NCBI GenBank assembly: GCA_035651755.1 | Contig: DASRFA010000056.1 | Coordinates: 417,846-481,845 of the forward strand | Length of the DNA stretch: 64,000 nucleotides | DNA from: Candidatus Binatia bacterium | GTDB taxonomy: Bacteria; Desulfobacterota; Binatia; UBA12015 | Reading direction: 5' to 3' | Shown: positions 1 through 64,000 of the stretch, piece by piece | How positions within the stretch are numbered: the stretch's first letter is position 1 | Layout: every line of letters begins with the position of its first letter | Notes under the pieces: model-generated | The model's database searches: none | What the model was told of the DNA's origin: nothing | The model's input: only the letters and a program-made list of their open reading frames with translations | Position numbers and translations under genes: made by a program

Positions 1-188
1 CGAGAGCGGCGGCTGCGGCAGGAGGAGCAGGATCTGCCAGAGGCGCGTCCTGGGCCGCTCCGGCGCGTCGGCCTCGCTGCCGGCATCGTCCATGCGGCGG
101 ACTCTAGTGTCCCGCGCCCGCATCCGAAAGCGGCGCCTCCACGCTGGCCTCGCGGAGAGCGGTTCACTAACCCGAAGCGAGTGACCCG

Positions 189-1448
189 GTGCCGGATCGC
201 CCGACGAGCGGGGGGAGCGCTGTGAGCGCGGAGCGCACGTCGGCGGAGCGCCGCCCGGCACGCGTCCTCGCGGTGAGCGAGGCGCAGATCCCGTCCGCGG
301 TCCTGGGCGTGAACGCGGTCTTCGAGCACCTCGCACGGGACGGGCGCTCGTGCGAGCTCCGCGTCGCGACCTCGATCGAGCTCGACCCGCGCGACCTCGC
401 GTGGGCCGACTCCGTCGTGCTCGTGCGCGGCGCCTCTCCGGCCGAGCGCCGCATTCTCGGGGAGGCGCGCCGGCTCGGACGATTCGTCGCGACCTACATG
501 GACGACGACCTCGAGCGCGTGCCGCCGGGCGCGCGCAGCGCGTTCTTCTTCGGGTCCCCGCGCGTCGCCGCCGACATCGCGGCCATCCTGCGCTCGGCCG
601 ATGCGGTCTACGTCTGCAGCGAGCGCCTCGGCGCCGTGCTCTCCGAGCGCCACCGCCGCGCGACGACCCTCCTCCGCCAGCCGCGCCCGCCGCGCCTCCC
701 CGAAGAGCTCGGTCCGCCGCCGTCGGTCGCCGCTGCGACGAACGGCGCCGCGGGCGACGGCGCGCCGATCGCGATCGGCTTCCTCGGGAGCGTCGACCAC
801 ACGGCGTTCATCGAGTCGCTCCTCGCGCGGCCGCTGACGGCGCTCGTGCGCGAGCGTCGCGACTCGCTCCGCCTCGTCTTCTGCGGCGCGAACCCGCCGT
901 TCGCGTGGCAGCTCGACGCGCACTGCGAGTCGTTCGACCTCGACTTCACCGCGTGGCGGAGGCGCGCCTTCGAGCTCGGCATCTCGATCGGGCTGGCACC
1001 GCTGCCCGACACGCCCTTCCACCGCTGCAAGTACTTCAACAAGTACCTCGAGTACGGGTCGCTCGGGATCGTCGGCATCTACTCCGCGGTGCCGCCGAGC
1101 GCCGATGCCGTCGTCGACGGCGAGACCGGCCTCCTCTGCCCCAACGAGCCGGCCGCCTGGAGCGCCGCTCTGCTCCGCCTCGTCGACGATCGGGCGCTGC
1201 GCGCCCGCCTCGCGCGCGCCGCCTACGAGGACGTCGAGCGCCGCTTCTCCGCCGAAGCCCTCGAGCCCGGCTGGCGCGACACCCTCGCCCCCCTCCTCGC
1301 CCACCGCGCCCCCGACATCTCCCGAAGCGCCGTCCGTCTCTGGCACGGCCCCTTCCGCCACGCCCTCGACCGCCTCGCCGTCTACGGCCCCCGCCGCTTC
1401 GCCGAACGAGCCGTCGGCCGCCTCACCGGAAGGCTCCGCCCCGGCTGA
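189..1448 (+). CDS. glycosyltransferase, GT1/GT4-like (group-1 C-terminal domain)
   Basis: The 419-aa ORF has a C-terminal region (GISIGLAPLPD..EYGSLGIVGIYS..GETGLLCP) typical of glycosyltransferase group 1. It lies next to the glycan ABC-export genes. The N-terminus and start are uncertain. Confidence 0.55.
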   Translation: MPDRPTSGGSAVSAERTSAERRPARVLAVSEAQIPSAVLGVNAVFEHLARDGRSCELRVATSIELDPRDLAWADSVVLVRGASPAERRILGEARRLGRFVATYMDDDLERVPPGARSAFFFGSPRVAADIAAILRSADAVYVCSERLGAVLSERHRRATTLLRQPRPPRLPEELGPPPSVAAATNGAAGDGAPIAIGFLGSVDHTAFIESLLARPLTALVRERRDSLRLVFCGANPPFAWQLDAHCESFDLDFTAWRRRAFELGISIGLAPLPDTPFHRCKYFNKYLEYGSLGIVGIYSAVPPSADAVVDGETGLLCPNEPAAWSAALLRLVDDRALRARLARAAYEDVERRFSAEALEPGWRDTLAPLLAHRAPDISRSAVRLWHGPFRHALDRLAVYGPRRFAERAVGRLTGRLRPG

Positions 1449-1555
1449 GCCACGAGCCGCGCCCCGCTGCCCATGAGAAAACAAAAGGGCGCCTCCGACA
1501 GGAGTCGCCGTGCTCGCTCACGCAACGCCCCGCCGCGCGCCGAGCAGCGGGACCG

Positions 1556-2284
1556 TCAAGCGCCGAACGCCGAATACGCCGAGATGACGTCTTCGGTCGG
1601 TCCGTCCATGCGGACCTGGCCCCGATCGAGCCACAGCACGCGCGTGCACGACCGCCGCACCGCCTCCATCGAGTGGCTCACCAGCACGAGGATCGACGCC
1701 CTCTCCACCATCTCGTCGAGCCGCCGCTGCGCCTTCTCCTGGAACCGGATGTCGCCCGACGCGATGACCTCGTCGAGCAGCAGCACGTCCGGGGAGATCG
1801 CCGTCGAGACAGCGAACGCGAGGCGCACGAACATCCCCATCGAGTAGGTCTTGACGGGCCGATCGAGCGCGTCTCCGAGCTCCGTGAAGTCGGCGATCTC
1901 GCGCATGCGGTCCTTGATCTCGTTCGCCGAGAGCCCGAGGAGGAGCCCGCGCGTGCGGATGTTGTCCCAGCCGGTCGCCTCCATCTCGAACCCGGTCGCG
2001 AGCTCGAAGAGGCAGGCGACGTCGCCTTCGACCGTGACGCTGCCGCGCGTCGGCGCGTAGATGCCGCACATGACCTTGAGCAGCGTCGTCTTGCCGGCGC
2101 CGTTCAGGCCGATCACGCCGACGCGCTCGCCGTGGCCGACGTGGACGGCGATCTCGCGCAGCGCCGTCACCGCCTGCGGCGCGTCCGGCCCGCCCGTCCG
2201 GCGGCGCAGCCGGTTCATGCGCTCGCGCAGGCTCCGCGGCCGCGGCGGCGGAAAGGTGAGCGAAACGTCCCGGAGCTCGATCAC
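1556..2284 (-). CDS. ABC transporter ATP-binding protein, Wzt/TagH-like polysaccharide exporter (short form, no C-terminal glycan-binding domain)
   Basis: Walker A GLNGAGKTTLLK, signature YSMGMFVRLAF, Walker B LLLDEV and an H-loop are present. The 242-aa size and its position immediately downstream of an ABC-2 permease fit the assignment. Confidence 0.85.
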   Translation of the reverse strand: MIELRDVSLTFPPPRPRSLRERMNRLRRRTGGPDAPQAVTALREIAVHVGHGERVGVIGLNGAGKTTLLKVMCGIYAPTRGSVTVEGDVACLFELATGFEMEATGWDNIRTRGLLLGLSANEIKDRMREIADFTELGDALDRPVKTYSMGMFVRLAFAVSTAISPDVLLLDEVIASGDIRFQEKAQRRLDEMVERASILVLVSHSMEAVRRSCTRVLWLDRGQVRMDGPTEDVISAYSAFGA

Positions 2285-2318
2285 GGCGCGAGCCCGAGAG
2301 CGGCGGCACGACCGCGGC

Positions 2319-3218
2319 TCACAGCCAGAACACGAGCCGCCGGCGCACGAGCCGGAGCCCGAGGGCCGCGGCGCCGAGCGACGTCGCGAGCGTCAGGGCG
2401 ACGGCGAGGTAGTGCTCGGTCGGCGGGCGGTCGCCGTAGAGGAGCGGGACCTGGACGATGATCATGAGGTGGTAGAGCGGGTTCCACGTGAGCAGCAGCT
2501 GGAGGCCGTGCTGCACGAGCAGCGCCGCCGGAAACATGATCGGCGTCGCGTAGAAAAGGCCCTGCACCCCGACCGACTGGATGTACTGCAGGTCGCGCAC
2601 GGCGGTGTTCAGGATCCCCGACAGGCACGCGAGCGCCAGACCGAACAGGAACCATGCGGCGAGCGCGGGAACGACCCAGAGCCACGCGAGCGTGACGCTC
2701 CCGCCGAACAGCAAGACGACGAGCGCGACCGCGATGAGCCCGAGGAGAAGCGTGACGAACGCCGCGAAGACCATCCGCAGCGGGTACGCGAGCAGAGGCA
2801 CGCGCGCGATCTGCTTGATGTAGCCCTCGGCCGCGACGAACGCGATCGCGCCGCCGTCGAGGCAGGCGACGAAGAACGCCCACAGCGTCAGGTTCAGGAA
2901 GAGGTACGGCAGGAAGGTCGCGAGCTCGACGCGAAAGAGCTTGCCGAACACGGTCCCGATGATCGCCGCCATGCAGAGCGGCGCGACGATCGCCCACACC
3001 ATGCCGAGCATCGTCGACGTGTAGCGGCGCAGGAGGTCGAGCCGCGCGAGCTGCCACGCGATCGAGACCGCGTGCAGGTGCGCCTGCCGCTGGCCGAAGC
3101 GCGCTCGCCCGGAAGGGCTTCCCGGGCGCCGCTCGCGCGCGCGCCTTTCGGATGCGCCGGGCGCGCCTGCGGCGCCGCGCTCGCCCGCGTCGCCCGCGCT
3201 CGCAGGCGCTCCGCTCAC
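2319..3218 (-). CDS. ABC-2 type transporter permease (Wzm/KpsM-like), second copy
   Basis: The C-terminal ~250 aa show six predicted TM segments and the ABC-2 N-terminal motif LARLDLLRRY..LGMVWAIVAPL. The proposed start is a GTG at 3216-3218 that overlaps the upstream GT2 stop (GTGA). The longer 541-aa track ORF is arginine-rich junk upstream. The start call is low confidence. Confidence 0.7.
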   Translation of the reverse strand: MSGAPASAGDAGERGAAGAPGASERRARERRPGSPSGRARFGQRQAHLHAVSIAWQLARLDLLRRYTSTMLGMVWAIVAPLCMAAIIGTVFGKLFRVELATFLPYLFLNLTLWAFFVACLDGGAIAFVAAEGYIKQIARVPLLAYPLRMVFAAFVTLLLGLIAVALVVLLFGGSVTLAWLWVVPALAAWFLFGLALACLSGILNTAVRDLQYIQSVGVQGLFYATPIMFPAALLVQHGLQLLLTWNPLYHLMIIVQVPLLYGDRPPTEHYLAVALTLATSLGAAALGLRLVRRRLVFWL

Positions 3219-4200
3219 TCGAACCACCGCGCGATGTCGTCGCCCGAGCGCCGGCGACGCGTCTGGATCTCGCGCCTCTGCAGGCGCGCGCGCGGCCACA
3301 GCCGCGCGACGTCGACGAGCGCGGGCAGCGAGCTCCACTCGCGGAAGAGGCACCCGCCGACGACCGCAGCGTCGCGCAGCGCGCCGCGCGCGCCGCAGCG
3401 CCGCCACACGGCGGCGTCCGCATTCTTGATGCGCATCAGGAAGCGGTTCTTGACGGAGTGGCGATTCAGCATCGCGGGAAGCTCCCGACGCCGCTCGGGC
3501 AGGACCCGCCGCACGTGGTAGCCGACGGCCGACGGGACGTAAAGGCAGTCCCAGCCGAAGAGGCGCGCGCGCCACGCGACGTCCGCGTCCTCGCGGTACG
3601 CGAAGAACGCCTCGTCGAAGAACTCGCCGCCGATCGCGACGTCCTCGATCATGTCGCGGCGGTAGAGCGCGGCCGCCGCGCTCGCGCCGAAGACCTGCTC
3701 CTCGCGCTCCCACTGGCCGCGGTCGAGGTCGCCGGAGCCGCGGTCGAGGTGGCGGAAAGCGCGCGTGAAGACGATGCCGGTCGAGTCGATGAGGGGCGGG
3801 TCGACGGGTCGAAGGTCGTCGCCGAGGCGGAGGAGCTTGCCGCACAGGGTCCCCAGGCGCACGTCCGCCGCGCGCGCGCGCGCGCCGAGCACGGCGAGGA
3901 ACCCCTCGCCGAGCACGACGTCGGGATTCAGCGTCAGGACCCACGGGCTCCGGGTCAGGCCGATCGCGCGGTTCTGACCGGCCGCGAACCCGACGTTCGC
4001 CGCGCTCGCCTCCACGCGCGACACGACGCGGTGGCGGCGCGCGATCTCCGCGCTCCCGTCGCGCGACGCGTTGTCGACGACGACGACCTCGGCCGGCGGC
4101 GCGCTCTGCGCGGCGAGCGCGTCGAGGCAGGCGCCGAGAAAGCGCGCGCTCTCGAAGCTGACGATCGCAACCGCGATGCCGCCGCCCGGGTCCGCCCCGC
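3215..4200 (-). CDS. glycosyltransferase family 2 (rhamnosyltransferase-like)
   Basis: The N-terminus IAVAIVSFESARFL..VVVVDNASRDGS and a later DAD/YRED-like region are GT2 hallmarks. A GTG start at 4198-4200 overlaps the upstream Wzt stop (GTGA). The 726-aa track ORF is over-extended by an arginine-rich N-terminus. Confidence 0.8.
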
Positions 4201-5469
4201 TCACTCCGCGCGCTCCTGCGCGCGGACCACCGCGATCGGCGGAGCGAGGCGCTCGACCGACGCGCGCACGGGGAGCGCCGCGACCCCGCTGAACTCGGGA
4301 CCCGGTCCGCGCACGACCTGGAAGACGAGAGCGCGGTCCCACCAGTCGTAGTTCGACTCGACGTGCGCGCGATCGGTGTGGAGTGCGACGGTGAGCGAGT
4401 ACGTCCCCGCGCCGATGTCGAGACGGACGTCGAAGGTCGCGACGCACTCGTCTCCGTCGGCGCAGGGCTCCGACCGCACGCCGAGCCCGAAGGTGTTCAC
4501 GCCGAACACGTCGTTGCCGAGGCGGTCGCGCAGGAGCACGCCGACGGTCGGCCGCTCCATGTCGCGGTGCATGCTGAAGCGGACGCGGATGCGCGCGGCC
4601 TCGCCCACCTCGAAGGCGGCGCGCGGCTCGCCGTCGGCGTCCAGCAGCTCGACCGCCGCGATCTCGGCCTCGCGCGTGCCGGAGCGCGTCGACGTCCGGC
4701 CGTGGCGCGCGACCACCTGCACGATCTGCGCGTCGCGCTCCTTCAGCGCGATCATCGCGTTGTAGTAGTCGAAGACGTCGTCGGGCGAGCCGTCGCGCAG
4801 GAGGCGGCCGCGATCGAGGAGGAGCGCGCGGTCGCAGAGCGCCTTCACGGCGCCCGGGTCGTGCGTCACGAAGAGCAGCGTCGTGCCCTGCTCGCGGAAC
4901 GCGCGGATGCGCGCCATCGACTTGTGCTGGAAGTACGCGTCGCCGACCGAGAGGGCCTCGTCGACGATCAGCACGTCGGGGCGCACCGCGGTCGCGACGC
5001 TGAACGCGAGCCTCACCTGCATGCCCGCCGAATACGTCCGCACCGGCTGGTCCATGTGCGCGCCGAGCTCCGAGAAGTCGGCGATCCACGGGAGGCGCTC
5101 GGCGATCGTCGGCTCGTCGAGGCCCATGAGCTGGCAGGAGAGGTGCGCGTTCTGCCAGCCGCTGAACTCGGGATGGATGCCGAGGCCGAGCTCGAGCAGC
5201 GCGGCGACGCGGCCCGCGATCTCGAACGATCCCTCCGAGGCGAGCGTCGTGCCGCAGAGGATCTTCAGGAGCGTGCTCTTGCCGGCGCCGTTCATCCCGA
5301 TGATGCCGACGGACTCCGCGTCGGCGACGTCGAAGGTCACGTCGCGGAGCGCCCACTCGGCCCGGTGCCGCACGACGCGGTCGCCGCTGAGCCACTCGAC
5401 GAGCTGTCCGAGGCGGCTCGAATAGAGCTTGTACTTCTTCCCGAGGCCGCGCGCGCGGATCCTTCCCAC
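4201..5469 (-). CDS. ABC transporter ATP-binding protein Wzt-like with C-terminal glycan-binding (Wzt_C-like) domain
   Basis: An internal GTG start gives VGRIRARGLGKKYKL. Walker A GMNGAGKSTLLK, signature YSAGMQVRLAF and Walker B LIVDEAL are present. An extra ~170-aa C-terminal beta-rich domain is typical of O-antigen Wzt. The N-terminal 230 aa of the track ORF are arginine-rich junk. Confidence 0.85.
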   Translation of the reverse strand: MGRIRARGLGKKYKLYSSRLGQLVEWLSGDRVVRHRAEWALRDVTFDVADAESVGIIGMNGAGKSTLLKILCGTTLASEGSFEIAGRVAALLELGLGIHPEFSGWQNAHLSCQLMGLDEPTIAERLPWIADFSELGAHMDQPVRTYSAGMQVRLAFSVATAVRPDVLIVDEALSVGDAYFQHKSMARIRAFREQGTTLLFVTHDPGAVKALCDRALLLDRGRLLRDGSPDDVFDYYNAMIALKERDAQIVQVVARHGRTSTRSGTREAEIAAVELLDADGEPRAAFEVGEAARIRVRFSMHRDMERPTVGVLLRDRLGNDVFGVNTFGLGVRSEPCADGDECVATFDVRLDIGAGTYSLTVALHTDRAHVESNYDWWDRALVFQVVRGPGPEFSGVAALPVRASVERLAPPIAVVRAQERAE

Positions 5470-5471
5470 GG

Positions 5472-6257
5472 CTAGAGGTGATCGGTCATCTCGCCGGAGA
5501 ACCGGCGGAACATGATGCGGCCGAACGCGAGCGCAGCCAGCGCGAGCACGAGCTGCGGCGCGCAGCCCTTCCAGTCCGGCCAGCGCCCGTGCAGCACGAT
5601 CTCCTGGTACCCGACCGCGATCTCGGTCATGGGGTTGAGCGCGATCAGCGCGCGCGCCCGCTCGCCCAGCACCTGCGCGGGGTAGACGATCGGCGTCAGC
5701 CAGAACCAGAACTGGAGCCCGATCGCGAGGAGGTGAGCCACGTCCCGGAAGAAGACGTTCATGACGCCGAGCGCGATCCCGAGCCCGAGCGCGAGCGACT
5801 GCTGCACCGCGAGGAGCGGAACGAACCCGAGGACCGCCCAGCCGGGGAAGCGCCGGGTCGCGATCAGCAGCGTGACCAGGATCACGAAGACGATCGCGAA
5901 GTGGATCGACGCCGACAGGACGACGATCGCCGGCAGGCTCGCGCGTGGAAAGCTCATCTTCTTCAGCAGGTTGGCCTGCTCGACGAAGACCGTCACGCAG
6001 CGCTGCAGGACCTCGGTGAAGGTCGCCCAGGTGAAGAGCCCGGCGCACAGGAAGAGTCCGTATCCAATCGCATCGTCGACGCCCGGGACGCGGCTCCGCA
6101 TGACCTGGCCGAACACGACGGTGTAGATGAACACCATCGTGAGGGGGTTCAGGACCGCCCACAGGCTGCCGAGGACCGACCCCAGGTAGCGGGCCTGGAA
6201 CTCGCGTTGCGCCATCCCGAGGATGAAGCTGCGATACCGCCAGAGGCTTTGGAGCAT
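5472..6257 (-). CDS. ABC-2 type transporter permease (Wzm-like), first copy
   Basis: An ATG at 6255-6257 (MLQSLWRYRSFILGMAQREFQARY..) matches the ABC-2 N-terminal motif. Six hydrophobic TM segments follow. The stop is 2 nt before the Wzt start. Confidence 0.85.
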   Translation of the reverse strand: MLQSLWRYRSFILGMAQREFQARYLGSVLGSLWAVLNPLTMVFIYTVVFGQVMRSRVPGVDDAIGYGLFLCAGLFTWATFTEVLQRCVTVFVEQANLLKKMSFPRASLPAIVVLSASIHFAIVFVILVTLLIATRRFPGWAVLGFVPLLAVQQSLALGLGIALGVMNVFFRDVAHLLAIGLQFWFWLTPIVYPAQVLGERARALIALNPMTEIAVGYQEIVLHGRWPDWKGCAPQLVLALAALAFGRIMFRRFSGEMTDHL

Positions 6258-6419
6258 ACCGCTCTCCGGCCCGGCGCTACCACTTGCCCCTGCGCCCGGC
6301 AACGCGCGGGCGGCGACGCCGAGCGATCGTTTGCTTTCGGCACCCATCCGACCGCGCCGCCGGCTCGTATCGCAGGTGCAGGCTGAGGAAGCGTCCGGCT
6401 CGACCGAGGGAGACGGAGC

Positions 6420-7007
6420 CTGAACTCGTCGACGATATCCGGGACCGGGTCCGCCGAGGACCGGGCACTGCTCGAGCGAGTCGCGCGCGGCGACGCACCT
6501 GCGCTGCGTGCGCTGTACGATCGCTGCGCGCCGCGCGCGCTCGCGATCGCGCAGCGCGTTCTCGGCGGTCGCGGCGAGGCCGAAGAAGTGGTCCAGGAAA
6601 CGTTCATCCAGGTGTGGCGCCAGGCGGCCAGCTACGATTCCCGGCGCGGCGGCGCGATGGCGTGGATCGCGACCATCGCGCGCAGCCGCGCGATCGACCG
6701 CCTGCGCGCCCGCGCCGCCGCCGGACGCGCCGAGGCCGTCGTCCACGAACCCGATCCGCCGTCCGTACCGGCGCCGCTCGAGATCGCGGAGCAGCGCCAG
6801 CTCCGCGAGCGCGTCCAGGGCGCGCTCGCCGAGCTGCCCGAGGAACAGCGCAGCGTCCTCGAGCTCGCCTATTTCCAGGGGCTTAGCCAGAGCGAGATCG
6901 CGGGCCGGCTCGGCCATCCGCTCGGCACGGTGAAGACACGCGTCCGCCTCGGGCTCGCCAAGCTCGCGAGCCTGCTCGAGGCGCCGCTCGCCGGAGGCCT
7001 CGTGTGA
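6420..7007 (+). CDS. ECF-type RNA polymerase sigma factor (sigma-70 family)
   Basis: Region 2 (EDRALLERVARGD..ALYDRCAPRALAIAQRVLGG..EAEEVVQETFIQVWR) and region 4 (LPEEQRSVLELAYFQGLSQSEIAGRLGHPLGTVKTRV) are present. The first ATG/GTG (6588) falls inside region 2. The frame is open back to a TGA at 6384 with no ATG/GTG/TTG, so a CTG at 6420 preceded by GAGGGAGA is proposed as the start. Confidence 0.75.
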   Translation: MNSSTISGTGSAEDRALLERVARGDAPALRALYDRCAPRALAIAQRVLGGRGEAEEVVQETFIQVWRQAASYDSRRGGAMAWIATIARSRAIDRLRARAAAGRAEAVVHEPDPPSVPAPLEIAEQRQLRERVQGALAELPEEQRSVLELAYFQGLSQSEIAGRLGHPLGTVKTRVRLGLAKLASLLEAPLAGGLV

Positions 7008-7900
7008 ACTGCGCGGAGTTCAAGGACAACGTCGCGGCGCTCGCGATCGGAGCGCTCGAGCCGGCGGAGCGCGCGGCGTGCGAGGAGCACCTCGCGCGGC
7101 CCGGCGCGCACGACGGCTGCCACGACGAGCTCGGCCGTGCGATGGAGACCGCGACGCTGCTGGCGGCGTCGCTGCCCCCGGTTCGGCCTTCGCCCGATCT
7201 CTGGCTGCGCATCGAGTCGGCGATCGCGGAGCCGACGGGCGAGGCCTCGCACGCGATCGACGGGAAGCGGACGGCGACCGCTTCGCGCGCCGCCGCGGCA
7301 CCGGGCCGCGAGTCGCCCGACCGCGCATCGCGGCGTCCCGCATGGCGCGAGGTGATCGCATGGAACCTCGCCGCGGCCGCGGCCGCGGTCGCGTTCGTGA
7401 TGGGCGTCGAGCGGCGTCATGCCGACCGAGCGCTCGGCGAAGCGGAGCACGAGCTCGCGCGCGTCGAGAACGTGGACCTGCAGCGCCAGCAGTGCCTGAA
7501 CGAGCTCGCGAGCGCGCGCATCGCGCTCCGCCAGAAGGCGGCGGCGATCTCGCTGATCGGCGACCCGCGGACGCAGCTCGTGCAGCTCGCGCCCCAGGGC
7601 GGAGCGCCCTACCGCGCGAGCGCGATCGTCAACTCGGACGTTCCGAACGCGATGGTCCTCGCGAGCTCGCTCACGCCGCAAGAGGGCAAGGACTACCAGC
7701 TCTGGCTCATCCGCGGGAACGAGAAGATCTCGGCCGGCCTCCTGCACGCCGACCCGACCGGCGCGACGATCGCCGCCGTGCCGCGCGACGTCCTCGCCGG
7801 AGGACGCCCGGACGCGTTCGCGATCACGATCGAGCCCGCGGGCGGTGCCCCGCAGCCGACGGGGCCGATCGTGCTGGTCGGAGCTCTCCCGAAAACGTGA
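7004..7900 (+). CDS. anti-sigma factor, RskA-like (zinc-finger N-domain, TM, C-terminal RskA-type domain)
   Basis: A GTG start overlaps the sigma stop (GTGA). The N-terminal motif ACEEHL....HDGCHDEL is an anti-sigma zinc-binding HxxxCxxC type. A TM helix AAAAAVAFVMGV is present. The C-terminus carries YQLWLI, typical of RskA. Confidence 0.7.
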   Translation: MNCAEFKDNVAALAIGALEPAERAACEEHLARPGAHDGCHDELGRAMETATLLAASLPPVRPSPDLWLRIESAIAEPTGEASHAIDGKRTATASRAAAAPGRESPDRASRRPAWREVIAWNLAAAAAAVAFVMGVERRHADRALGEAEHELARVENVDLQRQQCLNELASARIALRQKAAAISLIGDPRTQLVQLAPQGGAPYRASAIVNSDVPNAMVLASSLTPQEGKDYQLWLIRGNEKISAGLLHADPTGATIAAVPRDVLAGGRPDAFAITIEPAGGAPQPTGPIVLVGALPKT

Positions 7901-7914
7901 CCGGGGGTCCCCCG

Positions 7915-8361
7915 TCAGGCCGCCAGCACACGCTCCAGGCGTCGCGCGATCTCCGCTTTCGACTGCAGGCCGACGATGCGATCCACCTCGCGGCCGTCGC
8001 GCATCAGGAGCAAGGTCGGAATGCTCTGGAGGCGGAAGCGCGAGGCCGTCGCGGGGTTCTCGTCGACGTTGAGCTTCGCGAACCGGACGCGACCCGCGTG
8101 CTCGGCCGCGAGCTGGTCGATCGCGGGAGCGATCGCGCGGCAGGGCGCGCACCACGGCGCCCAGGCGTCGACGAGCACGGGAAGCGGGGAGCGCTCGACC
8201 GTTTCCGCGAACGTCGAGTCCGTGACCGCGAAGGGCCGCGTCTCGAGGAGCGGGCGCTTGCAGCGCCCGCAGCGCGGCGCGAGGCCGGCCGCGAGCTTCG
8301 CGCGCGGCACGCGGTTCGTCGTGCCGCACGCGGGGCATCGCATCAGCTCGGCATCGGGCAT
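7915..8361 (-). CDS. trxC: thioredoxin 2 (N-terminal CxxC..CxxC zinc finger plus thioredoxin fold WCAPC)
   Basis: Starting at the internal ATG gives MPDAELMRCPACGTTNRV..CGRCKRPL followed by a thioredoxin domain with active site WAPWCAPC. The 193-aa track ORF has an arginine/proline-rich artefactual extension. Confidence 0.8.
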   Translation of the reverse strand: MPDAELMRCPACGTTNRVPRAKLAAGLAPRCGRCKRPLLETRPFAVTDSTFAETVERSPLPVLVDAWAPWCAPCRAIAPAIDQLAAEHAGRVRFAKLNVDENPATASRFRLQSIPTLLLMRDGREVDRIVGLQSKAEIARRLERVLAA

Positions 8362-8434
8362 CGAACCCAGGTTAGCGCGGCCGCCGCGTCGAACCATGGG
8401 CGTGCGCGCCGGGCTTGGTCGCGGCGACGCAACG

Positions 8435-8611
8435 GGGCTAGGAGTCTGTCCGAGTAAGGGCATGGGAGCGAGAAGCGCGAGGCGCCGCGAGCGCAAGGCG
8501 CCGAGACCGAAGGCGTATCCGCTGCGATACGTCGAGGGCTCGGCAACGCAGCGATCGCGGATGCATCGCGCTTCGCAGCCCCATGGCGTTACTCGGACAG
8601 GCTCCTAGGAC
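8435..8611. repeat. imperfect inverted repeat (~29-bp arms, ~110-bp spacer) in the trxC/SDR divergent intergenic region
   Basis: The left arm ggctaggagtctgtccgagtaagggcatggg (8435-8467) pairs with the reverse complement of ccccatggcgttactcggacaggctcctagga (8578-8611), with 3 mismatches. Confidence 0.6.
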
Positions 8612-8641
8612 ACTTCCAGGGTCGCCGGAAGGAGAGACGCG

Positions 8642-9391
8642 ATGGATCTCGACGGGCGAGTGTGCGTGATCACGGGCGGCGCGTCGGGCATCGGCGCGGC
8701 CGGCGCGCGGCGATTCGCGGAGGCGGGCGCGCGCGTCGTCGTCGCCGACGTCGACGCCGAGCATGCGCGCTCGGTCGCGAGCGAGGTCGGCGGGACGGCG
8801 TTCGCCGTCGACGTGGCGGACGAGGCGGCGGTCGACGCGATGGTCGCGGACGTCGTCGCGCGCCACGGTCGGCTCGACGTGCTGTGGGCGAACGCCGGCA
8901 TCGCGGGCGTTCGCGCGCCGTGCGCCGAGCAGCCGACCGACGCGTGGGAGCGCGTCCTGCGCGTCAACCTGACGGGCGTCTTCCAGTGCTTCCGCGCGGC
9001 GCTCCGCCCGATGCTCGAAGCCGGGCGCGGGGCGTTGCTCGCGACGGCGTCGGTCGCGGGCCTGCGCGCGAGCGCCGGCAGCCCGGCCTACCACGCCGCG
9101 AAGGCGGGCGTCGTGATCCTGGTCCAGCACGTGGCGATGGCGTACGGCCCGCGCGGCATCCGCTGCAACGCCCTCTGCCCGGGCTTGACGGACACGCCCA
9201 TCCTGGATCCGTTCGCCGCGAGCCTTCCCGGCGGTCGCCAGGCGCTCTTCGATCGGATGCTGAAGGTGATTCCATCGCGCCGCGCCGGTCGGCCGAGCGA
9301 CATCGCGGACGCGGCGCTCTTCCTCGCGAGCGACGCGGCCTCCTACGTGAACGGCGTCGCGCTGCGCGTCGACGGCGGTCTCGGCGTGTAG
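8642..9391 (+). CDS. SDR family NAD(P)-dependent oxidoreductase
   Basis: The cofactor motif TGGASGIGAA, NAG, the catalytic YHAAK (YxxxK) and PG motifs are present. Length is 249 aa. Confidence 0.85.
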   Translation: MDLDGRVCVITGGASGIGAAGARRFAEAGARVVVADVDAEHARSVASEVGGTAFAVDVADEAAVDAMVADVVARHGRLDVLWANAGIAGVRAPCAEQPTDAWERVLRVNLTGVFQCFRAALRPMLEAGRGALLATASVAGLRASAGSPAYHAAKAGVVILVQHVAMAYGPRGIRCNALCPGLTDTPILDPFAASLPGGRQALFDRMLKVIPSRRAGRPSDIADAALFLASDAASYVNGVALRVDGGLGV

Positions 9392-9543
9392 AGCGCCGCT
9401 CGCGTTGCGGCGCGCGAACGCTGGCTCATCACGAACGAGGGCGGCGGCGGTCCTCGGACCGCCGCCGCCCCCGACGGAACGAATCCGGCGCGTCCGCCGG
9501 GCCGGTGGAAACGGCCCGGCGGCGCGGCGGAATCGACACGGGC

Positions 9544-10056
9544 TCACCCGTTGTCGGAGTGCCCGATCGTACGGCGAACGCTCAGGATCACGGTGAGCTG
9601 GCGGGCGCTCATGAACTGCTGCCCGCCGAGTCCGCCCCATTCCATCTGGATGGTGTGATCGCCCGCGGTCAGGAAGGCGGCGAAGTTCGCGGCCTGGCTG
9701 GTCGCGCCGCCGTGGACGCCCCAGAACGCCTGGACGATTCCCGGAGACGTCGGGAAGCCGTCGACGAGGGCGGCCACGTATTGCGCGTCCGCGGAATTCA
9801 TCTCGCCGGTGAAGAAGATCTGGACGTCCGCGATGAAGCCGCGCGGAATCGTCACCGGGATGATCATGTCGGGGATCCCGACGAACCCCGTGCTGAAGGA
9901 AGCGGTCGTCGTGATCGGATTGTTCGCTGCCACCGACGTCATGCGCACCTCGCCCTTCGGCGTGAAGGCCGGACCGAGCTGGATCGCGGCGGAAGCGAGC
10001 CCGCTCTGCGTCAACATCGAAACGACGGTGAGCGCGACGGCAAAACTCTTCCTCAT
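9544..10056 (-). CDS. secreted hypothetical protein (signal peptide, Cys-free)
   Basis: The signal peptide MRKSFAVALTVVSMLTQSGLASA is followed by non-arginine-biased composition. No family was recognised. Confidence 0.5.
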   Translation of the reverse strand: MRKSFAVALTVVSMLTQSGLASAAIQLGPAFTPKGEVRMTSVAANNPITTTASFSTGFVGIPDMIIPVTIPRGFIADVQIFFTGEMNSADAQYVAALVDGFPTSPGIVQAFWGVHGGATSQAANFAAFLTAGDHTIQMEWGGLGGQQFMSARQLTVILSVRRTIGHSDNG

Positions 10057-10363
10057 GTTTCCTTCTCCTCGTCTCGTTCGGGTCGGTGAAATGACCGAGC
10101 CCCGCTCGGCGCGGGAAGCGCCGAGTTGCCGAGCGCGGGAAGCGACGCAGGCGTCGTGCCACGATGCGCGCGCGAAAAAAGCCGCGTGCTCACGAGCATC
10201 GCGCCGTCGTCGGGAACGCGCGCCACCGCGAAACGTCGCCGCGTGTTCCTCGCGCTACGAACGCCGGTGCACGGGCTCCGCCGCGCGGTCGCGCATCGCA
10301 TGCCGCGCGCGAAGCGCGACGACACGCCGTGCGAGCGCGCGCGTCGTCCCTCGAACGGAAACG

Positions 10364-10409
10364 AAAAAGGGCGCTGCCTCGCGACCGGGGTGGTCGCGAG
10401 GCAGCGCCC
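10364..10409 (-). terminator. rho-independent terminator for the small secreted-protein genes
   Basis: On the minus strand the sequence reads GGGCGCTGCCTCGCGACC-ACCCCG-GGTCGCGAGGCAGCGCCC followed by TTTTT. The stem is perfect at about 18 bp. Confidence 0.7.
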
Positions 10410-10456
10410 GTGGTGCGCCGGCCTCGGCGCGGAGGCGACGAGGCGCCGACTGGCCG

Positions 10457-10837
10457 TCAGCGCAGGTCGATGCTCCGGACCGGAACCTCGTTCGCGTCGC
10501 GCAGGGTGAGGTTCGCACGGATGAACTTCGCGCTGCCCGCGATGTCGACGCTGCAGGCGTAGGCGACGCCGTTCGCGATGTTCGCGAACACCTGGCAGAT
10601 GAACCCGGCCTCGACGGGCCCGTTGCAGCTCGACGACGCGGGGACGATGTTGCCCGACTCGTCGTAGATGTGGGCATCGACGCTCACCGGCGTCGGCCCG
10701 CCGTTGCCGATGGTGCATCCGGCCTGGCGCTGCGCGATCGAGCCGTAGATGGCTGCGCTCGAAAGCTTGGCGGCGTGGGACGCGGCGGCCGTGCCGAGCA
10801 AGAACGCGATGGCGGTCAAAACGATCGAAGCTCTCAT
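10457..10837 (-). CDS. small secreted 4-Cys protein (paralog A)
   Basis: The signal peptide MRASIVLTAIAFLLGTAAASHA precedes ~100 mature residues with 4 Cys. It shares CNGP..AC.VD..G.AK..RA.L.LR..DLR motifs with the adjacent gene. Confidence 0.65.
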   Translation of the reverse strand: MRASIVLTAIAFLLGTAAASHAAKLSSAAIYGSIAQRQAGCTIGNGGPTPVSVDAHIYDESGNIVPASSSCNGPVEAGFICQVFANIANGVAYACSVDIAGSAKFIRANLTLRDANEVPVRSIDLR

Positions 10838-10888
10838 GGCGATCTCCTTTTCGCGAGACGTTGCAGACGATTTGGGAAGGCGCGGCTG

Positions 10889-11293
10889 CTAGCGCAGCTC
10901 CGACGACGCGACGACCTTCAGGCCACCCGTGCTGACGGGCGCGCGCAGCTCGGCGGCGGCGCGCAGGTTCTTCGCGTTGCCGAAGACATCGGCGGTGCAG
11001 GCGAACGAGGTGTCGTCGTCGATGTCGTTCCAGATCAGGACGCACGTGCGGCCCGGAGCGAGAGGCGCGCCGTTGCAGTTGTCGAAATTCGGGAAGGTGA
11101 AGTTCCGGGTGAAGTTGATCATGCCCTGCGCCTGGAACGAGATGGGGGTCGCGCCGACGTTCCGGAAGTAGCAGGCAACCCGATTGTCGACGCCGGTCGG
11201 GATGCTGCCGCTCGTGATCGTCTGAGCGGCGTGCGCGGCACTCGCGACGCCGAGCATCGCGACGAGAGCGGCAAGGGCGGTCTTGATCTTCAT
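10889..11293 (-). CDS. small secreted 4-Cys protein (paralog B)
   Basis: An internal ATG at 11291-11293 gives MKIKTALAALVAMLGVASAAHA, a signal peptide, with 4 Cys after it. The 348-aa track ORF is an arginine-rich artefactual extension. Confidence 0.65.
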   Translation of the reverse strand: MKIKTALAALVAMLGVASAAHAAQTITSGSIPTGVDNRVACYFRNVGATPISFQAQGMINFTRNFTFPNFDNCNGAPLAPGRTCVLIWNDIDDDTSFACTADVFGNAKNLRAAAELRAPVSTGGLKVVASSELR

Positions 11294-11700
11294 GGAGTCC
11301 TCCTTCGATGAGCCGAGAGCGCGGGGGTCATCCACTCGGCGGTCGCGGCTCCGTTTGCGAAGCGCTGCCGCGCCACGACGCAGGGGGCGTGCCACCAGAC
11401 GACCGCCCGTCGCCGCGCGGAGGGCCGCTCGCGCGCCGGACGCGCTATGAACACCGGTTCGCAAACGAGCCGTGATCGCGCCGTTTGGTGAACCGCAGTT
11501 CCTGTCGGCGGTGTCGGTCGTCGGGACGCATCCCAAACGCCCTTGGGCCGAGAAGGAGCGGCGCGCCCTCGGGATTTCGCGCTCGGAGCGAACGCTCCGA
11601 GGCGTGCGGCCGGTCCGGCACCGCCCTTGCGAATCCGCTTCGCGCGCTTCGGACGTTCCGGAACTCCCGACCGCCGAATCCGACGATCGAATCTCGACCA

Positions 11701-13371
11701 ATGACCGATTGGAGTCTGGACATCCCGCCGCCGCGGGCCGAGTCTCGGGCGATGATCGCGCCCGCGACCGAACGGCCGGCGGCGAGCGCGCCCGCCGTCC
11801 GCCGAAGGGCGGGATTGGACGCGGCACCCATCCTCGTGGTCGCGTCGGCGCTCGTCTACTCGGCGGCCTTCCCACCGCTCGACGTCGCCGCGCTCGCATG
11901 GGTCGGCCTGGTGCCGTTCTTCGTCGCCGCGGCAAAGGCGCGCTCGGTGCGGCGCGCCGCGCTCCTCGGGCTCCTGTGGGGCGTCGCCCTGACGGCCGGC
12001 GTCGGGTGGCCGCTGCCCGGCATGATCGTCCGCTACTTCGGCGAGCCGGCGTGGGTGGCGGCGCTCGTCTCGCTCGCGGTCGCGATCGGTCTCTCCGGCG
12101 TTTTCTACGCGGCGTTCGCCGGCTGGCTCGCGGTCGTCGCCCGTGCCGGCGCCGCGGGACCGCTTCTCGTCGCCGCGGGGTTCGCGGCGTGCGAGCTTCT
12201 GCGCGGCAGCCTGGTCGGCGCGAACCCGTGGGGTCTCGCGGCCTACTCGCAGACGAGCTCGGCGGCGGCGCTCCCGATCGTGCAGATCGCCGACCTCGCG
12301 GGCCCGTACGCGATCGGCTTCCTCGTGGCCGCGGTCAACGCCTCGCTCGCGGCATGCGCGACGCGGGCGCTGCGCGGGCGCCATCCGCGTGCCGCGATCG
12401 CCTGCGTCGCCGCGCTGCTGGTCGGAGCGACGGCCTACGGGCTCGCGCGGCTCGCGACCCCGTTCGACGGAGATCCGATCGCGGTCGCGATCGTCCAGCC
12501 GGGAACGGCGCGCGGCTTCGAGTGGCGGCCGGAGTACGCGAAGGAGCTGCCGGAGGGCCTCCTCGCGCAGAGCGAGGCGGCCGCCGTCCGGGACGCGGCG
12601 CTCGTCGTCTGGCCGGAGAGCGCGGTCAGCTTCTACGTCCAGGAGGATCGGCCGGAGCGCCGGGCGCTGCTCGCCGCGGTCGGCGAGCGGGCGCGCGACC
12701 TGGTGTTCGGCGGGCCCGCGTACGCCTACGGCGAGCGCGCCGTCGAGTACTACAACTCGATCTTCCTCGTGCGGGACGGGCGGCTCGCCGGCCGGTACGA
12801 CAAGCTCCGCCTCGTGCCGCTCGCCGAGCGCGACGACCTCCACGGGCTCCTTCCGCGCGCGTACGCCTACACGCCGGGACGCGACGCGGCGCCGCTCCGC
12901 TCGCGCGCGGGCAAGCTCGGCGCGTTCCTCTGCTTCGAGGCGATGTATCCCGAGACCGTCCGGCGGTTCGTCGCGGGCGGCGCGGATCTCCTCGTCAATC
13001 TCTCGAACGACGCCTGGTTCGGGGGCGCTGCTCCGGCGGAGATGCACCTCGCGATGGCGCGGCTGCGCGCCGTCGAAACGCGGCGCTGGCTGGTTCGCGG
13101 CGCGACGACCGGCGTCTCCGCCATCGTCGATCCGCACGGCCGGGTGACGGCCCGGAGCGCATGGGGCGAGCCCGCCATCGTCACCGGCGACGTCCGCCGG
13201 GCGGCGTCCAGCACCTTCTACGCGCAGCACGGAGACGTGCTCGCGTGGCTCGATTTGATCGTGGTCTTCGCGGTGGCGCTGCGCTATTCCATCGGAAGCG
13301 CGCGGCGTCGCTCGAGGCCCCAAAACGCCGCGGCTGGCCCTGCCGAGCCGTCGGGGGAGGACAATCCATGA
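11701..13371 (+). CDS. lnt: apolipoprotein N-acyltransferase
   Basis: N-terminal TM helices are followed by a CN-hydrolase domain (VVWPES..YDKLRLVPLAE..FLCFEAMYPE..LVNLSNDAWFG). The ATG at 11701 follows an arginine-rich leader in the track ORF. Confidence 0.85.
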   Translation: MTDWSLDIPPPRAESRAMIAPATERPAASAPAVRRRAGLDAAPILVVASALVYSAAFPPLDVAALAWVGLVPFFVAAAKARSVRRAALLGLLWGVALTAGVGWPLPGMIVRYFGEPAWVAALVSLAVAIGLSGVFYAAFAGWLAVVARAGAAGPLLVAAGFAACELLRGSLVGANPWGLAAYSQTSSAAALPIVQIADLAGPYAIGFLVAAVNASLAACATRALRGRHPRAAIACVAALLVGATAYGLARLATPFDGDPIAVAIVQPGTARGFEWRPEYAKELPEGLLAQSEAAAVRDAALVVWPESAVSFYVQEDRPERRALLAAVGERARDLVFGGPAYAYGERAVEYYNSIFLVRDGRLAGRYDKLRLVPLAERDDLHGLLPRAYAYTPGRDAAPLRSRAGKLGAFLCFEAMYPETVRRFVAGGADLLVNLSNDAWFGGAAPAEMHLAMARLRAVETRRWLVRGATTGVSAIVDPHGRVTARSAWGEPAIVTGDVRRAASSTFYAQHGDVLAWLDLIVVFAVALRYSIGSARRRSRPQNAAAGPAEPSGEDNP

Positions 13372-14063
13372 ATTCGAAGATCAACGCCAAGATCGGCTTC
13401 GCGCCGCTCGCGGTCGGCCTCTTCTTGGCCGCCTGCGCGACGTCCGCGCTCGCCGGCGCGCCGCCGGCCGAGGTGCGCGAGGACGCGCTGCCGCACGTCT
13501 GCAAGGCCGGGCCGACACCGGGCGCCGCCTGCACGGCCAACTCGACCACGTGCGATCCGGGAACCTGCGTCGTGGACTTCGAGCGCGGCAAGACCTGGAC
13601 CGGCGTGTTCACCCTGATCGTCGACGACACGGCGAGCGCGTTCGACCCCAACAACCGCACGCGCACCGCGATCACGGGGACGCTGACGCTCGAGGTCAAG
13701 TACAAGGGCGTGGCCGACGTCATCAGCAAGACCTTCCTGAACATGGACGGCGCGACGCTCGGCGACGTGCTCAACTCGCTCTCGACCGTCGGGCCTCAGC
13801 TCGCGGACTCGCCTGTGAGCGTGCACGAGGACCAGGTCGTCAACTTCGTGAACAACTCGCAGATGATGTCGCAGTTCCTCTTCCAGTCGGGCGACTCGAC
13901 GATGGCGCAGGCCCTCCGCAATCTGCTGCAGACGACCGGGAACCCCGTGATCACCAAGGTGTTGAAGCTCCAGCTCTTCGACCACAGCCCGGGATCGCTC
14001 CTCGAGCCCAACGCTGCGACCGTCATCCGCGCGAAGGTCCGGGGCGCCGTCGTCAATCCCTGA
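13368..14063 (+). CDS. lipoprotein, hypothetical (Cys-rich N-terminal segment)
   Basis: An ATGA overlap with the lnt stop and an upstream GGGGGAGGA RBS are present. A signal peptide with lipobox LAAC is followed by CKAGPTPGAACTANSTTCDPGTC. Confidence 0.65.
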   Translation: MNSKINAKIGFAPLAVGLFLAACATSALAGAPPAEVREDALPHVCKAGPTPGAACTANSTTCDPGTCVVDFERGKTWTGVFTLIVDDTASAFDPNNRTRTAITGTLTLEVKYKGVADVISKTFLNMDGATLGDVLNSLSTVGPQLADSPVSVHEDQVVNFVNNSQMMSQFLFQSGDSTMAQALRNLLQTTGNPVITKVLKLQLFDHSPGSLLEPNAATVIRAKVRGAVVNP

Positions 14064-14082
14064 GCGCGCACTCCAGCCATCC

Positions 14083-16674
14083 GTGGCCGAAAAATTTGCC
14101 ACGCCCGAGCGCGTCCAGCGCCCGGTGCGGCTGGCGGCGGTCGCGATCGGGCTCTTCTGCGTCGTCGTCGGCACGCTGGCGACGCTGTCGAGCCTCGCCT
14201 GGATCGGGCGGACGTTTCCCGGCTTCTTCGTCGTCGAGGATCGCCTCGTGCCGGCGATCGGCCTCCCGCAGTGGGCGGCGACGGAGGTGCCGGCGCTCTA
14301 CCTGAGCCAGGTGGTCGCGGTCGACGGGACGCCGGTCTCGGACGAGCCCGAGATCTACGCCCGCGCCGCGCCGACCGAGCCCGGAACGCCGCTCGTCTAC
14401 ACGCTCCGCCGTCACGGCGAGGAGCGCACGGTCGCGATCCCGACCGAGCGCTTCACCGGCCGGGATTGGGTGCTGCTCTTCGGCAGCTACCTCGTGAACG
14501 GCGCGATCTTCCTCGCGTCGGGGCTGCTCGCGTGGGCGCTCCGGCCGAGATCCGTGCTGAGCAATGCGTTCCTCGCGTTCGGCGGCTGCTGCTCGATCTT
14601 CCTCTTCACCGCGATGGATCTCTACGGACCGGCGATGTTCCTCCACCTCTACCTGCTCGCGAACGCGCTGCTGCCGGCGACGGCGCTCCAGCTCGCCCTG
14701 GTCTTCCCGGAACCGCACCCCTTCGCGCGCTGGCGCTTCGCCGGCTACGCGCCCGGCATCGTCGTGTTCGCGCTCTACGAGGCCTTCCTCCGCCGGCCGG
14801 ACGTGTCGAGCGCGGTCTTCGTGTACAACACGATCGCGCTCGGGCTGGTGGGTGCGTTCTTCGGTGGGCGCCTGCTGCGGGGCTGGTGGCGAAGCGGCTC
14901 CGCGCTCGTGCGGCAGCGCGCGCGCCTCATCACCCTCGGAACGCTCGTCGGCCTGACGCTTCCCGGCGTCATCCTGATCGTCACCTCGCTCGTCAGCGGC
15001 CGGCTCGCCATGAACGCGAGCCTGTACGCGTTCTTCCTGTTCCCGCTCACGCTCGCGTACGCGATCGTCAAGCACGACCTGTTCGAGATCGACGCGATGG
15101 TGAAGCGCGGGGCGACGTACCTCGTGCTGACCGGCGCCGTCGGCGGCGCGTACGTGGTGCTGCTGCTGGTCTTCAACCTCATCCTCCGCTGGGGCGCCGT
15201 CACGAACTCGCCGGCGTTTCCGATCCTGTTCACGATCGCCGTCCTGATCGTGTTCGACCCGCTTCGCGTCCGCCTCCAGGCGCTCGTCGATCGGGTCTTC
15301 TTCCGCACCCGCTACGACGGCGCGCAGGCGCTGGCGGAGGTCGGCGCCCGCCTCGCGGGCGCTCTCCGGCGCGACGAGATCGTGCTCCTCGTCAAGGACG
15401 CCGTCGAGCAGGCGATCCCGAACTCGGGGACGCGCCTCTTCCTGCGCAGCGACGACGGGTCCGCGCTGACGGATACCGAGGCTCGCGGGACGCTCGACGA
15501 GCCCGCGCTGCTGGCCGCGCTCGAGGCGGGCAGGCTGCCGACGACGTTCGATCCGCCGGAGCTCTACCCGTCGCGCGACGACGCGGACGCGGCGCGCGAG
15601 GCGCTGCTCGCGCGCGGCGCCGAGATCGCGGTGCCGCTCTCGCAGGGCGGCTCGCTCGCCGGCGCGCTCGTCGTCGGCCCGAAGCGCTCCGGGCTCTTCT
15701 ACACCGGCGGCGACGCGGAGTTCCTGCGCGCGCTCGCGCACTCCGCCGCGATCGCCCTCCAGAACGCCGCCTCGTACGAGCAGCTCGTCGCGCTGAACGC
15801 GACGCTCGAGACGCGCGTCGCGGAGCGGACCGAGGAGCTCGCGACGTCGAACGCGGAGCTCACGCGATCGCACGCCGAGCTCGAGCGGGCGTACGGCGAG
15901 CTGCAGAGCGCCGAGGTGCAGCTCGTGCAGTCGGAGAAGATGGCGTCGCTCGGCCGGCTCGCGGCGGGCGTCGCGCACGAGATCAACAACCCGGTGAGCT
16001 TCATCGCGTCGAACGTCGAGCCTCTTCAGCACTGCCTCGCGCGCCTCGCGTCCATCGTGCCCGACTCGGAGCGCGAGCCGCTCGAGGACGCGACGGAGAT
16101 CGTCTCGATCATCGGGCGCGGCGCCGAGCGGACGGCCCGCATCGTCGCCGACCTGCGCTCGTTCTCGCGCCTCGGCGAAGCCCAGCACAAGGAGGCCGAC
16201 CTGAAGGAGGCGCTCGACGTCACCGTGCGCCTCCTCGAGCCGCGGTGGCGCGATCGCATCCAGATCCACCGCGACTACGCCGGCCTGCCCCGGATCACCT
16301 GCGACGTCGGCCAGGTGAACCAGGCGCTGATGAACATCCTCGCGAACGCCTGCGACGCGATTCGAGGCCGCGGAAACATCTGGATCACGGGCCGGGAAGT
16401 CGGCAACGACGTCGAGATCGAGATCCGGGACGACGGCTGCGGCATCCCGCCCGACGTGCTGCAGCGCGTTTTCGATCCGTTCTTCACGACGAAGGACGTC
16501 GGGCACGGGACCGGCCTCGGCCTCTCGATCGTGCACGGGATCGCGCGCGCGCACGGCGGCCGCGTCACGGTCACGAGCGAGCCCGGCCGCGGAACGTCGT
16601 TCGTCCTCGTGCTCCCGGCGCGCCCGAGCACGGAGGCGGGAGCGCCGGCCGCCGCGTCGGCGCGTGCGGGCTGA
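14083..16674 (+). CDS. sensor histidine kinase with extracytoplasmic domain, 7TM region, GAF-like linker, HisKA and HATPase_c
   Basis: Seven hydrophobic helices span about residues 130-400. The H-box is AAGVAHEINNPVSF. N, G1 (DDGCGIP) and G2 (GTGLGLSI) boxes are present. Confidence 0.85.
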   Translation: MAEKFATPERVQRPVRLAAVAIGLFCVVVGTLATLSSLAWIGRTFPGFFVVEDRLVPAIGLPQWAATEVPALYLSQVVAVDGTPVSDEPEIYARAAPTEPGTPLVYTLRRHGEERTVAIPTERFTGRDWVLLFGSYLVNGAIFLASGLLAWALRPRSVLSNAFLAFGGCCSIFLFTAMDLYGPAMFLHLYLLANALLPATALQLALVFPEPHPFARWRFAGYAPGIVVFALYEAFLRRPDVSSAVFVYNTIALGLVGAFFGGRLLRGWWRSGSALVRQRARLITLGTLVGLTLPGVILIVTSLVSGRLAMNASLYAFFLFPLTLAYAIVKHDLFEIDAMVKRGATYLVLTGAVGGAYVVLLLVFNLILRWGAVTNSPAFPILFTIAVLIVFDPLRVRLQALVDRVFFRTRYDGAQALAEVGARLAGALRRDEIVLLVKDAVEQAIPNSGTRLFLRSDDGSALTDTEARGTLDEPALLAALEAGRLPTTFDPPELYPSRDDADAAREALLARGAEIAVPLSQGGSLAGALVVGPKRSGLFYTGGDAEFLRALAHSAAIALQNAASYEQLVALNATLETRVAERTEELATSNAELTRSHAELERAYGELQSAEVQLVQSEKMASLGRLAAGVAHEINNPVSFIASNVEPLQHCLARLASIVPDSEREPLEDATEIVSIIGRGAERTARIVADLRSFSRLGEAQHKEADLKEALDVTVRLLEPRWRDRIQIHRDYAGLPRITCDVGQVNQALMNILANACDAIRGRGNIWITGREVGNDVEIEIRDDGCGIPPDVLQRVFDPFFTTKDVGHGTGLGLSIVHGIARAHGGRVTVTSEPGRGTSFVLVLPARPSTEAGAPAAASARAG

Positions 16675-16768
16675 GCCGGCCGGCCGACCGCGCCTCTCTT
16701 GCGAGCGCGGTCCGGGCATCTCATCGTTGCGCTGGAACTCGGCCGGCCCGAAGGGCAATCTCCCGGAA

Positions 16769-18268
16769 ATGCCCGAGATCGACTACCGCGCCTACCCGGT
16801 CCTCGTCGTGGACGACGAGCCGGACATCCTGGCGTCGTTCCGCCTGGCCTACAAGCGCGACTTCACGCTCCTCTGCGCGGAGAGCGGCGCGGAAGGGCTC
16901 GAGCTGCTGCGGAAGACGGAGGTCGCGGTCGCGGTCGCCGACCAGCGGATGCCCGAGATGCCGGGCGTCGAGTTCCTGCGACAGAGCCAGGAGATCCGTC
17001 CGCAGGCGGTCCGGATCATCTTGACGGGCTACGCCGACATCGAGGTCCTGATCGACGCCGTCAACTCCAGCCGGATCTACCGCTACGTGACCAAGCCCTG
17101 GGACCACCAGGAGATGCGCATCACGCTCCGGCGCGCGATCGAGACCTACCACCTCGAGTGCGAGAACGCGCGCCTCCTGAAGGAGCTCCAGGCGGCGAAC
17201 GAGCGCCTCGGCGCGGAGAACGTCTACCTCCGCAAGCGCGAGGAGGAGGACGCCGGCATCGACGGGATCGTCGGCACGAGCGCGGCGATGCGCGAGGTGC
17301 AGCGGCTCATGGAGCGCGTCGGCCCGTCGCCCTCGACCGTGCTGCTGCTGGGCGAGACCGGCACCGGGAAGGAGCTCCTCGCGCGCGCGATCCATCGCCT
17401 GAGCCCGCGCCGCGATCGCATGTTCGTCGCGGTCAACTGCGCGGCGCTCTCGGAGAACCTTCTCGAGAGCGAGCTCTTCGGCCACCGCCGCGGCTCGTTC
17501 ACGGGCGCGCTCGCGGACAAGAAAGGCCTCTTCGAGGTCGCGCACGAGGGAACGATCTTCCTCGACGAGGTCGGCGAGACGACGCCGGCGCTCCAGGCGA
17601 AGCTGCTGCGCGTCCTGCAGGAGGGCGAGATCCTGCCGGTCGGCGAGACCAAGCCGAAATCGATCGACGTGCGCGTCGTCGCCGCCACGAACCGGAAGCT
17701 CGACGAGGAGGTCGAAGCGGGCCGCTTCCGGCGCGACCTCTACTACCGGCTCCGCGTCTTTCCGATCCGCGTCCCGCCGCTCCGCGAGCGGCGCGACGAC
17801 GTGCCGTCGCTCGCGCAGCACTTCCTCGCGAAGTACGCGGGCCGGATCGGGAAGCGCGTCGGCGGCTTCACGGACGAGGCGGTCGCGCTGCTGCGGGCCT
17901 ACTCGTACCCGGGGAACGTCCGCGAGCTCGAGAACGAGATCGAGCGCGCGGTCCTGCTCGCCGACGCGGGCGCGCCGATCACGGCCGCGGAGCTCTCGGA
18001 GGAGATCGCGCTCGAGGCGGAGGGCGCCGCGAGCGACGAGCTGCGTGCGGGCGGCGGCGTCGCGGGCGATGCGGGCAGCGTCGCCGGCGCCGCCGCCGGC
18101 TCGGCGGCGGCGCCGGTCGACCTCCGCGACCGGAAGGATGCCTTCGAGCGCGAGCAGATCACCGCCGCGCTCGGGCGGAACGCCGGAAGCAAGACGCGCG
18201 CGGCGCGGGAGCTCGGGATCACCTATCGCGGGCTGCTCAAGAAGATGCAGCGGCTCGGAATGACCTGA
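16769..18268 (+). CDS. sigma-54-dependent response regulator (NtrC/Fis family: REC, AAA+ and HTH)
   Basis: The receiver domain shows [11 protein letters not shown]...ADQRMPEM. The AAA+ core shows [21 protein letters not shown] and ESELFGH. A C-terminal Fis-type HTH is present. The ATG at 16769 follows an artefactual leader. Confidence 0.9.
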
Positions 18269-18377
18269 TCGTCGGGCGCGGGATGAAGAGCTCGTTCGGC
18301 GGCCACGCGGGCGCGGTCACCGGCGCCGCCTGAAAGGGCGACGCCGGCCGTGCCGCCTGCGGCAGCGGCGACAGAAC

Positions 18378-19265
18378 ATGCGGCGGGCGGTACTGGTTCT
18401 GGTCGCGGCGATCGTCGGATGGTCGCTCGTCGACCTCGTGGTGACGCTGATCGCGACGCCGCCCGTCATCGTCGTGGGCGCCGGCGCTCCCGCCCTCGTC
18501 TTCGCACTCGCGATCGCGCGCGTCGACCCCGACCGCGCGCCGGCGGCACTGCTCGCGGCGGCGTTCGTGTGGGGCGCGTCGGTCGCGCCCCTGGTCTCGC
18601 TCGCGCTGAACGATTCCGTGCGCGCCTGGCTCGGGGCGACGATCGGCGCCCCGCGGACCGCCGTGCTCGCGCCGGCCGTCGTCGGCCCGCTGATCGAGGA
18701 GTCGGCGAAGGGCGCCGCGCTCGCGATGCTGGTGCTCGCGCGGCCGCGCGCGATCGCGGGGCCGATCGACGGCCTGGTCTACGGAGCGATGGTCGGCATC
18801 GGGTTCACGATGGCCGAGAACCTGTCCTACCTGGCGATCGCCGCGGTTCAGGGTGGGCAAGGCGGCCTCGAGCGCGCCGTCTACACGCGCGCCGTGCTCG
18901 GCGGCTTCAACCATGCAGCGTTCACGGCGACCACCGGCGCGGCGGTCGGAGCCGCCCTCCGGGGACGCGCGGGCGTGGCGCGCGCCGGCGCGATCGTCGC
19001 CGGCTTCACGGCCGCGGTCGTGCAGCACGCAATCTGGAACGTGGTGGGGTCGCGCGCGATCACGGCGCTGCTCTGCGACCCCGAGATCCCCGGTGGGCCC
19101 TGCCGCGCTTCGCCCGCAGCGCGCCGCCTTTACGTCGACATTCCGCTCGTCCTGGTGGCCTGTGTGGGGCCCGGCATCGCGGTCCTCGCGGTCGTCGCAG
19201 GGGCGGCGCGACACCGGGCGAGACGGCGTACGATCGCCGCGGGCGCGGGCGCGCGCGACGGCTGA
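18378..19265 (+). CDS. PrsW-family intramembrane metalloprotease
   Basis: Multiple TM helices, EESAKG, FTMAENLSY and the HAAFTATTG motifs are characteristic of PrsW/PF13367. Confidence 0.7.
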   Translation: MRRAVLVLVAAIVGWSLVDLVVTLIATPPVIVVGAGAPALVFALAIARVDPDRAPAALLAAAFVWGASVAPLVSLALNDSVRAWLGATIGAPRTAVLAPAVVGPLIEESAKGAALAMLVLARPRAIAGPIDGLVYGAMVGIGFTMAENLSYLAIAAVQGGQGGLERAVYTRAVLGGFNHAAFTATTGAAVGAALRGRAGVARAGAIVAGFTAAVVQHAIWNVVGSRAITALLCDPEIPGGPCRASPAARRLYVDIPLVLVACVGPGIAVLAVVAGAARHRARRRTIAAGAGARDG

Positions 19266-19322
19266 CGAGGAACGAACGGTGGCGGCGCGCCGCGCTCCTG
19301 GCCCGGAACCCTGGAGGGACGA

Positions 19323-19964
19323 ATGCGTGCGATTCTCCTCGCGGTCCTCGCGGCGACGGCGTGCGGCGCGCCGCGGCCCCGCCCACCGCTCCCCTTGCCG
19401 GTCGCAGCGCCGGGAGAGGTCCAGATCGCAGCGCGCGGCTTCGAGCCCGCGGGTGACGTCCGGATCGTCGAGGTCGCGGTCACGAGCGAGCACCCGGAGG
19501 CCCTGACGCTCGATCGCCGGCAGGTGTTCGCGCGCGTCGGCGATCCGACGAGCGGCGTGCCGGGACGCGTTGCCCCGCTCACGCCGCCCGAGGCCGCGCG
19601 GCTCGCCGGAAGCGAGGGCCTCCCCGGGGCGGCACGAGCGTCGGCGGCGGGCGCAGCGGAGGGCGGTCTGCGGGGCGCGGCGACCGGTGCCGTGACGGGC
19701 GGCGGAACGGGCGGTGCGATCGGCGCGGCGGTGGGTGCGATCGGCGGGATCTTCCGCGGCGCACAGCCGACGCCGCCCGACGTCGCGGGCTTCGAGGACC
19801 GCGCGCTGCCGGCGACGACCACCCTGCGGCCCGGCCTCTCCGCGACCGGTCTCGTCTACTTCCCGGCCGGCGACTACGGCTCGCTCGAGGTGCTCCTCGT
19901 CGGCGAGCACGAGATCGTTCGACTGGCGGTCCCGATCGCGCCCCCGGCGCCCGAGGAGCGCTGA
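19323..19964 (+). CDS. lipoprotein, hypothetical (glycine-zipper region)
   Basis: A signal peptide with lipobox LAATAC is followed by a G/A-rich segment GAATGAVTGGGTGGAIGAAVGAIGGIF. Confidence 0.5.
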   Translation: MRAILLAVLAATACGAPRPRPPLPLPVAAPGEVQIAARGFEPAGDVRIVEVAVTSEHPEALTLDRRQVFARVGDPTSGVPGRVAPLTPPEAARLAGSEGLPGAARASAAGAAEGGLRGAATGAVTGGGTGGAIGAAVGAIGGIFRGAQPTPPDVAGFEDRALPATTTLRPGLSATGLVYFPAGDYGSLEVLLVGEHEIVRLAVPIAPPAPEER

Positions 19965-20022
19965 CCGAGCTCTCGTCGCTCTCGAGAATCGGGCTCTCCA
20001 GAAGGCGCCGGGGGGCTGAGGG

Positions 20023-20784
20023 CTACGGCAGCGGCGGCAGGAACGCGCGATCGCTCGCGATCTCGTCGAGGAGCCACGGCCCGAGGCCGATCCGGACGAG
20101 GTGCTCGAGGCGATCGCTCCGCCAGTGCAGGCGGCTCGTGTCGAAGAACGGATCGTCGACCTTCACCTCGAGGCTCGCGATCGCCTCCTGGGTCGTCCGC
20201 TGCACGCTCTCGCGCGCGTTCATGCGCGCGAGCCACGCCGAGAGATCGGGCGTGTCCTCGCCGGGCGCGAGGCCGACGAACGCGCACGCGCCGAGGTGCG
20301 GCGAGAACGCGATGTCGGCGCGGGTGAACTTGCCGAGCAGGTACTCGCGGCCGGCGAGCCGGCGGTCGAGATCGGCGTACACGCGCCGCATCGCGGCCTC
20401 CGCGTTCGCCATCGCCTGCGGAAACTCCGCCGCGAGCGTCGGGCGGAAGAACTTGAACAGCAGGTAGCCGATCGCGGCCGCGTCGACCTGCGTGTCCGCG
20501 ACCAGCTCGAGCGCCCGGCAGCGCGCGCGCCCGGCCGCGTCGGCCGGGACGAGCGGCGGCGTCGGGTGCGTCTCCTCCAGGTACTCGGCGATGACCTTCG
20601 AGTCGAAGAGGACCGTGTCGCCGTCGACCAGCGCGGGCACCTCGGCGCGCGGGTTCAGGCGCTCGAGCGTCGCGCGCTGGCTCTCGCGGTGGATCTCCTC
20701 CTTCTCGAACGGGATCGCCTTCTCGTAGAGGATCGTCCGGATCTTCATCGCGTACGGGCTCAGCGGGTGATCGTAGAGCTTCAT
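20023..20784 (-). CDS. glutathione S-transferase
   Basis: A GST N-terminal thioredoxin-like fold (MKLYDHPLSPYAMKIR..VPALVD) and a C-terminal alpha domain are present. Confidence 0.8.
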   Translation of the reverse strand: MKLYDHPLSPYAMKIRTILYEKAIPFEKEEIHRESQRATLERLNPRAEVPALVDGDTVLFDSKVIAEYLEETHPTPPLVPADAAGRARCRALELVADTQVDAAAIGYLLFKFFRPTLAAEFPQAMANAEAAMRRVYADLDRRLAGREYLLGKFTRADIAFSPHLGACAFVGLAPGEDTPDLSAWLARMNARESVQRTTQEAIASLEVKVDDPFFDTSRLHWRSDRLEHLVRIGLGPWLLDEIASDRAFLPPLP

Positions 20785-20968
20785 CGAAGCCTCCTTGTGC
20801 GACCGGGGCTCTGCGAGATCGATGCCGTCACCGGCGAGCCGGATTCCCGCGCTCGCGCCGGCGCCGCGGTTGCAAGCGTGCCACGCGCGTTGCGCCGACG
20901 CACGACGTACCCGGCCGACAGCGCGGCGACTGCACCACGACGATCGACTACACGTGGTTCTTCCGTCG

Positions 20969-22315
20969 CTACAGCTGGCTCTTCGCGGGAATGGCGAACA
21001 GCTCGAAGAAGCGCTGCTTCAAGCCGCGCGACTGCCAATCCTCGTAGGTCACCTCCGGCGAGATGGCGACGTCGCGCCAGAAGGCGTCCTCGAGCTGCTT
21101 CGTCACGCCTTCATCGAGGATGGTCAGATTGATCTCGTCGTTCAGGTTGAACGACCGCGGGTCGAGGTTCGTGCTGCCGACGGTCGACCAGATGCCGTCG
21201 ACGGTCATCGTCTTCGCGTGCAGCAGCGCCGCCTTGTACTCGAAGACCCGCACTCCTCCCGCGAGCAGATCTCCGAGCTCGCCGCGCCCGGCATAGTGGA
21301 CGAGGTTCTGGTCGACTCGGGTGAGCTCGTGCTCGAGGCGCCCGGGCACCAGCACGACGACCTGGACGCCGCGGTGCGCCGCCGCGATGAACGCGTCCTT
21401 CATCGCGTCGTCGATCACGAAGTACGGGTTCGTCACGTAGATCGAGCGCCGCGCCGCGGTGATCGCGAGGAAGAACATCATGTACGAAGGCGACGTGCCG
21501 GCGCCCGGGGAGCTCTCGACGACCTCGGCCGTCACGCCGCCCGCCGGCTCGAGCGCCGGGAAGTAGTCGTCTCCCACGAGCGCGGTGTCCGTCGTCGCCC
21601 ACCAGTCCTGGACGAACGCGCCCTGGAGCTGCCGGACGACCGGCCCGCGGACCTCGACGTTCGTGTCGCGCCACACGTCGGGGTGCGCGCCGTCGCCCAT
21701 CCAGGCCTCGCTGATGCCGTAGCCGCCCGTGAAGCCGACCTCTCCGTCGACGACCAGGATCCGGCGGTGGGTGCGATTGTTGTACTCGAAGAGCTCCCAC
21801 GGCGTGAGGAAGCGGGTGGGGTGCAGCGGCCGGAACCATTCCAGCTCACAGCCCGAGCTCTCCAGCAGAGCGGCAAGGGGGTCGGGAATTCCCTTGGCGC
21901 CGACGGAATCGAGCAGCAGGTGCACCTTGACGCCGTTCCGGCACCGCTCCGCGAGCGCATTCACGAAGTCGTCGGCGATCGGGCCGGGGCCGAAGAAGTA
22001 TTGCTCCACGGTCACGCTGCGGCGGGCGCCGCGAATCGCCTCCAGCATGCGGGGGAAGGTGCCGTCGCCGTTCAGCAGGATCTCGACGCGATTGCCGGCG
22101 ACGAACTCCGAGTCGGTGTGCGCGGACGTGCTCGCGGGGAACGAGCGCTGTTCCACCTCGAGCGGCGCCGACACGCGCGGCGCGACGCGGGCGCACGAGA
22201 TCGACGAGACGGCGGCGGCGACGGCGCAGAGCCGGAGCGCGACGCGCATCCGGGCCAGGCGCCGGTCGGGGCCGCGTACAAGCCCGGCGAGGGTCGTGCC
22301 GATCGGCGCGGACAA
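20969..22315 (-). CDS. phospholipase D family protein, cardiolipin synthase-like (two HKD motifs)
   Basis: Two HxKxxxxD regions are present (HRRILVVDGEVGFTGG and HAKTMTVDGIWSTVGSTNLD). An alternative start is the ATG at 22249. Confidence 0.8.
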   Translation of the reverse strand: MSAPIGTTLAGLVRGPDRRLARMRVALRLCAVAAAVSSISCARVAPRVSAPLEVEQRSFPASTSAHTDSEFVAGNRVEILLNGDGTFPRMLEAIRGARRSVTVEQYFFGPGPIADDFVNALAERCRNGVKVHLLLDSVGAKGIPDPLAALLESSGCELEWFRPLHPTRFLTPWELFEYNNRTHRRILVVDGEVGFTGGYGISEAWMGDGAHPDVWRDTNVEVRGPVVRQLQGAFVQDWWATTDTALVGDDYFPALEPAGGVTAEVVESSPGAGTSPSYMMFFLAITAARRSIYVTNPYFVIDDAMKDAFIAAAHRGVQVVVLVPGRLEHELTRVDQNLVHYAGRGELGDLLAGGVRVFEYKAALLHAKTMTVDGIWSTVGSTNLDPRSFNLNDEINLTILDEGVTKQLEDAFWRDVAISPEVTYEDWQSRGLKQRFFELFAIPAKSQL

Positions 22316-22450
22316 GCCCTGCCGAGATCATTCGAGTCGAAATCGGGAGTCAAGGCCGCCACGTCGGCGCCGCCATCCGGACCGTCGTCCGACCCCGGTA
22401 CGTCGTCGATCCTGCCGGGGATCGGGACGGACGCTCGGCGATCCTCCGAG

Positions 22451-22524
22451 TGGTCGCACCGTGACTCGAACACGGGACCTCTTGCATGTGAGGCAAGCGC
22501 TCTAACCAGCTGAGCTATGCGACC
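22451..22524 (-). tRNA. tRNA-Val (anticodon CAC)
   Basis: The reverse complement folds as a cloverleaf. The acceptor stem GGTCGCA/TGCGACC pairs 7/7. The D-stem is GCTC/GAGC, the anticodon stem CTTGC/GCAAG with loop CT-CAC-AT, the T-arm CCGTG-TTCGAGT-CACGG, and the discriminator is A. CCA is not encoded. Confidence 0.8.
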
Positions 22525-22597
22525 GGGAAGACACCTCCGCTAGCAATCGCCCCCGGGTCGGTCAAAACCCGACGGGCGCTGGCGCGCCGACGACCCC

Positions 22598-23113
22598 TCA
22601 GCGCGTCTCCTGCCCGCGCAGGAACGCCGCGAGCTTCCGGACGTCCGGCAGCGCCTGCTCCATCCCCTCGCTGGCGCCGATCGTGCCCATGCACGTGTCG
22701 GTGTGGAGCCCGTGCGCCCCCTGCCGCGCGAAGACGAGGTACTTGGTACCCGGCTTGAACGCGACGCCGCACGCGCTGGCATCGGCGTGCGTCACGACCG
22801 TCACGTGGCCGGTCGCGCGCCCCTTCAGCGATTCCGTCACGTCGAAGCCGAAGGCGACGGCGTTCGGGTGGGCCGGGTCCTCGGCGTCGTGGCCGTGGAC
22901 GCCGGCGTGCGGGATCACGTCCTCGTGCGCGGGCGTCGGGCCCTCGACCACCGTTCCGACGAACACGTCGCTCGCGCGGTCGAACTCGGAAGCGCGCGAT
23001 CCGGACGTGCAGCTGCAGGCGACGGCGTCGGGCGCGAAGCTGCCCATCGCCCACGCGAACGAGGCGAGGAGGAAGAAGGGGCGGGAAGCGGTGACGACGG
23101 CTCGGAATTTCAT
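22598..23113 (-). CDS. secreted TIMP/NTR-like protein (paralog 1), predicted mature N-terminus Cys-Ser-Cys
   Basis: The signal peptide ends AVA|CSC. The mature region carries TIMP N-domain motifs: CSC..S..F..A.DVFVGTV, SLKGRA, ACGV.F..G.KYLVFAR and HTDTCMG. Confidence 0.65.
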   Translation of the reverse strand: MKFRAVVTASRPFFLLASFAWAMGSFAPDAVACSCTSGSRASEFDRASDVFVGTVVEGPTPAHEDVIPHAGVHGHDAEDPAHPNAVAFGFDVTESLKGRATGHVTVVTHADASACGVAFKPGTKYLVFARQGAHGLHTDTCMGTIGASEGMEQALPDVRKLAAFLRGQETR

Positions 23114-23616
23114 GGCGACTTGGATCCCTCCACCGGCTGCGCGGCCGCCGACGACAGGCGCCGCACCTCGGCGACGGCCGCGTCGAGCTTCTCGCCCGAT
23201 ACGTTGCCCATGCAGAGGTCGGTTTGCAGCGCCGCCTTCGCGGTGTCGCGGCGCGCGAACACCAGGTAGGTCTGGCCCTTCTCGAACGTGACGCCGCAGG
23301 CCGCCGCGCCGCTCGGCGTCGCGACCTCGAGCTTCTTCGCGGCGCCGCCCTTGAACGATTCGCCGACCTCGAGCACCCAGCGCACCTGGCGGGTGCTCAC
23401 GGCGGTCGTGCCGCCGTCCGGCGGCGCCTGGTCGCCGGGCGGGGTCACCGGGCCCTCGGACGCGGTCGCGACGAAGACGTCGGTCGCGCGCTCGTACTGG
23501 GAAGCGAGCGACTCGGGCACGCAGCTGCAGGCGGCCGACTCCCGCGCGAGCAGGGCTGCGGAGGCGACGACGGCGCCGAGCGCGGCCGCGCGGACGGAGC
23601 GGAAGAGCGGGGTCAT
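23110..23616 (-). CDS. secreted TIMP/NTR-like protein (paralog 2), predicted mature N-terminus Cys-Ser-Cys
   Basis: The internal ATG at 23614-23616 gives MTPLFRSVRAAALGAVVASAALLARESAA|CSCVPES. The mature region aligns motif-by-motif with vertebrate N-TIMP: CSCVP..F..ATDVFVA, WVLEVGESFKG, TPSGAAACGVTFEKGQTYLVFAR and QTDLCMG. Confidence 0.7.
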   Translation of the reverse strand: MTPLFRSVRAAALGAVVASAALLARESAACSCVPESLASQYERATDVFVATASEGPVTPPGDQAPPDGGTTAVSTRQVRWVLEVGESFKGGAAKKLEVATPSGAAACGVTFEKGQTYLVFARRDTAKAALQTDLCMGNVSGEKLDAAVAEVRRLSSAAAQPVEGSKSP

Positions 23617-23730
23617 GCGCGAAATCCTATCACCGGCCGGCGGCGCCGTCGCGTGCCATGCCGGGCGCGATGCCGTACAACCGACGTCGGGCCGGCCCGT
23701 CGCCGATCGCGGTCGCAGCCCGCCGACGCC

Positions 23731-24906
23731 ATGGATTTCGCCTACACGGCCGAGCAGGAGCGCTTCCGCGCGGAGGTGCGGACCTTCCTCGAGCGCGCCC
23801 TGCCCGCCGGGTGGGGCACCGCGTCGTATCGCCCGCCGCGCGAGGCCGCGGAGATCGTGGCATTCGATCGCGCCTTCCAGAAGAAGCTCTACGACGCCGG
23901 CTACAGCGGCCTCTCGTGGCCGAAGGAGTACGGCGGGCGGGGCGCGAGCCTCGTCGAGCAGATCATCTTCATGGAGGAGACCGCGCGCGCGAAGGCGCCG
24001 CTCCCGGTGAACCTCGCAGGTTTGACGATGGCCGGGCCCGTTCTCATCAAGCACGGGACCGAGAAGCAGAAGGCACGCTTCCTCCGGCCGATCCTCACCT
24101 CCGACGAGATCTGGTGCCAGGGCTTCTCGGAGCCCGGCGCCGGCTCCGACCTCGCGTCGCTCCGAACCAGCGCCGTCCTCGACGGCGACGACTTCCTCGT
24201 GAACGGCCAGAAGGTCTGGACGAGCTGGGCGCACCAGGCCGACTGGTGCATGCTCCTCGTCCGCACCGACCCGCAGGCGCCGAAGCACAAGGGCATCACC
24301 TTCCTCGTCGTCGACATGCGGTCGCCCGGGATCACCGTCCGGCCGCTCCGCCAGATCAGCGGCGACGACGACTTCAACGAGCTGTTCTTCGACAATCTGA
24401 GAGTGCCGCGCGAAAACGTGATCGGCGAGGTGAACCGCGGCTGGGAGATCGCGATCACCTGCCTCATGCACGAGCGCGCGACGCTCACGTTCCAGCGCCA
24501 GCTCCAGTCGCGCACGGCATTCGCCGACATGCTGCCACACCTGCGCGAGCGCGCGGTCGGCGACGCGGCGCTGCGCCAGAAGGTCGCACAGCTCCATCTC
24601 GAGGGCGAGATCATCCGCTTGACGGCATACCGCGGCTTGACGCAGCAGCTGCGCGGCCGGCCGCCCGGGCCCGAGGGATCGATCGAGAAGCTCTTCTGGA
24701 GCGAGATGTACCAGCGCCAGCTCGAGGCGATGCTGGAAACGCTCGGCCCGTACGCGCAGCTCATGCCCGACTCGCCGCGCGCCGTCGACGACGGGCGCTG
24801 GCCGCACCTCTTCCTCTACTCGCGCGGCCGGACGATCGCCGCGGGAACTTCCGAGGTGCAGCGGAACATCATCGCCGACCGCGTGCTCGGCCTGCCGCGG
24901 TCGTAG
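23731..24906 (+). CDS. acyl-CoA dehydrogenase family protein
   Basis: The ACAD N, middle beta-barrel (IWCQGFSEPGAGSDLA) and C-terminal domains are present. The ATG at 23731 follows an arginine-rich leader in the track ORF. Confidence 0.85.
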   Translation: MDFAYTAEQERFRAEVRTFLERALPAGWGTASYRPPREAAEIVAFDRAFQKKLYDAGYSGLSWPKEYGGRGASLVEQIIFMEETARAKAPLPVNLAGLTMAGPVLIKHGTEKQKARFLRPILTSDEIWCQGFSEPGAGSDLASLRTSAVLDGDDFLVNGQKVWTSWAHQADWCMLLVRTDPQAPKHKGITFLVVDMRSPGITVRPLRQISGDDDFNELFFDNLRVPRENVIGEVNRGWEIAITCLMHERATLTFQRQLQSRTAFADMLPHLRERAVGDAALRQKVAQLHLEGEIIRLTAYRGLTQQLRGRPPGPEGSIEKLFWSEMYQRQLEAMLETLGPYAQLMPDSPRAVDDGRWPHLFLYSRGRTIAAGTSEVQRNIIADRVLGLPRS

Positions 24907-24929
24907 ACGGGCACGCTCCCGAAGGCGAC

Positions 24930-26516
24930 GTGCGCATCCCCGATCTCACGCTCGCGACCCTGCAGGGAGAGAAGCTGCGCCTTCGCCCCGAGCCGCCAGG
25001 CGTACGCCTCCTCCTCGTCTACAAGCGCGACTGCGAGACCTGCGGTCTCGTCCTGCCCGTGCTCGAGCGCCTCTCGCGACCGCTGCACGCGCGCGGCCTC
25101 GAGACGATCGGCGTCTCGCAGAGCGACGCCGACGCGACGCTCGACGCGATCAACGAGCACGGCCTCTGCTTTCCGCAGGCGCTCGATTCGGACCTCGCGC
25201 TGTCGTTCGCGCTCGAGATGGAGGTCGTCCCCGCGGTCGTGCTCGTGGACGCGGAAGGCGAGGTGCTCGACCGCACCGACGCGCTCGACCTCGACGCCCT
25301 GACGCGAGTGCTGCACGCGGCCGGCGACCGCGCCGGCGTCGAGCGCGCCGAGATCGACCGCGCGCTCGCTCCATTCCGCCTACCCTCCTTCCGCCCGGGC
25401 TGCGCCTCGCGAACGCTCGACGCCGGCGTGCAGCGCCGGCGCGACCTCGAGCGCGGACGAGGACGCCTCGCGGCGCGGCGCTTCGAGGTCGGCGACGACG
25501 AGGACGAGCACGAGGCGCTCTTCGCGCGCGGCGTGACCGACGGGCTCCCGGTCGTGCCGCCGACCGAGGAGCGCGTGATCCGGATGCTCGCCGGCACGCC
25601 GCGCGACCCGCAGGACGTCGTCGCGCTCGTGCCGCCGAACCTGGCGCCCGCGACGATCGAGAAGATCGCGATCAACGCCGTCATGGCCGGCTGCAAGCCG
25701 GAATACCTGCCGGTCGTGATCGCAGCGGTCGAGGCCGCGTGCACCGACGAGTTCAACATGCACGGCGTCCTCGCGACGACGTACTTCGCCGCGCCGCTCG
25801 TGATCGTGAACGGCCCCATCCGGAAGCGCATCGGCCTCAACTCCGGCATCAACGTGTTCGGCCAGGGCCACCGCGCGAACGCGACGATCGGCCGCGCGCT
25901 GAACCTCGTCGTCCGGAACGTGGGCGGCGGGCGCCCCGGCGAGGTCGATCGCGCCACGCTGGGACAGCCCGGCAAGTTCACGTACTGCATCGCCGAGAAC
26001 GAGGAGGCGAGCCCGTGGCCGCCGCTCCACGTCGAGCGCGGCTTCGCCGCCGAGGACTCGACGGTCACGCTCTTCGCCGCCGAGGCCCCGCGCGCGATCG
26101 TCGACCAGACGAGCCGAACGGCGGCCGGCCTCGTCAAGTCGCTCGGCCTCGCGATGGAGAGCGTCGCGCACCCGCGCGCACACGGCTACGGCGACATCGT
26201 CCTCGTCCTCCCGCCCGAGCACGTCGCGACGATTCGGCGCGACGGCTGGACGAAGGACGACGTGCGCCGGCGCATCCAGGAGGTGACGGCGCGGCCGCTC
26301 GCGGAGCTCTTCGCCGACGAGGAGTGCCGGGAAGGTCTCCCGCGCGCGCTCGCAGGCAATCGCGATCCGGCGACCGTGACGCTTCCGAAGTTCCGGAGCT
26401 CGGAGATGATCCACATCGTCGTCGCGGGCGGCCCGGCCGGGAAGTTCTCGGCCGTGATCGGCGGCTGGGTGCAGGGGCCGATGGGCTCGACGATGGTGAC
26501 GCGGAAGATCGGCTGA
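24930..26516 (+). CDS. thioredoxin-fold (CxxC, TlpA/redoxin-like) N-domain fused to ~380-aa domain of unknown function
   Basis: A GTG at 24930 is preceded by GAAGGCGA. The redoxin motif is YKRDCETCGLVLP. The C-terminal domain (AINAVMAGCKPEY..NSGINVFGQGHRAN..) was not recognised. It lies 24 nt after the ACAD stop on the same strand. Confidence 0.55.
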   Translation: MRIPDLTLATLQGEKLRLRPEPPGVRLLLVYKRDCETCGLVLPVLERLSRPLHARGLETIGVSQSDADATLDAINEHGLCFPQALDSDLALSFALEMEVVPAVVLVDAEGEVLDRTDALDLDALTRVLHAAGDRAGVERAEIDRALAPFRLPSFRPGCASRTLDAGVQRRRDLERGRGRLAARRFEVGDDEDEHEALFARGVTDGLPVVPPTEERVIRMLAGTPRDPQDVVALVPPNLAPATIEKIAINAVMAGCKPEYLPVVIAAVEAACTDEFNMHGVLATTYFAAPLVIVNGPIRKRIGLNSGINVFGQGHRANATIGRALNLVVRNVGGGRPGEVDRATLGQPGKFTYCIAENEEASPWPPLHVERGFAAEDSTVTLFAAEAPRAIVDQTSRTAAGLVKSLGLAMESVAHPRAHGYGDIVLVLPPEHVATIRRDGWTKDDVRRRIQEVTARPLAELFADEECREGLPRALAGNRDPATVTLPKFRSSEMIHIVVAGGPAGKFSAVIGGWVQGPMGSTMVTRKIG

Positions 26517-26544
26517 GCCGTCGTCTCGACGATCCGCTCGGCGA

Positions 26545-28014
26545 TCACTGCACGTAGCCGAGCGTGCGCAGGCGATCGGCGACGTCGGCCGGCGGCTGCG
26601 TCGCACCCGTCGTCGCGGCGCTCGTCGCAGCGTCCGGCGCGACGGCCGAGCCGCCGCTCCTGACGGCCGCCAGGAACTCGGGCGCGGCGTCGCTCCGGCT
26701 CGCGAGGAGGGCGACGACCTCCGCGTCGTAGTCCTCGAGCGGCCGACGCTCGGGGCCTTCCGCGAGCATCGTGGGGTGGCGATCGCCGGGATCGCGCGCG
26801 GCGTCGAAGCTCATCCACTGGTCGTGCTTCTTCCAGAGGACGAGCGTGCGCGCCGCGTCGCGCACAGCGAGCGTCCGCCGCCACTCCTGGCCGGGGACGT
26901 ACATGCCGCTCAGGACCGGTCGCGGCGGAAGCGGCTCGCCGCGGAGCGCCGGCGCGAGGCTGCGGCCGTCGGCGTCCGGCATCGGCTCCACGCCCGCGAG
27001 CTCCGCGATCGTCGGGGCGACGTCGGCGAGCGACACCGGATCCGCGACGCGCCGCCCGCGGACGAAGCCGCTGCGCTCCGACCACACGACGAGCGGCACG
27101 TGCACCGACTCGTCGTACACGGTGCGGTGATGCGTCTTCCCGCCGTGCTCCATGAACTCCTCGCCGTGGTCCGACGTGACGACGACGAGAGTGTCGGACA
27201 AAGCTCCGGCGGCGCGCAAAGCGTCGAGCAGGTGCGCGATCGTGTCGTCGGTCGACCGCAGCTCGCCGTCGTAGAGCGCGAGCAGGTGCTGGAGGTCGCG
27301 CGGGTCCGGCTTCTCGGGAAAGCCGGCGCCGACGATGTTCCGGCCGTTCAGCGGCCCGGCGTAGAGCGGGTCGAACATCGACGCATAGGGCTCGGGCGGG
27401 ATGTAGTCGTAGTGCACGTCCCACATGTGGACGAAGGCGAAGAACGGCCGCGCCGAGCGGCCCTCGACCCAGACGCGGAACGCCTTCTCGACCGCCGCAT
27501 TCGTCCGGTCGGCGTGCGACTCGACGAGGCCTTTCATCTTGACGTCGGTCGCGTCGTAGTCGTGCGACATGCACGAGCGGTAGGCATCGAAGCCGCGGTC
27601 GAAGCCGTAGTACGGGTGGAGGAGAGGTCCGGAGTAGAAGCCGACCGTCTCGTAGCCGCGGCGCGCGAACGACTCCTGCAGGAGGTGCTCGCTGGGCGCG
27701 ATCGTGTCCTTCCAGCCGATCGTCCCGTGGTGGTGCGGGAGCCGTCCGGTGAGGAGCGTCACGTGCGACGGGAGCGTCCAGGCGGTCGCGCTGTAGGCGC
27801 GCTCGAAAACCACGCCCTCCCGCGCCAGGCGGTCGATCGCCGGCGTCACCGCGCGCGCGTTGCCGTAGGCGCCGACGCGATCGGCGCGCAGGCTGTCGAT
27901 CGAGATCAGGAGGACGTTCCGGGGTCCGGTCGAGCCGCCGCGATCGCACGCCGACGCGGCGAGCGTCGTCGCCGCGACCAGCAGCACGACGGCGAGCGAG
28001 CGATCCGGGTGCAC
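26545..28014 (-). CDS. sulfatase-like hydrolase/transferase (alkaline phosphatase superfamily), lipoprotein
   Basis: ISIDSLRADR, TSDHGE and the metal-binding H/D residues are present. A GTG start at 28012-28014 gives the signal peptide ...AATTLAASAC. Confidence 0.8.
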   Translation of the reverse strand: MHPDRSLAVVLLVAATTLAASACDRGGSTGPRNVLLISIDSLRADRVGAYGNARAVTPAIDRLAREGVVFERAYSATAWTLPSHVTLLTGRLPHHHGTIGWKDTIAPSEHLLQESFARRGYETVGFYSGPLLHPYYGFDRGFDAYRSCMSHDYDATDVKMKGLVESHADRTNAAVEKAFRVWVEGRSARPFFAFVHMWDVHYDYIPPEPYASMFDPLYAGPLNGRNIVGAGFPEKPDPRDLQHLLALYDGELRSTDDTIAHLLDALRAAGALSDTLVVVTSDHGEEFMEHGGKTHHRTVYDESVHVPLVVWSERSGFVRGRRVADPVSLADVAPTIAELAGVEPMPDADGRSLAPALRGEPLPPRPVLSGMYVPGQEWRRTLAVRDAARTLVLWKKHDQWMSFDAARDPGDRHPTMLAEGPERRPLEDYDAEVVALLASRSDAAPEFLAAVRSGGSAVAPDAATSAATTGATQPPADVADRLRTLGYVQ

Positions 28015-28058
28015 GACGTCGTGAATCGTAGAGCGCTCCCCGCTCCGGGCGCAACGGG

Positions 28059-28625
28059 TTGCCACGCCCAGCGCCGAGAGCGATCATCGGCGACGTGGCG
28101 ACGACGCTTCTCGACCCGACCGACGAGCGCGTCCCGCTCGCGCGGAAGAGCGCCCCGCGGCCGACCGAGCTGTCCGGCCGCGTCGCGTTGCTCGACATCG
28201 TGAAGCCGCGCGGCGACGTGTTCCTCGACCGGCTCGAGCAGCGCCTGCGCGAACGCGTCCCCGGGATCGAGGTCGCGCGCTATCGCAAGCCGACCTTCAC
28301 GAAGCCCGCGCCGGAGGACCTCCGCCTCGAGATCGCCCAGCACTGCAGCGCGGTCATCGAGGCGCTCGCCGATTGAGGGTCGTGCGTGTCGTGCAGTGTG
28401 CACGACTGCGTGGACCTCGAGGGGCGCGGCGTCCCGGCCGTGTTCGTCGCGTCGAGCACGTTCGTCGACGCGGCGGAGTCGCAGGCGCGCGCGCTCGGCT
28501 TCCCGGAGGTCGCGCGTGTGTTCGTCGCGCACCCGATCCAGGACGCGACCGACGACGAGATGCGCGCCAAGGCGGATGCGGCGGTCGAGGCGCTCGTCGC
28601 CGCGCTGACGCGACCGCGCGGCTGA
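28059..28625 (+). CDS. UGSC-family selenoprotein candidate (in-frame UGA=Sec at 28374-28376)
   Basis: Track ORFs 28059-28376 and 28386-28625 are in the same frame and separated only by TGA. Translation reads ..IEALAD-U-GSCVSCSVHDC... The motif U-G-S-C gives the family name. A hairpin 11 nt downstream fits a bacterial SECIS. Confidence 0.6.
28388..28406 (+). promoter_or_regulatory. SECIS-like hairpin downstream of the in-frame UGA
   Basis: GTCGTGCA-GTG-TGCACGAC is a perfect 8-bp stem. It starts 11 nt after the UGA and has G/U in the apical loop. Confidence 0.5.
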
Positions 28626-28710
28626 CCTTCCCACGGCGGCCGGCGCTCCGCGTCGCGTGCTCGCGTCCGAGCTCGCGTCTGTGCCACAACCGGGAGACGG
28701 AGGGCATGCC

Positions 28711-29907
28711 ATGAACGATCTCGCGACCGCGGCCACGCGGGGAATCGGCGTCGACGGGAACTGCGATCCGCGCTTCCGCAGGGTGCGCGAGGTGTTCGAG
28801 GAAGGGTTCCGATCGCGCGACGAGATCGGCGCGGCGGTCGCGGTGACGGTCGACGGCCGCCCCGTCGTCGACCTCTGGGGCGGACACGCCGACGTCGCGC
28901 GCACGCGTCCGTGGCAGCGCGACACGATCGTCAACGTCTACTCGACGACGAAGGGCATCGTCGCGATCTGCGCGATGCGCCTCGCCGACGAGGGTGAGCT
29001 CGACGTCGATGCGCCGGTCACGCGCTACTGGCCCGAGTTCGGCCAGGCGGGGAAGGAGGAGGTCCCGGTCCGGTGGCTGCTGTCGCACCGCGCCGGCCTG
29101 CCCGCCGTCAAGAGCCCCCTCCCGGGCGAGGCGCTCTACGACTGGGGCGCGATGACCGCCGCGCTCGCCGCGCAGGAGCCCTGGTGGACGCCCGGGACGC
29201 GGCACGGCTACCACGCGGTCACGTACGGATGGCTCGTCGGCGAGGTGATCCGCCGGATCGCCGGGAAGAGCCTCGGCGCCTACCTCCGGGACGAGATCGC
29301 ACGGCCGCTCGGCCTCGACCTCCATGTCGGGCTCCTCGACGACGAGCACGGCCGCTGCGCGGAGATGACGCCGATCCCGACCGAGCCCGCGCCCGAGGGC
29401 CGGAGCCTCGCCGACGTGATCCTCGCCGACCCGCAGGGCATGAGCGCTCTGTCGTTCATGAACCCGCCGTCGATGGCGCTCGGCGTGAACAACGCCGAGT
29501 GGCGGCGCGCGGAGATCCCGGGCGCGAACGGCCACGGGAGCGCGCGCTCGATCGCGCGCCTCTACGGCGCGCTCGCGTGCGGCGGCTCGCTCGACGGCGT
29601 GCGCATCATGAGGCCGGAGGCCGTGGTCCGCTGCCACGCCGAGCAGGCGTGGGGGACGGACGCGGTCCTCCAGATCCCGACCCGGATCGGCATGGGGTTC
29701 ATGCTGTCGCAGCAGGGCGTGACGGGCGGCGCCTTCGGGCCGGGGCCGCGCGCGTTCGGGCATCCCGGCGCGGGCGGCTCGGTCGGGTTCGCCGACCCGG
29801 ACGCGCGCATCGGGTTCTCGTACGTCATGAACCGCATGGGGCCGTACGTGCTGATGGACCCGCGCGCGACCGCGCTCATCGACGCCGTGTACGACTCCGT
29901 GAGCTGA
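28711..29907 (+). CDS. serine hydrolase, beta-lactamase/transpeptidase-like (class C-type fold)
   Basis: The SxxK motif is YSTTKG. A downstream YxN-like element and an HPGAGGS (KTG-like) region are present. The ATG at 28711 is preceded by GGGAGACGGAGGG. Confidence 0.8.
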   Translation: MNDLATAATRGIGVDGNCDPRFRRVREVFEEGFRSRDEIGAAVAVTVDGRPVVDLWGGHADVARTRPWQRDTIVNVYSTTKGIVAICAMRLADEGELDVDAPVTRYWPEFGQAGKEEVPVRWLLSHRAGLPAVKSPLPGEALYDWGAMTAALAAQEPWWTPGTRHGYHAVTYGWLVGEVIRRIAGKSLGAYLRDEIARPLGLDLHVGLLDDEHGRCAEMTPIPTEPAPEGRSLADVILADPQGMSALSFMNPPSMALGVNNAEWRRAEIPGANGHGSARSIARLYGALACGGSLDGVRIMRPEAVVRCHAEQAWGTDAVLQIPTRIGMGFMLSQQGVTGGAFGPGPRAFGHPGAGGSVGFADPDARIGFSYVMNRMGPYVLMDPRATALIDAVYDSVS

Positions 29908-30219
29908 GCGGGAATTTCACGAGAGGGATCGCTCCCCGCGCCGCGCACGGGGGATTTGCCCCAGCGCGACGCGCGCACCGTTTCTCACGATCGCGAATCC
30001 TTTTCTCGACGGCGTCCTAGCGCCGGTGAGCCGATCGCGCAACGACCTGCAGTGCGCTGCGGCGCCGCGGCCCGAGCGTGCAAGCCATTGCGCGTTCGCG
30101 CACGCCGCGCCCGTCGCCGCGATCGCTCCCGAGCGTGGCATCGCGATTGCGACCTTGCCCCATCGGCGCCGCGCGCGCCGCCTCTCGGCGGCGTGCCGCG
30201 GCCCACCAAGGGGCACACC

Positions 30220-33200
30220 ATGGACCTCCAGCTGCGTCCAGTCGTCGCCGCGACCCTGGTTCTCCTCGGACTCGGTACCGCGCCTGCGGGCGCGGCCGGT
30301 GGGCCGACCCTGGAGATCTCGACCCCGGAGGGCCGGACGACCCGGGCAATCGTCGAGGGAAGCGCCGTCGTCGTGAGCACCGGCGTCGACCCGCGGCGGG
30401 CGACCACCGTGCTTCCGCCGGCGGCGAGCGACGGCTCACCCGAGCTCGTGATCGTCGAGCTGCGCGGCGCGCCGCTCGTCCGACGGGTGCAGGCGCGAGC
30501 GACCCGCGCTCCGCAGTCGGCGCACGCGGCGATCGCGGCGGAGCACCGGAGGGTCGTGGACGAGATCGCCCGGCTCGACGGCGGCGCCGCCCGCGCGCGC
30601 GGGCTCGGCCCGGGACCGGTCCGCCGCGAGTACACGCTGCTGTTCAACGGCATCGCGGCGACGCTCGACGCCGCCGCGCAGGCCGCGCTCGCCGCTCACC
30701 CCGACGTGAGGGCGATCCGGCCCGATCGCGAGGTCAAGGCGGTCCTCGACACGAGCGTCCCGTTCGTGCGCGCGCCGGCGTTCTGGTCGCGCCACGGCGG
30801 CTACCGCGGTAGCGGACGGGTCATCGCCGTCGTCGACACCGGCATCGACTACACCCACGCCGACCTCGGCGCGTGCACCGCGGTCGGCGCCGGATGCAAG
30901 GTCGCGGGCGGATACGACTTCCAGAACGGCGACGACGATCCGCTCGACGACTACGGCCACGGGACGCACGTCGCCGCGATCGCGGCCGGCAACGGGTCGC
31001 TCCTCGGCGTCGCGCCCGACGCGACGCTGCTCGCGTACAAGGTGCTGGACGCGTACGGGAACGGCCTCGAGTCGACCGTGATCGCCGGGATCGAAGGGGC
31101 CGTCGACCCGAACGGCGACCTCGACACGAGCGATCACGTCGACGTCATCAACCTGAGCCTCGGCGGACCCGGCGGCCCGGACGATCCCGGCGCGCAGGCC
31201 GTCGACGGAGCGACCGCGGCCGGCGTGCTCGTCGTCGCGGCGGCCGGGAACAGCGGCGGCTACTACACGGTCGGCTCTCCCGGCGTGGCGCGAACGGCGC
31301 TCACCGTCGGCGCGATCAGCGAGGCGGGAGCCGCGGCGGCCTATTTCACGTCCGGCGGACCGACGGCAGACACGTTCGATCTGAAGCCCGAGATCTCGGC
31401 TCCGGGCGTGAACATCTGCGCCGCTCGCGCCGCCGGAACGGAGCTCGGCGCGACGTGCATCGACGCAACCCACGTCGTCCTCGACGGAACTTCGATGGCG
31501 ACGCCTCACGTGGCCGGCGCCGCGGCGCTCTTGCGCGGGGTCTTTCCCGCTCTGTCGCCCGCCGACGTCAAGTCGCTGCTCGCGCAGAACGGCCGTCCCT
31601 CGAACGACTCCGCGCTGCAGGTCGGAGCGTCCATCCTCGACGTGTCCGCCTCGGGCTCGGCCGAAACGGTCGTCGACCCGCAGACCCTGAGCTTCGGGCT
31701 CGACGACCTCCTGGTGCCGACGTGGGCCCCGACGCGGACCCTCACCGTGCGGAACGTGGGCGCGACGGCGCGCTCCTACACGATCGGCGCGACCGGACAC
31801 GCCTTCGGCCTTCCGGCCGGCGCGACCGTGACCTTCGATCCCGCGTCCTTCTCCCTCTCCCCCGGCCAGTCGCGGACGATCCAGGTCGCGCTCACCGTCG
31901 ACAACGCCGCGGTGCCGAACCAGACGACCGCGCCCAGTGCCTACGAGGCGATGATCGAGCTCCGGTCCACCGGCGAGACGCAGCGCGTGCCGATGATCTT
32001 CATCAAGTCGCCGCTCCTGCGCATCCAGACCGATCAGGTGGCGACGCTCGTCTACGCGCACGATCGCTCGAGCATCTACAACGCCTACGCCGTGGTGCCG
32101 GCCGGAACCACGGTGGACATGCTCGTCCCGGCGGGCACGTACGACGTCATCATGATGTTCAGCGCGAGCATTGCGGCGTACGTGGTGCACGAGGGGATCG
32201 TCGTGACCGATCGTCATGACGAGATCATGAGCTCCACCGAGGCGAGCCACACCGTGAGCCTCGCGGGCAAGAGCGAGGTCGGAAGCCCGCTCACCGAGTC
32301 GATTCGCGCGATCACGATCTACCACCGCGCCTCGGGCCTGGGCCTCGCGACGCTGAGCTCGGGCGCGGCGGTTCCGTTCGCGATCCCGATGAGCTCGATG
32401 AGCTCCGCGTACGACGTCGATCTCGCGCTCATGGCGCAGCCCGGCGACCGGACGTACCTCGTGAACGAAGGCCTGGCCGGCGTGTCGGAAAGCGCCGCTC
32501 TCGCGAACACGCCGTCCCAGCTCACGCACGGAGCGTTCCGCTACTACGCGAACCCGGGCGAGACGCCTTCGGGGACGATGGAGTTCCTCTCGGTGATGGT
32601 CGGCTCGACGTTCGGATTCGGGCTCGGCCCACCGCCCGTGAGCCCCGTCGACCGCGACTTCTGGGTGGCGCCGGCTCCGCGGCCGGGGGCCCGCATCTTC
32701 GTGCAGCCGGCGGTGCTGCTCACCGGGAACCCGGACACCTCCCACAACTGCCCGTGGTACCGCGGCGCGACCGCGAGCGGCGTGATCCAGGCCTTCAACG
32801 CGCTCGATCCGGACGATCCCGTCTACGAGACGTCGACCGGCGAGCTGCCGCTCGACCTCGGGCCGGCGTCGCTGTTCGTCAAGCTCGTCAGCACGAACGC
32901 GTGGCTGCAGGCGCGCAACGTGGCCGCGGCGTGGACGTGGACGTTCCATTCCCCGGGAGGCGACGGTCCCGAGGCCCCCGGCGGCACGATCGGCTACCGC
33001 CTGCTCGCGAACGACCACGTCGTCGCCTCCGGCGTGATGCCGCAGTCGGGCTTCGGCGGGCCGTTCCTGCCGTTCCTCTTCCCGCTCGCCGCACGTCCGT
33101 ACGTGCTCGAAACCGATCCGCTGCCCTACTGGATCGGGGGCGTGCGGGCGACGGCGCGGATCGCGGCCTCGTTCGACACTCGGAGCTACCCCGCGGACGT

Positions 33201-34893
33201 CGACCCGCCGTACCTCCGGCGTGTCGAGGTACGGAGCGCCGGAGCGCTCGCCGAGGTCGTCCCGGTCGGGATGGATCCGACGGTGCTCATCGAGGCGCAC
33301 GACGACGTCGACGCGACGGTCGCGCTCTCGCTCCAGGCGACCGCGGCCGGCGTCAAGACGCTCGTGCCGGTCGTGCCGATCGGACCCGGGGTCTACGAGG
33401 CGACGCTCACCGGCGCCTGCGACGACGGCGGTGCGGTCGACCTCCTCGTGAGCGCCGCCGACTCGTCGGGCAACCGGCTCGACGAGTGGCTCACGCCGGC
33501 ATTCGTCTGCCGCAGCGCAACCTGCGGCAACTGGATCATCGAGCCGGGCGAGGCGTGCGACGACGGCAACCAGGTCTCCGGAGACGGCTGCAACGCCGTC
33601 TGCTCGAGCACCGAGCGGTGCGGCGACGGCGTCCTCGACGCCGGCGAGGCATGCGACGACGGCAACACGACCGGCGGCGATTGCTGCTCCGCCACCTGCC
33701 GGCCCGAGCGCGCCGGGTCGGCGTGCGACGACGGCCTCTTCTGCGACGGCGCGGACGCTTGCGACTCCCTCGGCGCGTGCGCGCGCCACGGCGCGCCGCC
33801 GTGCGCGAGCGGGCCCGAGTGCGCGACCTCCTGCGACGAGTCGATCGACGCGTGCGGGCCCGCGCCCGCCGGCGAGTCCTGCAGCAGCGACGGCAACGGC
33901 TGCACGGCGGACGCCTGCGACGGCGTTGGGGCGTGCGCGCACGAGGCCCTCGACACCGGCCCGTGCGACGATGGCGTCTTCTGCAACGGCGCGGACGCCT
34001 GCGCGGCCGGCGCCTGCACGGTGCACGCTGGCGACCCGTGCGACGGCGGCGGCGAATGCGCGGACACGTGCCAGGAGGCGTCGGACGACTGCTTCTCGTA
34101 CGGCGGCACCGCGTGCACCGACGACGGCGAGATCTGCACGATCGACATCTGCAACGGGGCCGGCCTGTGCATCCACCCCGCCGCCCATGCGGGGCTCGTG
34201 TGCCGGTCCTCGTCCGATGCGTGCGACGTCGCCGAGGAGTGCGACGGCGTCCTCGCGACCTGCCCGCCCGACACGGGCCTCGCGGACAGCGACCGCGACG
34301 GGCTGTGCGACGGGCTCGACCCCTGCACGAACGTCGCGGGAGCGCGCGACTTCACGAGCCCGCCGGTCGCGCGCCTCAGGCTCGGGCGCATCTTCGCCGA
34401 CGCGACACCGGGAAACGACCTCCTCACCGTGTCCGGCACGTTCAATCTGCCGACCGGTACGTCGTTCTTCCGGCTCTTCCCGCTCGGCGGAATCGCACGC
34501 GTCGTGCTCGTGGACGGGCTGGGCGCGCCCGAGGCGGACGTCGTGCTGCCGAGTGGCTCCTATTCGAACGCGACCAAGCGCGGCTGGTCACAGTCGCGGA
34601 ACGCCAAGTCGTGGACCTATCGCGATCGCACCGGGACGCCGCCCGGCGGCATCCAGAAGCTCGTCGTGCGGACCGTCGGGCGCTCCGCGGACGTGCCGGG
34701 CGGACCGGCGAAGCTCACGCTGTCCGGCCGGAATGGGACCTACCCGTTCACCGACGCGAACTTGCCGGCGAACGTCGTGGTCACGCTCGGCAACCAGGCG
34801 GCGGCCGCGGCGGGGCGGTGCGCGGAGTCGGCGTTCCCCGCCGGCACTTGTGGCTTCAACGGCGCGCGGACGCAGGCGACGTGCATCCGTTGA
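30220..34893 (+). CDS. secreted subtilisin-like serine protease (S8) with large C-terminal extension containing Myxococcus cysteine-rich (DUF4215-like) repeats
   Basis: The signal peptide is MDLQLRPVVAATLVLLGLGTAPAGAA. The S8 triad is VAVVDTGIDYTHADL, HGTHVAAIAAG and GTSMATPHVAGAAALL. The C-terminal repeats are CGDG..D.GE.CDDGN...GD.C.A.C. Confidence 0.85.
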   Translation: MDLQLRPVVAATLVLLGLGTAPAGAAGGPTLEISTPEGRTTRAIVEGSAVVVSTGVDPRRATTVLPPAASDGSPELVIVELRGAPLVRRVQARATRAPQSAHAAIAAEHRRVVDEIARLDGGAARARGLGPGPVRREYTLLFNGIAATLDAAAQAALAAHPDVRAIRPDREVKAVLDTSVPFVRAPAFWSRHGGYRGSGRVIAVVDTGIDYTHADLGACTAVGAGCKVAGGYDFQNGDDDPLDDYGHGTHVAAIAAGNGSLLGVAPDATLLAYKVLDAYGNGLESTVIAGIEGAVDPNGDLDTSDHVDVINLSLGGPGGPDDPGAQAVDGATAAGVLVVAAAGNSGGYYTVGSPGVARTALTVGAISEAGAAAAYFTSGGPTADTFDLKPEISAPGVNICAARAAGTELGATCIDATHVVLDGTSMATPHVAGAAALLRGVFPALSPADVKSLLAQNGRPSNDSALQVGASILDVSASGSAETVVDPQTLSFGLDDLLVPTWAPTRTLTVRNVGATARSYTIGATGHAFGLPAGATVTFDPASFSLSPGQSRTIQVALTVDNAAVPNQTTAPSAYEAMIELRSTGETQRVPMIFIKSPLLRIQTDQVATLVYAHDRSSIYNAYAVVPAGTTVDMLVPAGTYDVIMMFSASIAAYVVHEGIVVTDRHDEIMSSTEASHTVSLAGKSEVGSPLTESIRAITIYHRASGLGLATLSSGAAVPFAIPMSSMSSAYDVDLALMAQPGDRTYLVNEGLAGVSESAALANTPSQLTHGAFRYYANPGETPSGTMEFLSVMVGSTFGFGLGPPPVSPVDRDFWVAPAPRPGARIFVQPAVLLTGNPDTSHNCPWYRGATASGVIQAFNALDPDDPVYETSTGELPLDLGPASLFVKLVSTNAWLQARNVAAAWTWTFHSPGGDGPEAPGGTIGYRLLANDHVVASGVMPQSGFGGPFLPFLFPLAARPYVLETDPLPYWIGGVRATARIAASFDTRSYPADVDPPYLRRVEVRSAGALAEVVPVGMDPTVLIEAHDDVDATVALSLQATAAGVKTLVPVVPIGPGVYEATLTGACDDGGAVDLLVSAADSSGNRLDEWLTPAFVCRSATCGNWIIEPGEACDDGNQVSGDGCNAVCSSTERCGDGVLDAGEACDDGNTTGGDCCSATCRPERAGSACDDGLFCDGADACDSLGACARHGAPPCASGPECATSCDESIDACGPAPAGESCSSDGNGCTADACDGVGACAHEALDTGPCDDGVFCNGADACAAGACTVHAGDPCDGGGECADTCQEASDDCFSYGGTACTDDGEICTIDICNGAGLCIHPAAHAGLVCRSSSDACDVAEECDGVLATCPPDTGLADSDRDGLCDGLDPCTNVAGARDFTSPPVARLRLGRIFADATPGNDLLTVSGTFNLPTGTSFFRLFPLGGIARVVLVDGLGAPEADVVLPSGSYSNATKRGWSQSRNAKSWTYRDRTGTPPGGIQKLVVRTVGRSADVPGGPAKLTLSGRNGTYPFTDANLPANVVVTLGNQAAAAAGRCAESAFPAGTCGFNGARTQATCIR

Positions 34894-34945
34894 TCGCGCG
34901 CGACGCGGGGAACCAGAGTGCAGCGCCGCCCGGCCGCCGCCTCGT

Positions 34946-35776
34946 CTACGGCGCGATCGTCGCGGCGGCGTTCGAGAGGACGACCGTGCCGCGCTCCTTC
35001 GTCTTCGCCTGCACGACGATCCGGGTCGGGCTCTCCTTCCACATCTCGGTCACGATGGTCTCGCCAGGATAGACCTCGCCCGAGAAGCGGACCTCGAAGT
35101 CCTTCATGCGCGTCGGGTCCGAGCCGCAGTACGTGTGGAGCACCGCGCGCCCGACGTGCCCGAACGTGCAGAGCCCGTGCAGGATCGGCTTCGAGTAGCC
35201 GCCGAGCGCCGCCATCTGCGGATCCGCGTGGAGCGGGTTCATGTCGCCCGAAAGGCGGTAGAGGAGCGCCTGCCACTCCTCGGTCGGCATCTCGACGACC
35301 GCGTCGGGCTTGCGGTCCGGCGGCACGTTCTTCGCGCCGGAGGGGCCGCGATCGCCGCCGAAGCCGCCCTCGCCGCGCGCGAAGGTCGTGAAGGTGTTCT
35401 TGAAGACGAGAGTTCCCTTCTCGTCGCGCGACTCGACGTCGACCACGACGACCGCGCCCTTGATCTTGTCGTAGACGGCGACGACCGTCGGCTGGTTCGT
35501 CACCTTGCCGCGCGTCGGGATCGGGCCGACGAGCTCGATGCGCTGCTCGCCGTGCACGACCATCATCGGGTTGACCTGCATGGCGGCGCCCATCGTGAAC
35601 ATCGCGCCGAACGCGGGGATGACCGCGAACGTCGGCAGGACCTTCAGGTCCTGCTCGTACGCGAACGGCAGCGACGTCTCGCCCACGCCGAGCGCATAGA
35701 GCATCACGTCCTTCTCGCCCCACTGGGCGGTGGACGATTCGAGCTTCTTCCCGACGATGGTCGTGTCGATCGGCAT
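34946..35776 (-). CDS. MaoC-family dehydratase (double hotdog fold)
   Basis: The internal ATG at 35774-35776 gives MPIDTTIVGKK. Hotdog motifs are present (GDMNPLHADP..LHGLCTFG). Confidence 0.75.
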   Translation of the reverse strand: MPIDTTIVGKKLESSTAQWGEKDVMLYALGVGETSLPFAYEQDLKVLPTFAVIPAFGAMFTMGAAMQVNPMMVVHGEQRIELVGPIPTRGKVTNQPTVVAVYDKIKGAVVVVDVESRDEKGTLVFKNTFTTFARGEGGFGGDRGPSGAKNVPPDRKPDAVVEMPTEEWQALLYRLSGDMNPLHADPQMAALGGYSKPILHGLCTFGHVGRAVLHTYCGSDPTRMKDFEVRFSGEVYPGETIVTEMWKESPTRIVVQAKTKERGTVVLSNAAATIAP

Positions 35777-35861
35777 CGCGTGGACCTCCGGAGCGGCTTT
35801 TCGGGTGACGCCCCGTTCTTGCCCTTTGCCGGCACCCGCGCAAGTCTGGGTCCCGAAGACC

Positions 35862-36743
35862 ATGGCGTACTCCGGCAACCTCGCGGTCCTGTCGGTCATC
35901 GGGCGCGATCAGAAGGGCGTCGTCGCGCGCGTCTCGACGTACCTCGCGGGTCTCTCGATCAACATCGAGGACATCGTGCAGCGGGTCGTCGAGGGGCTCT
36001 TCGTCATGACGATGAAGATCGACGTGAGCGAGATGACGTCGTCGCTCGACGAACTCGTGCTCGGTCTCAGGAAGATCGGCGAAGAGATCGGGATGGAGAC
36101 GTCGATCCGGCTCCTGTCGGATCGGCCGCGCCGGCGCGTCGCCATCCTCGTGAGCAAGGAGCCGCACTGCCTCGAGGACCTCGTCCGCGACCGCGACTCC
36201 GGCCTCGTCCCGGCCGAGTACGTCGCCGTGCTGTCGAACCACGAGGTGCTGGCCCCGGTCGCGGAGCGCCACGGCATCCCGTTCCGCTGGCACCCCTCCA
36301 AGGACGACAAGCCGGGTCATTTCAAATTCGTGCTCGACGCGCTGAACGCGCTCTCACCCGACCTCGTCGTGCTCGCGCGCTACATGCAGGTCTTGCCCCC
36401 CGAGATCGTCCAGCGCTTCGCGAACCGCATCATCAACATCCATCCCTCGCTGCTGCCCTATCACCCCGGCGCGAACGCGTACCGCCAGGCCTTCGAGGAA
36501 GGCGTCCGCGTGTCCGGCTGCACCGCGCACTTCGTGACCGAGCAGCTCGATCAGGGGCCGGTCATCCTGCAGGACGTCTTCCACATCCGGGTCGGCGAGG
36601 ACACGCTCGACCAAGTGAAGGAGCGCGGCATGGCGCTGGAGGGCGAGGTCCTGTCGCGCGCCGTACAGCTCTTCGTGACCGACCAGCTCGTCGTGAAGGA
36701 CAAGAAGGTCATCTTCCGACCGGGGATGGCGCCGCAGAGCTGA
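35862..36743 (+). CDS. purU: formyltetrahydrofolate deformylase
   Basis: An N-terminal ACT domain (LAVLSVIGRDQKGVVARVSTYLAG) is followed by a formyl-transferase domain (INIHPSLLPYHPGANAYRQAFEEGV..GCTAHFVTEQLDQGPVI). Confidence 0.85.
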   Translation: MAYSGNLAVLSVIGRDQKGVVARVSTYLAGLSINIEDIVQRVVEGLFVMTMKIDVSEMTSSLDELVLGLRKIGEEIGMETSIRLLSDRPRRRVAILVSKEPHCLEDLVRDRDSGLVPAEYVAVLSNHEVLAPVAERHGIPFRWHPSKDDKPGHFKFVLDALNALSPDLVVLARYMQVLPPEIVQRFANRIINIHPSLLPYHPGANAYRQAFEEGVRVSGCTAHFVTEQLDQGPVILQDVFHIRVGEDTLDQVKERGMALEGEVLSRAVQLFVTDQLVVKDKKVIFRPGMAPQS

Positions 36744-36871
36744 ACGCCGCGGTCGGGCGGCTGCGATGCGCGCATCGCGTCGCGTCGCGAGCGGTGCAAA
36801 CTCGCGATGGACTCTCGCACGCGGACGCTGATACGCCTCGATCCGCGGTCGAGCGAATCGAGGAGCGTACG

Positions 36872-37873
36872 ATGCGTGCAGCGTTCGCGCTGGTGCTCGC
36901 CGTCTCCGTCGCGGCGGCATCACCGGCGGCCGCGTCGGCGCTCGGCCAGTCGTGCCAGGCTCGCAAGCTGGCGGCGGCCGGGCGGGCGGTTCGCGACGTT
37001 CTCCGCTGCTCGGTGGCGTCGCTCTCCCCGCCCGAGTGCTACCAGGGCGCTGTCCGTCGGCTCCGGAAGACGTTCCGCCGGAACGAGAACGCGTACGCCT
37101 GCGAGACGACCGGCGATGCCGCCACGCTCCGGGAACGGGTCGACACCTACGCTCTGACGGAGCGAACGTCCCTCGGTCCCCACACGGAGTGCTACCGCGC
37201 CCGGCTGCTCGCCATCGGAGACCGGTTCTTCCGTGCGGCGCGGGCAAGGGCCGTCTACGCGGTCGACTCGGACGACGCGCGCCTCGCGGCCCGCATCGCT
37301 CGCGCCGACGAGGCCTACTTCGCGGCCTTCGCCGCCGCCGAGGGACTGCCCGGGTGCACGGCCTGGGTCACGGCGGCCTTCCAGAGGGAGTTCGTCGACG
37401 TCTGGGTCGACGATTTTCGGCGACGGCTCTTCCCGGCGTGCGGCGACGACACCCGCACGGCGACCGAGGAGTGCGACGGGCGCGAGAGCGACGCCTGTCC
37501 GGGCAAATGCACGACCTCGTGCACGTGTCCCGTCTGCGGGAACGGCGTCAAGGAGCCGGGCGAGCAGTGCGACGGAGCCGCCGACGAATTCTGCCCCGGC
37601 GCATGCGCCAGCGACTGCACCTGCCCCGGGCCGGTGTGCGGCGACGGGGTCGTGTCGGGCACCGAGCAGTGCGACCTCGGCGAGGCCGAGTACTGCGCGG
37701 AGGGCGCGACGGTCTGCGCCGGCGTGAGCGGACCGCTCGCCTGCCGGTGCTGCATCCCCGCCGGCACTTCGTGGCTCCGCCCCCCGATCCCGATCACGCT
37801 TCCGTGCTGCGACACGGGCTTCGACTGCCAGGTCGTCGGCCCCAACGAGTGCTTCTGCCCGGCGCCGCACTGA
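36872..37873 (+). CDS. secreted cysteine-rich protein with Myxococcus cysteine-rich (DUF4215-like) repeats
   Basis: The signal peptide is MRAAFALVLAVSVAAASPAAASA. The C-terminal repeats are CGNGVKEPGEQCDGAADEFCPGAC and CGDGVVSGTEQCDLGEAEYC. The RBS is GAGGAGCG. Confidence 0.7.
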   Translation: MRAAFALVLAVSVAAASPAAASALGQSCQARKLAAAGRAVRDVLRCSVASLSPPECYQGAVRRLRKTFRRNENAYACETTGDAATLRERVDTYALTERTSLGPHTECYRARLLAIGDRFFRAARARAVYAVDSDDARLAARIARADEAYFAAFAAAEGLPGCTAWVTAAFQREFVDVWVDDFRRRLFPACGDDTRTATEECDGRESDACPGKCTTSCTCPVCGNGVKEPGEQCDGAADEFCPGACASDCTCPGPVCGDGVVSGTEQCDLGEAEYCAEGATVCAGVSGPLACRCCIPAGTSWLRPPIPITLPCCDTGFDCQVVGPNECFCPAPH

Positions 37874-37936
37874 GCGATCGCGCGCAGCGCGGAGCTTCCT
37901 CGCCGCGTCCCCGCGCGCGGCCAGCCGACCGCGACA

Positions 37937-40255
37937 TCACCACAGCCGGAGCTGCCGCGGCGCGCCCGTCGCCTCGTCGAACTCGCGCCCGATCTCCGGG
38001 AGGATCGCGTCGGCGACCGGCCGCAGGACCCGCTCGACGTAGTGCTCGCGGTCGATGCCGGCGGGCAGCGGGCGCCCGGGCAGCACCGGCTCCGGACCCT
38101 CGATCGTCATCACGTAGCGGATCACCGGGCCGGCCGCGGCGCCGGCCTTGCGGGCCGCCTGGACGTGCGGCGGGATCGCGGCCGTGTAGCGGTCGACGGA
38201 GCCCTTGCGGATGCGCTTCGCGTAGACGAGCTCGCGGTCGAGCTCGCCCCGCCGGAGCGCCGCGACCGTCTCGCCGACGAACGGCATCGGGTCCTCCTCG
38301 CCGAAGAGGCGCACGAGGATGCCCTCCTGCAGCCGGCGCGCGATCGCCGGCCAGTCGCGCCGGACCGACTCGAGGCCGACGACGACGAGGCCTCCGTCGA
38401 CCCAGCCGGCGTAGCGCTTCTTGCTGCCGCCGACGCCGCTCCGGACCCGCGGCATGAAGAACCGCTCGAGGACGTGCTCGAGCTCGAGCGTGAGCTTGGG
38501 CTCGACGCGGTAGCGCTCGCGCACGCGCTCGACGATCCGGCGCTCGACGCGCTCCCGCAGCGCCTCGGCCTCCGCGCGCGCCGCCTCGCCCGGCTCCTCC
38601 CGCGACAGCTTGACGAACACCGAATCCGTGTCGCCGTACACGACGGCGAAGCCCTCGTCCTCGAGCGCCTCGCGCGTCCACGCGAGGATCTGCTGCCCGA
38701 AGCCGGTGATCGCGTTGGCGACCGCGGCGTCGAAGAAGCGGCACGCCGGCGATCCCAGGACGCCGAAGAGCGCATTCATCATGATCTTGATCGCCTGGTC
38801 GGCGTGGCGATCGCCGCGCGCCTTCGCGGCCTCGCGGCTCGCCATGAAGCGATCGATCACCCCGGGCAGGATCGCGGCGTCGCGCGCGAAGCGCGCGCCG
38901 TTCGGCGCCTCGATCGCGTCGACGTCCGGGCGGCGTGCGCGGGCGTGCGCGAGCGGGTCGAGCTGGAAGGTCCGGATGAGGCTCGGGTAGAGGCTCTTGA
39001 AGTCGAAGACGGCGACGTTCCGGAACAGGCCCGGCACGGAATCCAGCACGGCGCCACCCTGGACGAGCTCGCTCGGGCGATCCATGTCGACGTTCGGCGC
39101 GACCACGCCGCGCCGCCGGAGCTCCGGCAGATACACGAGGTCGAACGACGCGATGCTGGCGCCGACGCGGTCGAGCTGCATGCCCGTCAGCAAGCTCCGC
39201 TCGATCGTGAGGTCGAGGAGACCTTCGCGGTCGACGATCTCGCGCGCCAGGCGCGCGTCCTCGAGGTTGTAGGCGACGAGCGCTTCCGGGTCCTCGCGGA
39301 AGAGCCGGTTGATCTCGAGCGCGGCGTCGGGGACGTCCGTGTCGAGGAGCTTCCCGCGACCCAGGATGGCGCGCGCCGCGGTGTCGAGGCGGTAGTCCTC
39401 CAGCCGAAGCGCGTCGCGCACGAGCGAGGCCGCGTCGAGCACCATCCGACCCGCGACGTCGGCCCGCCCCTGACGCGTGAACGTCCGGTCCTGCTCGAAG
39501 CGGACGTCGAAGGCGAGGCGCCCGAGGTGGCACGGGATGCCGAGATCGGCGCACCGCCGCGCGACCACGCGGAGGTCGAAGTCGACGACGTTCCACCCGA
39601 GGACGATGTCCGGATCGAGCGCGCGGATGCGCTCTCCCAGGGCGGCGAGGAGGCGCACCTCGTCCGGGTGGCTCTCCGCGCCGGCGACCGGACGGCTCGA
39701 CACGAGGTGAGCCTCCTCGCCCCCGCCGTGGACGATCGCGAACGCGAAGACGCGGCTCGCATCCGGCGTCGTCTCGATGTCGAGCGACGCGACCCGGAGA
39801 TCGGGGCGGCAGTCGGCGGGCGAGAGGCGCGGGTTCCGGAACACGACGAGGCGCGATTCCGACCTCGCGCGCTCCTCCCCGTCGCCCTCGATCGCGATCG
39901 CGGCGCGGATGCCGTGGTCGATCAGGTAGCGGTACGCGAACCGGATGTCGGCCTCGAACGACGGCGCGCCGGCGGCGGCCAGGCGGTCGCGCAGCAGCGG
40001 CACGTCGCGCGGCGTCGCGACCGTCACGCGCGCGACCGGCGCGTCGTCGAGGTCGCGGAGCCCCTGCACGTCGACCGCGACCCCACGCTCGCGCGCAACC
40101 CGGCCCACGTCGCGCGTGCGCACGAAGAAGTAGGGCCGGAAGCGATCGTCCTCGACGAGGAAGGCGGCGCCGTCGGCGAGGCGGCCGAAGAGCTGAACGA
40201 TCGGTCGATCGCGCTCGACCCGGTAGGTCGGCTGCAGGATGAGACCGGTGCGCAT
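37937..40255 (-). CDS. polB: DNA polymerase II (family B) with 3'-5' exonuclease domain
   Basis: ExoI is LDIETT. The PolB motifs are DFKSLYPSLI, KIMMNALFG and YGDTDSVFV. Length is 772 aa. Confidence 0.9.
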   Translation of the reverse strand: MRTGLILQPTYRVERDRPIVQLFGRLADGAAFLVEDDRFRPYFFVRTRDVGRVARERGVAVDVQGLRDLDDAPVARVTVATPRDVPLLRDRLAAAGAPSFEADIRFAYRYLIDHGIRAAIAIEGDGEERARSESRLVVFRNPRLSPADCRPDLRVASLDIETTPDASRVFAFAIVHGGGEEAHLVSSRPVAGAESHPDEVRLLAALGERIRALDPDIVLGWNVVDFDLRVVARRCADLGIPCHLGRLAFDVRFEQDRTFTRQGRADVAGRMVLDAASLVRDALRLEDYRLDTAARAILGRGKLLDTDVPDAALEINRLFREDPEALVAYNLEDARLAREIVDREGLLDLTIERSLLTGMQLDRVGASIASFDLVYLPELRRRGVVAPNVDMDRPSELVQGGAVLDSVPGLFRNVAVFDFKSLYPSLIRTFQLDPLAHARARRPDVDAIEAPNGARFARDAAILPGVIDRFMASREAAKARGDRHADQAIKIMMNALFGVLGSPACRFFDAAVANAITGFGQQILAWTREALEDEGFAVVYGDTDSVFVKLSREEPGEAARAEAEALRERVERRIVERVRERYRVEPKLTLELEHVLERFFMPRVRSGVGGSKKRYAGWVDGGLVVVGLESVRRDWPAIARRLQEGILVRLFGEEDPMPFVGETVAALRRGELDRELVYAKRIRKGSVDRYTAAIPPHVQAARKAGAAAGPVIRYVMTIEGPEPVLPGRPLPAGIDREHYVERVLRPVADAILPEIGREFDEATGAPRQLRLW

Positions 40256-40322
40256 CGCTCGTGAGGCTAACGTCGCACGCCGCGACGCGCGGCGCGACCG
40301 CGACGCGTGCCCGAGCTCCCAG

Positions 40323-40766
40323 CTAGAAGCCCAGCAGCTTCTCCCGGAGGCTCGGCGTCGCCGTCGGCCCGGTGATGGGCGGCGTCTTCTCCACGGTCTC
40401 CACCAGGATGCGCTGCGGGCTGAACGCGAGGTAGCCCGTGATCTTCAGGTACTGGTTCGGAAGCGCGCTCGAGATCTCCTGGAGGAGCTTCGGGTCGCCG
40501 TCGAAGATGAAGTTCGGATGGATCGGCTCGACCTGCTGCAGGATGTCGGCGCCCATCACCGGTCCGACCGACAGAACGATGATGTTGGTCATCGCGAAGG
40601 GCCGGACCGGACCGGTGCCGATCATCACGTCGAGCATCTCCCACGGCCTCACGTCGGGTCCGCCGCCGAGGAAGCCCTCGACGCGGAGCTGGATCGGCCC
40701 CTGGAACGGCCGGATGCCGAGGAGCAGCGGCAGCAGCAGCGTCAAAACAAGCGCGGCGCGACGCAT
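40323..40766 (-). CDS. secreted hypothetical protein
   Basis: The signal peptide MRRAALVLTLLLPLLLG is followed by non-biased composition. Confidence 0.5.
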   Translation of the reverse strand: MRRAALVLTLLLPLLLGIRPFQGPIQLRVEGFLGGGPDVRPWEMLDVMIGTGPVRPFAMTNIIVLSVGPVMGADILQQVEPIHPNFIFDGDPKLLQEISSALPNQYLKITGYLAFSPQRILVETVEKTPPITGPTATPSLREKLLGF

Positions 40767-41227
40767 CCGCGGAGCTTAGCGCGCGGCTCGCGGCGAAGGA
40801 ACGGGAGCGCCGGACGCGCCGCGCGACGGCGGTACGCGCGCGCTCCCCTGCGATCGCGGTCGGCCGGCGAATCCCCCCGTCTCAAGAGCCGATTCCGCTG
40901 CGGCGCGTCATGCGGCGCGCGGCCACCGCGGTGCGCGCCGTCGCCGCGTCAAGCGCCCCGCGTCAAGCTCTCCGACCCCATCCCGTTGCTTGACTCGCAA
41001 AGCTGGATCCGGTACTTGCTCGCTTGGTGCCTCGAAGTTTCACCGCGGGATCCCGGGTCGCCGGGCACCGACGTGGAGGGGAGGACGAAGCTCGCCGCGC
41101 ATGGGGCGCGGCGTACGGGCCGGCCACTGCTGCGCGCTCGTCCGGGCACGCGGCGGAACGCACGATGCGGAGGGCTTCCGGCAAGCGACGTCCAGAGGAG
41201 CGGGTCCCGCAGAAAGCGAGTCGATCG

Positions 41228-41608
41228 ATGCAGAAAGACGAGTCTCAGATCAGCCGTCAAGCTCGTTGGCAGCGCAAGCATCGTGCGATGGGCCTGTGCG
41301 TCCTGTGCAGCCGCCCGGCGTACAAGGGCTGGCGCTGCAAGAAGCATTACGAGCAGCACAAGATCACGATGCGCCTCCGGTACATTCCGAAGGTCCGGGG
41401 CCGCTACAAGGTCGGCGGCGCGAGCGTCGCCGAGGCGACGACCAAGCGCCGTCCCGCGAAGGCGAAGCCGGCCGCCAAGAAGGGCGCCGGGAAGACGACC
41501 GCGCGCAAGACGAGCGCGCGCGCCGGAGCCAAGGCGGCCGCGCGGAAGACGACCGGCCGGAAGACGGCCGCCCGGCGCGGGACCGCGAAGCGCTCCGCGC
41601 GCGCCTGA
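41228..41608 (+). CDS. small basic protein: N-terminal Cys/His cluster plus C-terminal Lys/Ala-rich histone H1-like tail
   Basis: The N-terminal cluster is CVLCSRPAYKGWRCKKH. The tail is PAKAKPAAKKGAGKTTARKT.. repeats. The start at ATG 41228 is uncertain. Confidence 0.45.
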   Translation: MQKDESQISRQARWQRKHRAMGLCVLCSRPAYKGWRCKKHYEQHKITMRLRYIPKVRGRYKVGGASVAEATTKRRPAKAKPAAKKGAGKTTARKTSARAGAKAAARKTTGRKTAARRGTAKRSARA

Positions 41609-41750
41609 TCCCGCATCGAGCGTCCGCGAGGTTCGGAAAGACGAGGGCGACCCGTGAGGGTCGCCCTTCGTCGTTTCGAGGAGTCGCGCCGAAGCGTCGC
41701 GACGGATCCGCGGGCATTGACTGGCCGTGCGCCGGGTTGGACAAAGCGGC

Positions 41751-42785
41751 ATGCCGAAGAACATGCGCGCGGCGTTCGCACGGGAGCCGGGACGGGTCGT
41801 CGTGGAAGAGATCGCGGTGCCGGAGCCGGCACCGGACGAGGTCCTGCTGCAGATCCGGCGCTGCGGCATCTGCGGCTCCGATCTGCACTGGTACCACGGC
41901 GGCATTCCGCTGCCGCACGTGTGCCCCGGACACGAGATCAGCGCGGTCGTGGCCGACGTCGGGAGCGCCGTCCGCCGCGTCAAGCCGGGAGATCGCGTCG
42001 CCGTGGAGGGCATCCGGACCTGCGGCAGGTGCGCGTACTGCGAGACCAGCGACTACGAGCTCTGCCGCAACGTCGGCATGATCGGCATGACGGTGCCCGG
42101 CGGGTTCGCGGAATACCTCGCCACGACGGAGCGCCACCTCTTCGCGATCCCGGGGTCGGTCGACGACGAGGTCGCGCAGCTCACCGAGCCGCTCGCCGTC
42201 TCCGTCCACGCGCTCCGTCTCGCCGGCCTCGAGATGGGGCAGCGCGTCCTCGTGCTCGGGGCCGGGACGATCGGCTTGACGGCGGTCGCAGCCGCGCGCG
42301 CCGGCGGCGCCGGCGAGATCCTGGTGACGGCGCGCCGGCCGCAGCAGAAGGCGGCCGCCCTCGCGCTCGGAGCCGCGCGCGTCTTCGACCCGAACGACGG
42401 CGAGCTCGTGTCCACCTGCTTCGATCGCCCGGTCGACGTCGTCGTCGAGACCGTGGGCGACGCACAGCAGACGCTGGGCGATGCGGTGACCTGCGTCCGG
42501 CCCGGCGGGACGATCGCGATCCTGGGCGTCTTCATGCAGATGCCCCAGCTGAACGCCCTCTTCGTGATGATGAAGGAGGCCCGGATCGTCGGATCGCTCT
42601 GCTACGGCCGGCGCGGCGCCCGGGCCGATTTCGACGTCGCGCTCGACATCCTGGCTCGCGACGGCGAGGCCATGCGCCGCCAGATGATCACCCACCGCTT
42701 CGCGCTCGACGACATCGATGCGGCGTTCCGGGCCGCAAACGACAAGGCCAGCGGCTCGATCAAGGTGAGCATCGCGCCGGCGTGA
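41751..42785 (+). CDS. zinc-binding alcohol dehydrogenase (MDR family, threonine/sorbitol dehydrogenase-like)
   Basis: The catalytic zinc site is CGICGSDLH..GHE. The structural zinc site is C-x2-C-x2-C-x7-C (CGRCAYCETSDYELC). The Rossmann motif is GAGTIG. Confidence 0.85.
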   Translation: MPKNMRAAFAREPGRVVVEEIAVPEPAPDEVLLQIRRCGICGSDLHWYHGGIPLPHVCPGHEISAVVADVGSAVRRVKPGDRVAVEGIRTCGRCAYCETSDYELCRNVGMIGMTVPGGFAEYLATTERHLFAIPGSVDDEVAQLTEPLAVSVHALRLAGLEMGQRVLVLGAGTIGLTAVAAARAGGAGEILVTARRPQQKAAALALGAARVFDPNDGELVSTCFDRPVDVVVETVGDAQQTLGDAVTCVRPGGTIAILGVFMQMPQLNALFVMMKEARIVGSLCYGRRGARADFDVALDILARDGEAMRRQMITHRFALDDIDAAFRAANDKASGSIKVSIAPA

Positions 42786-42828
42786 CTCGCCTGCCCGCCT
42801 CGCCCGTCGCCGGCCGACCCGGTAAGAA

Positions 42829-43653
42829 ATGCCGCACGGCGGCGTCGGTTGTGGAGCGATGGGGCTTTCGCTCGCGACCGCGAATCCCGGCGGCCTCCCC
42901 GCGATCGCCCTCTCCGGCGCCGGGACGGCGCGCCCGTGGAGAACCCGCGTGACGCGTGCGCGCGCCGATGCGGTCGGCGAAGCGGGCCGCGAGGCTCCGG
43001 CGTCCGCCGGCAGCGGCGCGGACCCCGCCGCACCGACCGAAGCGTTCGTCCGCGGCCAGGACTTCATCCGCCGCTGCATCGCCGGCGACCCCGCGACCCG
43101 CGACGAGTTCGTCGCGCAGTACGGCGCGCTCGTCCGCTATGCGGTCGCGGCGGTGCTCCGCGCGCGCGACGCCGCCCTTCTCGCCGAGGAGCTCGAGGAC
43201 CTCACGCAGAGCGTGCTGCTCTCCTTCTTCGATCGCGACTGCCGGCGCCTCAAGATGTACGAGGGCAGGAACCAGGCCTCGTTCGCGACCTTCGTCCGCG
43301 TCTGCGCGACGCGCCAGACGCTCGACCACCTGCGGAGCCTCCGCCGGAAGCCGCCGATCGCCGCGGATTCCGACGCCGACGACGAGAGCCGCGGCCTGGC
43401 GGGCGCGATCGACCCGGCCGCCGGACCCGAGGAGCGAGCCGCGACGGCGCGCGCGCTCGAGCGCCTGCGCGACGCGGTCGCCCGGCTGCCCGCGCGCGAG
43501 CAACTCCTCGTCCGCCTGCACTTCGTCCTCGGGTGCGACGCGTCCGAGGTTGCCTCGGCGATGGGCGTCAGCGAGAACGCCGTGCACGTGCTCAAGTCGC
43601 GCGTCAAAGCCAAGCTCCGGACGCTCGTCGACCTGGAGGACGACCGTGGCTGA
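42829..43653 (+). CDS. ECF/sigma-70 family RNA polymerase sigma factor
   Basis: Region 2 (DEFVAQYGALVRYAV) and region 4 (LPAREQLLVRLHFVLGCDASEVASAMGVSENAVHVLKSR) are present. The N-terminal ~70 aa and the exact start are uncertain. Confidence 0.7.
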   Translation: MPHGGVGCGAMGLSLATANPGGLPAIALSGAGTARPWRTRVTRARADAVGEAGREAPASAGSGADPAAPTEAFVRGQDFIRRCIAGDPATRDEFVAQYGALVRYAVAAVLRARDAALLAEELEDLTQSVLLSFFDRDCRRLKMYEGRNQASFATFVRVCATRQTLDHLRSLRRKPPIAADSDADDESRGLAGAIDPAAGPEERAATARALERLRDAVARLPAREQLLVRLHFVLGCDASEVASAMGVSENAVHVLKSRVKAKLRTLVDLEDDRG

Positions 43654-45490
43654 GGCCGAACGCACGCGCGCTCGGCTTGCCGACGCTCTCGACGCCCTCG
43701 CGCGGGAAACGCCCGCGGACGAGGCGTCGCGCGATCGGCTCGCGCACCCCGACGACGTCGCAATGGCCCTCTACGCCGCCGGCGAGCTCGACGGCGAAGC
43801 GCGCGACCGCTTCGAGAGCCACGTCGCCGCGTGCGCGCGCTGTGCCGGCGACCTCGCGCTCGCGATCCGGATCGATCGCGGCTCGCGGGCGGTGCCCCCG
43901 AGCGCGACGGGCGCGGTCGCGTCCGCGTCCGGAGCGGATCGCGCGGCCGGCGTCCGCCACGACCTCGCCGCCGCGAGCGCGGAGCTGGATCACGCGTCGG
44001 AGCCGGAGCGCGAGACACGCGCTGCGCGCGCCGCGCGACGTCCCGCGCGCACGGAGCGACGCGCCGGCCGCTCGCGCCTCCGCCGCTTCGCGATCGCAGC
44101 CGGCGCGGTGCTGGTGGTCACGGCCGGGGTTCTCGCGATCGGAGCTCGCATGGCGCTCGACCGCCTCGAGCCGATCCTGGTCGCGGAGCTCGGAAGCGCG
44201 CTCCACCGCACGGTGAGCGTGGACGACCTCGGCGTGGCGGTCGCCGGCGGACCGGGCGTGCGGATCGACGGGCTTCGCGTGTCGGACGACCCGCGCTTCG
44301 CCGACGCGAGCTTCGCCGAGGTCGGACGCGCCCGCCTGCGCGTCGATCCTGCGGCGCTCCTCCGCGGAACGCTCGACGGCGCAATCGACGTGGACGACGC
44401 GCTCGTCCGCCTGGTCCGCGGCCGCGACGGAACCTGGAACGTCGAGACGCTCGGCGGCGAGCGCGCGACCGCCGGCCCCGGAGCCGCCGACGCGGTCCGC
44501 GCGCCGCGCGACCGCGCGCGCACCGAGCGCGGCGGCGACGGCAGCGAGCGCCGTGTCCGCATCACGTCGGCGAAGGTCCGGGAGGGCACGCTCGAGATCG
44601 CGGATCGCAGCAGCCCCGGCCGCGACGTCGTCCTCCGCGACGTCGACCTCGACGTGCGAAGCGCGGACCCCGAGCGCGCCGCGGTGATCGCGCTCGGCGG
44701 CCGGCTCGGAGCCGCGAGCGGCGATCGACCCGACGGCGGCAAGGTCGCGATCGCGGGCGAGGTCGGCCCGTTCGTGAGCGGGGAGACCGCGCGCTGGCAC
44801 CTGACCTCCGTCCGCCTCGACCGGGTGCCGGTGACCGACATGCCCGGCGCGCCGGCCTCCGTGCGCGGAGAGCTGAGCTTCGACGGCGCGCTCGACAGCG
44901 CGGGCGACGGGCTCGCGGCCGTCGTCGCGAATGCCGCCGGCGGCGGGCAGCTCGGGCTCTGCTGCGGCGCCCTGGGGGACGGCAACCTGGCGCGCGACCT
45001 CGTCGGCGCGTTGAGCGCGGACGTCGCGACCGGCGGCGGGAGCTCGTTCGGACAGGCGCTGATGGCGGCCGCAAACCGGGAGCCGGCGGTCGCGAGCGCG
45101 CTCGCCGCTCCCGACACCGCATTCGAGAACATCGCGGGCGGAGTGCGCGTCGCTTCGGGAGACCTGTCGTTCCAGGACCTGGCACTCGCGACGAGCCTCT
45201 TCTCGGCGCGCGCGAGCGGCACGCTGTCGCGGGCGGGCGCGGTCGCCGTCGCGGGAACCGCGGACCTCGACCCGCGCTTCGCCGCGCTCGTGGCGGATGC
45301 CGCCCCCGTCCTCCGGCCGCTCGTCGGCCGCGACGGGCGCCTGGCGGTCCCTTTCCGGGCGAGCGGCACGTGGCCGAAGCTGCGGGTGGACGTCGACATG
45401 GCGCGCGCAGTGGCGTCGGCGGTGGGCCTGGACCCGCGAGCGCTCGCGATCGCGTTCGCGCTGCCCCGCTCGGTGCGCTCGGGGGCGTGA
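43646..45490 (+). CDS. anti-sigma factor (zinc-finger N-domain) fused to TM plus AsmA-like periplasmic domain
   Basis: The GTG at 43646 overlaps the sigma stop by 8 nt. The N-terminal motif HVAACARCAGDL is an anti-sigma zinc-finger type. The TM helix is FAIAAGAVLVVTAGVLAI. The remaining ~430 aa resemble AsmA/DUF748 N-terminal regions. Confidence 0.6.
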   Translation: MAEAERTRARLADALDALARETPADEASRDRLAHPDDVAMALYAAGELDGEARDRFESHVAACARCAGDLALAIRIDRGSRAVPPSATGAVASASGADRAAGVRHDLAAASAELDHASEPERETRAARAARRPARTERRAGRSRLRRFAIAAGAVLVVTAGVLAIGARMALDRLEPILVAELGSALHRTVSVDDLGVAVAGGPGVRIDGLRVSDDPRFADASFAEVGRARLRVDPAALLRGTLDGAIDVDDALVRLVRGRDGTWNVETLGGERATAGPGAADAVRAPRDRARTERGGDGSERRVRITSAKVREGTLEIADRSSPGRDVVLRDVDLDVRSADPERAAVIALGGRLGAASGDRPDGGKVAIAGEVGPFVSGETARWHLTSVRLDRVPVTDMPGAPASVRGELSFDGALDSAGDGLAAVVANAAGGGQLGLCCGALGDGNLARDLVGALSADVATGGGSSFGQALMAAANREPAVASALAAPDTAFENIAGGVRVASGDLSFQDLALATSLFSARASGTLSRAGAVAVAGTADLDPRFAALVADAAPVLRPLVGRDGRLAVPFRASGTWPKLRVDVDMARAVASAVGLDPRALAIAFALPRSVRSGA

Positions 45491-45572
45491 TCGCGCCGCT
45501 CGCGCCCTCGACCGCGCGGCGATCGCGGCGAGGCCTTCGTGCGAGCGCCGGGGGCTGCTAAGGGTGCGAGCG

Positions 45573-46805
45573 ATGGCGCGATGCCTCGACGGACATCGCA
45601 TCCTGGACCTCACCGACGAGCGCGGGTTCCTCTGCGGTCGCATGCTCGCCGACCTCGGCGCGGACGTCGTCAAGGTGGAGCCGCCGGGCGGGGATGCCGT
45701 GCGAGGACGGGGCCCGTTCGCGGGTCGCACGCCGGACCCCGAGCGCAGCATCCCGTGGCTCGCGTACAACGCCGGGAAGCGCGGCATCACGCTCGACGTC
45801 ACGCGACCGCGCGGCCGGGAGATCCTCGATCGCCTCTGCGCAAGCGCGGACGCGCTCGTCGAGTCGTACGATCCGGACGCCCTGCGCGACGCTCGCCTCG
45901 ACTACGCGTCGGTCGCCGCCCGGCACCCGCACCTCGTCCTGTGCTCGATCTCGCCTTTCGGGCGGAGCGGCCCGCACGCGGGCTACCGCGGGAGCGACCT
46001 CACCGTAACGGCGATGGGCGGCAACATGGCGCTCACCGGCGACCCCGACCGCGCGCCCCTCCGCTGCACGATGCCGAGCTCGTACTTTCACGGCGGCGCG
46101 GAGGCGGCGACCGGCCTCCTGATCGCGCTCTACGCGCGCGACGCCGTCGGCCGTGGCCAGCACGTCGACGTGTCGCTGCAGGCCGCGATGGTCTCGACCA
46201 TCATGACCGGCGCGAGCCAGTGGTGGCAGCACCGCCGCGACCGCGGGCGGAGTGGCGCCCTCTACGTCGTCGGCAACACGCTCCAGCGCGAGGTCTGGCG
46301 CTGCCGCGACGGCTTCGTGTCGTACGCGCTGCGCGGCGGCCCCGCGCGCATCCCTGGCCTGGTCGCGACCGCGAAGTGGATGGCCGAGGAGGGCATCGAC
46401 GCGCCCGCCTGGAATCGCGACTGGTCGGCCTACAACCACAACAACCTGACGCAGGCCGAGGTGGACGAGCTGTCGCGCCCGCTCCAGGTGCTCTTCGACC
46501 GGAAGACGATGCGCGAGCTCTTCGCGGGTGCGATCGAGCGCGGGCTCATGCTCGCGCCCGTGAACGACGCGCGCGAGATCGCCGCCAGCGAGCAGCTCGC
46601 GGCGCGGAGCTTCTTCGCCGAGATCCGCGACGAGGGCCGCGGCCTTTCGTATTCACTGCCCGCGCGCTTCGCCCGGGCGAGCGACGTCGAGATGGACGTG
46701 CGCGGGCCCGCGCCGCGGCTCGGCGAGCACAACGCCGCCGTCTACGGCGAGATCGGGATCCGCGACGCCGAGCTCGCCGATCTCCGGCGCGAGGGCGTCG
46801 TATGA
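45573..46805 (+). CDS. CoA-transferase family III (CaiB/BaiF-like)
   Basis: The N-terminal motif is ILDLTDERGFLCGRMLADLGADVVKVEPPGG and the protein shows the class III CoA-transferase fold. The ATG is at 45573. Confidence 0.85.
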   Translation: MARCLDGHRILDLTDERGFLCGRMLADLGADVVKVEPPGGDAVRGRGPFAGRTPDPERSIPWLAYNAGKRGITLDVTRPRGREILDRLCASADALVESYDPDALRDARLDYASVAARHPHLVLCSISPFGRSGPHAGYRGSDLTVTAMGGNMALTGDPDRAPLRCTMPSSYFHGGAEAATGLLIALYARDAVGRGQHVDVSLQAAMVSTIMTGASQWWQHRRDRGRSGALYVVGNTLQREVWRCRDGFVSYALRGGPARIPGLVATAKWMAEEGIDAPAWNRDWSAYNHNNLTQAEVDELSRPLQVLFDRKTMRELFAGAIERGLMLAPVNDAREIAASEQLAARSFFAEIRDEGRGLSYSLPARFARASDVEMDVRGPAPRLGEHNAAVYGEIGIRDAELADLRREGVV

Positions 46806-48013
46806 GCGTCCGGGCGTTCGAAGGGCTCAAGGTTCTCGAGTTCGGCGGCGGCGCGGCCGGCCCGATCGCGATCCGCCACCTCGCCGATCACGGCGCGACC
46901 GTGATCCGCGTCGAGTCGCGGCAGCGCCCCGACTTCCTGCGACTGCTCGCGCAGTCGGCGCGGAACCGCGACCTCGACAACGCGCCCTTCTTCACGATGC
47001 TCAACTGCAACAAGCTCTCGGTCGCGCTCAACCTGAACGACCCGCGGGGCGTCGCGCTCGCGAAGAAGCTCGTCCGCTGGGCGGACGTCGTCGCGGAGAA
47101 CTTCGCCCCGAAGGCGATGCGGAAGTGGGGCCTCGACTACGAGAGCCTGGTCGCGCTCCGGCCGGACCTCGTCATGGTGAGCACCTGCCTCATGGGGCAG
47201 ACGGGACCGCGCAAGGACTACCCCGGCTTCGGCGGGCAGGGTTCGGCGATCTCGGGCTTCAACTTCCTGACCGGCTGGCCGGATCGCGAGGCGACCGGCC
47301 AGCACGGCACGATCACGGACTCGCTCGCGCCGCGCTTCGTTGCTGCCGCCCTCGTCGCGGCCCTCATCCGCCGCCGGAAGACCGGGCGCGGCCTCTACAT
47401 CGACGTCGCCCAGACGGAGACCGCCGCCTACTCGCTCTCCGGCTGGCTCCTCGAGCACCTCGCCAACGGCGACGTCGTCGGCCGCGACGGCAACCGCTCG
47501 CGCTTCGCCGCGCCGCACGGCGCGTTCCCGTGCAAGGGAACCGACCGCTGGTGCACGATCGCCTGCCACTCCGACGACGACTGGCGGCGCCTCGTCGCGG
47601 CGATCGGGCGGCCCGCATGGGCGGCCGAGCGCCGCTTCACGACGCTCGCGGGCCGGAAGGCGAACGAGGCGGACCTGGAGCTCCGCCTCGCCGAGTGGAC
47701 GCGCGAGCGGGAGCCGTGGGACGTCGTCCACGCGCTCCAGGAGGCCGGCATCGACGCCGGCGTCGTCGAGACCGACCGCGACCTGCACGAGGACCCGCAG
47801 CTCGCGCACCGCGGGCACTTCCGCCTGATGCGCCACGCGGTCATCGGCGAGCACCCGGTCGAGGCGCTCGGATACCGGCTGTCCGAGACCCCCGGCGAGA
47901 TCACGCGTCCGGGACCGCGCCTCGGCGAGCACGCCGACCTCGTCTACCGCGAAATCCTCGGCCTCTCCGACGCCGAGATCGCGCACCTCGAGCGCGAGGG
48001 CGTCCTGCAGTAG
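46802..48013 (+). CDS. CoA-transferase family III (CaiB/BaiF-like), second copy
   Basis: ATGA overlaps the upstream stop. The N-terminal motif is VLEFGGGAAGPIAIRHLADHGATVIRVE. Confidence 0.85.
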   Translation: MSVRAFEGLKVLEFGGGAAGPIAIRHLADHGATVIRVESRQRPDFLRLLAQSARNRDLDNAPFFTMLNCNKLSVALNLNDPRGVALAKKLVRWADVVAENFAPKAMRKWGLDYESLVALRPDLVMVSTCLMGQTGPRKDYPGFGGQGSAISGFNFLTGWPDREATGQHGTITDSLAPRFVAAALVAALIRRRKTGRGLYIDVAQTETAAYSLSGWLLEHLANGDVVGRDGNRSRFAAPHGAFPCKGTDRWCTIACHSDDDWRRLVAAIGRPAWAAERRFTTLAGRKANEADLELRLAEWTREREPWDVVHALQEAGIDAGVVETDRDLHEDPQLAHRGHFRLMRHAVIGEHPVEALGYRLSETPGEITRPGPRLGEHADLVYREILGLSDAEIAHLEREGVLQ

Positions 48014-48038
48014 CGGGTCGACTGCGCCCGGCTTCCGA

Positions 48039-49490
48039 CTACAGCCGCGGCAGGAGCAGCAGGCCGCGATCGGCGCGCCGGTTCACCCCGGCGATGACCA
48101 GGACGTCGCCGTTGTCGTTCACGTCGGCGATGTTGATCTCGACGATCGTGCCGGTCGAGACCTTGGTGCCGGTGGTGAGCAGCGTCGAGCCGACGTCGTC
48201 GGTCTGGCGGAAGATCCGGCTCTCGGTCACGTGACGCGTGTTGTCCTCGAGGAAGCCGATCGTGCCGCGGAAGATCACGTCACCGTTGCCGGCGATGCGC
48301 ACCTGCTCGACGTCGAGGATCTTGGTGTCGTTGCCCTGGTCGTCCTGGCCGAACGGCTGGCCCTCGAAGGCGATCTCGCGGGTCGTCCCCGCATCCCAGA
48401 GGCGGAGGCTCTGCGAGCCGGTGGTCTCGCCGGGGTCACCGAACGTGGCCGTCAGGAGGACGCGGCCGCGGTCGTCGATGCCGTTGCCGCGGACCGTGAG
48501 GATGACCTTCGTGCCGGCCGGCACCCCGGTCTCCGCGACGGACGTGACCCCGCCGTTCGCGAGCAGCAGCACGTGCGTCTTGTCGACCTGTCCGTCGCCA
48601 TCCGTGTCGAGGCGCGCGTCCACGACCAGCGCGCCCGACGCGTTGATCGCGCGCGGCGTCGCCGAAAGGACGGTCCCGAGGCCCGGCAGCACCTGACGCC
48701 GGCTCAGCACGCTCTGGTATTGACCGTTCACGACGGTGCCGACGAGCGACCCGCTGCCGCTCGCGGGAAGGCCGAGCACGAGCTGCCCGTTGTCGTGCAT
48801 GATGACGGTGACGGCGCTCGTGGTCTCGCTCGCGAGGTCGTTCGGTACGGAGATCTCCTGGATCGAGTCGGCGGTCCCGCCGACGACGCGCAGCGCGCAG
48901 GTGATCCGCTCGTCGCCGCCCGACGTGTCGACGTTGCACGGGCTCACGCCGTACGAGAACGCGACTTGGCCGCCGTTCGCGATGCGGCGCTCGCCGACGA
49001 CGCGGAAGCCGGGCGGCGTGGAGCCGGGCTCCGTGCGCGCGACGAGGTGCAGCTGGCCACCCGAGTAGAGAAACAGCGCGTCATCGTCGAGCTGGCTCCC
49101 GATCTCGAAGGTCACGTCGCCGCTCTCCGAGATCGCCAGGTTCCGCATCGTCTCCAGCGAGAGTCCGGGAGGGATCGGCGAGCTCGGCGTCAGGATTCCG
49201 GTGATGTTGCCGCCGGGATCGCGCACGTAGGCGGCGTTCTCCGTCGGCGGGCCCGGACGGGACGCGATGAAGGCGACCGTCCGGTCGTTCGCGAGGTTCG
49301 CGGACTCGATCGTGTCGATCTTGAAGCCGTCGGCGAGGGTGTCGCCGTCGCTCAGGAGGACCTGCGTCGTGGAAGGGGCGCTGGGGGTATCGCTGCCCCC
49401 GCCGCAGGCCGCGATCGCGAGAACGCAGGCCGCGATGGCCAGACCCTTTGCCGTCCGAAGAATCGTGTGGTGCAGCACGGAACGAAGCAT
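48039..49490 (-). CDS. lipoprotein, hypothetical (beta-propeller-like repeats)
   Basis: An internal start gives MLRSVLHHTILRTAKGLAIAACVLAIAACGGG, a lipobox. Repeated GGxV..G motifs are present. Confidence 0.5.
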   Translation of the reverse strand: MLRSVLHHTILRTAKGLAIAACVLAIAACGGGSDTPSAPSTTQVLLSDGDTLADGFKIDTIESANLANDRTVAFIASRPGPPTENAAYVRDPGGNITGILTPSSPIPPGLSLETMRNLAISESGDVTFEIGSQLDDDALFLYSGGQLHLVARTEPGSTPPGFRVVGERRIANGGQVAFSYGVSPCNVDTSGGDERITCALRVVGGTADSIQEISVPNDLASETTSAVTVIMHDNGQLVLGLPASGSGSLVGTVVNGQYQSVLSRRQVLPGLGTVLSATPRAINASGALVVDARLDTDGDGQVDKTHVLLLANGGVTSVAETGVPAGTKVILTVRGNGIDDRGRVLLTATFGDPGETTGSQSLRLWDAGTTREIAFEGQPFGQDDQGNDTKILDVEQVRIAGNGDVIFRGTIGFLEDNTRHVTESRIFRQTDDVGSTLLTTGTKVSTGTIVEINIADVNDNGDVLVIAGVNRRADRGLLLLPRL

Positions 49491-49691
49491 AAGAGGAGGC
49501 CCGTCGAGTCGGCAACCGGAAAAGTACACGGCGCCAGACGCGGTGGAGAGCGCCGCAGCGACCGGCACAGCGAGCGCCGCTGCGGCGCCTCGCGCGCTCC
49601 CGCGGCCGCTCCGGGGCGAGCGTCCGCCGGCGATCCCGCGACCGTTCGACGCCGCCGGGCGGCGCGCCGCGGCTCCTTCGCGCCGGCACGG

Positions 49692-50903
49692 TCAGAACGT
49701 GTGGCCGAACGTCAAGTATACGAGCGGCTTGTTCTCCTCGCTGAACGCGACGTCGATGCGTGCCACCTCGCCCGACGAGAACGCGATCCGGACGCCGCCG
49801 CCGTAGTCCCAGCGGTAGCTGTCGAGGAAGTTGTCCTCGAAGTCCTTGGCGTCGAGGAAGACCCGGCCGGCGTCGACGAACCCCACCCCGTCGATGAAGA
49901 CGTGCCACACGTCCATGAACTCGAAGTCGACGAGCTTCAGCCGATACTCGGCGCTTCCGAGGACGCGGCCCTTGCCGAGGAAGCGCTGCGGAAAGTAGCC
50001 TCGCAGCGTGTCCTCGCCGCCGAGGTACGAGAGCTCGTAGAACGGAATGCGGTCGGACGGGCCGAGGAGCGCCTCGCCGCCGAGCCGGACGCCGAGGACC
50101 TGGCGACGCGTCAGGAGCGGGTAGAGGTAGCTCGCGTCGAAGAGGAGCCGCGTGTACTCGAAGTCGCTCCCCAGGCTCGGGACGTAGGCGGTCTTGAAGA
50201 GGAGCACCCAGCCCTGCGTCGGACGCGCGACGCTCCGCCGCGTCGAGAACACCGCCGAGACCGCCATCTCGCTCGTCCAGCCGCCGCGGATGCCCGGCAG
50301 GTCGGGGAAGAGCGTCGTCGTGGAGGGGGTCTTGTGCGACTGGCCGCGGCCGACCTTCGTCCAGCGCGGCGTCAGCGAGCCGGTGATCGCGAGCTGGCCG
50401 TCGAGAAGATGCATGCCGAACGCCGCCGCCCCCGCGATGCGGCGGATGTTCTCGTTCGAGACCGGGTCGGGACCCACGTCGTTGTTGCCTAGCCCGAAGA
50501 ACTCCTTCGAGTCGTCCATGTAGCCGCCGACGTTGACGTAGCTCAGGTACGGCGTGTCGCCGATGTGGGGATCGCCGAGCGTGATCGTCGCTTCCTGCCG
50601 GCGATTGATCGACAGGACGGTATTGACGTCGAAGAAGAAGCCGGTGTCGAAGAGGTCGGTCGTGCGGAACTTGACGCCGCCGTTCAGCTGCGACTCGGGG
50701 TCGTAGCCGATCTGCGGGAAGATCGTCCACGGCGTCTCGGCCTCGAGCCGGTGCTCCTCCTCGACGTCCTGCGCGAGGCCCTCGGCGATCGCGCGCTCGA
50801 TGCGCGTGCTCTCGTCGGCCCGCGCCGGCGCGTTGGCGAAGAGCGCGATCGCGAGCGCTCCGGACGCGAGGCCGCGTAGCGCTCGGCCGGGATGGCCGGC
50901 CAT
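49692..50903 (-). CDS. outer-membrane protein, Omp85/bacterial surface antigen (D15) family beta-barrel
   Basis: The internal ATG at 50901-50903 gives a signal peptide MAGHPGRALRGLASGALAIALFANAPARA. The barrel ends with aromatic ..YLTFGHTF. Confidence 0.65.
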   Translation of the reverse strand: MAGHPGRALRGLASGALAIALFANAPARADESTRIERAIAEGLAQDVEEEHRLEAETPWTIFPQIGYDPESQLNGGVKFRTTDLFDTGFFFDVNTVLSINRRQEATITLGDPHIGDTPYLSYVNVGGYMDDSKEFFGLGNNDVGPDPVSNENIRRIAGAAAFGMHLLDGQLAITGSLTPRWTKVGRGQSHKTPSTTTLFPDLPGIRGGWTSEMAVSAVFSTRRSVARPTQGWVLLFKTAYVPSLGSDFEYTRLLFDASYLYPLLTRRQVLGVRLGGEALLGPSDRIPFYELSYLGGEDTLRGYFPQRFLGKGRVLGSAEYRLKLVDFEFMDVWHVFIDGVGFVDAGRVFLDAKDFEDNFLDSYRWDYGGGVRIAFSSGEVARIDVAFSEENKPLVYLTFGHTF

Positions 50904-50925
50904 GCGCCCTATGGAGCGGCGGCGA

Positions 50926-51264
50926 TCAGTGGCCGGCGCCGTGCGGCTCCCGAGCGAGAAGCTCCGCCACCGGCTCGCGCACCCACTGCCCCGATCTTTC
51001 GATCCGCGCGGCGGCGACGAAGTCGTAGCGGAGCCAGTAGATGATGCGGGCGAGGGGGCGCGCCGGCTCATGCCGGGGTCGATGGTAGACCCACTTCTCG
51101 TTGAACTCGATCCCGTGCTCCTCCTGGATGCGGGCCTCGTTCACCGAGCCGATGGTTTCGTCCGGCGTGCCGAAGAGGCGCACGACGTCGTTCCGCGTCG
51201 GCGTGACGGCCGCGCCGGGTTCCAGGTGCGGTGCCGCCGCCTCGAGGGTCTCCGCGATCGCCAC
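50926..51264 (-). CDS. hypothetical protein
   Basis: The 112-aa ORF sits between the Omp85 gene and nuoF and has modest arginine bias. No family was recognised. Confidence 0.35.
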   Translation of the reverse strand: MAIAETLEAAAPHLEPGAAVTPTRNDVVRLFGTPDETIGSVNEARIQEEHGIEFNEKWVYHRPRHEPARPLARIIYWLRYDFVAAARIERSGQWVREPVAELLAREPHGAGH

Positions 51265-51265
51265 G

Positions 51266-52552
51266 TCAGACCTCGAACGACGTGCCGGCGAGCGGGCAGC
51301 CGCCGTGCTCGACGTGCGCCTCGAACTCCGGCCGGAAGCGGCGCAGGAAGTAGCCCGTGCCCCACGCGGCGGCGTCCGAGAGCGCGCAGATCGTACGCGC
51401 CTCCATGAACTTCCCGACCTCGTCGATGGTGTCGAGGTCGCTCGCGCGCGCGGTTCCGTTCTCGACCTGGACGAGCAGCTTGTGGAGCCACCCCGTGCCC
51501 TCGCGGCACTGCGTGCATTGCCCGCACGACTCGTGGCGGAAGAAGCGCGCGATCACGAGGGCGGCGCGCACCATGCAGGCGGTGTCGTCCATCACGATGA
51601 TCGCGCCCGTCCCGAGGAGGGTGCCGTTCTTCTGCAGGTTGTCGTGGTCCATCGTGACCTGCATCGCGGTCTCGGCGGTCAGGACGGGCATCGACACGCC
51701 GCCCGGGATGACCGCCTTCAGCGTGCGACCCGGGCGGAGCCCGCCCGCGTGCTCGAAGATGATGTCGCGAAGCGGCGTCCCGAGCGGCAGCTCGAACGTC
51801 CCGGGTCGCATCACGTGCCCGCTCACGCCGAAGATCGTCGTGCCGGTGCTCTTCTCGGTGCCGATCGCTTTGAACCAGTCTGCGCCGTTCCGGACGATGT
51901 GCGGCACGTGCGACATGGTCTCGACGTTGTTGATGGTCGTCGGACGCCGCCAGAGGCCGGAGATGGCCGGGAACGGAGGCCGCTTCCGCGGCTGTCCCTT
52001 CCGGCCCTCGAGCGACTCCATGAGGCCGGTCTCCTCGCCGCAGATGTACGCGCCCGCGCCGCGGTGCACGTACACCTCGAAGCCGATGCCCGAGCCGAGG
52101 ACGCTCGGGCCGAGCAAGCCCGCCGCGCGCGCCTCCGCGATCGCCGCGCTCAGGTTCTCGTAGGCGGTACGGTACTCGCCGCGCACGTAGACGTAGGCGG
52201 CGTCGACGTGATTCGCGATCGCCGCGATGAGGAGGCCCTCGATCAGGAGGTGCGGGTTGCGCTCGAGGATCTGCCGATCCTTGAACGTGCCGGGCTCGCT
52301 CTCGTCGGCGTTGCACGCGATGTAGCGCGGCCGGACGTTGTCGGCAGGCATGAACGACCACTTCATGCCGGTCGAGAAGCCCGCGCCGCCCCGACCCCGC
52401 AGGCCCGACGCCTTCACGAGGTTCTGGATCTCCTCGGGTTTCATCTCGCGCAGCGCCTTCTCGGCGGCGGCATAGCCGCCGTGCGCGCGGTAGTCGCGCA
52501 GACCCGACCAGTTCTCGCCGTCGGGCGGGAGCAGGTATCCCTGGAACGCCAC
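51266..52552 (-). CDS. nuoF: NADH-quinone oxidoreductase subunit F (51 kDa; FMN, NADH and 4Fe-4S)
   Basis: GRGGAGFSTGMKW, the Cys cluster ESCGQCTQCREG and a 428-aa length match NuoF. Confidence 0.9.
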   Translation of the reverse strand: MAFQGYLLPPDGENWSGLRDYRAHGGYAAAEKALREMKPEEIQNLVKASGLRGRGGAGFSTGMKWSFMPADNVRPRYIACNADESEPGTFKDRQILERNPHLLIEGLLIAAIANHVDAAYVYVRGEYRTAYENLSAAIAEARAAGLLGPSVLGSGIGFEVYVHRGAGAYICGEETGLMESLEGRKGQPRKRPPFPAISGLWRRPTTINNVETMSHVPHIVRNGADWFKAIGTEKSTGTTIFGVSGHVMRPGTFELPLGTPLRDIIFEHAGGLRPGRTLKAVIPGGVSMPVLTAETAMQVTMDHDNLQKNGTLLGTGAIIVMDDTACMVRAALVIARFFRHESCGQCTQCREGTGWLHKLLVQVENGTARASDLDTIDEVGKFMEARTICALSDAAAWGTGYFLRRFRPEFEAHVEHGGCPLAGTSFEV

Positions 52553-52553
52553 C

Positions 52554-53129
52554 TCAGCTCCCTCCGCCGTTCAGCGGGCGCGCCGCTCCGGGCGCAAGCG
52601 TCCCGCTCGCGCCCGTCTTGCTCGCCGTCTGCGCGGCGTCGGCCGCCGCGGCGCGCGCGCGGAGGCGCGCGATGAGGTCGACCAGCCCGCCCTCCGTCAG
52701 GCACTCCACGTACGGCTCGTTGTTCACCTGCAGCACCGGCGCCGTGCCGCACGACCCGAGGCACTCGGTCTCGCGCAGCGAGAACATGCCGTCCTCGCTG
52801 ACCTCGCCCGCGCAGATGTCGAGCTCGTGCTCGAGCGCGCGCACGAGGCCGCGCGCGCCGGCGAGGCAGCACGGCAGGTTCGTGCACACCTGGAGATGCC
52901 AGCGCCCGACCGGCTCGACGCTGTACATCGGGTAGAACGAGATCACCTCCTCGACCTCGATCACCGGGATCTCCAGGAGCTCCGCGAGGTCGGGGATCGT
53001 GTCGGGCGGAATCCAGCCGCCGCGCTCCGCCTGCACCCAGTGGAGCGCGGTCAGGAGCACCGCGCGCTTCTCCGGGTACTTCGGAAACTCGGCGACGACC
53101 CGCGCTCTGAGCTCGTCCGAAAGAGCCAT
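52554..53129 (-). CDS. nuoE: NADH-quinone oxidoreductase subunit E (24 kDa; 2Fe-2S)
   Basis: The 2Fe-2S motifs CTNLPCC and CLGSCGTAP are present. Confidence 0.9.
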   Translation of the reverse strand: MALSDELRARVVAEFPKYPEKRAVLLTALHWVQAERGGWIPPDTIPDLAELLEIPVIEVEEVISFYPMYSVEPVGRWHLQVCTNLPCCLAGARGLVRALEHELDICAGEVSEDGMFSLRETECLGSCGTAPVLQVNNEPYVECLTEGGLVDLIARLRARAAAADAAQTASKTGASGTLAPGAARPLNGGGS

Positions 53130-53173
53130 CCTTCCCTACCCCGCGATCGCCTGCGCGGACGACGGCCGCGGCA

Positions 53174-54454
53174 TCAGCGGTCGCACTCCCCGCCGATCAT
53201 GTTGATCATGTCGAACGTCGGGATGACGTCGGCCAGGAGCGCCCCCTGGATCATGGGCGACAGCGCCTGCGTGTTCGAGAAGCTCGGGGAGCGCGCGCGG
53301 CACTTGTACGGCTTCCCGGTGCCGTCGCTCACGAGGTAGAAGCCGAGCTCGCCGTTCCCGCCCTCGACCGCGAGGTACACCTCGCCGACCGGCGGCGTCG
53401 GCCCCTCGGTCACGAGCTTGAACTGCGCAATCAGCTCCTCCATCCGGTTGAACACGCGTCCCTTGCCCGCGAGCCGAACCTTCGGGTCGTTCACGTCGAC
53501 CGGACCGGGCGGCATCTGGTCGAGGCACTGCTCCACGATCCGCCGGCTCTGCTTCAGCTCCTCGATCCGGACCAGGAAGCGATCCAGGTTGTCGCCGAGC
53601 TCGCCGACCGGGACGTCGAAGTCGACGCGGTCGTAGACGAGGTAGGGCTGCGCGCGCCGGATGTCGTAAGGCACGCCGGCGGCGCGGAGGAGCGGCCCGG
53701 TCACGCCGAGCGCGACCAGCTGCTCCTTCGAGAGGAGCCCGGTCTTCTCCATCCGCTCGCGGAAGATCGGGTTCGCGAGCAGGAGGTCCTCGAGGTCCTG
53801 CTGGAGCTTTGCCGCCTGCGCGAGCTTGTCGCGCACGAACGCGGGGAACTCGCGCCCGACGTCGACCGAGACGCCGCCGATGCGGACGTAGTTCGTCGTC
53901 ACGCGCGCGCCGCAGAGGTGGTCGTGGATGTCCCAGACGTGCTCGCGCGCCTCGACCGCGTAGAGGAATGCGGTGAACGCGCCGAGCTCGAGCGAGCACG
54001 CGCCGAGGCACGTGTAGTGGTCGGACATGCGCGACACTTCGCTGGCGATGACGCGGAGGTACTTGCAGCGCTCGGGCACGTCGATCGCGAAGAGCTTCTC
54101 GCAGGCGAGCGCGTAGCCGACGTTGTTGATCATCGGCGACACGTAGTTCAGGCGGTCGGTGTACGGGAACGCCTGGTAGTAGAGGCCGCTCTCGCACTCC
54201 TTCTCGAAGCCGCGGTGCAGGTAGCCGACCTCGACCTCCGACTCGACGATGCGCTCGCCGTCGAGCTTCAGGAGGATCCGGACGGTGCCGTGCGTCGCCG
54301 GGTGCGACGGCCCCATCTTGAGCTCCATCGGCTCGAAGGGGAGGTCGAGGGTGTCCTCCGCGGGCTCCGGCGCCCTCGTCTCGGGCGCCACCGACGCCGG
54401 CGCGCCGTGCGTCTCCGTATGGGGATCGTGCTCGGACATCGTTCGCTCGCTCAA
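53174..54454 (-). CDS. nuoD: NADH-quinone oxidoreductase subunit D (49 kDa)
   Basis: GPSHPATHG, RGFEK and the C-terminal ..MIGGECDR are present. Confidence 0.9.
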   Translation of the reverse strand: MSERTMSEHDPHTETHGAPASVAPETRAPEPAEDTLDLPFEPMELKMGPSHPATHGTVRILLKLDGERIVESEVEVGYLHRGFEKECESGLYYQAFPYTDRLNYVSPMINNVGYALACEKLFAIDVPERCKYLRVIASEVSRMSDHYTCLGACSLELGAFTAFLYAVEAREHVWDIHDHLCGARVTTNYVRIGGVSVDVGREFPAFVRDKLAQAAKLQQDLEDLLLANPIFRERMEKTGLLSKEQLVALGVTGPLLRAAGVPYDIRRAQPYLVYDRVDFDVPVGELGDNLDRFLVRIEELKQSRRIVEQCLDQMPPGPVDVNDPKVRLAGKGRVFNRMEELIAQFKLVTEGPTPPVGEVYLAVEGGNGELGFYLVSDGTGKPYKCRARSPSFSNTQALSPMIQGALLADVIPTFDMINMIGGECDR

Positions 54455-54479
54455 CGCCGGCAGGTCGCGACGCGCGCGC

Positions 54480-55061
54480 TCACTTCCGGAGGTCGTCGTT
54501 CATCGGGTCGCGGTGCACGGCGCCCGGGCCGATGATCGGCTGGCGGCGCTCCTTCGGGTAGTCCTTCCGCAGCGGGTGTCCCTCGAACTCCTCGTAGAGG
54601 TAGATGCGCTTCAGGCCGGGGTGCCCGTCGAACCGGATCCCGTAGAGGTCCCAGGTCTCGCGCTCGAGCCAGTTCGCGCCCGGCCAGACGTCGACGACGC
54701 TCGCGACCGACGGGTCGCTCTCCTCGACCGGCACCTTGAGCCGCAGGCGGTGGTTCTTCTCGACCGAGTACAGGTGGTACACGATCTCGAAGCGCGGGCT
54801 CCGGCCGAGGTAGTCGACGGCGGTGACGTCGACGAGGAGGTCGAAGCTCGCGTCGGGGTCGTCGCGCAGGAACCGGCACATCGCGATCAGCGCGCCGCGG
54901 TCGACGATCGCGGTCGCGTCGCCGCGGAAGTCGTCGGTCGCGATGATCGCCGAGCCGAACGCGTCGGCCAGCCGGCGCAGCACCGGGTGACGCGCCGTCG
55001 CGTCGCCGGTTTCGGAGACGCCCGCCGCCTCGCCCGTCGGAGCCGTCGGTGCTTCCGGCAC
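54480..55061 (-). CDS. nuoC: NADH-quinone oxidoreductase subunit C (30 kDa)
   Basis: The NuoC fold motifs [18 protein letters not shown] and [16 protein letters not shown] are present. Confidence 0.85.
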
Positions 55062-55070
55062 GCGCCCCTC

Positions 55071-55613
55071 CTAGCGGTCGTAGCTGCGGCGGACGAAGTC
55101 GAGCCGCCGCGCGAGCCGGTCGACGGGGACCAGCAGGTCTTCCTTGTGCCACAGCGTCCCCGCGCGCGAGAACGTCGAGATCTCGATGCGATCGCTCATC
55201 ACGATCGCCTCCTCGGGACACGCTTCCTCGCACAGCCCGCAGTACATGCAGCGCCCCATGTCGATGTCGAAGACCTTGGGGTAGCGCTCGATCGCGTCGG
55301 CGGTCTCGGCCGGGTCGATTTGGATGCAGTCGACCGGGCACGCCCACTCGCAGAGGCCGCAGGCGACGCAGCGCTCCTTGCCGTTCTCCATCTGGACGAG
55401 CACCGGCATGCCGCGGAAGGACGCCGGCTTCACGACGTCCTCCTCGGGGAACATCACGGTGGCGACGGTCGGCTTGCCGCGGATCCAGCCGAAGAGGTTC
55501 CGGAAGAAATGGCGCGACGTGACGGCGAGGCCCTTCGCGATCGCTCGCGCTCCGAGCGGGCCCGCCTGCGCGCGGAGAGCCTGGCGATCGACCTTGACGA
55601 CTCGCGTGGCCAT
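55071..55613 (-). CDS. nuoI: NADH-quinone oxidoreductase subunit I (two 4Fe-4S ferredoxin motifs)
   Basis: CVACGLCEWACP and CMYCGLCEEACP are present. The internal ATG at 55611-55613 (MATRVVKV..) is the start. The upstream 98 aa in the track ORF are arginine-rich junk. Confidence 0.85.
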   Translation of the reverse strand: MATRVVKVDRQALRAQAGPLGARAIAKGLAVTSRHFFRNLFGWIRGKPTVATVMFPEEDVVKPASFRGMPVLVQMENGKERCVACGLCEWACPVDCIQIDPAETADAIERYPKVFDIDMGRCMYCGLCEEACPEEAIVMSDRIEISTFSRAGTLWHKEDLLVPVDRLARRLDFVRRSYDR

Positions 55614-55617
55614 CGCT

Positions 55618-57378
55618 TCAGGCCCCCGCCGGCGGAGAAGGCGGCGCCGGGGCCGGCGGCGCTCCGGGTCCGGCAGTGCTCGGCGTCGCGGGCGAGCTCG
55701 TCGACGCCGAAGGATCGGCGGCCGCGCTCGGGAGGCCGAGGCTCCCGAGGCGCGCGAGCGACATGCCGCGGTACGGCGCAACCGCCGCGGCCATCTCGTC
55801 GAACGCGGCACGCGGATCGAACGCGGCGCCGGCGGCGCCGAGCGCGGCCGCGAGGCGCGCGAACACTTCGCCGTCCGCCACGAGCCCTTCGGGCGGATGC
55901 ACGGCACGGCGAATGCGCTGCACGCGCCCGGCGTCGTTGGTGAAGCTGCCGTCCTTCTCCGCCCAGGTCGCGCCCGGGATCAGGACGGTCGCGAGGCCCG
56001 TGAGCGGGCTCCGCGTCGTGTCGTGCAGGATCAGCGCTTCGAGGCCGGCGACCGCGCTCGTCGCCGCCTCTTCTCCCGCGACCACCGCGAGGTCGTCGCT
56101 GCCGACGACCCAGAGCGCGCGCACCTCGCCGGCGGCGCAGGCTGCGAGGATCGCCGCGACGTCGCGGGCGCTGCTCGCCGGAACGAGGCCGACGTCGCGC
56201 GCGCCGCGCGCGTTCGCGACCTTCTCGGGCTTGATGAGAAAGTCGTCCGACGCGCCGAGCGGCACGGCGAGCGCCACGTTCGGCGTCTTCAGCACGTCGT
56301 GCACGAGGCGCGCGAGCCGGAAGGACTCCTCGTTCGTGAGCCGCGGCGACACGATGACGCCGACGCTCGCGGCGCCGTGCTTCTCGATCGACTGGCGGAG
56401 CGCGACCGCCGCCGCGGCGAGCGCGTCGTCGACCGTCGGGGCCACCGGGCCCGCGCCGTTGCCGCCCGGCGACGCGACCGGAGCCGCGCCTTCCTCCGCG
56501 ATCGGCATGTCGCGCACGAACGGGACCCGGATCCGGCTCTCGTCGTGCACGAACGCGTAGTTCAGGCGGCCGTAGTCGCACATCCAGGTGTCGTTCACGG
56601 CGTCGTTGCGGCGCGGCAGGAGGCGCTGGATCTCGTTCTTGAAGACGCCGATCTTGACGTTGCAGCCGTTCGCGCAGCTCGGGCAGACCGACTCGGTCTC
56701 CTCGAGGAACCAGACGCGGCGCTTGTGGTGGAAGTCGGCGGAGAGGAGCGCGCCGACCGGGCAGATGTCGGCGGTATTGATCGAGTAGTCGTTGTCGAGC
56801 GGCCGGCCGGCGGAGGCGCCGATGCGGGAGCGGTCGCCCATGCCGAACACGCGCAGCTCGTTCGTCTTCGAGATCTCCTTCGTGAAGCGGACGCAGCGCC
56901 GGCACAGGATGCAGCGCTCCTGATCGAAGATCACGCGCGGGCCGATCGGATAGCGCTTGACGCCCTTGCGACGCGGCGACGTCGTGCGCGAATGGCCGCG
57001 GCCGTAGCCGTACGAGTAGTCCTGCAGGTAGCACTCGCCGGCCTGGTCGCAGATCGGGCAGTCGAGCGGGTGGTTGATGAGGAGCAGCTCCATCACTCCT
57101 TCGCGCGCGTGCTTCACCTCGGGCGCGGTGGTGTCGACGATCATGCCGTCGGTCACCGGCGTGTTGCAGGCGATCTGGAGCTTCGGCGCCTTCTCGATCT
57201 TGACCTGGCACATCCGGCAGCTTCCGTCGATCGAAAGCTTCGGATGGTAGCAGTAGTGCGGGATCTCGATGCCGTTGTCGAGCGCGACCTGGAGGAGCGG
57301 CGTCCCGGCCTCTGCGACGATCGCGCGCCCGTCGATGTGTACGGTGACGGGCTTCTTGAAGGCGCTCGCGTCAGTCAT
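55618..57378 (-). CDS. nuoG: NADH-quinone oxidoreductase subunit G (75 kDa-type; 2Fe-2S plus 4Fe-4S N-domain), short form with Pro/Ala-rich C-terminal tail
   Basis: The 2Fe-2S motif is YCYHPKLSIDGSCRMCQV. HPLDCPICDQAGEC and CILCRRCVRF are also present. The protein is 586 aa. Confidence 0.8.
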   Translation of the reverse strand: MTDASAFKKPVTVHIDGRAIVAEAGTPLLQVALDNGIEIPHYCYHPKLSIDGSCRMCQVKIEKAPKLQIACNTPVTDGMIVDTTAPEVKHAREGVMELLLINHPLDCPICDQAGECYLQDYSYGYGRGHSRTTSPRRKGVKRYPIGPRVIFDQERCILCRRCVRFTKEISKTNELRVFGMGDRSRIGASAGRPLDNDYSINTADICPVGALLSADFHHKRRVWFLEETESVCPSCANGCNVKIGVFKNEIQRLLPRRNDAVNDTWMCDYGRLNYAFVHDESRIRVPFVRDMPIAEEGAAPVASPGGNGAGPVAPTVDDALAAAAVALRQSIEKHGAASVGVIVSPRLTNEESFRLARLVHDVLKTPNVALAVPLGASDDFLIKPEKVANARGARDVGLVPASSARDVAAILAACAAGEVRALWVVGSDDLAVVAGEEAATSAVAGLEALILHDTTRSPLTGLATVLIPGATWAEKDGSFTNDAGRVQRIRRAVHPPEGLVADGEVFARLAAALGAAGAAFDPRAAFDEMAAAVAPYRGMSLARLGSLGLPSAAADPSASTSSPATPSTAGPGAPPAPAPPSPPAGA

Positions 57379-57988
57379 CGTCGCGATGAAGCGGAACCGT
57401 TCCGGGCACGATCTTCTCCGGCCCGTGCTCGAGGAAGTCCGTCGCCGTCTGCTTGCCGTGGATGTTGGCGATCGGCCGGCCCGGGCGCTCGAGCGTGATC
57501 CGCTCCTGGAGCTTCAGGAGCCCGTCGATGACGGCCTCCGGGCGCGGCGGGCAGCCCGGGACGTAGATGTCGACCGGGATGATCGTGTCGATGCCCTGCA
57601 CGACGGCGTAGTTGTTGTACGGGCCGCCCGTGTTCGTGCAGTTGCCGAACGAGAGCACCCACTTCGGGTCCGACATCTGCTCCCAGACCCGGCGGAGGAT
57701 CGGGGCCTGGCGATGCGTGATCGTTCCGACGACCAGAAGCAGATCCGACTGGCGCGGCGTGAAGCGGGGCAGCGTCATGCCAAAGCGGTCGGTGTCGAAG
57801 CGCGGACCGGTGACCGACATGTACTCCATGCCGCAGCACGCGGTGACGAACGGATACTGGAAGAACGCGTACTTCCGCGCCCACGCGAGCGCGTCCTGGT
57901 AGCGCGAGGTGATGAACGAGTCGCGCGCGTCGGTCCCGCCGGGCCGCCCGTCGGGATGGAGGAACTCTTCTTTGCTCTCGATGGCCAT
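57371..57988 (-). CDS. nuoB: NADH-quinone oxidoreductase subunit B (20 kDa; N2 4Fe-4S)
   Basis: ACCGMEYM, GNCTNTGG and GCPPRPE are present. The internal ATG (MAIESKEEF) is the start. The gene overlaps nuoG by 8 nt. Confidence 0.85.
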   Translation of the reverse strand: MAIESKEEFLHPDGRPGGTDARDSFITSRYQDALAWARKYAFFQYPFVTACCGMEYMSVTGPRFDTDRFGMTLPRFTPRQSDLLLVVGTITHRQAPILRRVWEQMSDPKWVLSFGNCTNTGGPYNNYAVVQGIDTIIPVDIYVPGCPPRPEAVIDGLLKLQERITLERPGRPIANIHGKQTATDFLEHGPEKIVPGTVPLHRDDD

Positions 57989-58095
57989 GCGCTCGATCCG
58001 GGGCGCAGCGCGCCCGCGCCCCCAGCAATCACCGTAACGGCGGGCTCTCCGCGGCACCAGCCCACCTGGCTTCAGCGGCCCTTACGCTGTGCATT

Positions 58096-58302
58096 TCAGA
58101 CCCTGAAGCCGGCGTTCGGCGACCAGTGGACGATGACGCCGGGGCCACCGGCGCCCTTCGCCGGGTCCATGTCCGAATCGCATCCGAACTCGCACGGCTC
58201 GCCGTCGACGCACGGCTGACAGCAGAAGACGACGCTGCCGCGCCGGATGCCGCGATCGACCGCGATCGGGCAGCCGCATTTCGGACACGTCAAGTTCGCC
58301 AT
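58096..58302 (-). CDS. small Cys-rich metal-binding protein (zinc-ribbon or metallothionein-like), hypothetical
   Basis: The 68-aa protein has 9 Cys (CPKCGC..CCQPC..CEFGC) and sits between the arnT-like gene and nuoB. Confidence 0.45.
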   Translation of the reverse strand: MANLTCPKCGCPIAVDRGIRRGSVVFCCQPCVDGEPCEFGCDSDMDPAKGAGGPGVIVHWSPNAGFRV

Positions 58303-58347
58303 CGCCGTGGTCTCTCCGAGCGTTCGACGGTGCGCGACGCAGGCCCG

Positions 58348-60114
58348 TCAGCTTCCGGTCGCCCGTTCGTGCACGGCGGCCGGCGCGCGCGCCGACTCGC
58401 CTCCCGGGGTCGGGAAGTTGACCAGTAGCACACGCTTCCCGTCGCTTGCGAGGACGCGGGGGGCGGGCGAGAGCGAGCTCGCGAGCTCTGGCACCATCGC
58501 GCGATCGGTCGCGATGAAGACCTTCCGGCCCGACGACCATTCGGCCTGGAGGCGGCCGAGGTCGCTCCAGAAGAACTCCCCGTAGTCGGCGGACGAGCGC
58601 GCGCTGTCCGTGATCTCGTTGAAGGTCGCGTGCGGGTCGAGCATCGTCACCCGGCCGCGCGTGTAGAAGGAAAGGCTCTGCATGAGCCGGCGGTAGCTGA
58701 CGACGAGCGGTCGGTCCGCAGGCACGGCTTCGCGCTCGATCGCGATCGCGAGGTCGCGCGTCGTCTTCGCGATCCCGCGGCCGCCGATCGCACCGAAGAG
58801 GGCGAGGCCGAGCCCGAGCACGAGCACGAGGAGCTGCGCCGGCGCGGCACCACCGCCGGTGCTCGCGTCGGAGCGCGCGCGCAGGACCATCCACCCGGCC
58901 CCGAACAGGGCGACCCCGGCCGACGCCGCGGCGAGCGCGAGCGCGCGGATCTCGGGAGGTTCGGCGTCGAACCGCGGCCCGACCCACGGCGCGGCGACCG
59001 CTCCGATCGCCGACCCGACGAGCACCACGCCTCCGACCGCGGCGAGGCACCACGCGACCGAGATGAGCGCGCGGCGGATCGCGACCGGCTCGTCCAGGGC
59101 GCGATCGATCCACGCGCCGGCGAGGAGCGCAAGAGCAGGAAACGCGGGCAGGACGTAGGGCGGGAGCTTCGAGCTTGCGGCCGAGAAGAAGAGCACGATG
59201 CCGCCCGCCCACAGGGAAAGCAGGCGCACCGGCGCACGCGGCAGGCTGCGCGCCGCGGCCCGCCCCGGCTTCTCGACCGCCAGCGCGGCGACCAGCAGGG
59301 TCCACGGCAGACCGCCCGCGATCACGATCGGCAGGTAGTAGAGCGGCCCTTCGGGATGCCCGACGGAGCGGGTCGCGAAGCGCTCGATGTGCTCGCGGAC
59401 GAAGAAGACGTACGGGAACTCCGGATTCCGGGTCGAGACCGCCGCGAACCACGGCACCGCGATCACCGCGAACACCGCGATCGGCGCCGGACGCAGAAAG
59501 GCGCGCACGGTCGCGAAGTCGCGCTGCCAGAGGAGGAACGCGAGGCCGATCGCCCCCGGCACGACGAGCGCGACGAGACCCTTCGCGAGGACGCCGAGCG
59601 CCACCGCGCCGGCGGCCGCCGCGCACCAGGGACCCTTCCGCTCCGCGCGGTGGGCGGCGAAGAGCGTCGCGAGCGTCGCCGTGAAGCAGGCGGTCAGCAG
59701 CACGTCGATCACGAGCACCTGGGAGAGGACGAAGAAGAGCGGGGTCGTCGCGAGGAGCGCGGCCGCGACGAGCGCCGCCCGTCTCCCGAACATCGCGAGC
59801 CCGAGGCGATGGACGAGCGCGATCGTCGCGATGCCGGCGAGAGCGGGCGCCAGGCGCGCCGACCACTCGCTCATGCCGAACGCGTGGTAGGACGCTCCGA
59901 CGAGCCAGTACAAGAGCGGCGGCTTCTCGAAATACTTGACGTAGTTGAGCCGCGGCGTGATCCAGTCGCCGAGCTCCAGCATCTCGCGCGGGATCTCCGC
60001 GTACCGGCCCTCGTCCGGGTCCTGGAGGACGAAGCCTCCGATCCGGCCCAGGTAGGCGATCGCGACGAGGGCGAGCCCGGTCCACGCGAGGATGCGAAGG
60101 CGGCGGTCGGTCAT
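58348..60114 (-). CDS. GT39/GT83 glycosyltransferase, ArnT/PMT-like (undecaprenyl-phosphate-sugar:acceptor transferase)
   Basis: The internal ATG at 60112-60114 gives MTDRRLRILAWTGLALVAIAY. DEGRYAEIPREMLELGDW is the ArnT/PMT loop motif. There are 11+ TM helices. The 773-aa track ORF has an arginine-rich leader. Confidence 0.8.
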   Translation of the reverse strand: MTDRRLRILAWTGLALVAIAYLGRIGGFVLQDPDEGRYAEIPREMLELGDWITPRLNYVKYFEKPPLLYWLVGASYHAFGMSEWSARLAPALAGIATIALVHRLGLAMFGRRAALVAAALLATTPLFFVLSQVLVIDVLLTACFTATLATLFAAHRAERKGPWCAAAAGAVALGVLAKGLVALVVPGAIGLAFLLWQRDFATVRAFLRPAPIAVFAVIAVPWFAAVSTRNPEFPYVFFVREHIERFATRSVGHPEGPLYYLPIVIAGGLPWTLLVAALAVEKPGRAAARSLPRAPVRLLSLWAGGIVLFFSAASSKLPPYVLPAFPALALLAGAWIDRALDEPVAIRRALISVAWCLAAVGGVVLVGSAIGAVAAPWVGPRFDAEPPEIRALALAAASAGVALFGAGWMVLRARSDASTGGGAAPAQLLVLVLGLGLALFGAIGGRGIAKTTRDLAIAIEREAVPADRPLVVSYRRLMQSLSFYTRGRVTMLDPHATFNEITDSARSSADYGEFFWSDLGRLQAEWSSGRKVFIATDRAMVPELASSLSPAPRVLASDGKRVLLVNFPTPGGESARAPAAVHERATGS

Positions 60115-61046
60115 GCCGGCACCTGGCACGCGACCGTCCCGCCGCGTCCCGGAAGGCGGCCCGGGGCGACGGCCGCGACCGGAAGCCGCTCCACCGGGGG
60201 CAGCATCGCGGCGATCTCCCCGAGCGTCACGACCGGCATGCGGTCGCGGACGCGGACGAGCAGCTCGTCGAGGTGCTGCAGGCAGGGCCCGCCCTCGACC
60301 TCGGTGTGGATCGTGTGGACGTTGAGCCCGTTCGGCCGAAGCCGCGCCGCGTACTCGGCTGCGATCGCCGCCGGCGTCGAATCGACGCGTCCCAGGAGCT
60401 CGTCGAGCGTCGGCAGCGTCGTCGGCAGCTCGGCCGTGCCCGCGACGTAGCCGCCCGCCTGCGGTCGGTACGGCGAGTCGCCGCGCGTGTCGCTGCGATA
60501 GCGGAAGCCGGCCCGATCGACGGCGCGCAGGCTCTCGCCGGTGCATTGCCAGCCCGGCGCGGCGAACGCCTGCGGCCGCCGCCCGAGGACCTCGTCGAAG
60601 AGCGCCGCGGCGCGCTCGATCTCGGCGGCGACCACCGCCGGCGCGAGATCCGCCAGCTCGTCGTGCCATCGGACGTGGTCCCAGCCGTGCACGCCGAGCT
60701 CGTGACCCGCCCGGTCGATCTCGCGCACGCGCTCGGGTTGCCGTGCGACGATCGGCGCGCTGGGGAGGAGCGTTCCGCGGAGCATCGTCTCGAGGGGGTA
60801 GAGCGACGGCGCACGCGAGCGCACCATCTTCGCGAGGAACCCCTTCTGGCGCAGCACGCGCCGGATCGACAGGCCGGTCCGGTCGGGCCCCATCGCGACG
60901 AAGAACGTCGCCTGCACGCCGTGGTGCGCGAGCAGCTCGAGGAGGCGCGGCGCGCCGTCGCGGAGGCCGAGGCGCGTGTCGACGTCCACCTTGAGCGCGA
61001 AGACGCCCTGCCAGGGCGCGCGCGCCGGCTCGGCGTCCGAGCCCAT
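60111..61046 (-). CDS. polysaccharide deacetylase family protein, ArnD-like (4-deoxy-4-formamido-L-arabinose-phosphoundecaprenol deformylase)
   Basis: The NodB-like motifs ATFFVAMGPD and HGWDHVRW are present. ATGA overlaps the arnT-like start. The ATG is at 61044-61046. Confidence 0.75.
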   Translation of the reverse strand: MGSDAEPARAPWQGVFALKVDVDTRLGLRDGAPRLLELLAHHGVQATFFVAMGPDRTGLSIRRVLRQKGFLAKMVRSRAPSLYPLETMLRGTLLPSAPIVARQPERVREIDRAGHELGVHGWDHVRWHDELADLAPAVVAAEIERAAALFDEVLGRRPQAFAAPGWQCTGESLRAVDRAGFRYRSDTRGDSPYRPQAGGYVAGTAELPTTLPTLDELLGRVDSTPAAIAAEYAARLRPNGLNVHTIHTEVEGGPCLQHLDELLVRVRDRMPVVTLGEIAAMLPPVERLPVAAVAPGRLPGRGGTVACQVPA

Positions 61047-61081
61047 GTCGGCCGCCGCCGCGTGCGCCGTCGCGTGGGCGC

Positions 61082-62035
61082 TCACTGCGTCCGGAACCAT
61101 TCGATCGTGCGCGCGAGGCCGTCGCGGAGCGACGTCGTCGCCTCGACGCCCAGCATCTTCCGCATGCGCGTCACGTCGGGAACGCGCCGCCCGATGTCCT
61201 CGTAGCTCGTCCCGTACACCTCCTCCTTCGTCACGAAGCGGATCGTGCTCGTGCTCCCGGAGAGCTCGATCATGAGCTTCGCGAGATCGAGGATGGAGGT
61301 CTCGACGTCGGTGCCGACGTTGAACACCCCGCCGTTCGTGCCGTCCGCGGTGCCGGCCGCGATCGTCGCCCGCACGGCGTCGTCGATGTAGGTGAAGCAG
61401 CGGGTCTGCTTGCCGTCTCCGATCACGGTCAGCGGCTCGCCGCGCAAGAGCTGCCCCATGAAGATCGTGATGATCCGGCCGACGTCGATCTTGTCGAGGC
61501 GCGGGCCGTACACGTTGAAGTAGCGCGTGATCGTCACCGGCAGGCCGAGCTTGTGGTACGCGAAGCAGAAGTGCTCTCCGACCGCCTTCGAGGTCGAGTA
61601 GCACCAGCGGTCGATGCGGGTGGAGCCGAGCACACGGTCGTCGTCTTCCGACCAGGGCAGCGCGGGATTGCGGCCATAGACCTCGGAGGTCGAGCTGAAC
61701 ACGACCTTCCGGCCGTACTTGAACGCGACCTTCAGCACGTTCTGCGTACCGTTCACGTTGACGTTGAGCACCTCGTAGGGATCGCCGACGTAGTGCTCGA
61801 CGCCGACGACCGCGGCGAGGTGGTAGACGAGGTCGACCTGCGCGACGAGCGAGTCGAGGATGTCGGTGCTCATCACGCTGTCGCGGACGATCCGGAAGTG
61901 GGAGTGCCCGACGAGGTGGCGCACCTTCTGCGTTCCGCCCGGCTCGAGGATGAAGACCTCGTCGCCGCGCGCGAGGAGCGCCTCGGCGAGGTGCGACCCG
62001 ACGAACCCGCCGCCGCCCGTGATGAGAATCTTCAC
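61082..62035 (-). CDS. NAD-dependent epimerase/dehydratase, UDP-glucuronate decarboxylase-like (ArnA C-terminal domain-like)
   Basis: The Rossmann motif is ILITGGGGFVGSHL. The catalytic motifs are STSEVYG and YSTSK (YxxxK). Length is 317 aa. Confidence 0.85.
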   Translation of the reverse strand: MKILITGGGGFVGSHLAEALLARGDEVFILEPGGTQKVRHLVGHSHFRIVRDSVMSTDILDSLVAQVDLVYHLAAVVGVEHYVGDPYEVLNVNVNGTQNVLKVAFKYGRKVVFSSTSEVYGRNPALPWSEDDDRVLGSTRIDRWCYSTSKAVGEHFCFAYHKLGLPVTITRYFNVYGPRLDKIDVGRIITIFMGQLLRGEPLTVIGDGKQTRCFTYIDDAVRATIAAGTADGTNGGVFNVGTDVETSILDLAKLMIELSGSTSTIRFVTKEEVYGTSYEDIGRRVPDVTRMRKMLGVEATTSLRDGLARTIEWFRTQ

Positions 62036-63030
62036 GCCGTTCGCTCCTTGATCTGCTCGTCGCTCGCGGCGACGCGCGCCCTCGCCTCACGGGCAACCGC
62101 ACCGTCGATCGCGACGGCGTCGAGCCGGCCGCCGTCGCGGACGCCGGCCTCGCGCGCCCACTCGCCGCCGGTCATCCGCCGACCCCGCCAGCCGACCGCG
62201 ACCAGCGCGAGCGCGCCGTCGCCGGTCGCGACCACGGGAGCGCCGTCGGCGAGGCGCATCTCCCCGGGCTCCGCCGCGGTCGCGGGGGCGGTCTCCGCCC
62301 ACCACACGATCAAATGCTCGCCGGACCAGGTCGTGAACGCGCCCGGCCACGGATCGGTCACCGCCCGCACGAGGTTCCGGATCCGCTCCGCGGGCCACCG
62401 CCAGTCGATGGCGCCGTCGCTCGGACGCCGCCCGCCGAAGTAGCTGGAGCGCGCGTGGTCCTGCGGCCAGCGCGGCGCGCGCCCGGCCGCGAGCAGCGGG
62501 TACGCCGCGCGCACCACCGCGCGCGCTTCCGCCGCGAGCTTCCGCGTCAGCGTGAGCGCGGTGTCGTCGCGCGCGATCGCGACCCGGCGCTGCGCCACGA
62601 TGTCGCCGTGGTCGGGCTTCTCGTCCATGTAGTGGAGAGTGACGCCGGTCTCGCTTTCGCCGTTCACGAGGACCCAGTTGACCGGCGCCCGGCCGCGATA
62701 GCGCGGCAGGAGCGAGCCGTGCAGGTTGAGCGCGCCCGCGCTCGCGAGCCCGAGCACCGCGGGCCGGAGCATCTGGCGGTAGTAGAACGAGAACAGCAGC
62801 TCGGGTCGGACGGCTGCGATCTCCGCGACGGCTTCCGGAGCGTTCGGGTCCTCCGGCGCGATCACGGGCACGCCTGCGCTCCGCGCCCGCTCCGCGACCG
62901 AGGCGAACCAGATCGACTCGCCCGGAGCGTCGCGGTGGGTGACGACGAGGCGGAGGTCGGCTCCGATCGCGAGCAGCTCGTCGAGGCAGGCGTGGCCGAC
63001 CTCGCTGTAGGCGCAGACCACCGTGCGCAC
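62032..63030 (-). CDS. formyltransferase, ArnA N-terminal domain-like (UDP-L-Ara4N formyltransferase)
   Basis: The GTG start at 63028-63030 gives (M)RTVVCAYSEVGHAC, like ArnA MKAVVFAYHDIGC. The formyl-transferase motif is LNLHGSLLPRYRGRAPVNW. The stop overlaps the next gene's start. Confidence 0.75.
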   Translation of the reverse strand: MRTVVCAYSEVGHACLDELLAIGADLRLVVTHRDAPGESIWFASVAERARSAGVPVIAPEDPNAPEAVAEIAAVRPELLFSFYYRQMLRPAVLGLASAGALNLHGSLLPRYRGRAPVNWVLVNGESETGVTLHYMDEKPDHGDIVAQRRVAIARDDTALTLTRKLAAEARAVVRAAYPLLAAGRAPRWPQDHARSSYFGGRRPSDGAIDWRWPAERIRNLVRAVTDPWPGAFTTWSGEHLIVWWAETAPATAAEPGEMRLADGAPVVATGDGALALVAVGWRGRRMTGGEWAREAGVRDGGRLDAVAIDGAVAREARARVAASDEQIKERTA

Positions 63031-63041
63031 GGCGGTGCCGC

Positions 63042-64000
63042 TCAGCCCGCCGCGTCCTCGCGCGGGCTTCCGTTCCGGACGACCTCGCGGATCTGGAAGA
63101 TCGGCCGTCGCCGCACCTCCGCGTAGATGCGCCCGACGTATTCCCCGACGAGGCCGACGGCCAGCAGAAGGACTCCCACGAACGCGAACAGGATCGCGAA
63201 CAGCGTGAACACGCCCTCGCTCTCCGGCCCGACGAAGAGCCGGCGGACGAACAGGAAGATCGCGAACGCCACCCCCAGGATCGCGATCACGACGCCCGAG
63301 AGGCTCACGAGCTGGATCGGAAGGAGAGAGAAGCCGGTGACGAGGTCGAAGCCGAGGCGCATCAGGCGGAGCGGCGAGTACTTCGATCGCCCGACCTCGC
63401 GCTCGTCGTGCGCGACGTCGATCTCGACCGGCCGGCGCGCGAGCATCGTCGCGAGCGCCGGGATGAACGACGACTGCTCGCCGAGCTCCACGATCTCGCG
63501 GGCGACCTCGCGCGAGTAGCCGCGCAGCATGCAGCCGTAGTCGCTCATCGCGACGCCGAGGCTCGCGGTCGTGACGCGGTTCACGAGCGACGAAACGCCC
63601 TTCCGGAGCCACGGGTCCTGGCGATGGGCTCGCACCGACCCGACGTAGTCGTGCCCGCGGCGCATCTCGGCGACGAGGCGGGGGATCTCCTCGGGCGGGT
63701 TCTGGAGGTCCGCGTCGAGCGTGACCACGTAGCGCCCGCGCACGACCGAGAAGCCGGCGAGCACGGCGGGGTGCTGTCCGAAGTTGCGCGACAGCTCGAC
63801 CGCGACGACCTCGGGGTGCGCGGCCGCGAGCCCGCGCAGGATCTCGGCGGAGCGGTCGCTCGAGCCGTCGTCGACGAGCACGAGCTCCCACGACTCGCCC
63901 GCGAGCGCGGCCGCGACCTTCGCGTGCAGCTCGTGGAGCGTGCCCTCCTCGTTGAAGACCGGCACGACGACCGAGATCTCGGGCGCCGGACGGCCGGTCG
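63042..64000 (-). CDS. GT2 glycosyltransferase, ArnC-like (undecaprenyl-phosphate 4-deoxy-4-formamido-L-arabinose transferase), 5'-partial at window edge
   Basis: The N-terminus ..ISVVVPVFNEEGTL..LVLVDDGSSDRS..TLDADLQNP is GT2/ArnC-like and two C-terminal TM helices are present. The frame is open to the window end, so the start lies beyond 64000. Confidence 0.8.
   Translation of the reverse strand, partial: TGRPAPEISVVVPVFNEEGTLHELHAKVAAALAGESWELVLVDDGSSDRSAEILRGLAAAHPEVVAVELSRNFGQHPAVLAGFSVVRGRYVVTLDADLQNPPEEIPRLVAEMRRGHDYVGSVRAHRQDPWLRKGVSSLVNRVTTASLGVAMSDYGCMLRGYSREVAREIVELGEQSSFIPALATMLARRPVEIDVAHDEREVGRSKYSPLRLMRLGFDLVTGFSLLPIQLVSLSGVVIAILGVAFAIFLFVRRLFVGPESEGVFTLFAILFAFVGVLLLAVGLVGEYVGRIYAEVRRRPIFQIREVVRNGSPREDAAG

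Follow-up and report, generated by a model that had tools for sequence, protein, structure and literature searches.

The window analysed here, a 64,000-nucleotide stretch of a Candidatus Binatia metagenome-assembled genome (MAG), contains two adjacent minus-strand genes, gene A (positions 22598-23113) and gene B (23110-23616), which encode TIMP/NTR-like exported proteins with precursors of 171 and 168 amino acids, respectively. Both are real coding genes: their codon-position GC is that of genuine genes, with GC3 values of 0.94 for gene A and 0.95 for gene B in a genome of 72% GC, and the competing open reading frames (ORFs) in other frames lack this pattern. The stop codon of gene B overlaps the start codon of gene A in an ATGA sequence (23110-23113, minus strand), and a GGAGGG Shine-Dalgarno sequence for gene A falls within the 3′ end of gene B. 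These two features indicate that the genes form one operon and are translationally coupled. A divergent intergenic region of 114 nt (23617-23730) separates gene B from an acyl-CoA dehydrogenase gene on the plus strand (23731-24906), and the promoter of the operon presumably sits in this region. A promoter and terminator scan returned nothing, with no sigma-70-like match in the 114 nt.

A tRNA-Val(CAC) gene (22450-22524, minus strand), found by ARAGORN and Rfam, follows gene A after 73 nt and is the only match in an Rfam scan of the region. The initial annotation had placed the pair beside tRNA-Val at an insertion hotspot in a myxobacterial setting. The adjacency to the tRNA is correct, but the hotspot is contradicted by conserved synteny, and the myxobacterial setting by the source of the DNA, as a protein with 100% identity carries the annotation of a Candidatus Binatia MAG. 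In two related contigs (L132 and L133), the order acyl-CoA dehydrogenase gene, TIMP-like gene or genes, tRNA-Val(CAC) is kept, as is the divergent orientation, and only the DNA past the tRNA differs from the window. A genomic island at the tRNA was rejected because GC is uniform at 0.70-0.75 and gene order is conserved in both contigs.

Genes A and B are old paralogues, with 39% identity between their products over 138 amino acids (E 7e-28). Gene A belongs to an orthologue group with P0007 (98%), P0010 (49%), and P0013 (46%), and gene B to a second group with P0002, P0003, and the upstream gene of L133, the contig in which the tandem pair is found again. The existence of these two groups and of the second tandem pair indicates that the duplication is old and has been retained. 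The paralogues differ mainly in the A-B hairpin loop, which in gene A comprises residues 58-84 (22862-22942, minus strand), is rich in histidine, and is modeled with low confidence. In TIMP-2, the corresponding position is taken by the long AB loop, which contacts the protease; within the family, this loop varies more than any other part.

Both precursors begin with a signal peptide. In gene B this peptide spans residues 1-29 (MTPLFRSVRAAALGAVVASAALLARESAA; 23530-23616, minus strand), has an n-, h-, and c-region layout that can be read from its sequence, and is predicted to be cut by signal peptidase I (SPase I) after Ala29. In gene A it spans residues 1-32 (23018-23113, minus strand), ends in APDAVA, and is predicted to be cut by SPase I after Ala32. 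The junctions predicted in silico, A-V-A↓C-S-C in gene A and S-A-A↓C-S-C in gene B, are those proposed originally, and would leave Cys1-Ser2-Cys3 at the start of each mature protein. The corresponding codons lie at 23009-23017 in gene A and at 23521-23529 in gene B (both minus strand), where they align with Cys1-Ser2-Cys3 of TIMP-2. A signal peptide followed by C-x-C is present in 146 of 153 family proteins examined, and the junction features of the pair are therefore not due to chance. Among these 146 relatives, Ala occupies position -1 in 144 and position -3 in 117, and the residue at +2 is Ser in 126 and Thr in 10 (Ser/Thr in 136/146); the residue at -2 is bulky across the family, often W, Y, F, or L. 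Judged from these residues, the family has a canonical A-x-A site for SPase I at this junction, and its near invariance directly before C-S/T-C hints at a function of the N terminus itself. Of nine multidomain members scanned, seven have a TIMP match that begins directly after the signal peptide. The description of the proteins as secreted is upheld for Sec export but not for release beyond the cell, as they may stay in the periplasm.

Sequence profiles show the pair to be homologous to the N-terminal domain of TIMPs (N-TIMP; PF00965). A significant match to the TIMP model had been set beforehand as a test. Gene B matches PF00965 with 23.3 bits (E 6.4e-5), barely over the gathering threshold of 23.1, and the match starts from profile position 2, which corresponds to Cys1, and spans positions 2-107 of 183. 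The same model is matched by 56 of 85 family relatives, with a best E of 1.9e-11, while gene A alone stays below threshold (13.2 bits, E 0.076). Fewer of the 85 relatives match the NTR (4/85) and NtA (1/85) models. The NTR model (PF01759) does not match gene A or gene B; the domain here is N-terminal or stand-alone, unlike the C-terminal mosaic module. None of the NCBIfam models matches either gene, and a single-sequence search of the PDB gave chance-level matches to 3C proteases only. The TIMP core motifs, namely the VF/VI-strand, the FKG turn, the A-x-C-G ridge, and the YL(V/I)-A-strand, are conserved, and all of the motifs quoted in the initial annotation (AVA↓CSC, SAA↓CSC, ATDVFVA, WVLEVGESFKG, AACGVTFEKGQTYLVFAR, and QTDLCMG) are found in the sequence.

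Structure prediction points to the same family. AlphaFold models of both paralogues retrieve TIMP/NTR structures first, with N-TIMP-1, -2, and -3, agrin NtA, and the PCOLCE NTR domain as the first matches, and the best Foldseek matches for both are TIMPs. For the AF2 model of gene A, which has a pLDDT of 85.2, the top 17 Foldseek matches in the PDB are all TIMP-1, -2, or -3, with TM scores up to 0.76. In the models, the two proteins have an OB-type five-stranded barrel with flanking helices, which is the NTR/N-TIMP fold proposed for them at the outset.

The mature proteins are each 139 amino acids long and contain exactly four cysteines, at positions 1, 3, 83, and 109 in gene A and 1, 3, 78, and 106 in gene B. 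The family profile aligns to residues 1-101 of TIMP-2, with the four cysteines falling on Cys1, Cys3, Cys72, and Cys101, so that the Cys1-Cys(CG) and Cys3-Cys(LC) pairs have TIMP-like spacing. In an alignment of 85 sequences (gene B precursor numbering), C30, C32, and C107 are invariant, and S31 and C135 are at least 90% conserved. Disulfides of the Cys1-Cys70/72 and Cys3-Cys99/101 types are predicted from these columns, and the cysteine count and the alignment to TIMP-2 agree with the earlier claim that two of the three N-TIMP disulfide pairs are present. The third N-domain disulfide (Cys13-Cys124/126) is missing from both proteins. One relative, P0057, has cysteines at 1, 3, 13, 74, 100, and 131, which is the six-cysteine pattern of N-TIMP, but such members are rare.

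The likeness to animal TIMPs (PF00965, MEROPS I35) therefore consists of the profile match from Cys1, the predicted OB/NTR fold, and a signal peptide cut before Cys1-Ser/Thr2-Cys3. Animal TIMPs differ in having the Cys13-Cys124 disulfide and a C-terminal TIMP domain with six further cysteines, which is absent from genes A and B; these proteins stop after one helix, which is amphipathic. Another difference from animal TIMPs is a C-terminal membrane anchor, found in about half of the bacterial family. Single-domain TIMP/netrin proteins are also found in nematodes, as in hookworm Ac-TMP and AceES-2 (PDB 3nsw), which are eukaryotic. AceES-2 is not known to inhibit MMPs or to have the N-terminal features that inhibition requires, whereas the bacterial proteins keep C-S-C.

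We propose that genes A and B encode periplasmic or secreted zinc-metalloprotease inhibitors of the TIMP type, a reading to which we assign a probability of roughly 55%. In this model, the operon would produce two Sec-exported, single-domain homologues of the TIMP N-terminal inhibitory domain, and cleavage by SPase I after A-x-A would expose Cys1-Ser2-Cys3 as a free N terminus. Cys1 is predicted to pair with the cysteine of the A-x-C-G motif and Cys3 with that of L-x-T-x-L-C, and the two disulfides would clamp the N-terminal segment onto the OB barrel to form a TIMP-type ridge. The α-amino and carbonyl groups of Cys1 could then chelate the catalytic zinc of a metalloendopeptidase, with Ser2 at the mouth of the S1′ pocket, leading to tight-binding inhibition. 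The two paralogues, with their different A-B loops, may serve different target proteases, and the proteins, whether periplasmic or extracellular, could shield against the organism's own or foreign proteases. We infer the disulfide pairing, inhibition, target, and location of both proteins.

Serralysin inhibitors (Inh/AprI/SmaPI; MEROPS I38) provide a bacterial example of the principle proposed here, as they are periplasmic and insert their N-terminal residues into the active site of a metzincin, where the N terminus contacts the zinc (PMC8235301). Their fold is an eight-stranded barrel with no homology to genes A and B. Neither Pfam nor PDB sequence searches gave an I38 (AprI/Inh) match for the pair, the fold search led to NTR instead, and there is no serralysin in the window. 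As far as we know, genes for I38 inhibitors are always linked to a serralysin operon.

Some relatives of the pair lie next to a candidate target. The gene for P0162, a protein 36% identical to gene B (E 2e-16), follows that of a matrixin-like metzincin (L006:5017-5991; HELGHWLALED...TMHG; 26.8 bits to Pfam M10, gathering threshold 24) at a distance of 10 nt. P0081, with 49% identity to P0162, is likewise paired with a metzincin, and the order metzincin then TIMP-like gene is found in loci L006 and L135. In a further locus (L047), an Aspzincin_M35 gene (E 1.9e-18) is immediately upstream of the family member. When 87 ORFs adjacent on the same strand in 116 metagenomic family loci were tallied by Pfam family, no peptidase family was enriched, which indicates that the metzincin pairing is clade-specific. 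Most loci, including the one in the window, have no protease partner. A six-frame scan of the 64-kb window for HExxH found no zinc protease in a coding frame; an HEVVH-containing ORF with high GC3 at 37318-38106 has no Pfam match. Pfam scans of ten neighbouring genes identified only two proteases, the nearest to the pair: a membrane protease of the PrsW type and a subtilase of family S8. The lack of a zinc protease in the window and of peptidase enrichment across the 116 loci counts against the inhibitor reading, as do the absence of the third disulfide and the C-terminal domain, the precedent of Listeria Tim described below, and a relative (L062) with three NTR-like repeats, two of which cannot act through a free N terminus because they are internal.

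Alternatively, the two proteins could be NTR-fold binding modules that lack inhibitor activity and whose ligand is a protein or a component of the envelope or matrix. In eukaryotes, agrin NtA binds laminin, and the NTR modules of netrins, sFRPs, and complement (C345C) bind partners. Non-inhibitory eukaryotic NTR modules, among them that of PCOLCE, are located inside or at the C terminus of mosaic proteins and are not known to have a free Cys1-x-Cys3 N terminus. We consider this alternative less likely than inhibition, because the SPase I site directly ahead of C-S/T-C hardly varies, because the relatives match the Pfam TIMP model far more often than those of NTR or NtA, and because relatives occur in operons with metzincins and an aspzincin.

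The only bacterial TIMP-like protein to have been studied is Tim from Listeria monocytogenes, a prophage-associated lipoprotein with an LTAC lipobox whose likeness to TIMPs is confined to its predicted structure (Boichis et al. 2021, PMC8235301). Tim is cut by the metzincin Mtz about 50 residues in, and the freed fragment alters the cell wall, so that Tim behaves less like a plain inhibitor than like a substrate or effector of Mtz (PMC8235301). Genes A and B might likewise encode effectors or substrates in protease-triggered remodeling of the envelope. Mtz-Tim provides the sole experimental precedent for TIMP-like proteins in bacteria (PMC8235301), Tim is also exported with a TIMP-like fold, and its gene is directly downstream of that for the metzincin, an order shared by L006 and L135. 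However, genes A and B differ from tim in having SPase I sites and similarity to TIMPs that is detectable by profile, in lacking a partner protease nearby, and in having no relatives in the phage and plasmid collections searched, which makes a role of this type improbable.

A still less probable explanation is that the proteins are periplasmic metal-binding or thiol-redox proteins, with free thiols in C-x-C and, in gene A, help from the histidine-rich loop. C-x-C motifs are able to coordinate Cu or Zn, mature gene A has nine histidines grouped in this one loop, and a gene for a redoxin-domain protein is conserved nearby, two genes from the pair. However, the alignment places all four cysteines on those of the two TIMP disulfides, exported proteins with paired cysteines are normally oxidized in the periplasm, the histidine-rich loop is found neither in mature gene B, which has no histidine, nor in the orthologues of gene A, and the redoxin gene is transcribed divergently from the pair. 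Finally, a lipoprotein in which acylation of Cys1 blocks the N terminus is suggested by the cysteine immediately after the signal peptide and by Listeria Tim (PMC8235301), but was rejected as highly improbable, since positions -3 to -1 (A-V-A and S-A-A, with Ala or Ser at -3) do not fit L/V/I-[AST]-[GAS] or the lipobox [LVI][ASTVI][GAS]C and only 4 of the 146 relatives have a lipobox-like L/V/I at -3, which together with the family-wide A-x-A and bulky -2 residue bears out the original call of SPase I rather than SPase II cleavage.

The bacterial family is very large. A profile search yielded 9,397 clusters, nearly all of them sharing the A-x-A↓C-S/T-C junction, spread over Binatota, Actinomycetota, Cyanobacteriota, Bacillota, Myxococcota, and Elusimicrobiota. 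Word-based homologue searches were too insensitive (6 and 11 matches); a locus search with a narrow family alignment gave one genome locus. In the literature searched, we found no paper on this bacterial family, the nearest being that on Listeria Tim. The initial statement that bacterial homologues are little described is thus accurate for the literature, which is nearly silent, but the proteins are not rare, with thousands of clusters and some members automatically named "Tissue inhibitor of metalloproteinase" in UniRef. Papers and reviews on TIMP evolution do not mention bacteria (PMC4860685, PMC9409782), and an article of 2022 about peptidase inhibitors of bacteria refers to TIMPs only as the four mammalian MMP inhibitors and names no bacterial homologue (PMC9890683).

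The literature treats TIMPs as a metazoan family. It is conceivable, at somewhat less than even odds, that inhibitors of the N-TIMP type arose primarily in bacteria. In this scenario, the clusters found across phyla would share zinc chelation by the α-amine of Cys1, protect the periplasm or the cell surface from metalloproteases, and have given rise to the animal TIMP/NTR modules, with genes A and B of Binatia as two specificity variants. The pair offers a clean test case, as its two anciently duplicated genes share an operon and most of the difference between them lies in the A-B loop. If these proteins do inhibit zinc peptidases through a free Cys1, bacteria would become the place of origin of the TIMP/NTR fold, small single-domain TIMP scaffolds with two disulfides would become open to engineering, and the family would represent a large new class of endogenous regulators of, or defensive shields against, bacterial metalloproteases.

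Two open reading frames on the minus strand, gene A (22598-23113, 171 aa) and gene B (23110-23616, 168 aa), encode exported TIMP/NTR-like proteins. The window is 72% GC and therefore contains many spurious open reading frames, but genes A and B, with GC3 values of 0.94 and 0.95, respectively, carry the signature of genuine coding genes in this genome, whereas the alternative frames that overlap them reach only 0.56-0.82 and lack this signature. The stop codon of gene B and the start codon of gene A share an ATGA, and GGAGGG lies upstream of gene A; therefore, the two genes form one operon. Their products are 39% identical over 138 residues (E = 7e-28), which makes them paralogues. The initial annotation had recognized both reading frames and their paralogy, and these calls, along with all of the motifs that it quoted, hold. 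Removal of the predicted signal peptides of 32 residues (gene A) and 29 residues (gene B) would leave mature products of 139 aa each (~14.3 kDa), with cysteines at positions 1, 3, 83, and 109 in the gene A product and 1, 3, 78, and 106 in the gene B product. The mature gene A product contains nine histidines and the gene B product none. The A-B loop of the former (residues 58-84; window positions 22862-22942) is His-rich (PAHEDVIPHAGVHGHDAEDPAHP), is modeled with low confidence, and is not conserved among orthologues of gene A, while the family protein P0012 has a different insert, HAAGAHEAGAHEA, near the same position.

Gene B matches the Pfam TIMP profile (PF00965) at 23.3 bits (E = 6.4e-5), barely over the curated threshold of 23.1, with the match beginning at profile position 2, the N-terminal cysteine. 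Gene A by itself scores a sub-threshold 13.2 bits, and the search of both proteins against this profile thus succeeded for gene B only. When the pair and five close relatives are combined into a profile, it aligns to TIMP-2 residues 1-101, a match that is weak alone (E = 0.03 against the PDB), and places the four cysteines on Cys1, Cys3, Cys72, and Cys101 of TIMP-2, which are the partners in two of the three N-TIMP disulfides. A Foldseek search with the gene B model ranked N-TIMP-1 first (E = 8.6e-6), and for the gene A model, calculated from an 85-sequence alignment (pLDDT 85.2), the 17 best PDB matches are TIMP-1, -2, and -3, with TM up to 0.76. The pair therefore has the HMM match, the predicted fold, the predicted Cys1-Ser-Cys3 N terminus, and two of the disulfide positions of a TIMP N-domain. 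The third N-TIMP disulfide and the C-terminal TIMP domain are absent from both products, making them N-TIMP-only proteins, and the initial count of only two possible disulfide pairs from four cysteines was correct. The PF00965 match, the cysteine alignment, and the predicted fold support the TIMP/NTR-like interpretation. The two products are members of the PF00965/NTR kind within a huge bacterial branch.

Searching 1.84 billion cluster representatives exhaustively with a profile gave 9,397 proteins at E ≤ 1e-3, of which 1,046 reach E ≤ 1e-10, contrary to the earlier expectation that bacterial homologues are rare. Taxonomic breadth is judged from a few named members, which belong to Actinosynnema, filamentous cyanobacteria, Paenibacillus, Sandaracinaceae, and Elusimicrobiota; several members are labeled "Tissue inhibitor of metalloproteinase" in UniRef and hypothetical at NCBI. 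Among 153 family proteins, comprising the profile-search matches listed and close relatives, 146 carry C-x-C after a signal peptide whose median length is 28 residues. At these 146 junctions, position -1 is Ala in 144 and position -3 is Ala in 117, with Pro frequent at -4 and L, W, Y, or F at -2, while position +2 is Ser in 126 and Thr in 10, with Pro frequent at +5. This pattern is that of a textbook signal peptidase I site. All sequences of the 85-sequence alignment share C1, C3, and the A-x-C-G cysteine, and at least 90% retain each of Ser2, the K-G turn, and the fourth cysteine. Individually, 56 of the 85 match PF00965 (best E = 1.9e-11), four match NTR, and one matches NtA. Two members have six cysteines, P0057 at positions 1, 3, 13, 74, 100, and 131, a nearly exact N-TIMP pattern, and P0038 at 1, 3, 10, 77, 103, and 123; both are candidates for forming all three N-TIMP disulfides. 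An extra cysteine a few residues past C-S/T-C also occurs in several metagenomic members (e.g. C-S-C-M-S-S-G-P-P-C in L085).

The window pair, which ends in an amphipathic helix, falls in a soluble subgroup of the family. In approximately half of the family the domain is followed by a linker, a C-terminal transmembrane helix, and an Arg-rich stop, and some tails resemble MYXO-CTERM. The C termini of P0045, P0102, P0123, P0124, P0128, and P0154 have G-G-C-A-S-C, a hydrophobic stretch, and RRRR, like MYXO-CTERM sorting signals, and in many other members a Pro/Thr/Ser-rich linker precedes the helix and an RR(R) stop. Further members are fused to SLH, CarboxypepD_reg (repeated at some loci), PrcB_C, or TonB_C domains. 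The TIMP match begins directly past the signal peptide in seven of nine multidomain members scanned, with the other two having either no TIMP match or a second, internal one. A single open reading frame in L062 (546-2315) has three NTR-like repeats, the internal ones with C-P-D-C or C-P-G-C in place of C-x-C; these cannot have a free N terminus, and are therefore a caveat to a universal N-terminal mechanism. The predicted protein P0011 (301 aa) has two TIMP-like domains, the second following its own signal-peptide-like segment (…AALVWRPQIAWA, then CTC). It looks like a tandem gene pair joined by a frameshift or miscall, and points to tandem duplication outside Binatia as well.

The source is a Candidatus Binatia MAG and not, as first assumed, a myxobacterium. 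On one side of the pair lie a GAF histidine kinase and sigma-54 response regulator (14083-18268), a PrsW-family intramembrane metalloprotease just downstream of them (18378-19265, plus strand), a GST, a PLD-type enzyme, and tRNA-Val(CAC), 73 nt beyond gene A. On the other side are a divergent acyl-CoA dehydrogenase, a 537-aa protein (24903-26516, plus strand) with an N-terminal AhpC/TSA-redoxin domain and ~400 residues without a Pfam match, a sulfatase, a beta-lactamase-fold protein, and a 1,645-aa protein (29956-34893, plus strand) with an I9 propeptide, S8 subtilase domain, and Fn3-like/DUF4215 regions. This subtilase is a very large serine protease, probably exported, at a distance of 6 kb from genes A and B. 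A PrsW-like gene is reportedly close to the mtz-tim locus of Listeria as well (PMC8235301), probably by coincidence. The related contig L133 has an acyl-CoA dehydrogenase fragment, a divergent orthologue of gene B, an orthologue of gene A, and tRNA-Val(CAC), and L132 has the redoxin-fusion gene (2054-3640), acyl-CoA dehydrogenase, a single TIMP-like gene, tRNA-Val(CAC), and toxin-antitoxin modules. Past the tRNA are the PLD and GST genes in the window, ParE/RHH and PIN toxin-antitoxin genes in L132 (5873-8724), and a sigma-54 regulator in L133. These contents differ, so the variable DNA lies beyond the tRNA rather than on the TIMP-like side. Pairwise identities separate the orthologues of genes A and B into two groups; therefore, the duplication is older than these lineages and both copies were kept. 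The initial annotation correctly placed the pair beside tRNA-Val, but its proposal of an insertion hotspot fails: the conserved order in L132 and L133 and the flat GC content over the region rule out inserted cargo. Genes A and B belong to the vertically inherited core and lie on the side of the tRNA that is conserved.

Zinc proteases adjoin some relatives. P0162 is a membrane-anchored member (36% identity to gene B, E = 2e-16). A matrixin-like metzincin (Pfam M10, 26.8 bits against a gathering score of 24) that carries HELGHWLALED and, as its Met-turn, TMHG is encoded 10 nt upstream of the P0162 gene, and the gene for P0081 (49% identical to P0162) is preceded by the same metzincin type (71% identical). 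A two-gene unit of this kind, with gaps of 10-40 nt, is conserved in a high-GC clade (L006, 5017-5991 with 6001-6681; L007, the same; L135, 3-371 with 412-1107). Its metzincin has HELGHW[LF]AL[EA]D...TM[HY]G, with Asp at the third-ligand position as in snapalysin, and its partner is membrane-anchored with a P-C-[LW]-A|C-S-C junction. In L047, an Aspzincin_M35 gene (9233-9892) is directly upstream, on the same strand, of a multidomain TIMP-like gene starting near 9740; this lysine-specific metalloendopeptidase-like protein is a second zinc-protease pairing, unrelated to the first. No peptidase family is enriched among 87 same-strand adjacent open reading frames from 116 metagenomic loci (HExxH scan and Pfam tally), the Actinosynnema, Paenibacillus, and cyanobacterial loci have no protease neighbour, and no HExxH zinc peptidase is in coding frame within the 64-kb window. 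Zinc-protease pairing is not general in the family, and the metzincin and aspzincin neighbourhoods give partial support to an inhibitor.

In TIMP-MMP complexes, Cys1 chelates the zinc through its alpha-amine and carbonyl, S1' is addressed by residue 2, and residues preceding Cys70 line the unprimed side. From their anatomy and relatives, we give TIMP-type inhibition of zinc peptidases by the gene A and B products a probability of about 0.55. In mechanism, the nearest counterpart among bacteria is the serralysin inhibitor family I38, whose fold is unrelated. Stand-alone genes are expected for shield inhibitors such as ecotin, and equally fit non-inhibitory NTR binding modules. This second role is nevertheless unlikely: the precise cleavage junction and Ser/Thr2 are both nearly invariant, which argues for the free N terminus as the functional element, and the non-inhibitory NTR modules of eukaryotes, which lie within mosaic proteins, are not known to have a free N terminus of this kind. 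Listeria Tim, a lipoprotein that is TIMP-like only through Phyre2 structure prediction, is cleaved by its partner metzincin (PMC8235301); a comparable effector or substrate role for the window pair is improbable. Use of the C-x-C motif for metal or redox chemistry is more doubtful still. Lipidation of the cysteine is scarcely credible, with L, V, or I at -3, as a lipobox needs, in only 4 of the 146 junctions, and signal peptidase I cleavage is favoured as originally proposed.

The authors describing Tim state that they came across no previous mention of TIMP-like proteins in bacteria (PMC8235301). Papers on TIMP evolution do not mention bacteria (PMC4860685, PMC9409782), and bacterial homologues of TIMP are likewise absent from a 2022 paper on the peptidase inhibitors of bacteria (PMC9890683). 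In the open-access literature and bioRxiv we found no other published bacterial TIMP-like protein besides Tim and no paper on the present family, whose members are labeled automatically in databases. The finding is not unique to the window, and a conserved TIMP-type N terminus in thousands of bacterial proteins, which is directly testable, would surprise the TIMP and metzincin field.

Follow-up and report, generated by a model that had tools for sequence, protein, structure and literature searches.

A conserved in-frame UGA and downstream hairpin point to a UGSC-family selenoprotein gene in a Candidatus Binatia genome

Two open reading frames on the forward strand of a Candidatus Binatia contig (28059-28376 and 28386-28625) share a frame and are interrupted solely by a TGA at 28374-28376, which raises the question of whether this codon ends a short gene or is read as selenocysteine (Sec) within a longer one. 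Positions are those of the window, the 64,000-nucleotide stretch of DNA that was analyzed. The initial annotation, made from the letters alone, took the two frames to be one selenoprotein of the UGSC family with a hairpin beginning 11 nt past the TGA, and this layout is confirmed in the sequence. Read-through gives ...IEALAD-U-GSCVSCSVHDC... at the junction (as a junction peptide with Sec, ...IEALAD-U-GSCVSCSVHDCVDLEGR; over a longer stretch, ...CSAVIEALAD-U-GSCVSCSVHDCVDLEG...). With a probability of roughly 0.9, we consider positions 28095-28625 to be a genuine Sec-encoding gene of the UGSC family that specifies a single protein of about 175 residues, a reading supported by each of the checks proposed with it that was run. 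The features that define the gene are as follows.

28095..28625, + strand: probable complete UGSC-family selenoprotein gene, with a GTG start, 93 codons, the Sec-UGA, 82 codons and an ordinary TGA stop at 28623-28625
28374..28376, + strand: UGA codon, the U of the U-G-S-C motif, with TGA at the aligned codon in 81/81 sequences
28059..28087, + strand: putative sigma-70-like promoter site, TTGCCA-17-GATCAT, from a consensus scan (9/12 matches)

The gene spans about 176 codons, of which the in-frame TGA is codon 94. The TGA and the part downstream of it stand as first drawn, but the start at 28059 does not, since a GTG at 28095 (MATTLLDPTDER...) is most likely used rather than the TTG at 28059, because the gene caller of the source assembly starts there and the N-termini of homologs align there. 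No clear Shine-Dalgarno sequence is visible before this GTG. The promoter-like site, a single hit where shuffles gave an expectation of 0.0, stops 7 nt short of it; a UGSC transcript made from there would have little or no leader. Codon-position GC is alike on either side of the TGA (GC3 0.92-0.96, GC2 about 0.5), and a scan of both strands found 28374 to be the only in-frame TGA in the window with the codon-position GC of a real gene on both sides. A second in-frame TGA, at 13796 on the - strand, has high GC3 on both sides and was rejected as an antisense shadow of + strand genes on account of its GC1 of 0.34-0.46.

Family membership was assessed by profile searches with the U of the window protein replaced by C. 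The protein scores 164.6 bits against NCBIfam NF041046, "UGSC family (seleno)protein" (curated cut-off 125; profile positions 4-147 of 147), and 164 bits against Pfam PF24696, "UGSC" (cut-off 25; profile positions 2-171 of 172). Both matches cross the TGA without a break, and scores above both curated cut-offs bear out the family assignment that had been read from the U-G-S-C motif. The EALAD-TGA-GSC context at the conserved position is the same in the window as in 80/80 relatives. The UGSC family was described in 2007-2008 (Zhang & Gladyshev, PMC1976440, PMC2398784), is among the most abundant selenoprotein families in GOS/aquatic metagenomes, with 255 Sec forms and 21 Cys forms in GOS (PMC2398784), and is listed as a selenoprotein with an NCBIfam accession in a current review (PMC13188914). 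Its protein is described as having an unknown function, a likely Trx-like fold and a UxxC redox motif (PMC1976440, PMC2398784, PMC13188914), and these papers report no experiment on any member.

The window gene is thus a member of an already catalogued family, and the selenoprotein finding as such is not novel. It shares with the UGSC reference ABI76733.1 from Hyphomonas neptunium the same domain, length, ...EALAD-U-GSC... motif, TGA position and downstream hairpin, and nothing essential distinguishes it from the known family. Unlike most members, which have Thr-Thr or Thr-Ser at positions +4/+5, the window copy has Val-Ser; it is also parted from the usual upstream partner gene by an inserted sulfatase gene, and its host is a Binatia MAG. 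A literature search for Binatia together with selenocysteine found no paper. The present analysis adds a quantified RNA-level constraint and identifies a mis-split gene in the annotation of a Binatia MAG.

Searches of a large protein collection with the two halves of the protein recovered 569 relatives for the N-terminal query, most of them 96-105 aa long, with 51-52% query coverage and ending in ...EALAD, and 1,223 relatives for the C-terminal query, mostly of 72-79 aa and including the window's own C-terminal ORF (P0121). Half-length relatives with a common endpoint look like the footprint of gene callers halting at a shared UGA. The window is identical, across the 20 kb compared, to contig k141_878682 of ENA ERZ27279688, whose annotation cuts the gene into products of 93 aa and 79 aa, each with a PF24696 match. 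The prediction that standard callers would split or truncate the gene therefore holds for the source assembly (93 + 79 aa) and for most database homologs, which end at the TGA. Independent ENA and JGI assemblies carry the identical split, which argues that the TGA is not a sequencing error, and the codon recurs in 80 other genomes; sequencing error had been named at the outset as one way in which the call could fail. If the Sec reading is right, the 93-aa and 79-aa "hypothetical proteins" of the Binatia assembly should become one selenoprotein, and most of the roughly 1,800 relatives found in the database are cut short in the same way. Two apparent fusions (P0044 and P0109) have Arg-rich linkers, look like read-through or frameshifted calls, and were left out of the evidence. 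Several C-terminal UGSC fragments of 72-73 aa (P0210, P0233, P0239) bear JGI names that are probably annotation spill-over, but a luciferase-like monooxygenase is encoded near UGSC in a Tepidiformaceae MAG (L073).

To place the TGA in a comparative frame, one genome per species (GTDB representatives) was scanned, which gave at least 568 relatives, and the best 80 loci were analyzed. These come from MAGs of Dehalococcoidia/Tepidiformaceae, Binatia, Acidimicrobiia, Pseudomonadales/Azotimanducaceae, Myxococcota and Vicinamibacterales, so that the TGA-bearing set covers at least six phyla, including Chloroflexota, Binatia, Actinomycetota, Gammaproteobacteria, Myxococcota and Acidobacteriota. A TGA followed by G-S-C stands at the aligned codon in all 81 sequences (the 80 best relatives and the window), and in all 81 the frame stays open for a further 78-86 codons. 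For the codons downstream of the TGA other than those of the hairpin, dN/dS is 0.15 and 0.33 against the two closest relatives (L001 and L002, respectively). This open frame and purifying selection indicate, at the level of sequence comparison, that the window gene is translated past the UGA in this lineage. Three homologs have another codon at the U position.

L082 947-1486: P0002, TGT (Cys) at the U codon, hairpin retained
L083 3001-3543: P0003, GGA (Gly) at the U codon, hairpin retained
L084 972-1514: P0008, TGT (Cys) at the U codon, hairpin and C-S-V residues lost

The alignment of U with Cys that had been proposed as a check is thus found as TGT in the full-length homologs P0002 and P0008, set beside TGA in 80/80 relatives. 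P0002 keeps the hairpin despite its TGT, which suggests a recent Sec-to-Cys change, and the more divergent Cys form, P0008, reads ...CGSCTSGIVHD.

For the decoding of the UGA, the initial annotation proposed the hairpin at +11 nt as a SECIS-like element of bacterial architecture. The RNA features considered here are the following.

28388..28406, + strand: candidate SECIS hairpin, 8 bp with a GUG loop, proposed from bSECIS criteria, synonymous-site freezing and loss in the Cys form P0008
28390..28404, + strand: family-wide hairpin core CGUGCA-GUK-UGCAYG, the inner 6 bp plus the loop, conserved
28374..28419, + strand: predicted extended lower stem from a single-sequence MFE fold, with the UGA region paired with 28415-28419

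The hairpin consists of GTCGTGCA-GTG-TGCACGAC, with eight perfect pairs and a 3-nt loop, and starts 11 nt past the TGA; 11 nt between the UGA and the stem base is the spacing reported optimal for the minimal fdhF element. It folds alone with -10.9 kcal/mol, and the bare 6-bp core with -6.3 kcal/mol. The proposed fold of the UGA region, run from 28374 to about 28420-28425, has an MFE of -25.8 kcal/mol (z = -2.58 against shuffles), with 4/200 shuffles as stable. The extended lower stem finds no support in the alignment fold, which makes it lineage-specific or fortuitous. A gathering-threshold scan of the window with Rfam returned a tRNA-Val only and no family matching the hairpin.

The hairpin fits every constraint of the published bSECIS model. 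The model describes a loop of 3-9 nt, an upper stem of 4-16 bp and an MFE of -7.5 kcal/mol or lower (PMC13188914, Figure 2 legend); one of the first two loop nucleotides is a G, usually with a G or U after it, and 16-37 nt lie between the UGA and the loop (PMC13188914). The window hairpin has a 3-nt loop that reads G-U-G (G-U-K across the family) on a stem of 8 bp (6 bp for the family consensus), 19 nt separate the UGA from the loop, and the hairpin's own fold energy lies below the stability limit. The element resembles E. coli fdhF-type SECIS in being a stem-loop in the coding region directly 3' of the UGA, and the bacterial consensus in its small apical loop beginning G-U, its 19-nt spacing and its stability below -7.5 kcal/mol. 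It differs from bacterial SECIS elements in that its loop is just 3 nt and a bulged U is not evident, and its sequence is unrelated to that of the fdhF SECIS.

The 6-bp core can pair in 60/60 distinct sequences, with G-C to G-U as the sole variation (in ten of them). The two extra pairs that make up the 8-bp stem of the window occur in a minority of sequences, and the window owes them to the Val-Ser that replaces Thr-Thr or Thr-Ser at +4/+5. With an invariant stem, the 60 distinct sequences show no base-pair covariation, and the structural support thus consists of pairing potential together with the freezing of synonymous sites. The latter was quantified as codon entropy among sequences with the same residue at a given position. 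Codons +5 to +8 are ACG in 59/59, TGC in 81/81, AGT in 81/81 and GTG in 64/64, an entropy of 0 bits, against 1.30 +/- 0.42 bits (minimum 0.53) for the 62 other conserved degenerate codons of the gene. All six codons are in use at other invariant Ser and Leu positions, and AGT is an unfavored codon in a genome with GC3 above 0.9. These frozen codons indicate a constraint that acts on the hairpin at the RNA level, and conserved synonymous sites together with the fit to the published model uphold the proposal that it has the architecture of a bacterial SECIS.

A chance check shows how much of this weight the comparative data carry. The + strand of the window, at 72% GC, holds 70 perfect 8-bp hairpins with loops of 3-9 nt, four of which combine an upstream TGA at a distance of 16-37 nt with a G near the start of the loop. 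Perfect 8-bp hairpins are not rare at this GC content, and the hairpin alone is accordingly weak evidence; it is the comparative data that make it significant.

The machinery for Sec insertion was sought in the window and in the flanks of the related loci. Within the 64-kb window, tRNA scans and Pfam scans of 30 window proteins found no selA, selB, selD or tRNA-Sec. Among the flanks of the 80 relatives, a tRNA-Sec turned up at one locus, that of the Tepidiformaceae MAG L073, where it lies 6 kb upstream of UGSC.

L073 3958-4055, + strand: tRNA-Sec, ARAGORN anticodon TCA, Rfam RF01852 71.5 bits (cut-off 47)

The presence of this tRNA indicates that Sec is decoded in carriers of the same TGA and hairpin. 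Genes for sel proteins do not adjoin it; its neighbors encode the luciferase-like monooxygenase, a sulfotransferase, a DUF389 protein and a Usp protein.

Three other explanations of the locus have to be weighed against decoding as Sec. That the TGA is a true stop, separating two small genes (93 and 79 aa) or marking a selenoprotein pseudogene that decayed after loss of the Sec machinery, agrees with the two products annotated by the gene caller, with the lack of Sec machinery in the window and with the GTG that the second ORF has of its own at 28386. However, the 9 nt between the TGA and this GTG encode the invariant G-S-C, single-domain HMMs bridge the junction, and the AlphaFold2 model predicts one compact five-strand domain across it. 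The Cys homologs are contiguous proteins, rather than the separate genes in relatives that had been foreseen as a reason for the call to fail, and the sequence after the TGA is under purifying selection relative to the closest relatives and keeps the hairpin intact with its family-specific frozen codons. We consider a true stop improbable. Less probable again, and in our view very unlikely, is that conservation after the TGA reflects protein constraint on C-S-V-H-D rather than constraint on the RNA, with read-through achieved by other means. In its favor, the residues encoded by the hairpin are invariant or nearly so among Sec forms, and compensatory base-pair changes are lacking. Protein constraint would nonetheless leave synonymous codons free, yet Ser+7 is AGT in every one of the 81 sequences, and P0008 has G-I-V in place of C-S-V and no hairpin, which suggests that these residues are dispensable once UGA recoding is unneeded.

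The remaining explanation, a genome-wide reassignment of TGA (to Trp or Gly, like genetic codes 4 or 25) or an assembly error at this codon, has a negligible probability. Some database homologs do have W or G at the U position (P0004, P0003, P0007), but the Gly of P0003 is a real GGA codon and not a translated TGA. TGA is, moreover, the stop codon used most often in the window, where it terminates 23/30 Pfam-supported genes and closes the UGSC gene itself, which points to the standard genetic code, and it ends 41 of the 81 orthologs (TAG ends 29 and TAA 11). Genome-wide reassignment is effectively refuted by this stop-codon usage, and an assembly error is contradicted by the split shared between the ENA and JGI assemblies and by the same TGA in 80 other genomes.

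Under the preferred reading, the UGA at 28374 would be decoded as Sec during translation, and the hairpin that begins 11 nt further on, capped by a G-U loop, would serve as a bacterial SECIS. In the standard bacterial route, SelB in complex with GTP and Sec-tRNA(Sec) docks on the G-U loop at the hairpin apex when the ribosome arrives at the UGA. The window element would likewise bring SelB with Sec-tRNA(Sec) to the ribosome, where the complex would outcompete release factor 2, and translation would run on for 82 codons until an ordinary TGA, with no SECIS after it, ends the protein. The finding would imply that this organism decodes Sec.

What the protein does may be approached through its predicted fold. 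An AlphaFold2 model was built on the natural Cys homolog P0002, which is 65% identical to the window protein (pLDDT 88.2, pTM 0.84). The model has five strictly alternating beta-alpha units, and the U/C position (residue 95) lies between a strand (87-93) and a helix (98-111), which places the redox dyad CxxC/UxxC at the N-terminus of a helix. UGSC has been grouped with Trx-like-fold proteins (PMC2398784, PMC13188914), and the position of U-x-x-C at a helix N-terminus after a beta-strand is indeed shared with the Trx-fold UxxC/CxxU selenoproteins (Trx-, Prx-, DsbA- and SelW-like). The model does not, however, show the four-stranded mixed sheet in beta-alpha-beta-alpha-beta-beta-alpha order of the thioredoxin fold. 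Foldseek searches against the PDB matched it to flavodoxins, CheY-like receivers, lumazine synthase and B12-binding domains at TM 0.4-0.47, with no thioredoxin-fold proteins among these matches, and PDB sequence and profile searches with UGSC gave no match. The modeled fold is a generic three-layer alpha/beta/alpha sandwich with no standout match; as a predicted flavodoxin/Rossmann-like fold it contradicts the "Trx-like" label of the literature. The modeled strand-U-x-x-C-helix geometry would fit a selenenylsulfide/selenol-thiol redox couple, and the protein most probably alternates between a reduced state and a selenenylsulfide.

A second line of evidence comes from the gene neighborhood, in which a conserved partner gene recurs upstream of UGSC.

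24930..26516, + strand: conserved partner gene, 528 aa, with a ResA/TlpA-type thioredoxin domain (CETC) at the N-terminus and a domain of ~380 aa at the C-terminus
26545-28014, - strand: sulfatase-family gene between the partner and UGSC, which breaks a unit that is tight in most genomes

Of the 73 loci with enough flank, 63 have a partner homolog upstream of UGSC in the same orientation, and in 58 the distance is no more than 150 bp; the other 10, mostly of Dehalococcoidia/Tepidiformaceae, lack it. The gap between the two genes is 1.8 kb in L001, similar to that in the window, and 2.1-2.5 kb in L071 and L078. The intervening sulfatase gene and the ten loci that lack the partner indicate that the partnership is not obligatory. 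The window's partner protein is 100% identical to NCBI HZR84310.1 of a Candidatus Binatia bacterium MAG and belongs to a family with at least 7,997 database matches of about 545 aa. Its C-terminal domain is very strongly conserved, with invariant Cys158, Cys255, Cys271, Cys353, His278, His414 and His431, and has no match in Pfam (to E <= 10), NCBIfam, or PDB sequences and profiles. In contrast to ResA/TlpA/CcmG oxidoreductases, the partner has no evident N-terminal signal peptide or membrane anchor on reading of its sequence, and it is fused to this ~380-aa domain for which Pfam, NCBIfam and the PDB hold no match. The papers on UGSC cited above give no functional description of the partner gene; Figure S1A of the GOS study has a panel on a UGSC/Unknown_1 fusion.

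Gene neighborhood makes plausible a thiol/selenol relay between UGSC and the redoxin fusion, which would serve the putative catalytic domain of the partner. UGSC would probably swap reducing equivalents with this neighboring TlpA/ResA-like fusion protein. We tentatively hypothesize, as a possibility that we rate at somewhat below even odds, that UGSC is a flavodoxin/Rossmann-like dedicated selenol/thiol partner of a cytoplasmic redoxin-fusion protein, possibly tied to genes of acyl-CoA metabolism. If true, the pair would constitute a widespread, undescribed two-gene redox system in at least six phyla. The non-thioredoxin predicted fold and the conserved redoxin-fusion neighbor together offer an experimental handle on UGSC function.

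Several further genes surround this pair. An acyl-CoA dehydrogenase (ACAD) gene at 23095-24906 (+) lies directly upstream of the partner, with pimeloyl-CoA dehydrogenase large subunit as its best NCBIfam match (below the cut-off). Such a gene is co-oriented with the partner in the window, L001 and L002 and divergent in six Pseudomonadales loci; the relatives with this gene are L001, L002, L009, L034, L042, L047, L068 and L074. A family III CoA-transferase is encoded at 45063-46805 of the window, and another lies near UGSC in L083. These neighbors may hint at a link to acyl-CoA metabolism or may just reflect the abundance of ACAD paralogs. Upstream of the ACAD-partner-UGSC cluster lies a tRNA gene.

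22450-22524, - strand: tRNA-Val(CAC), also found in L002 at 1252-1326 (-)

This placement, common to the window and L002, indicates local synteny despite the label of L002 as Thermodesulfobacteriota MAG144. Two other genes of the window lie downstream of UGSC.

29956-34893, + strand: very large secreted subtilase of about 1,560-1,645 aa, with an I9 propeptide, an S8 domain and C-terminal Cys-rich DUF4215-type repeats
37937-40444, - strand: family-B DNA polymerase, Pol II-like, with exonuclease and polymerase domains, in a bacterial chromosome segment
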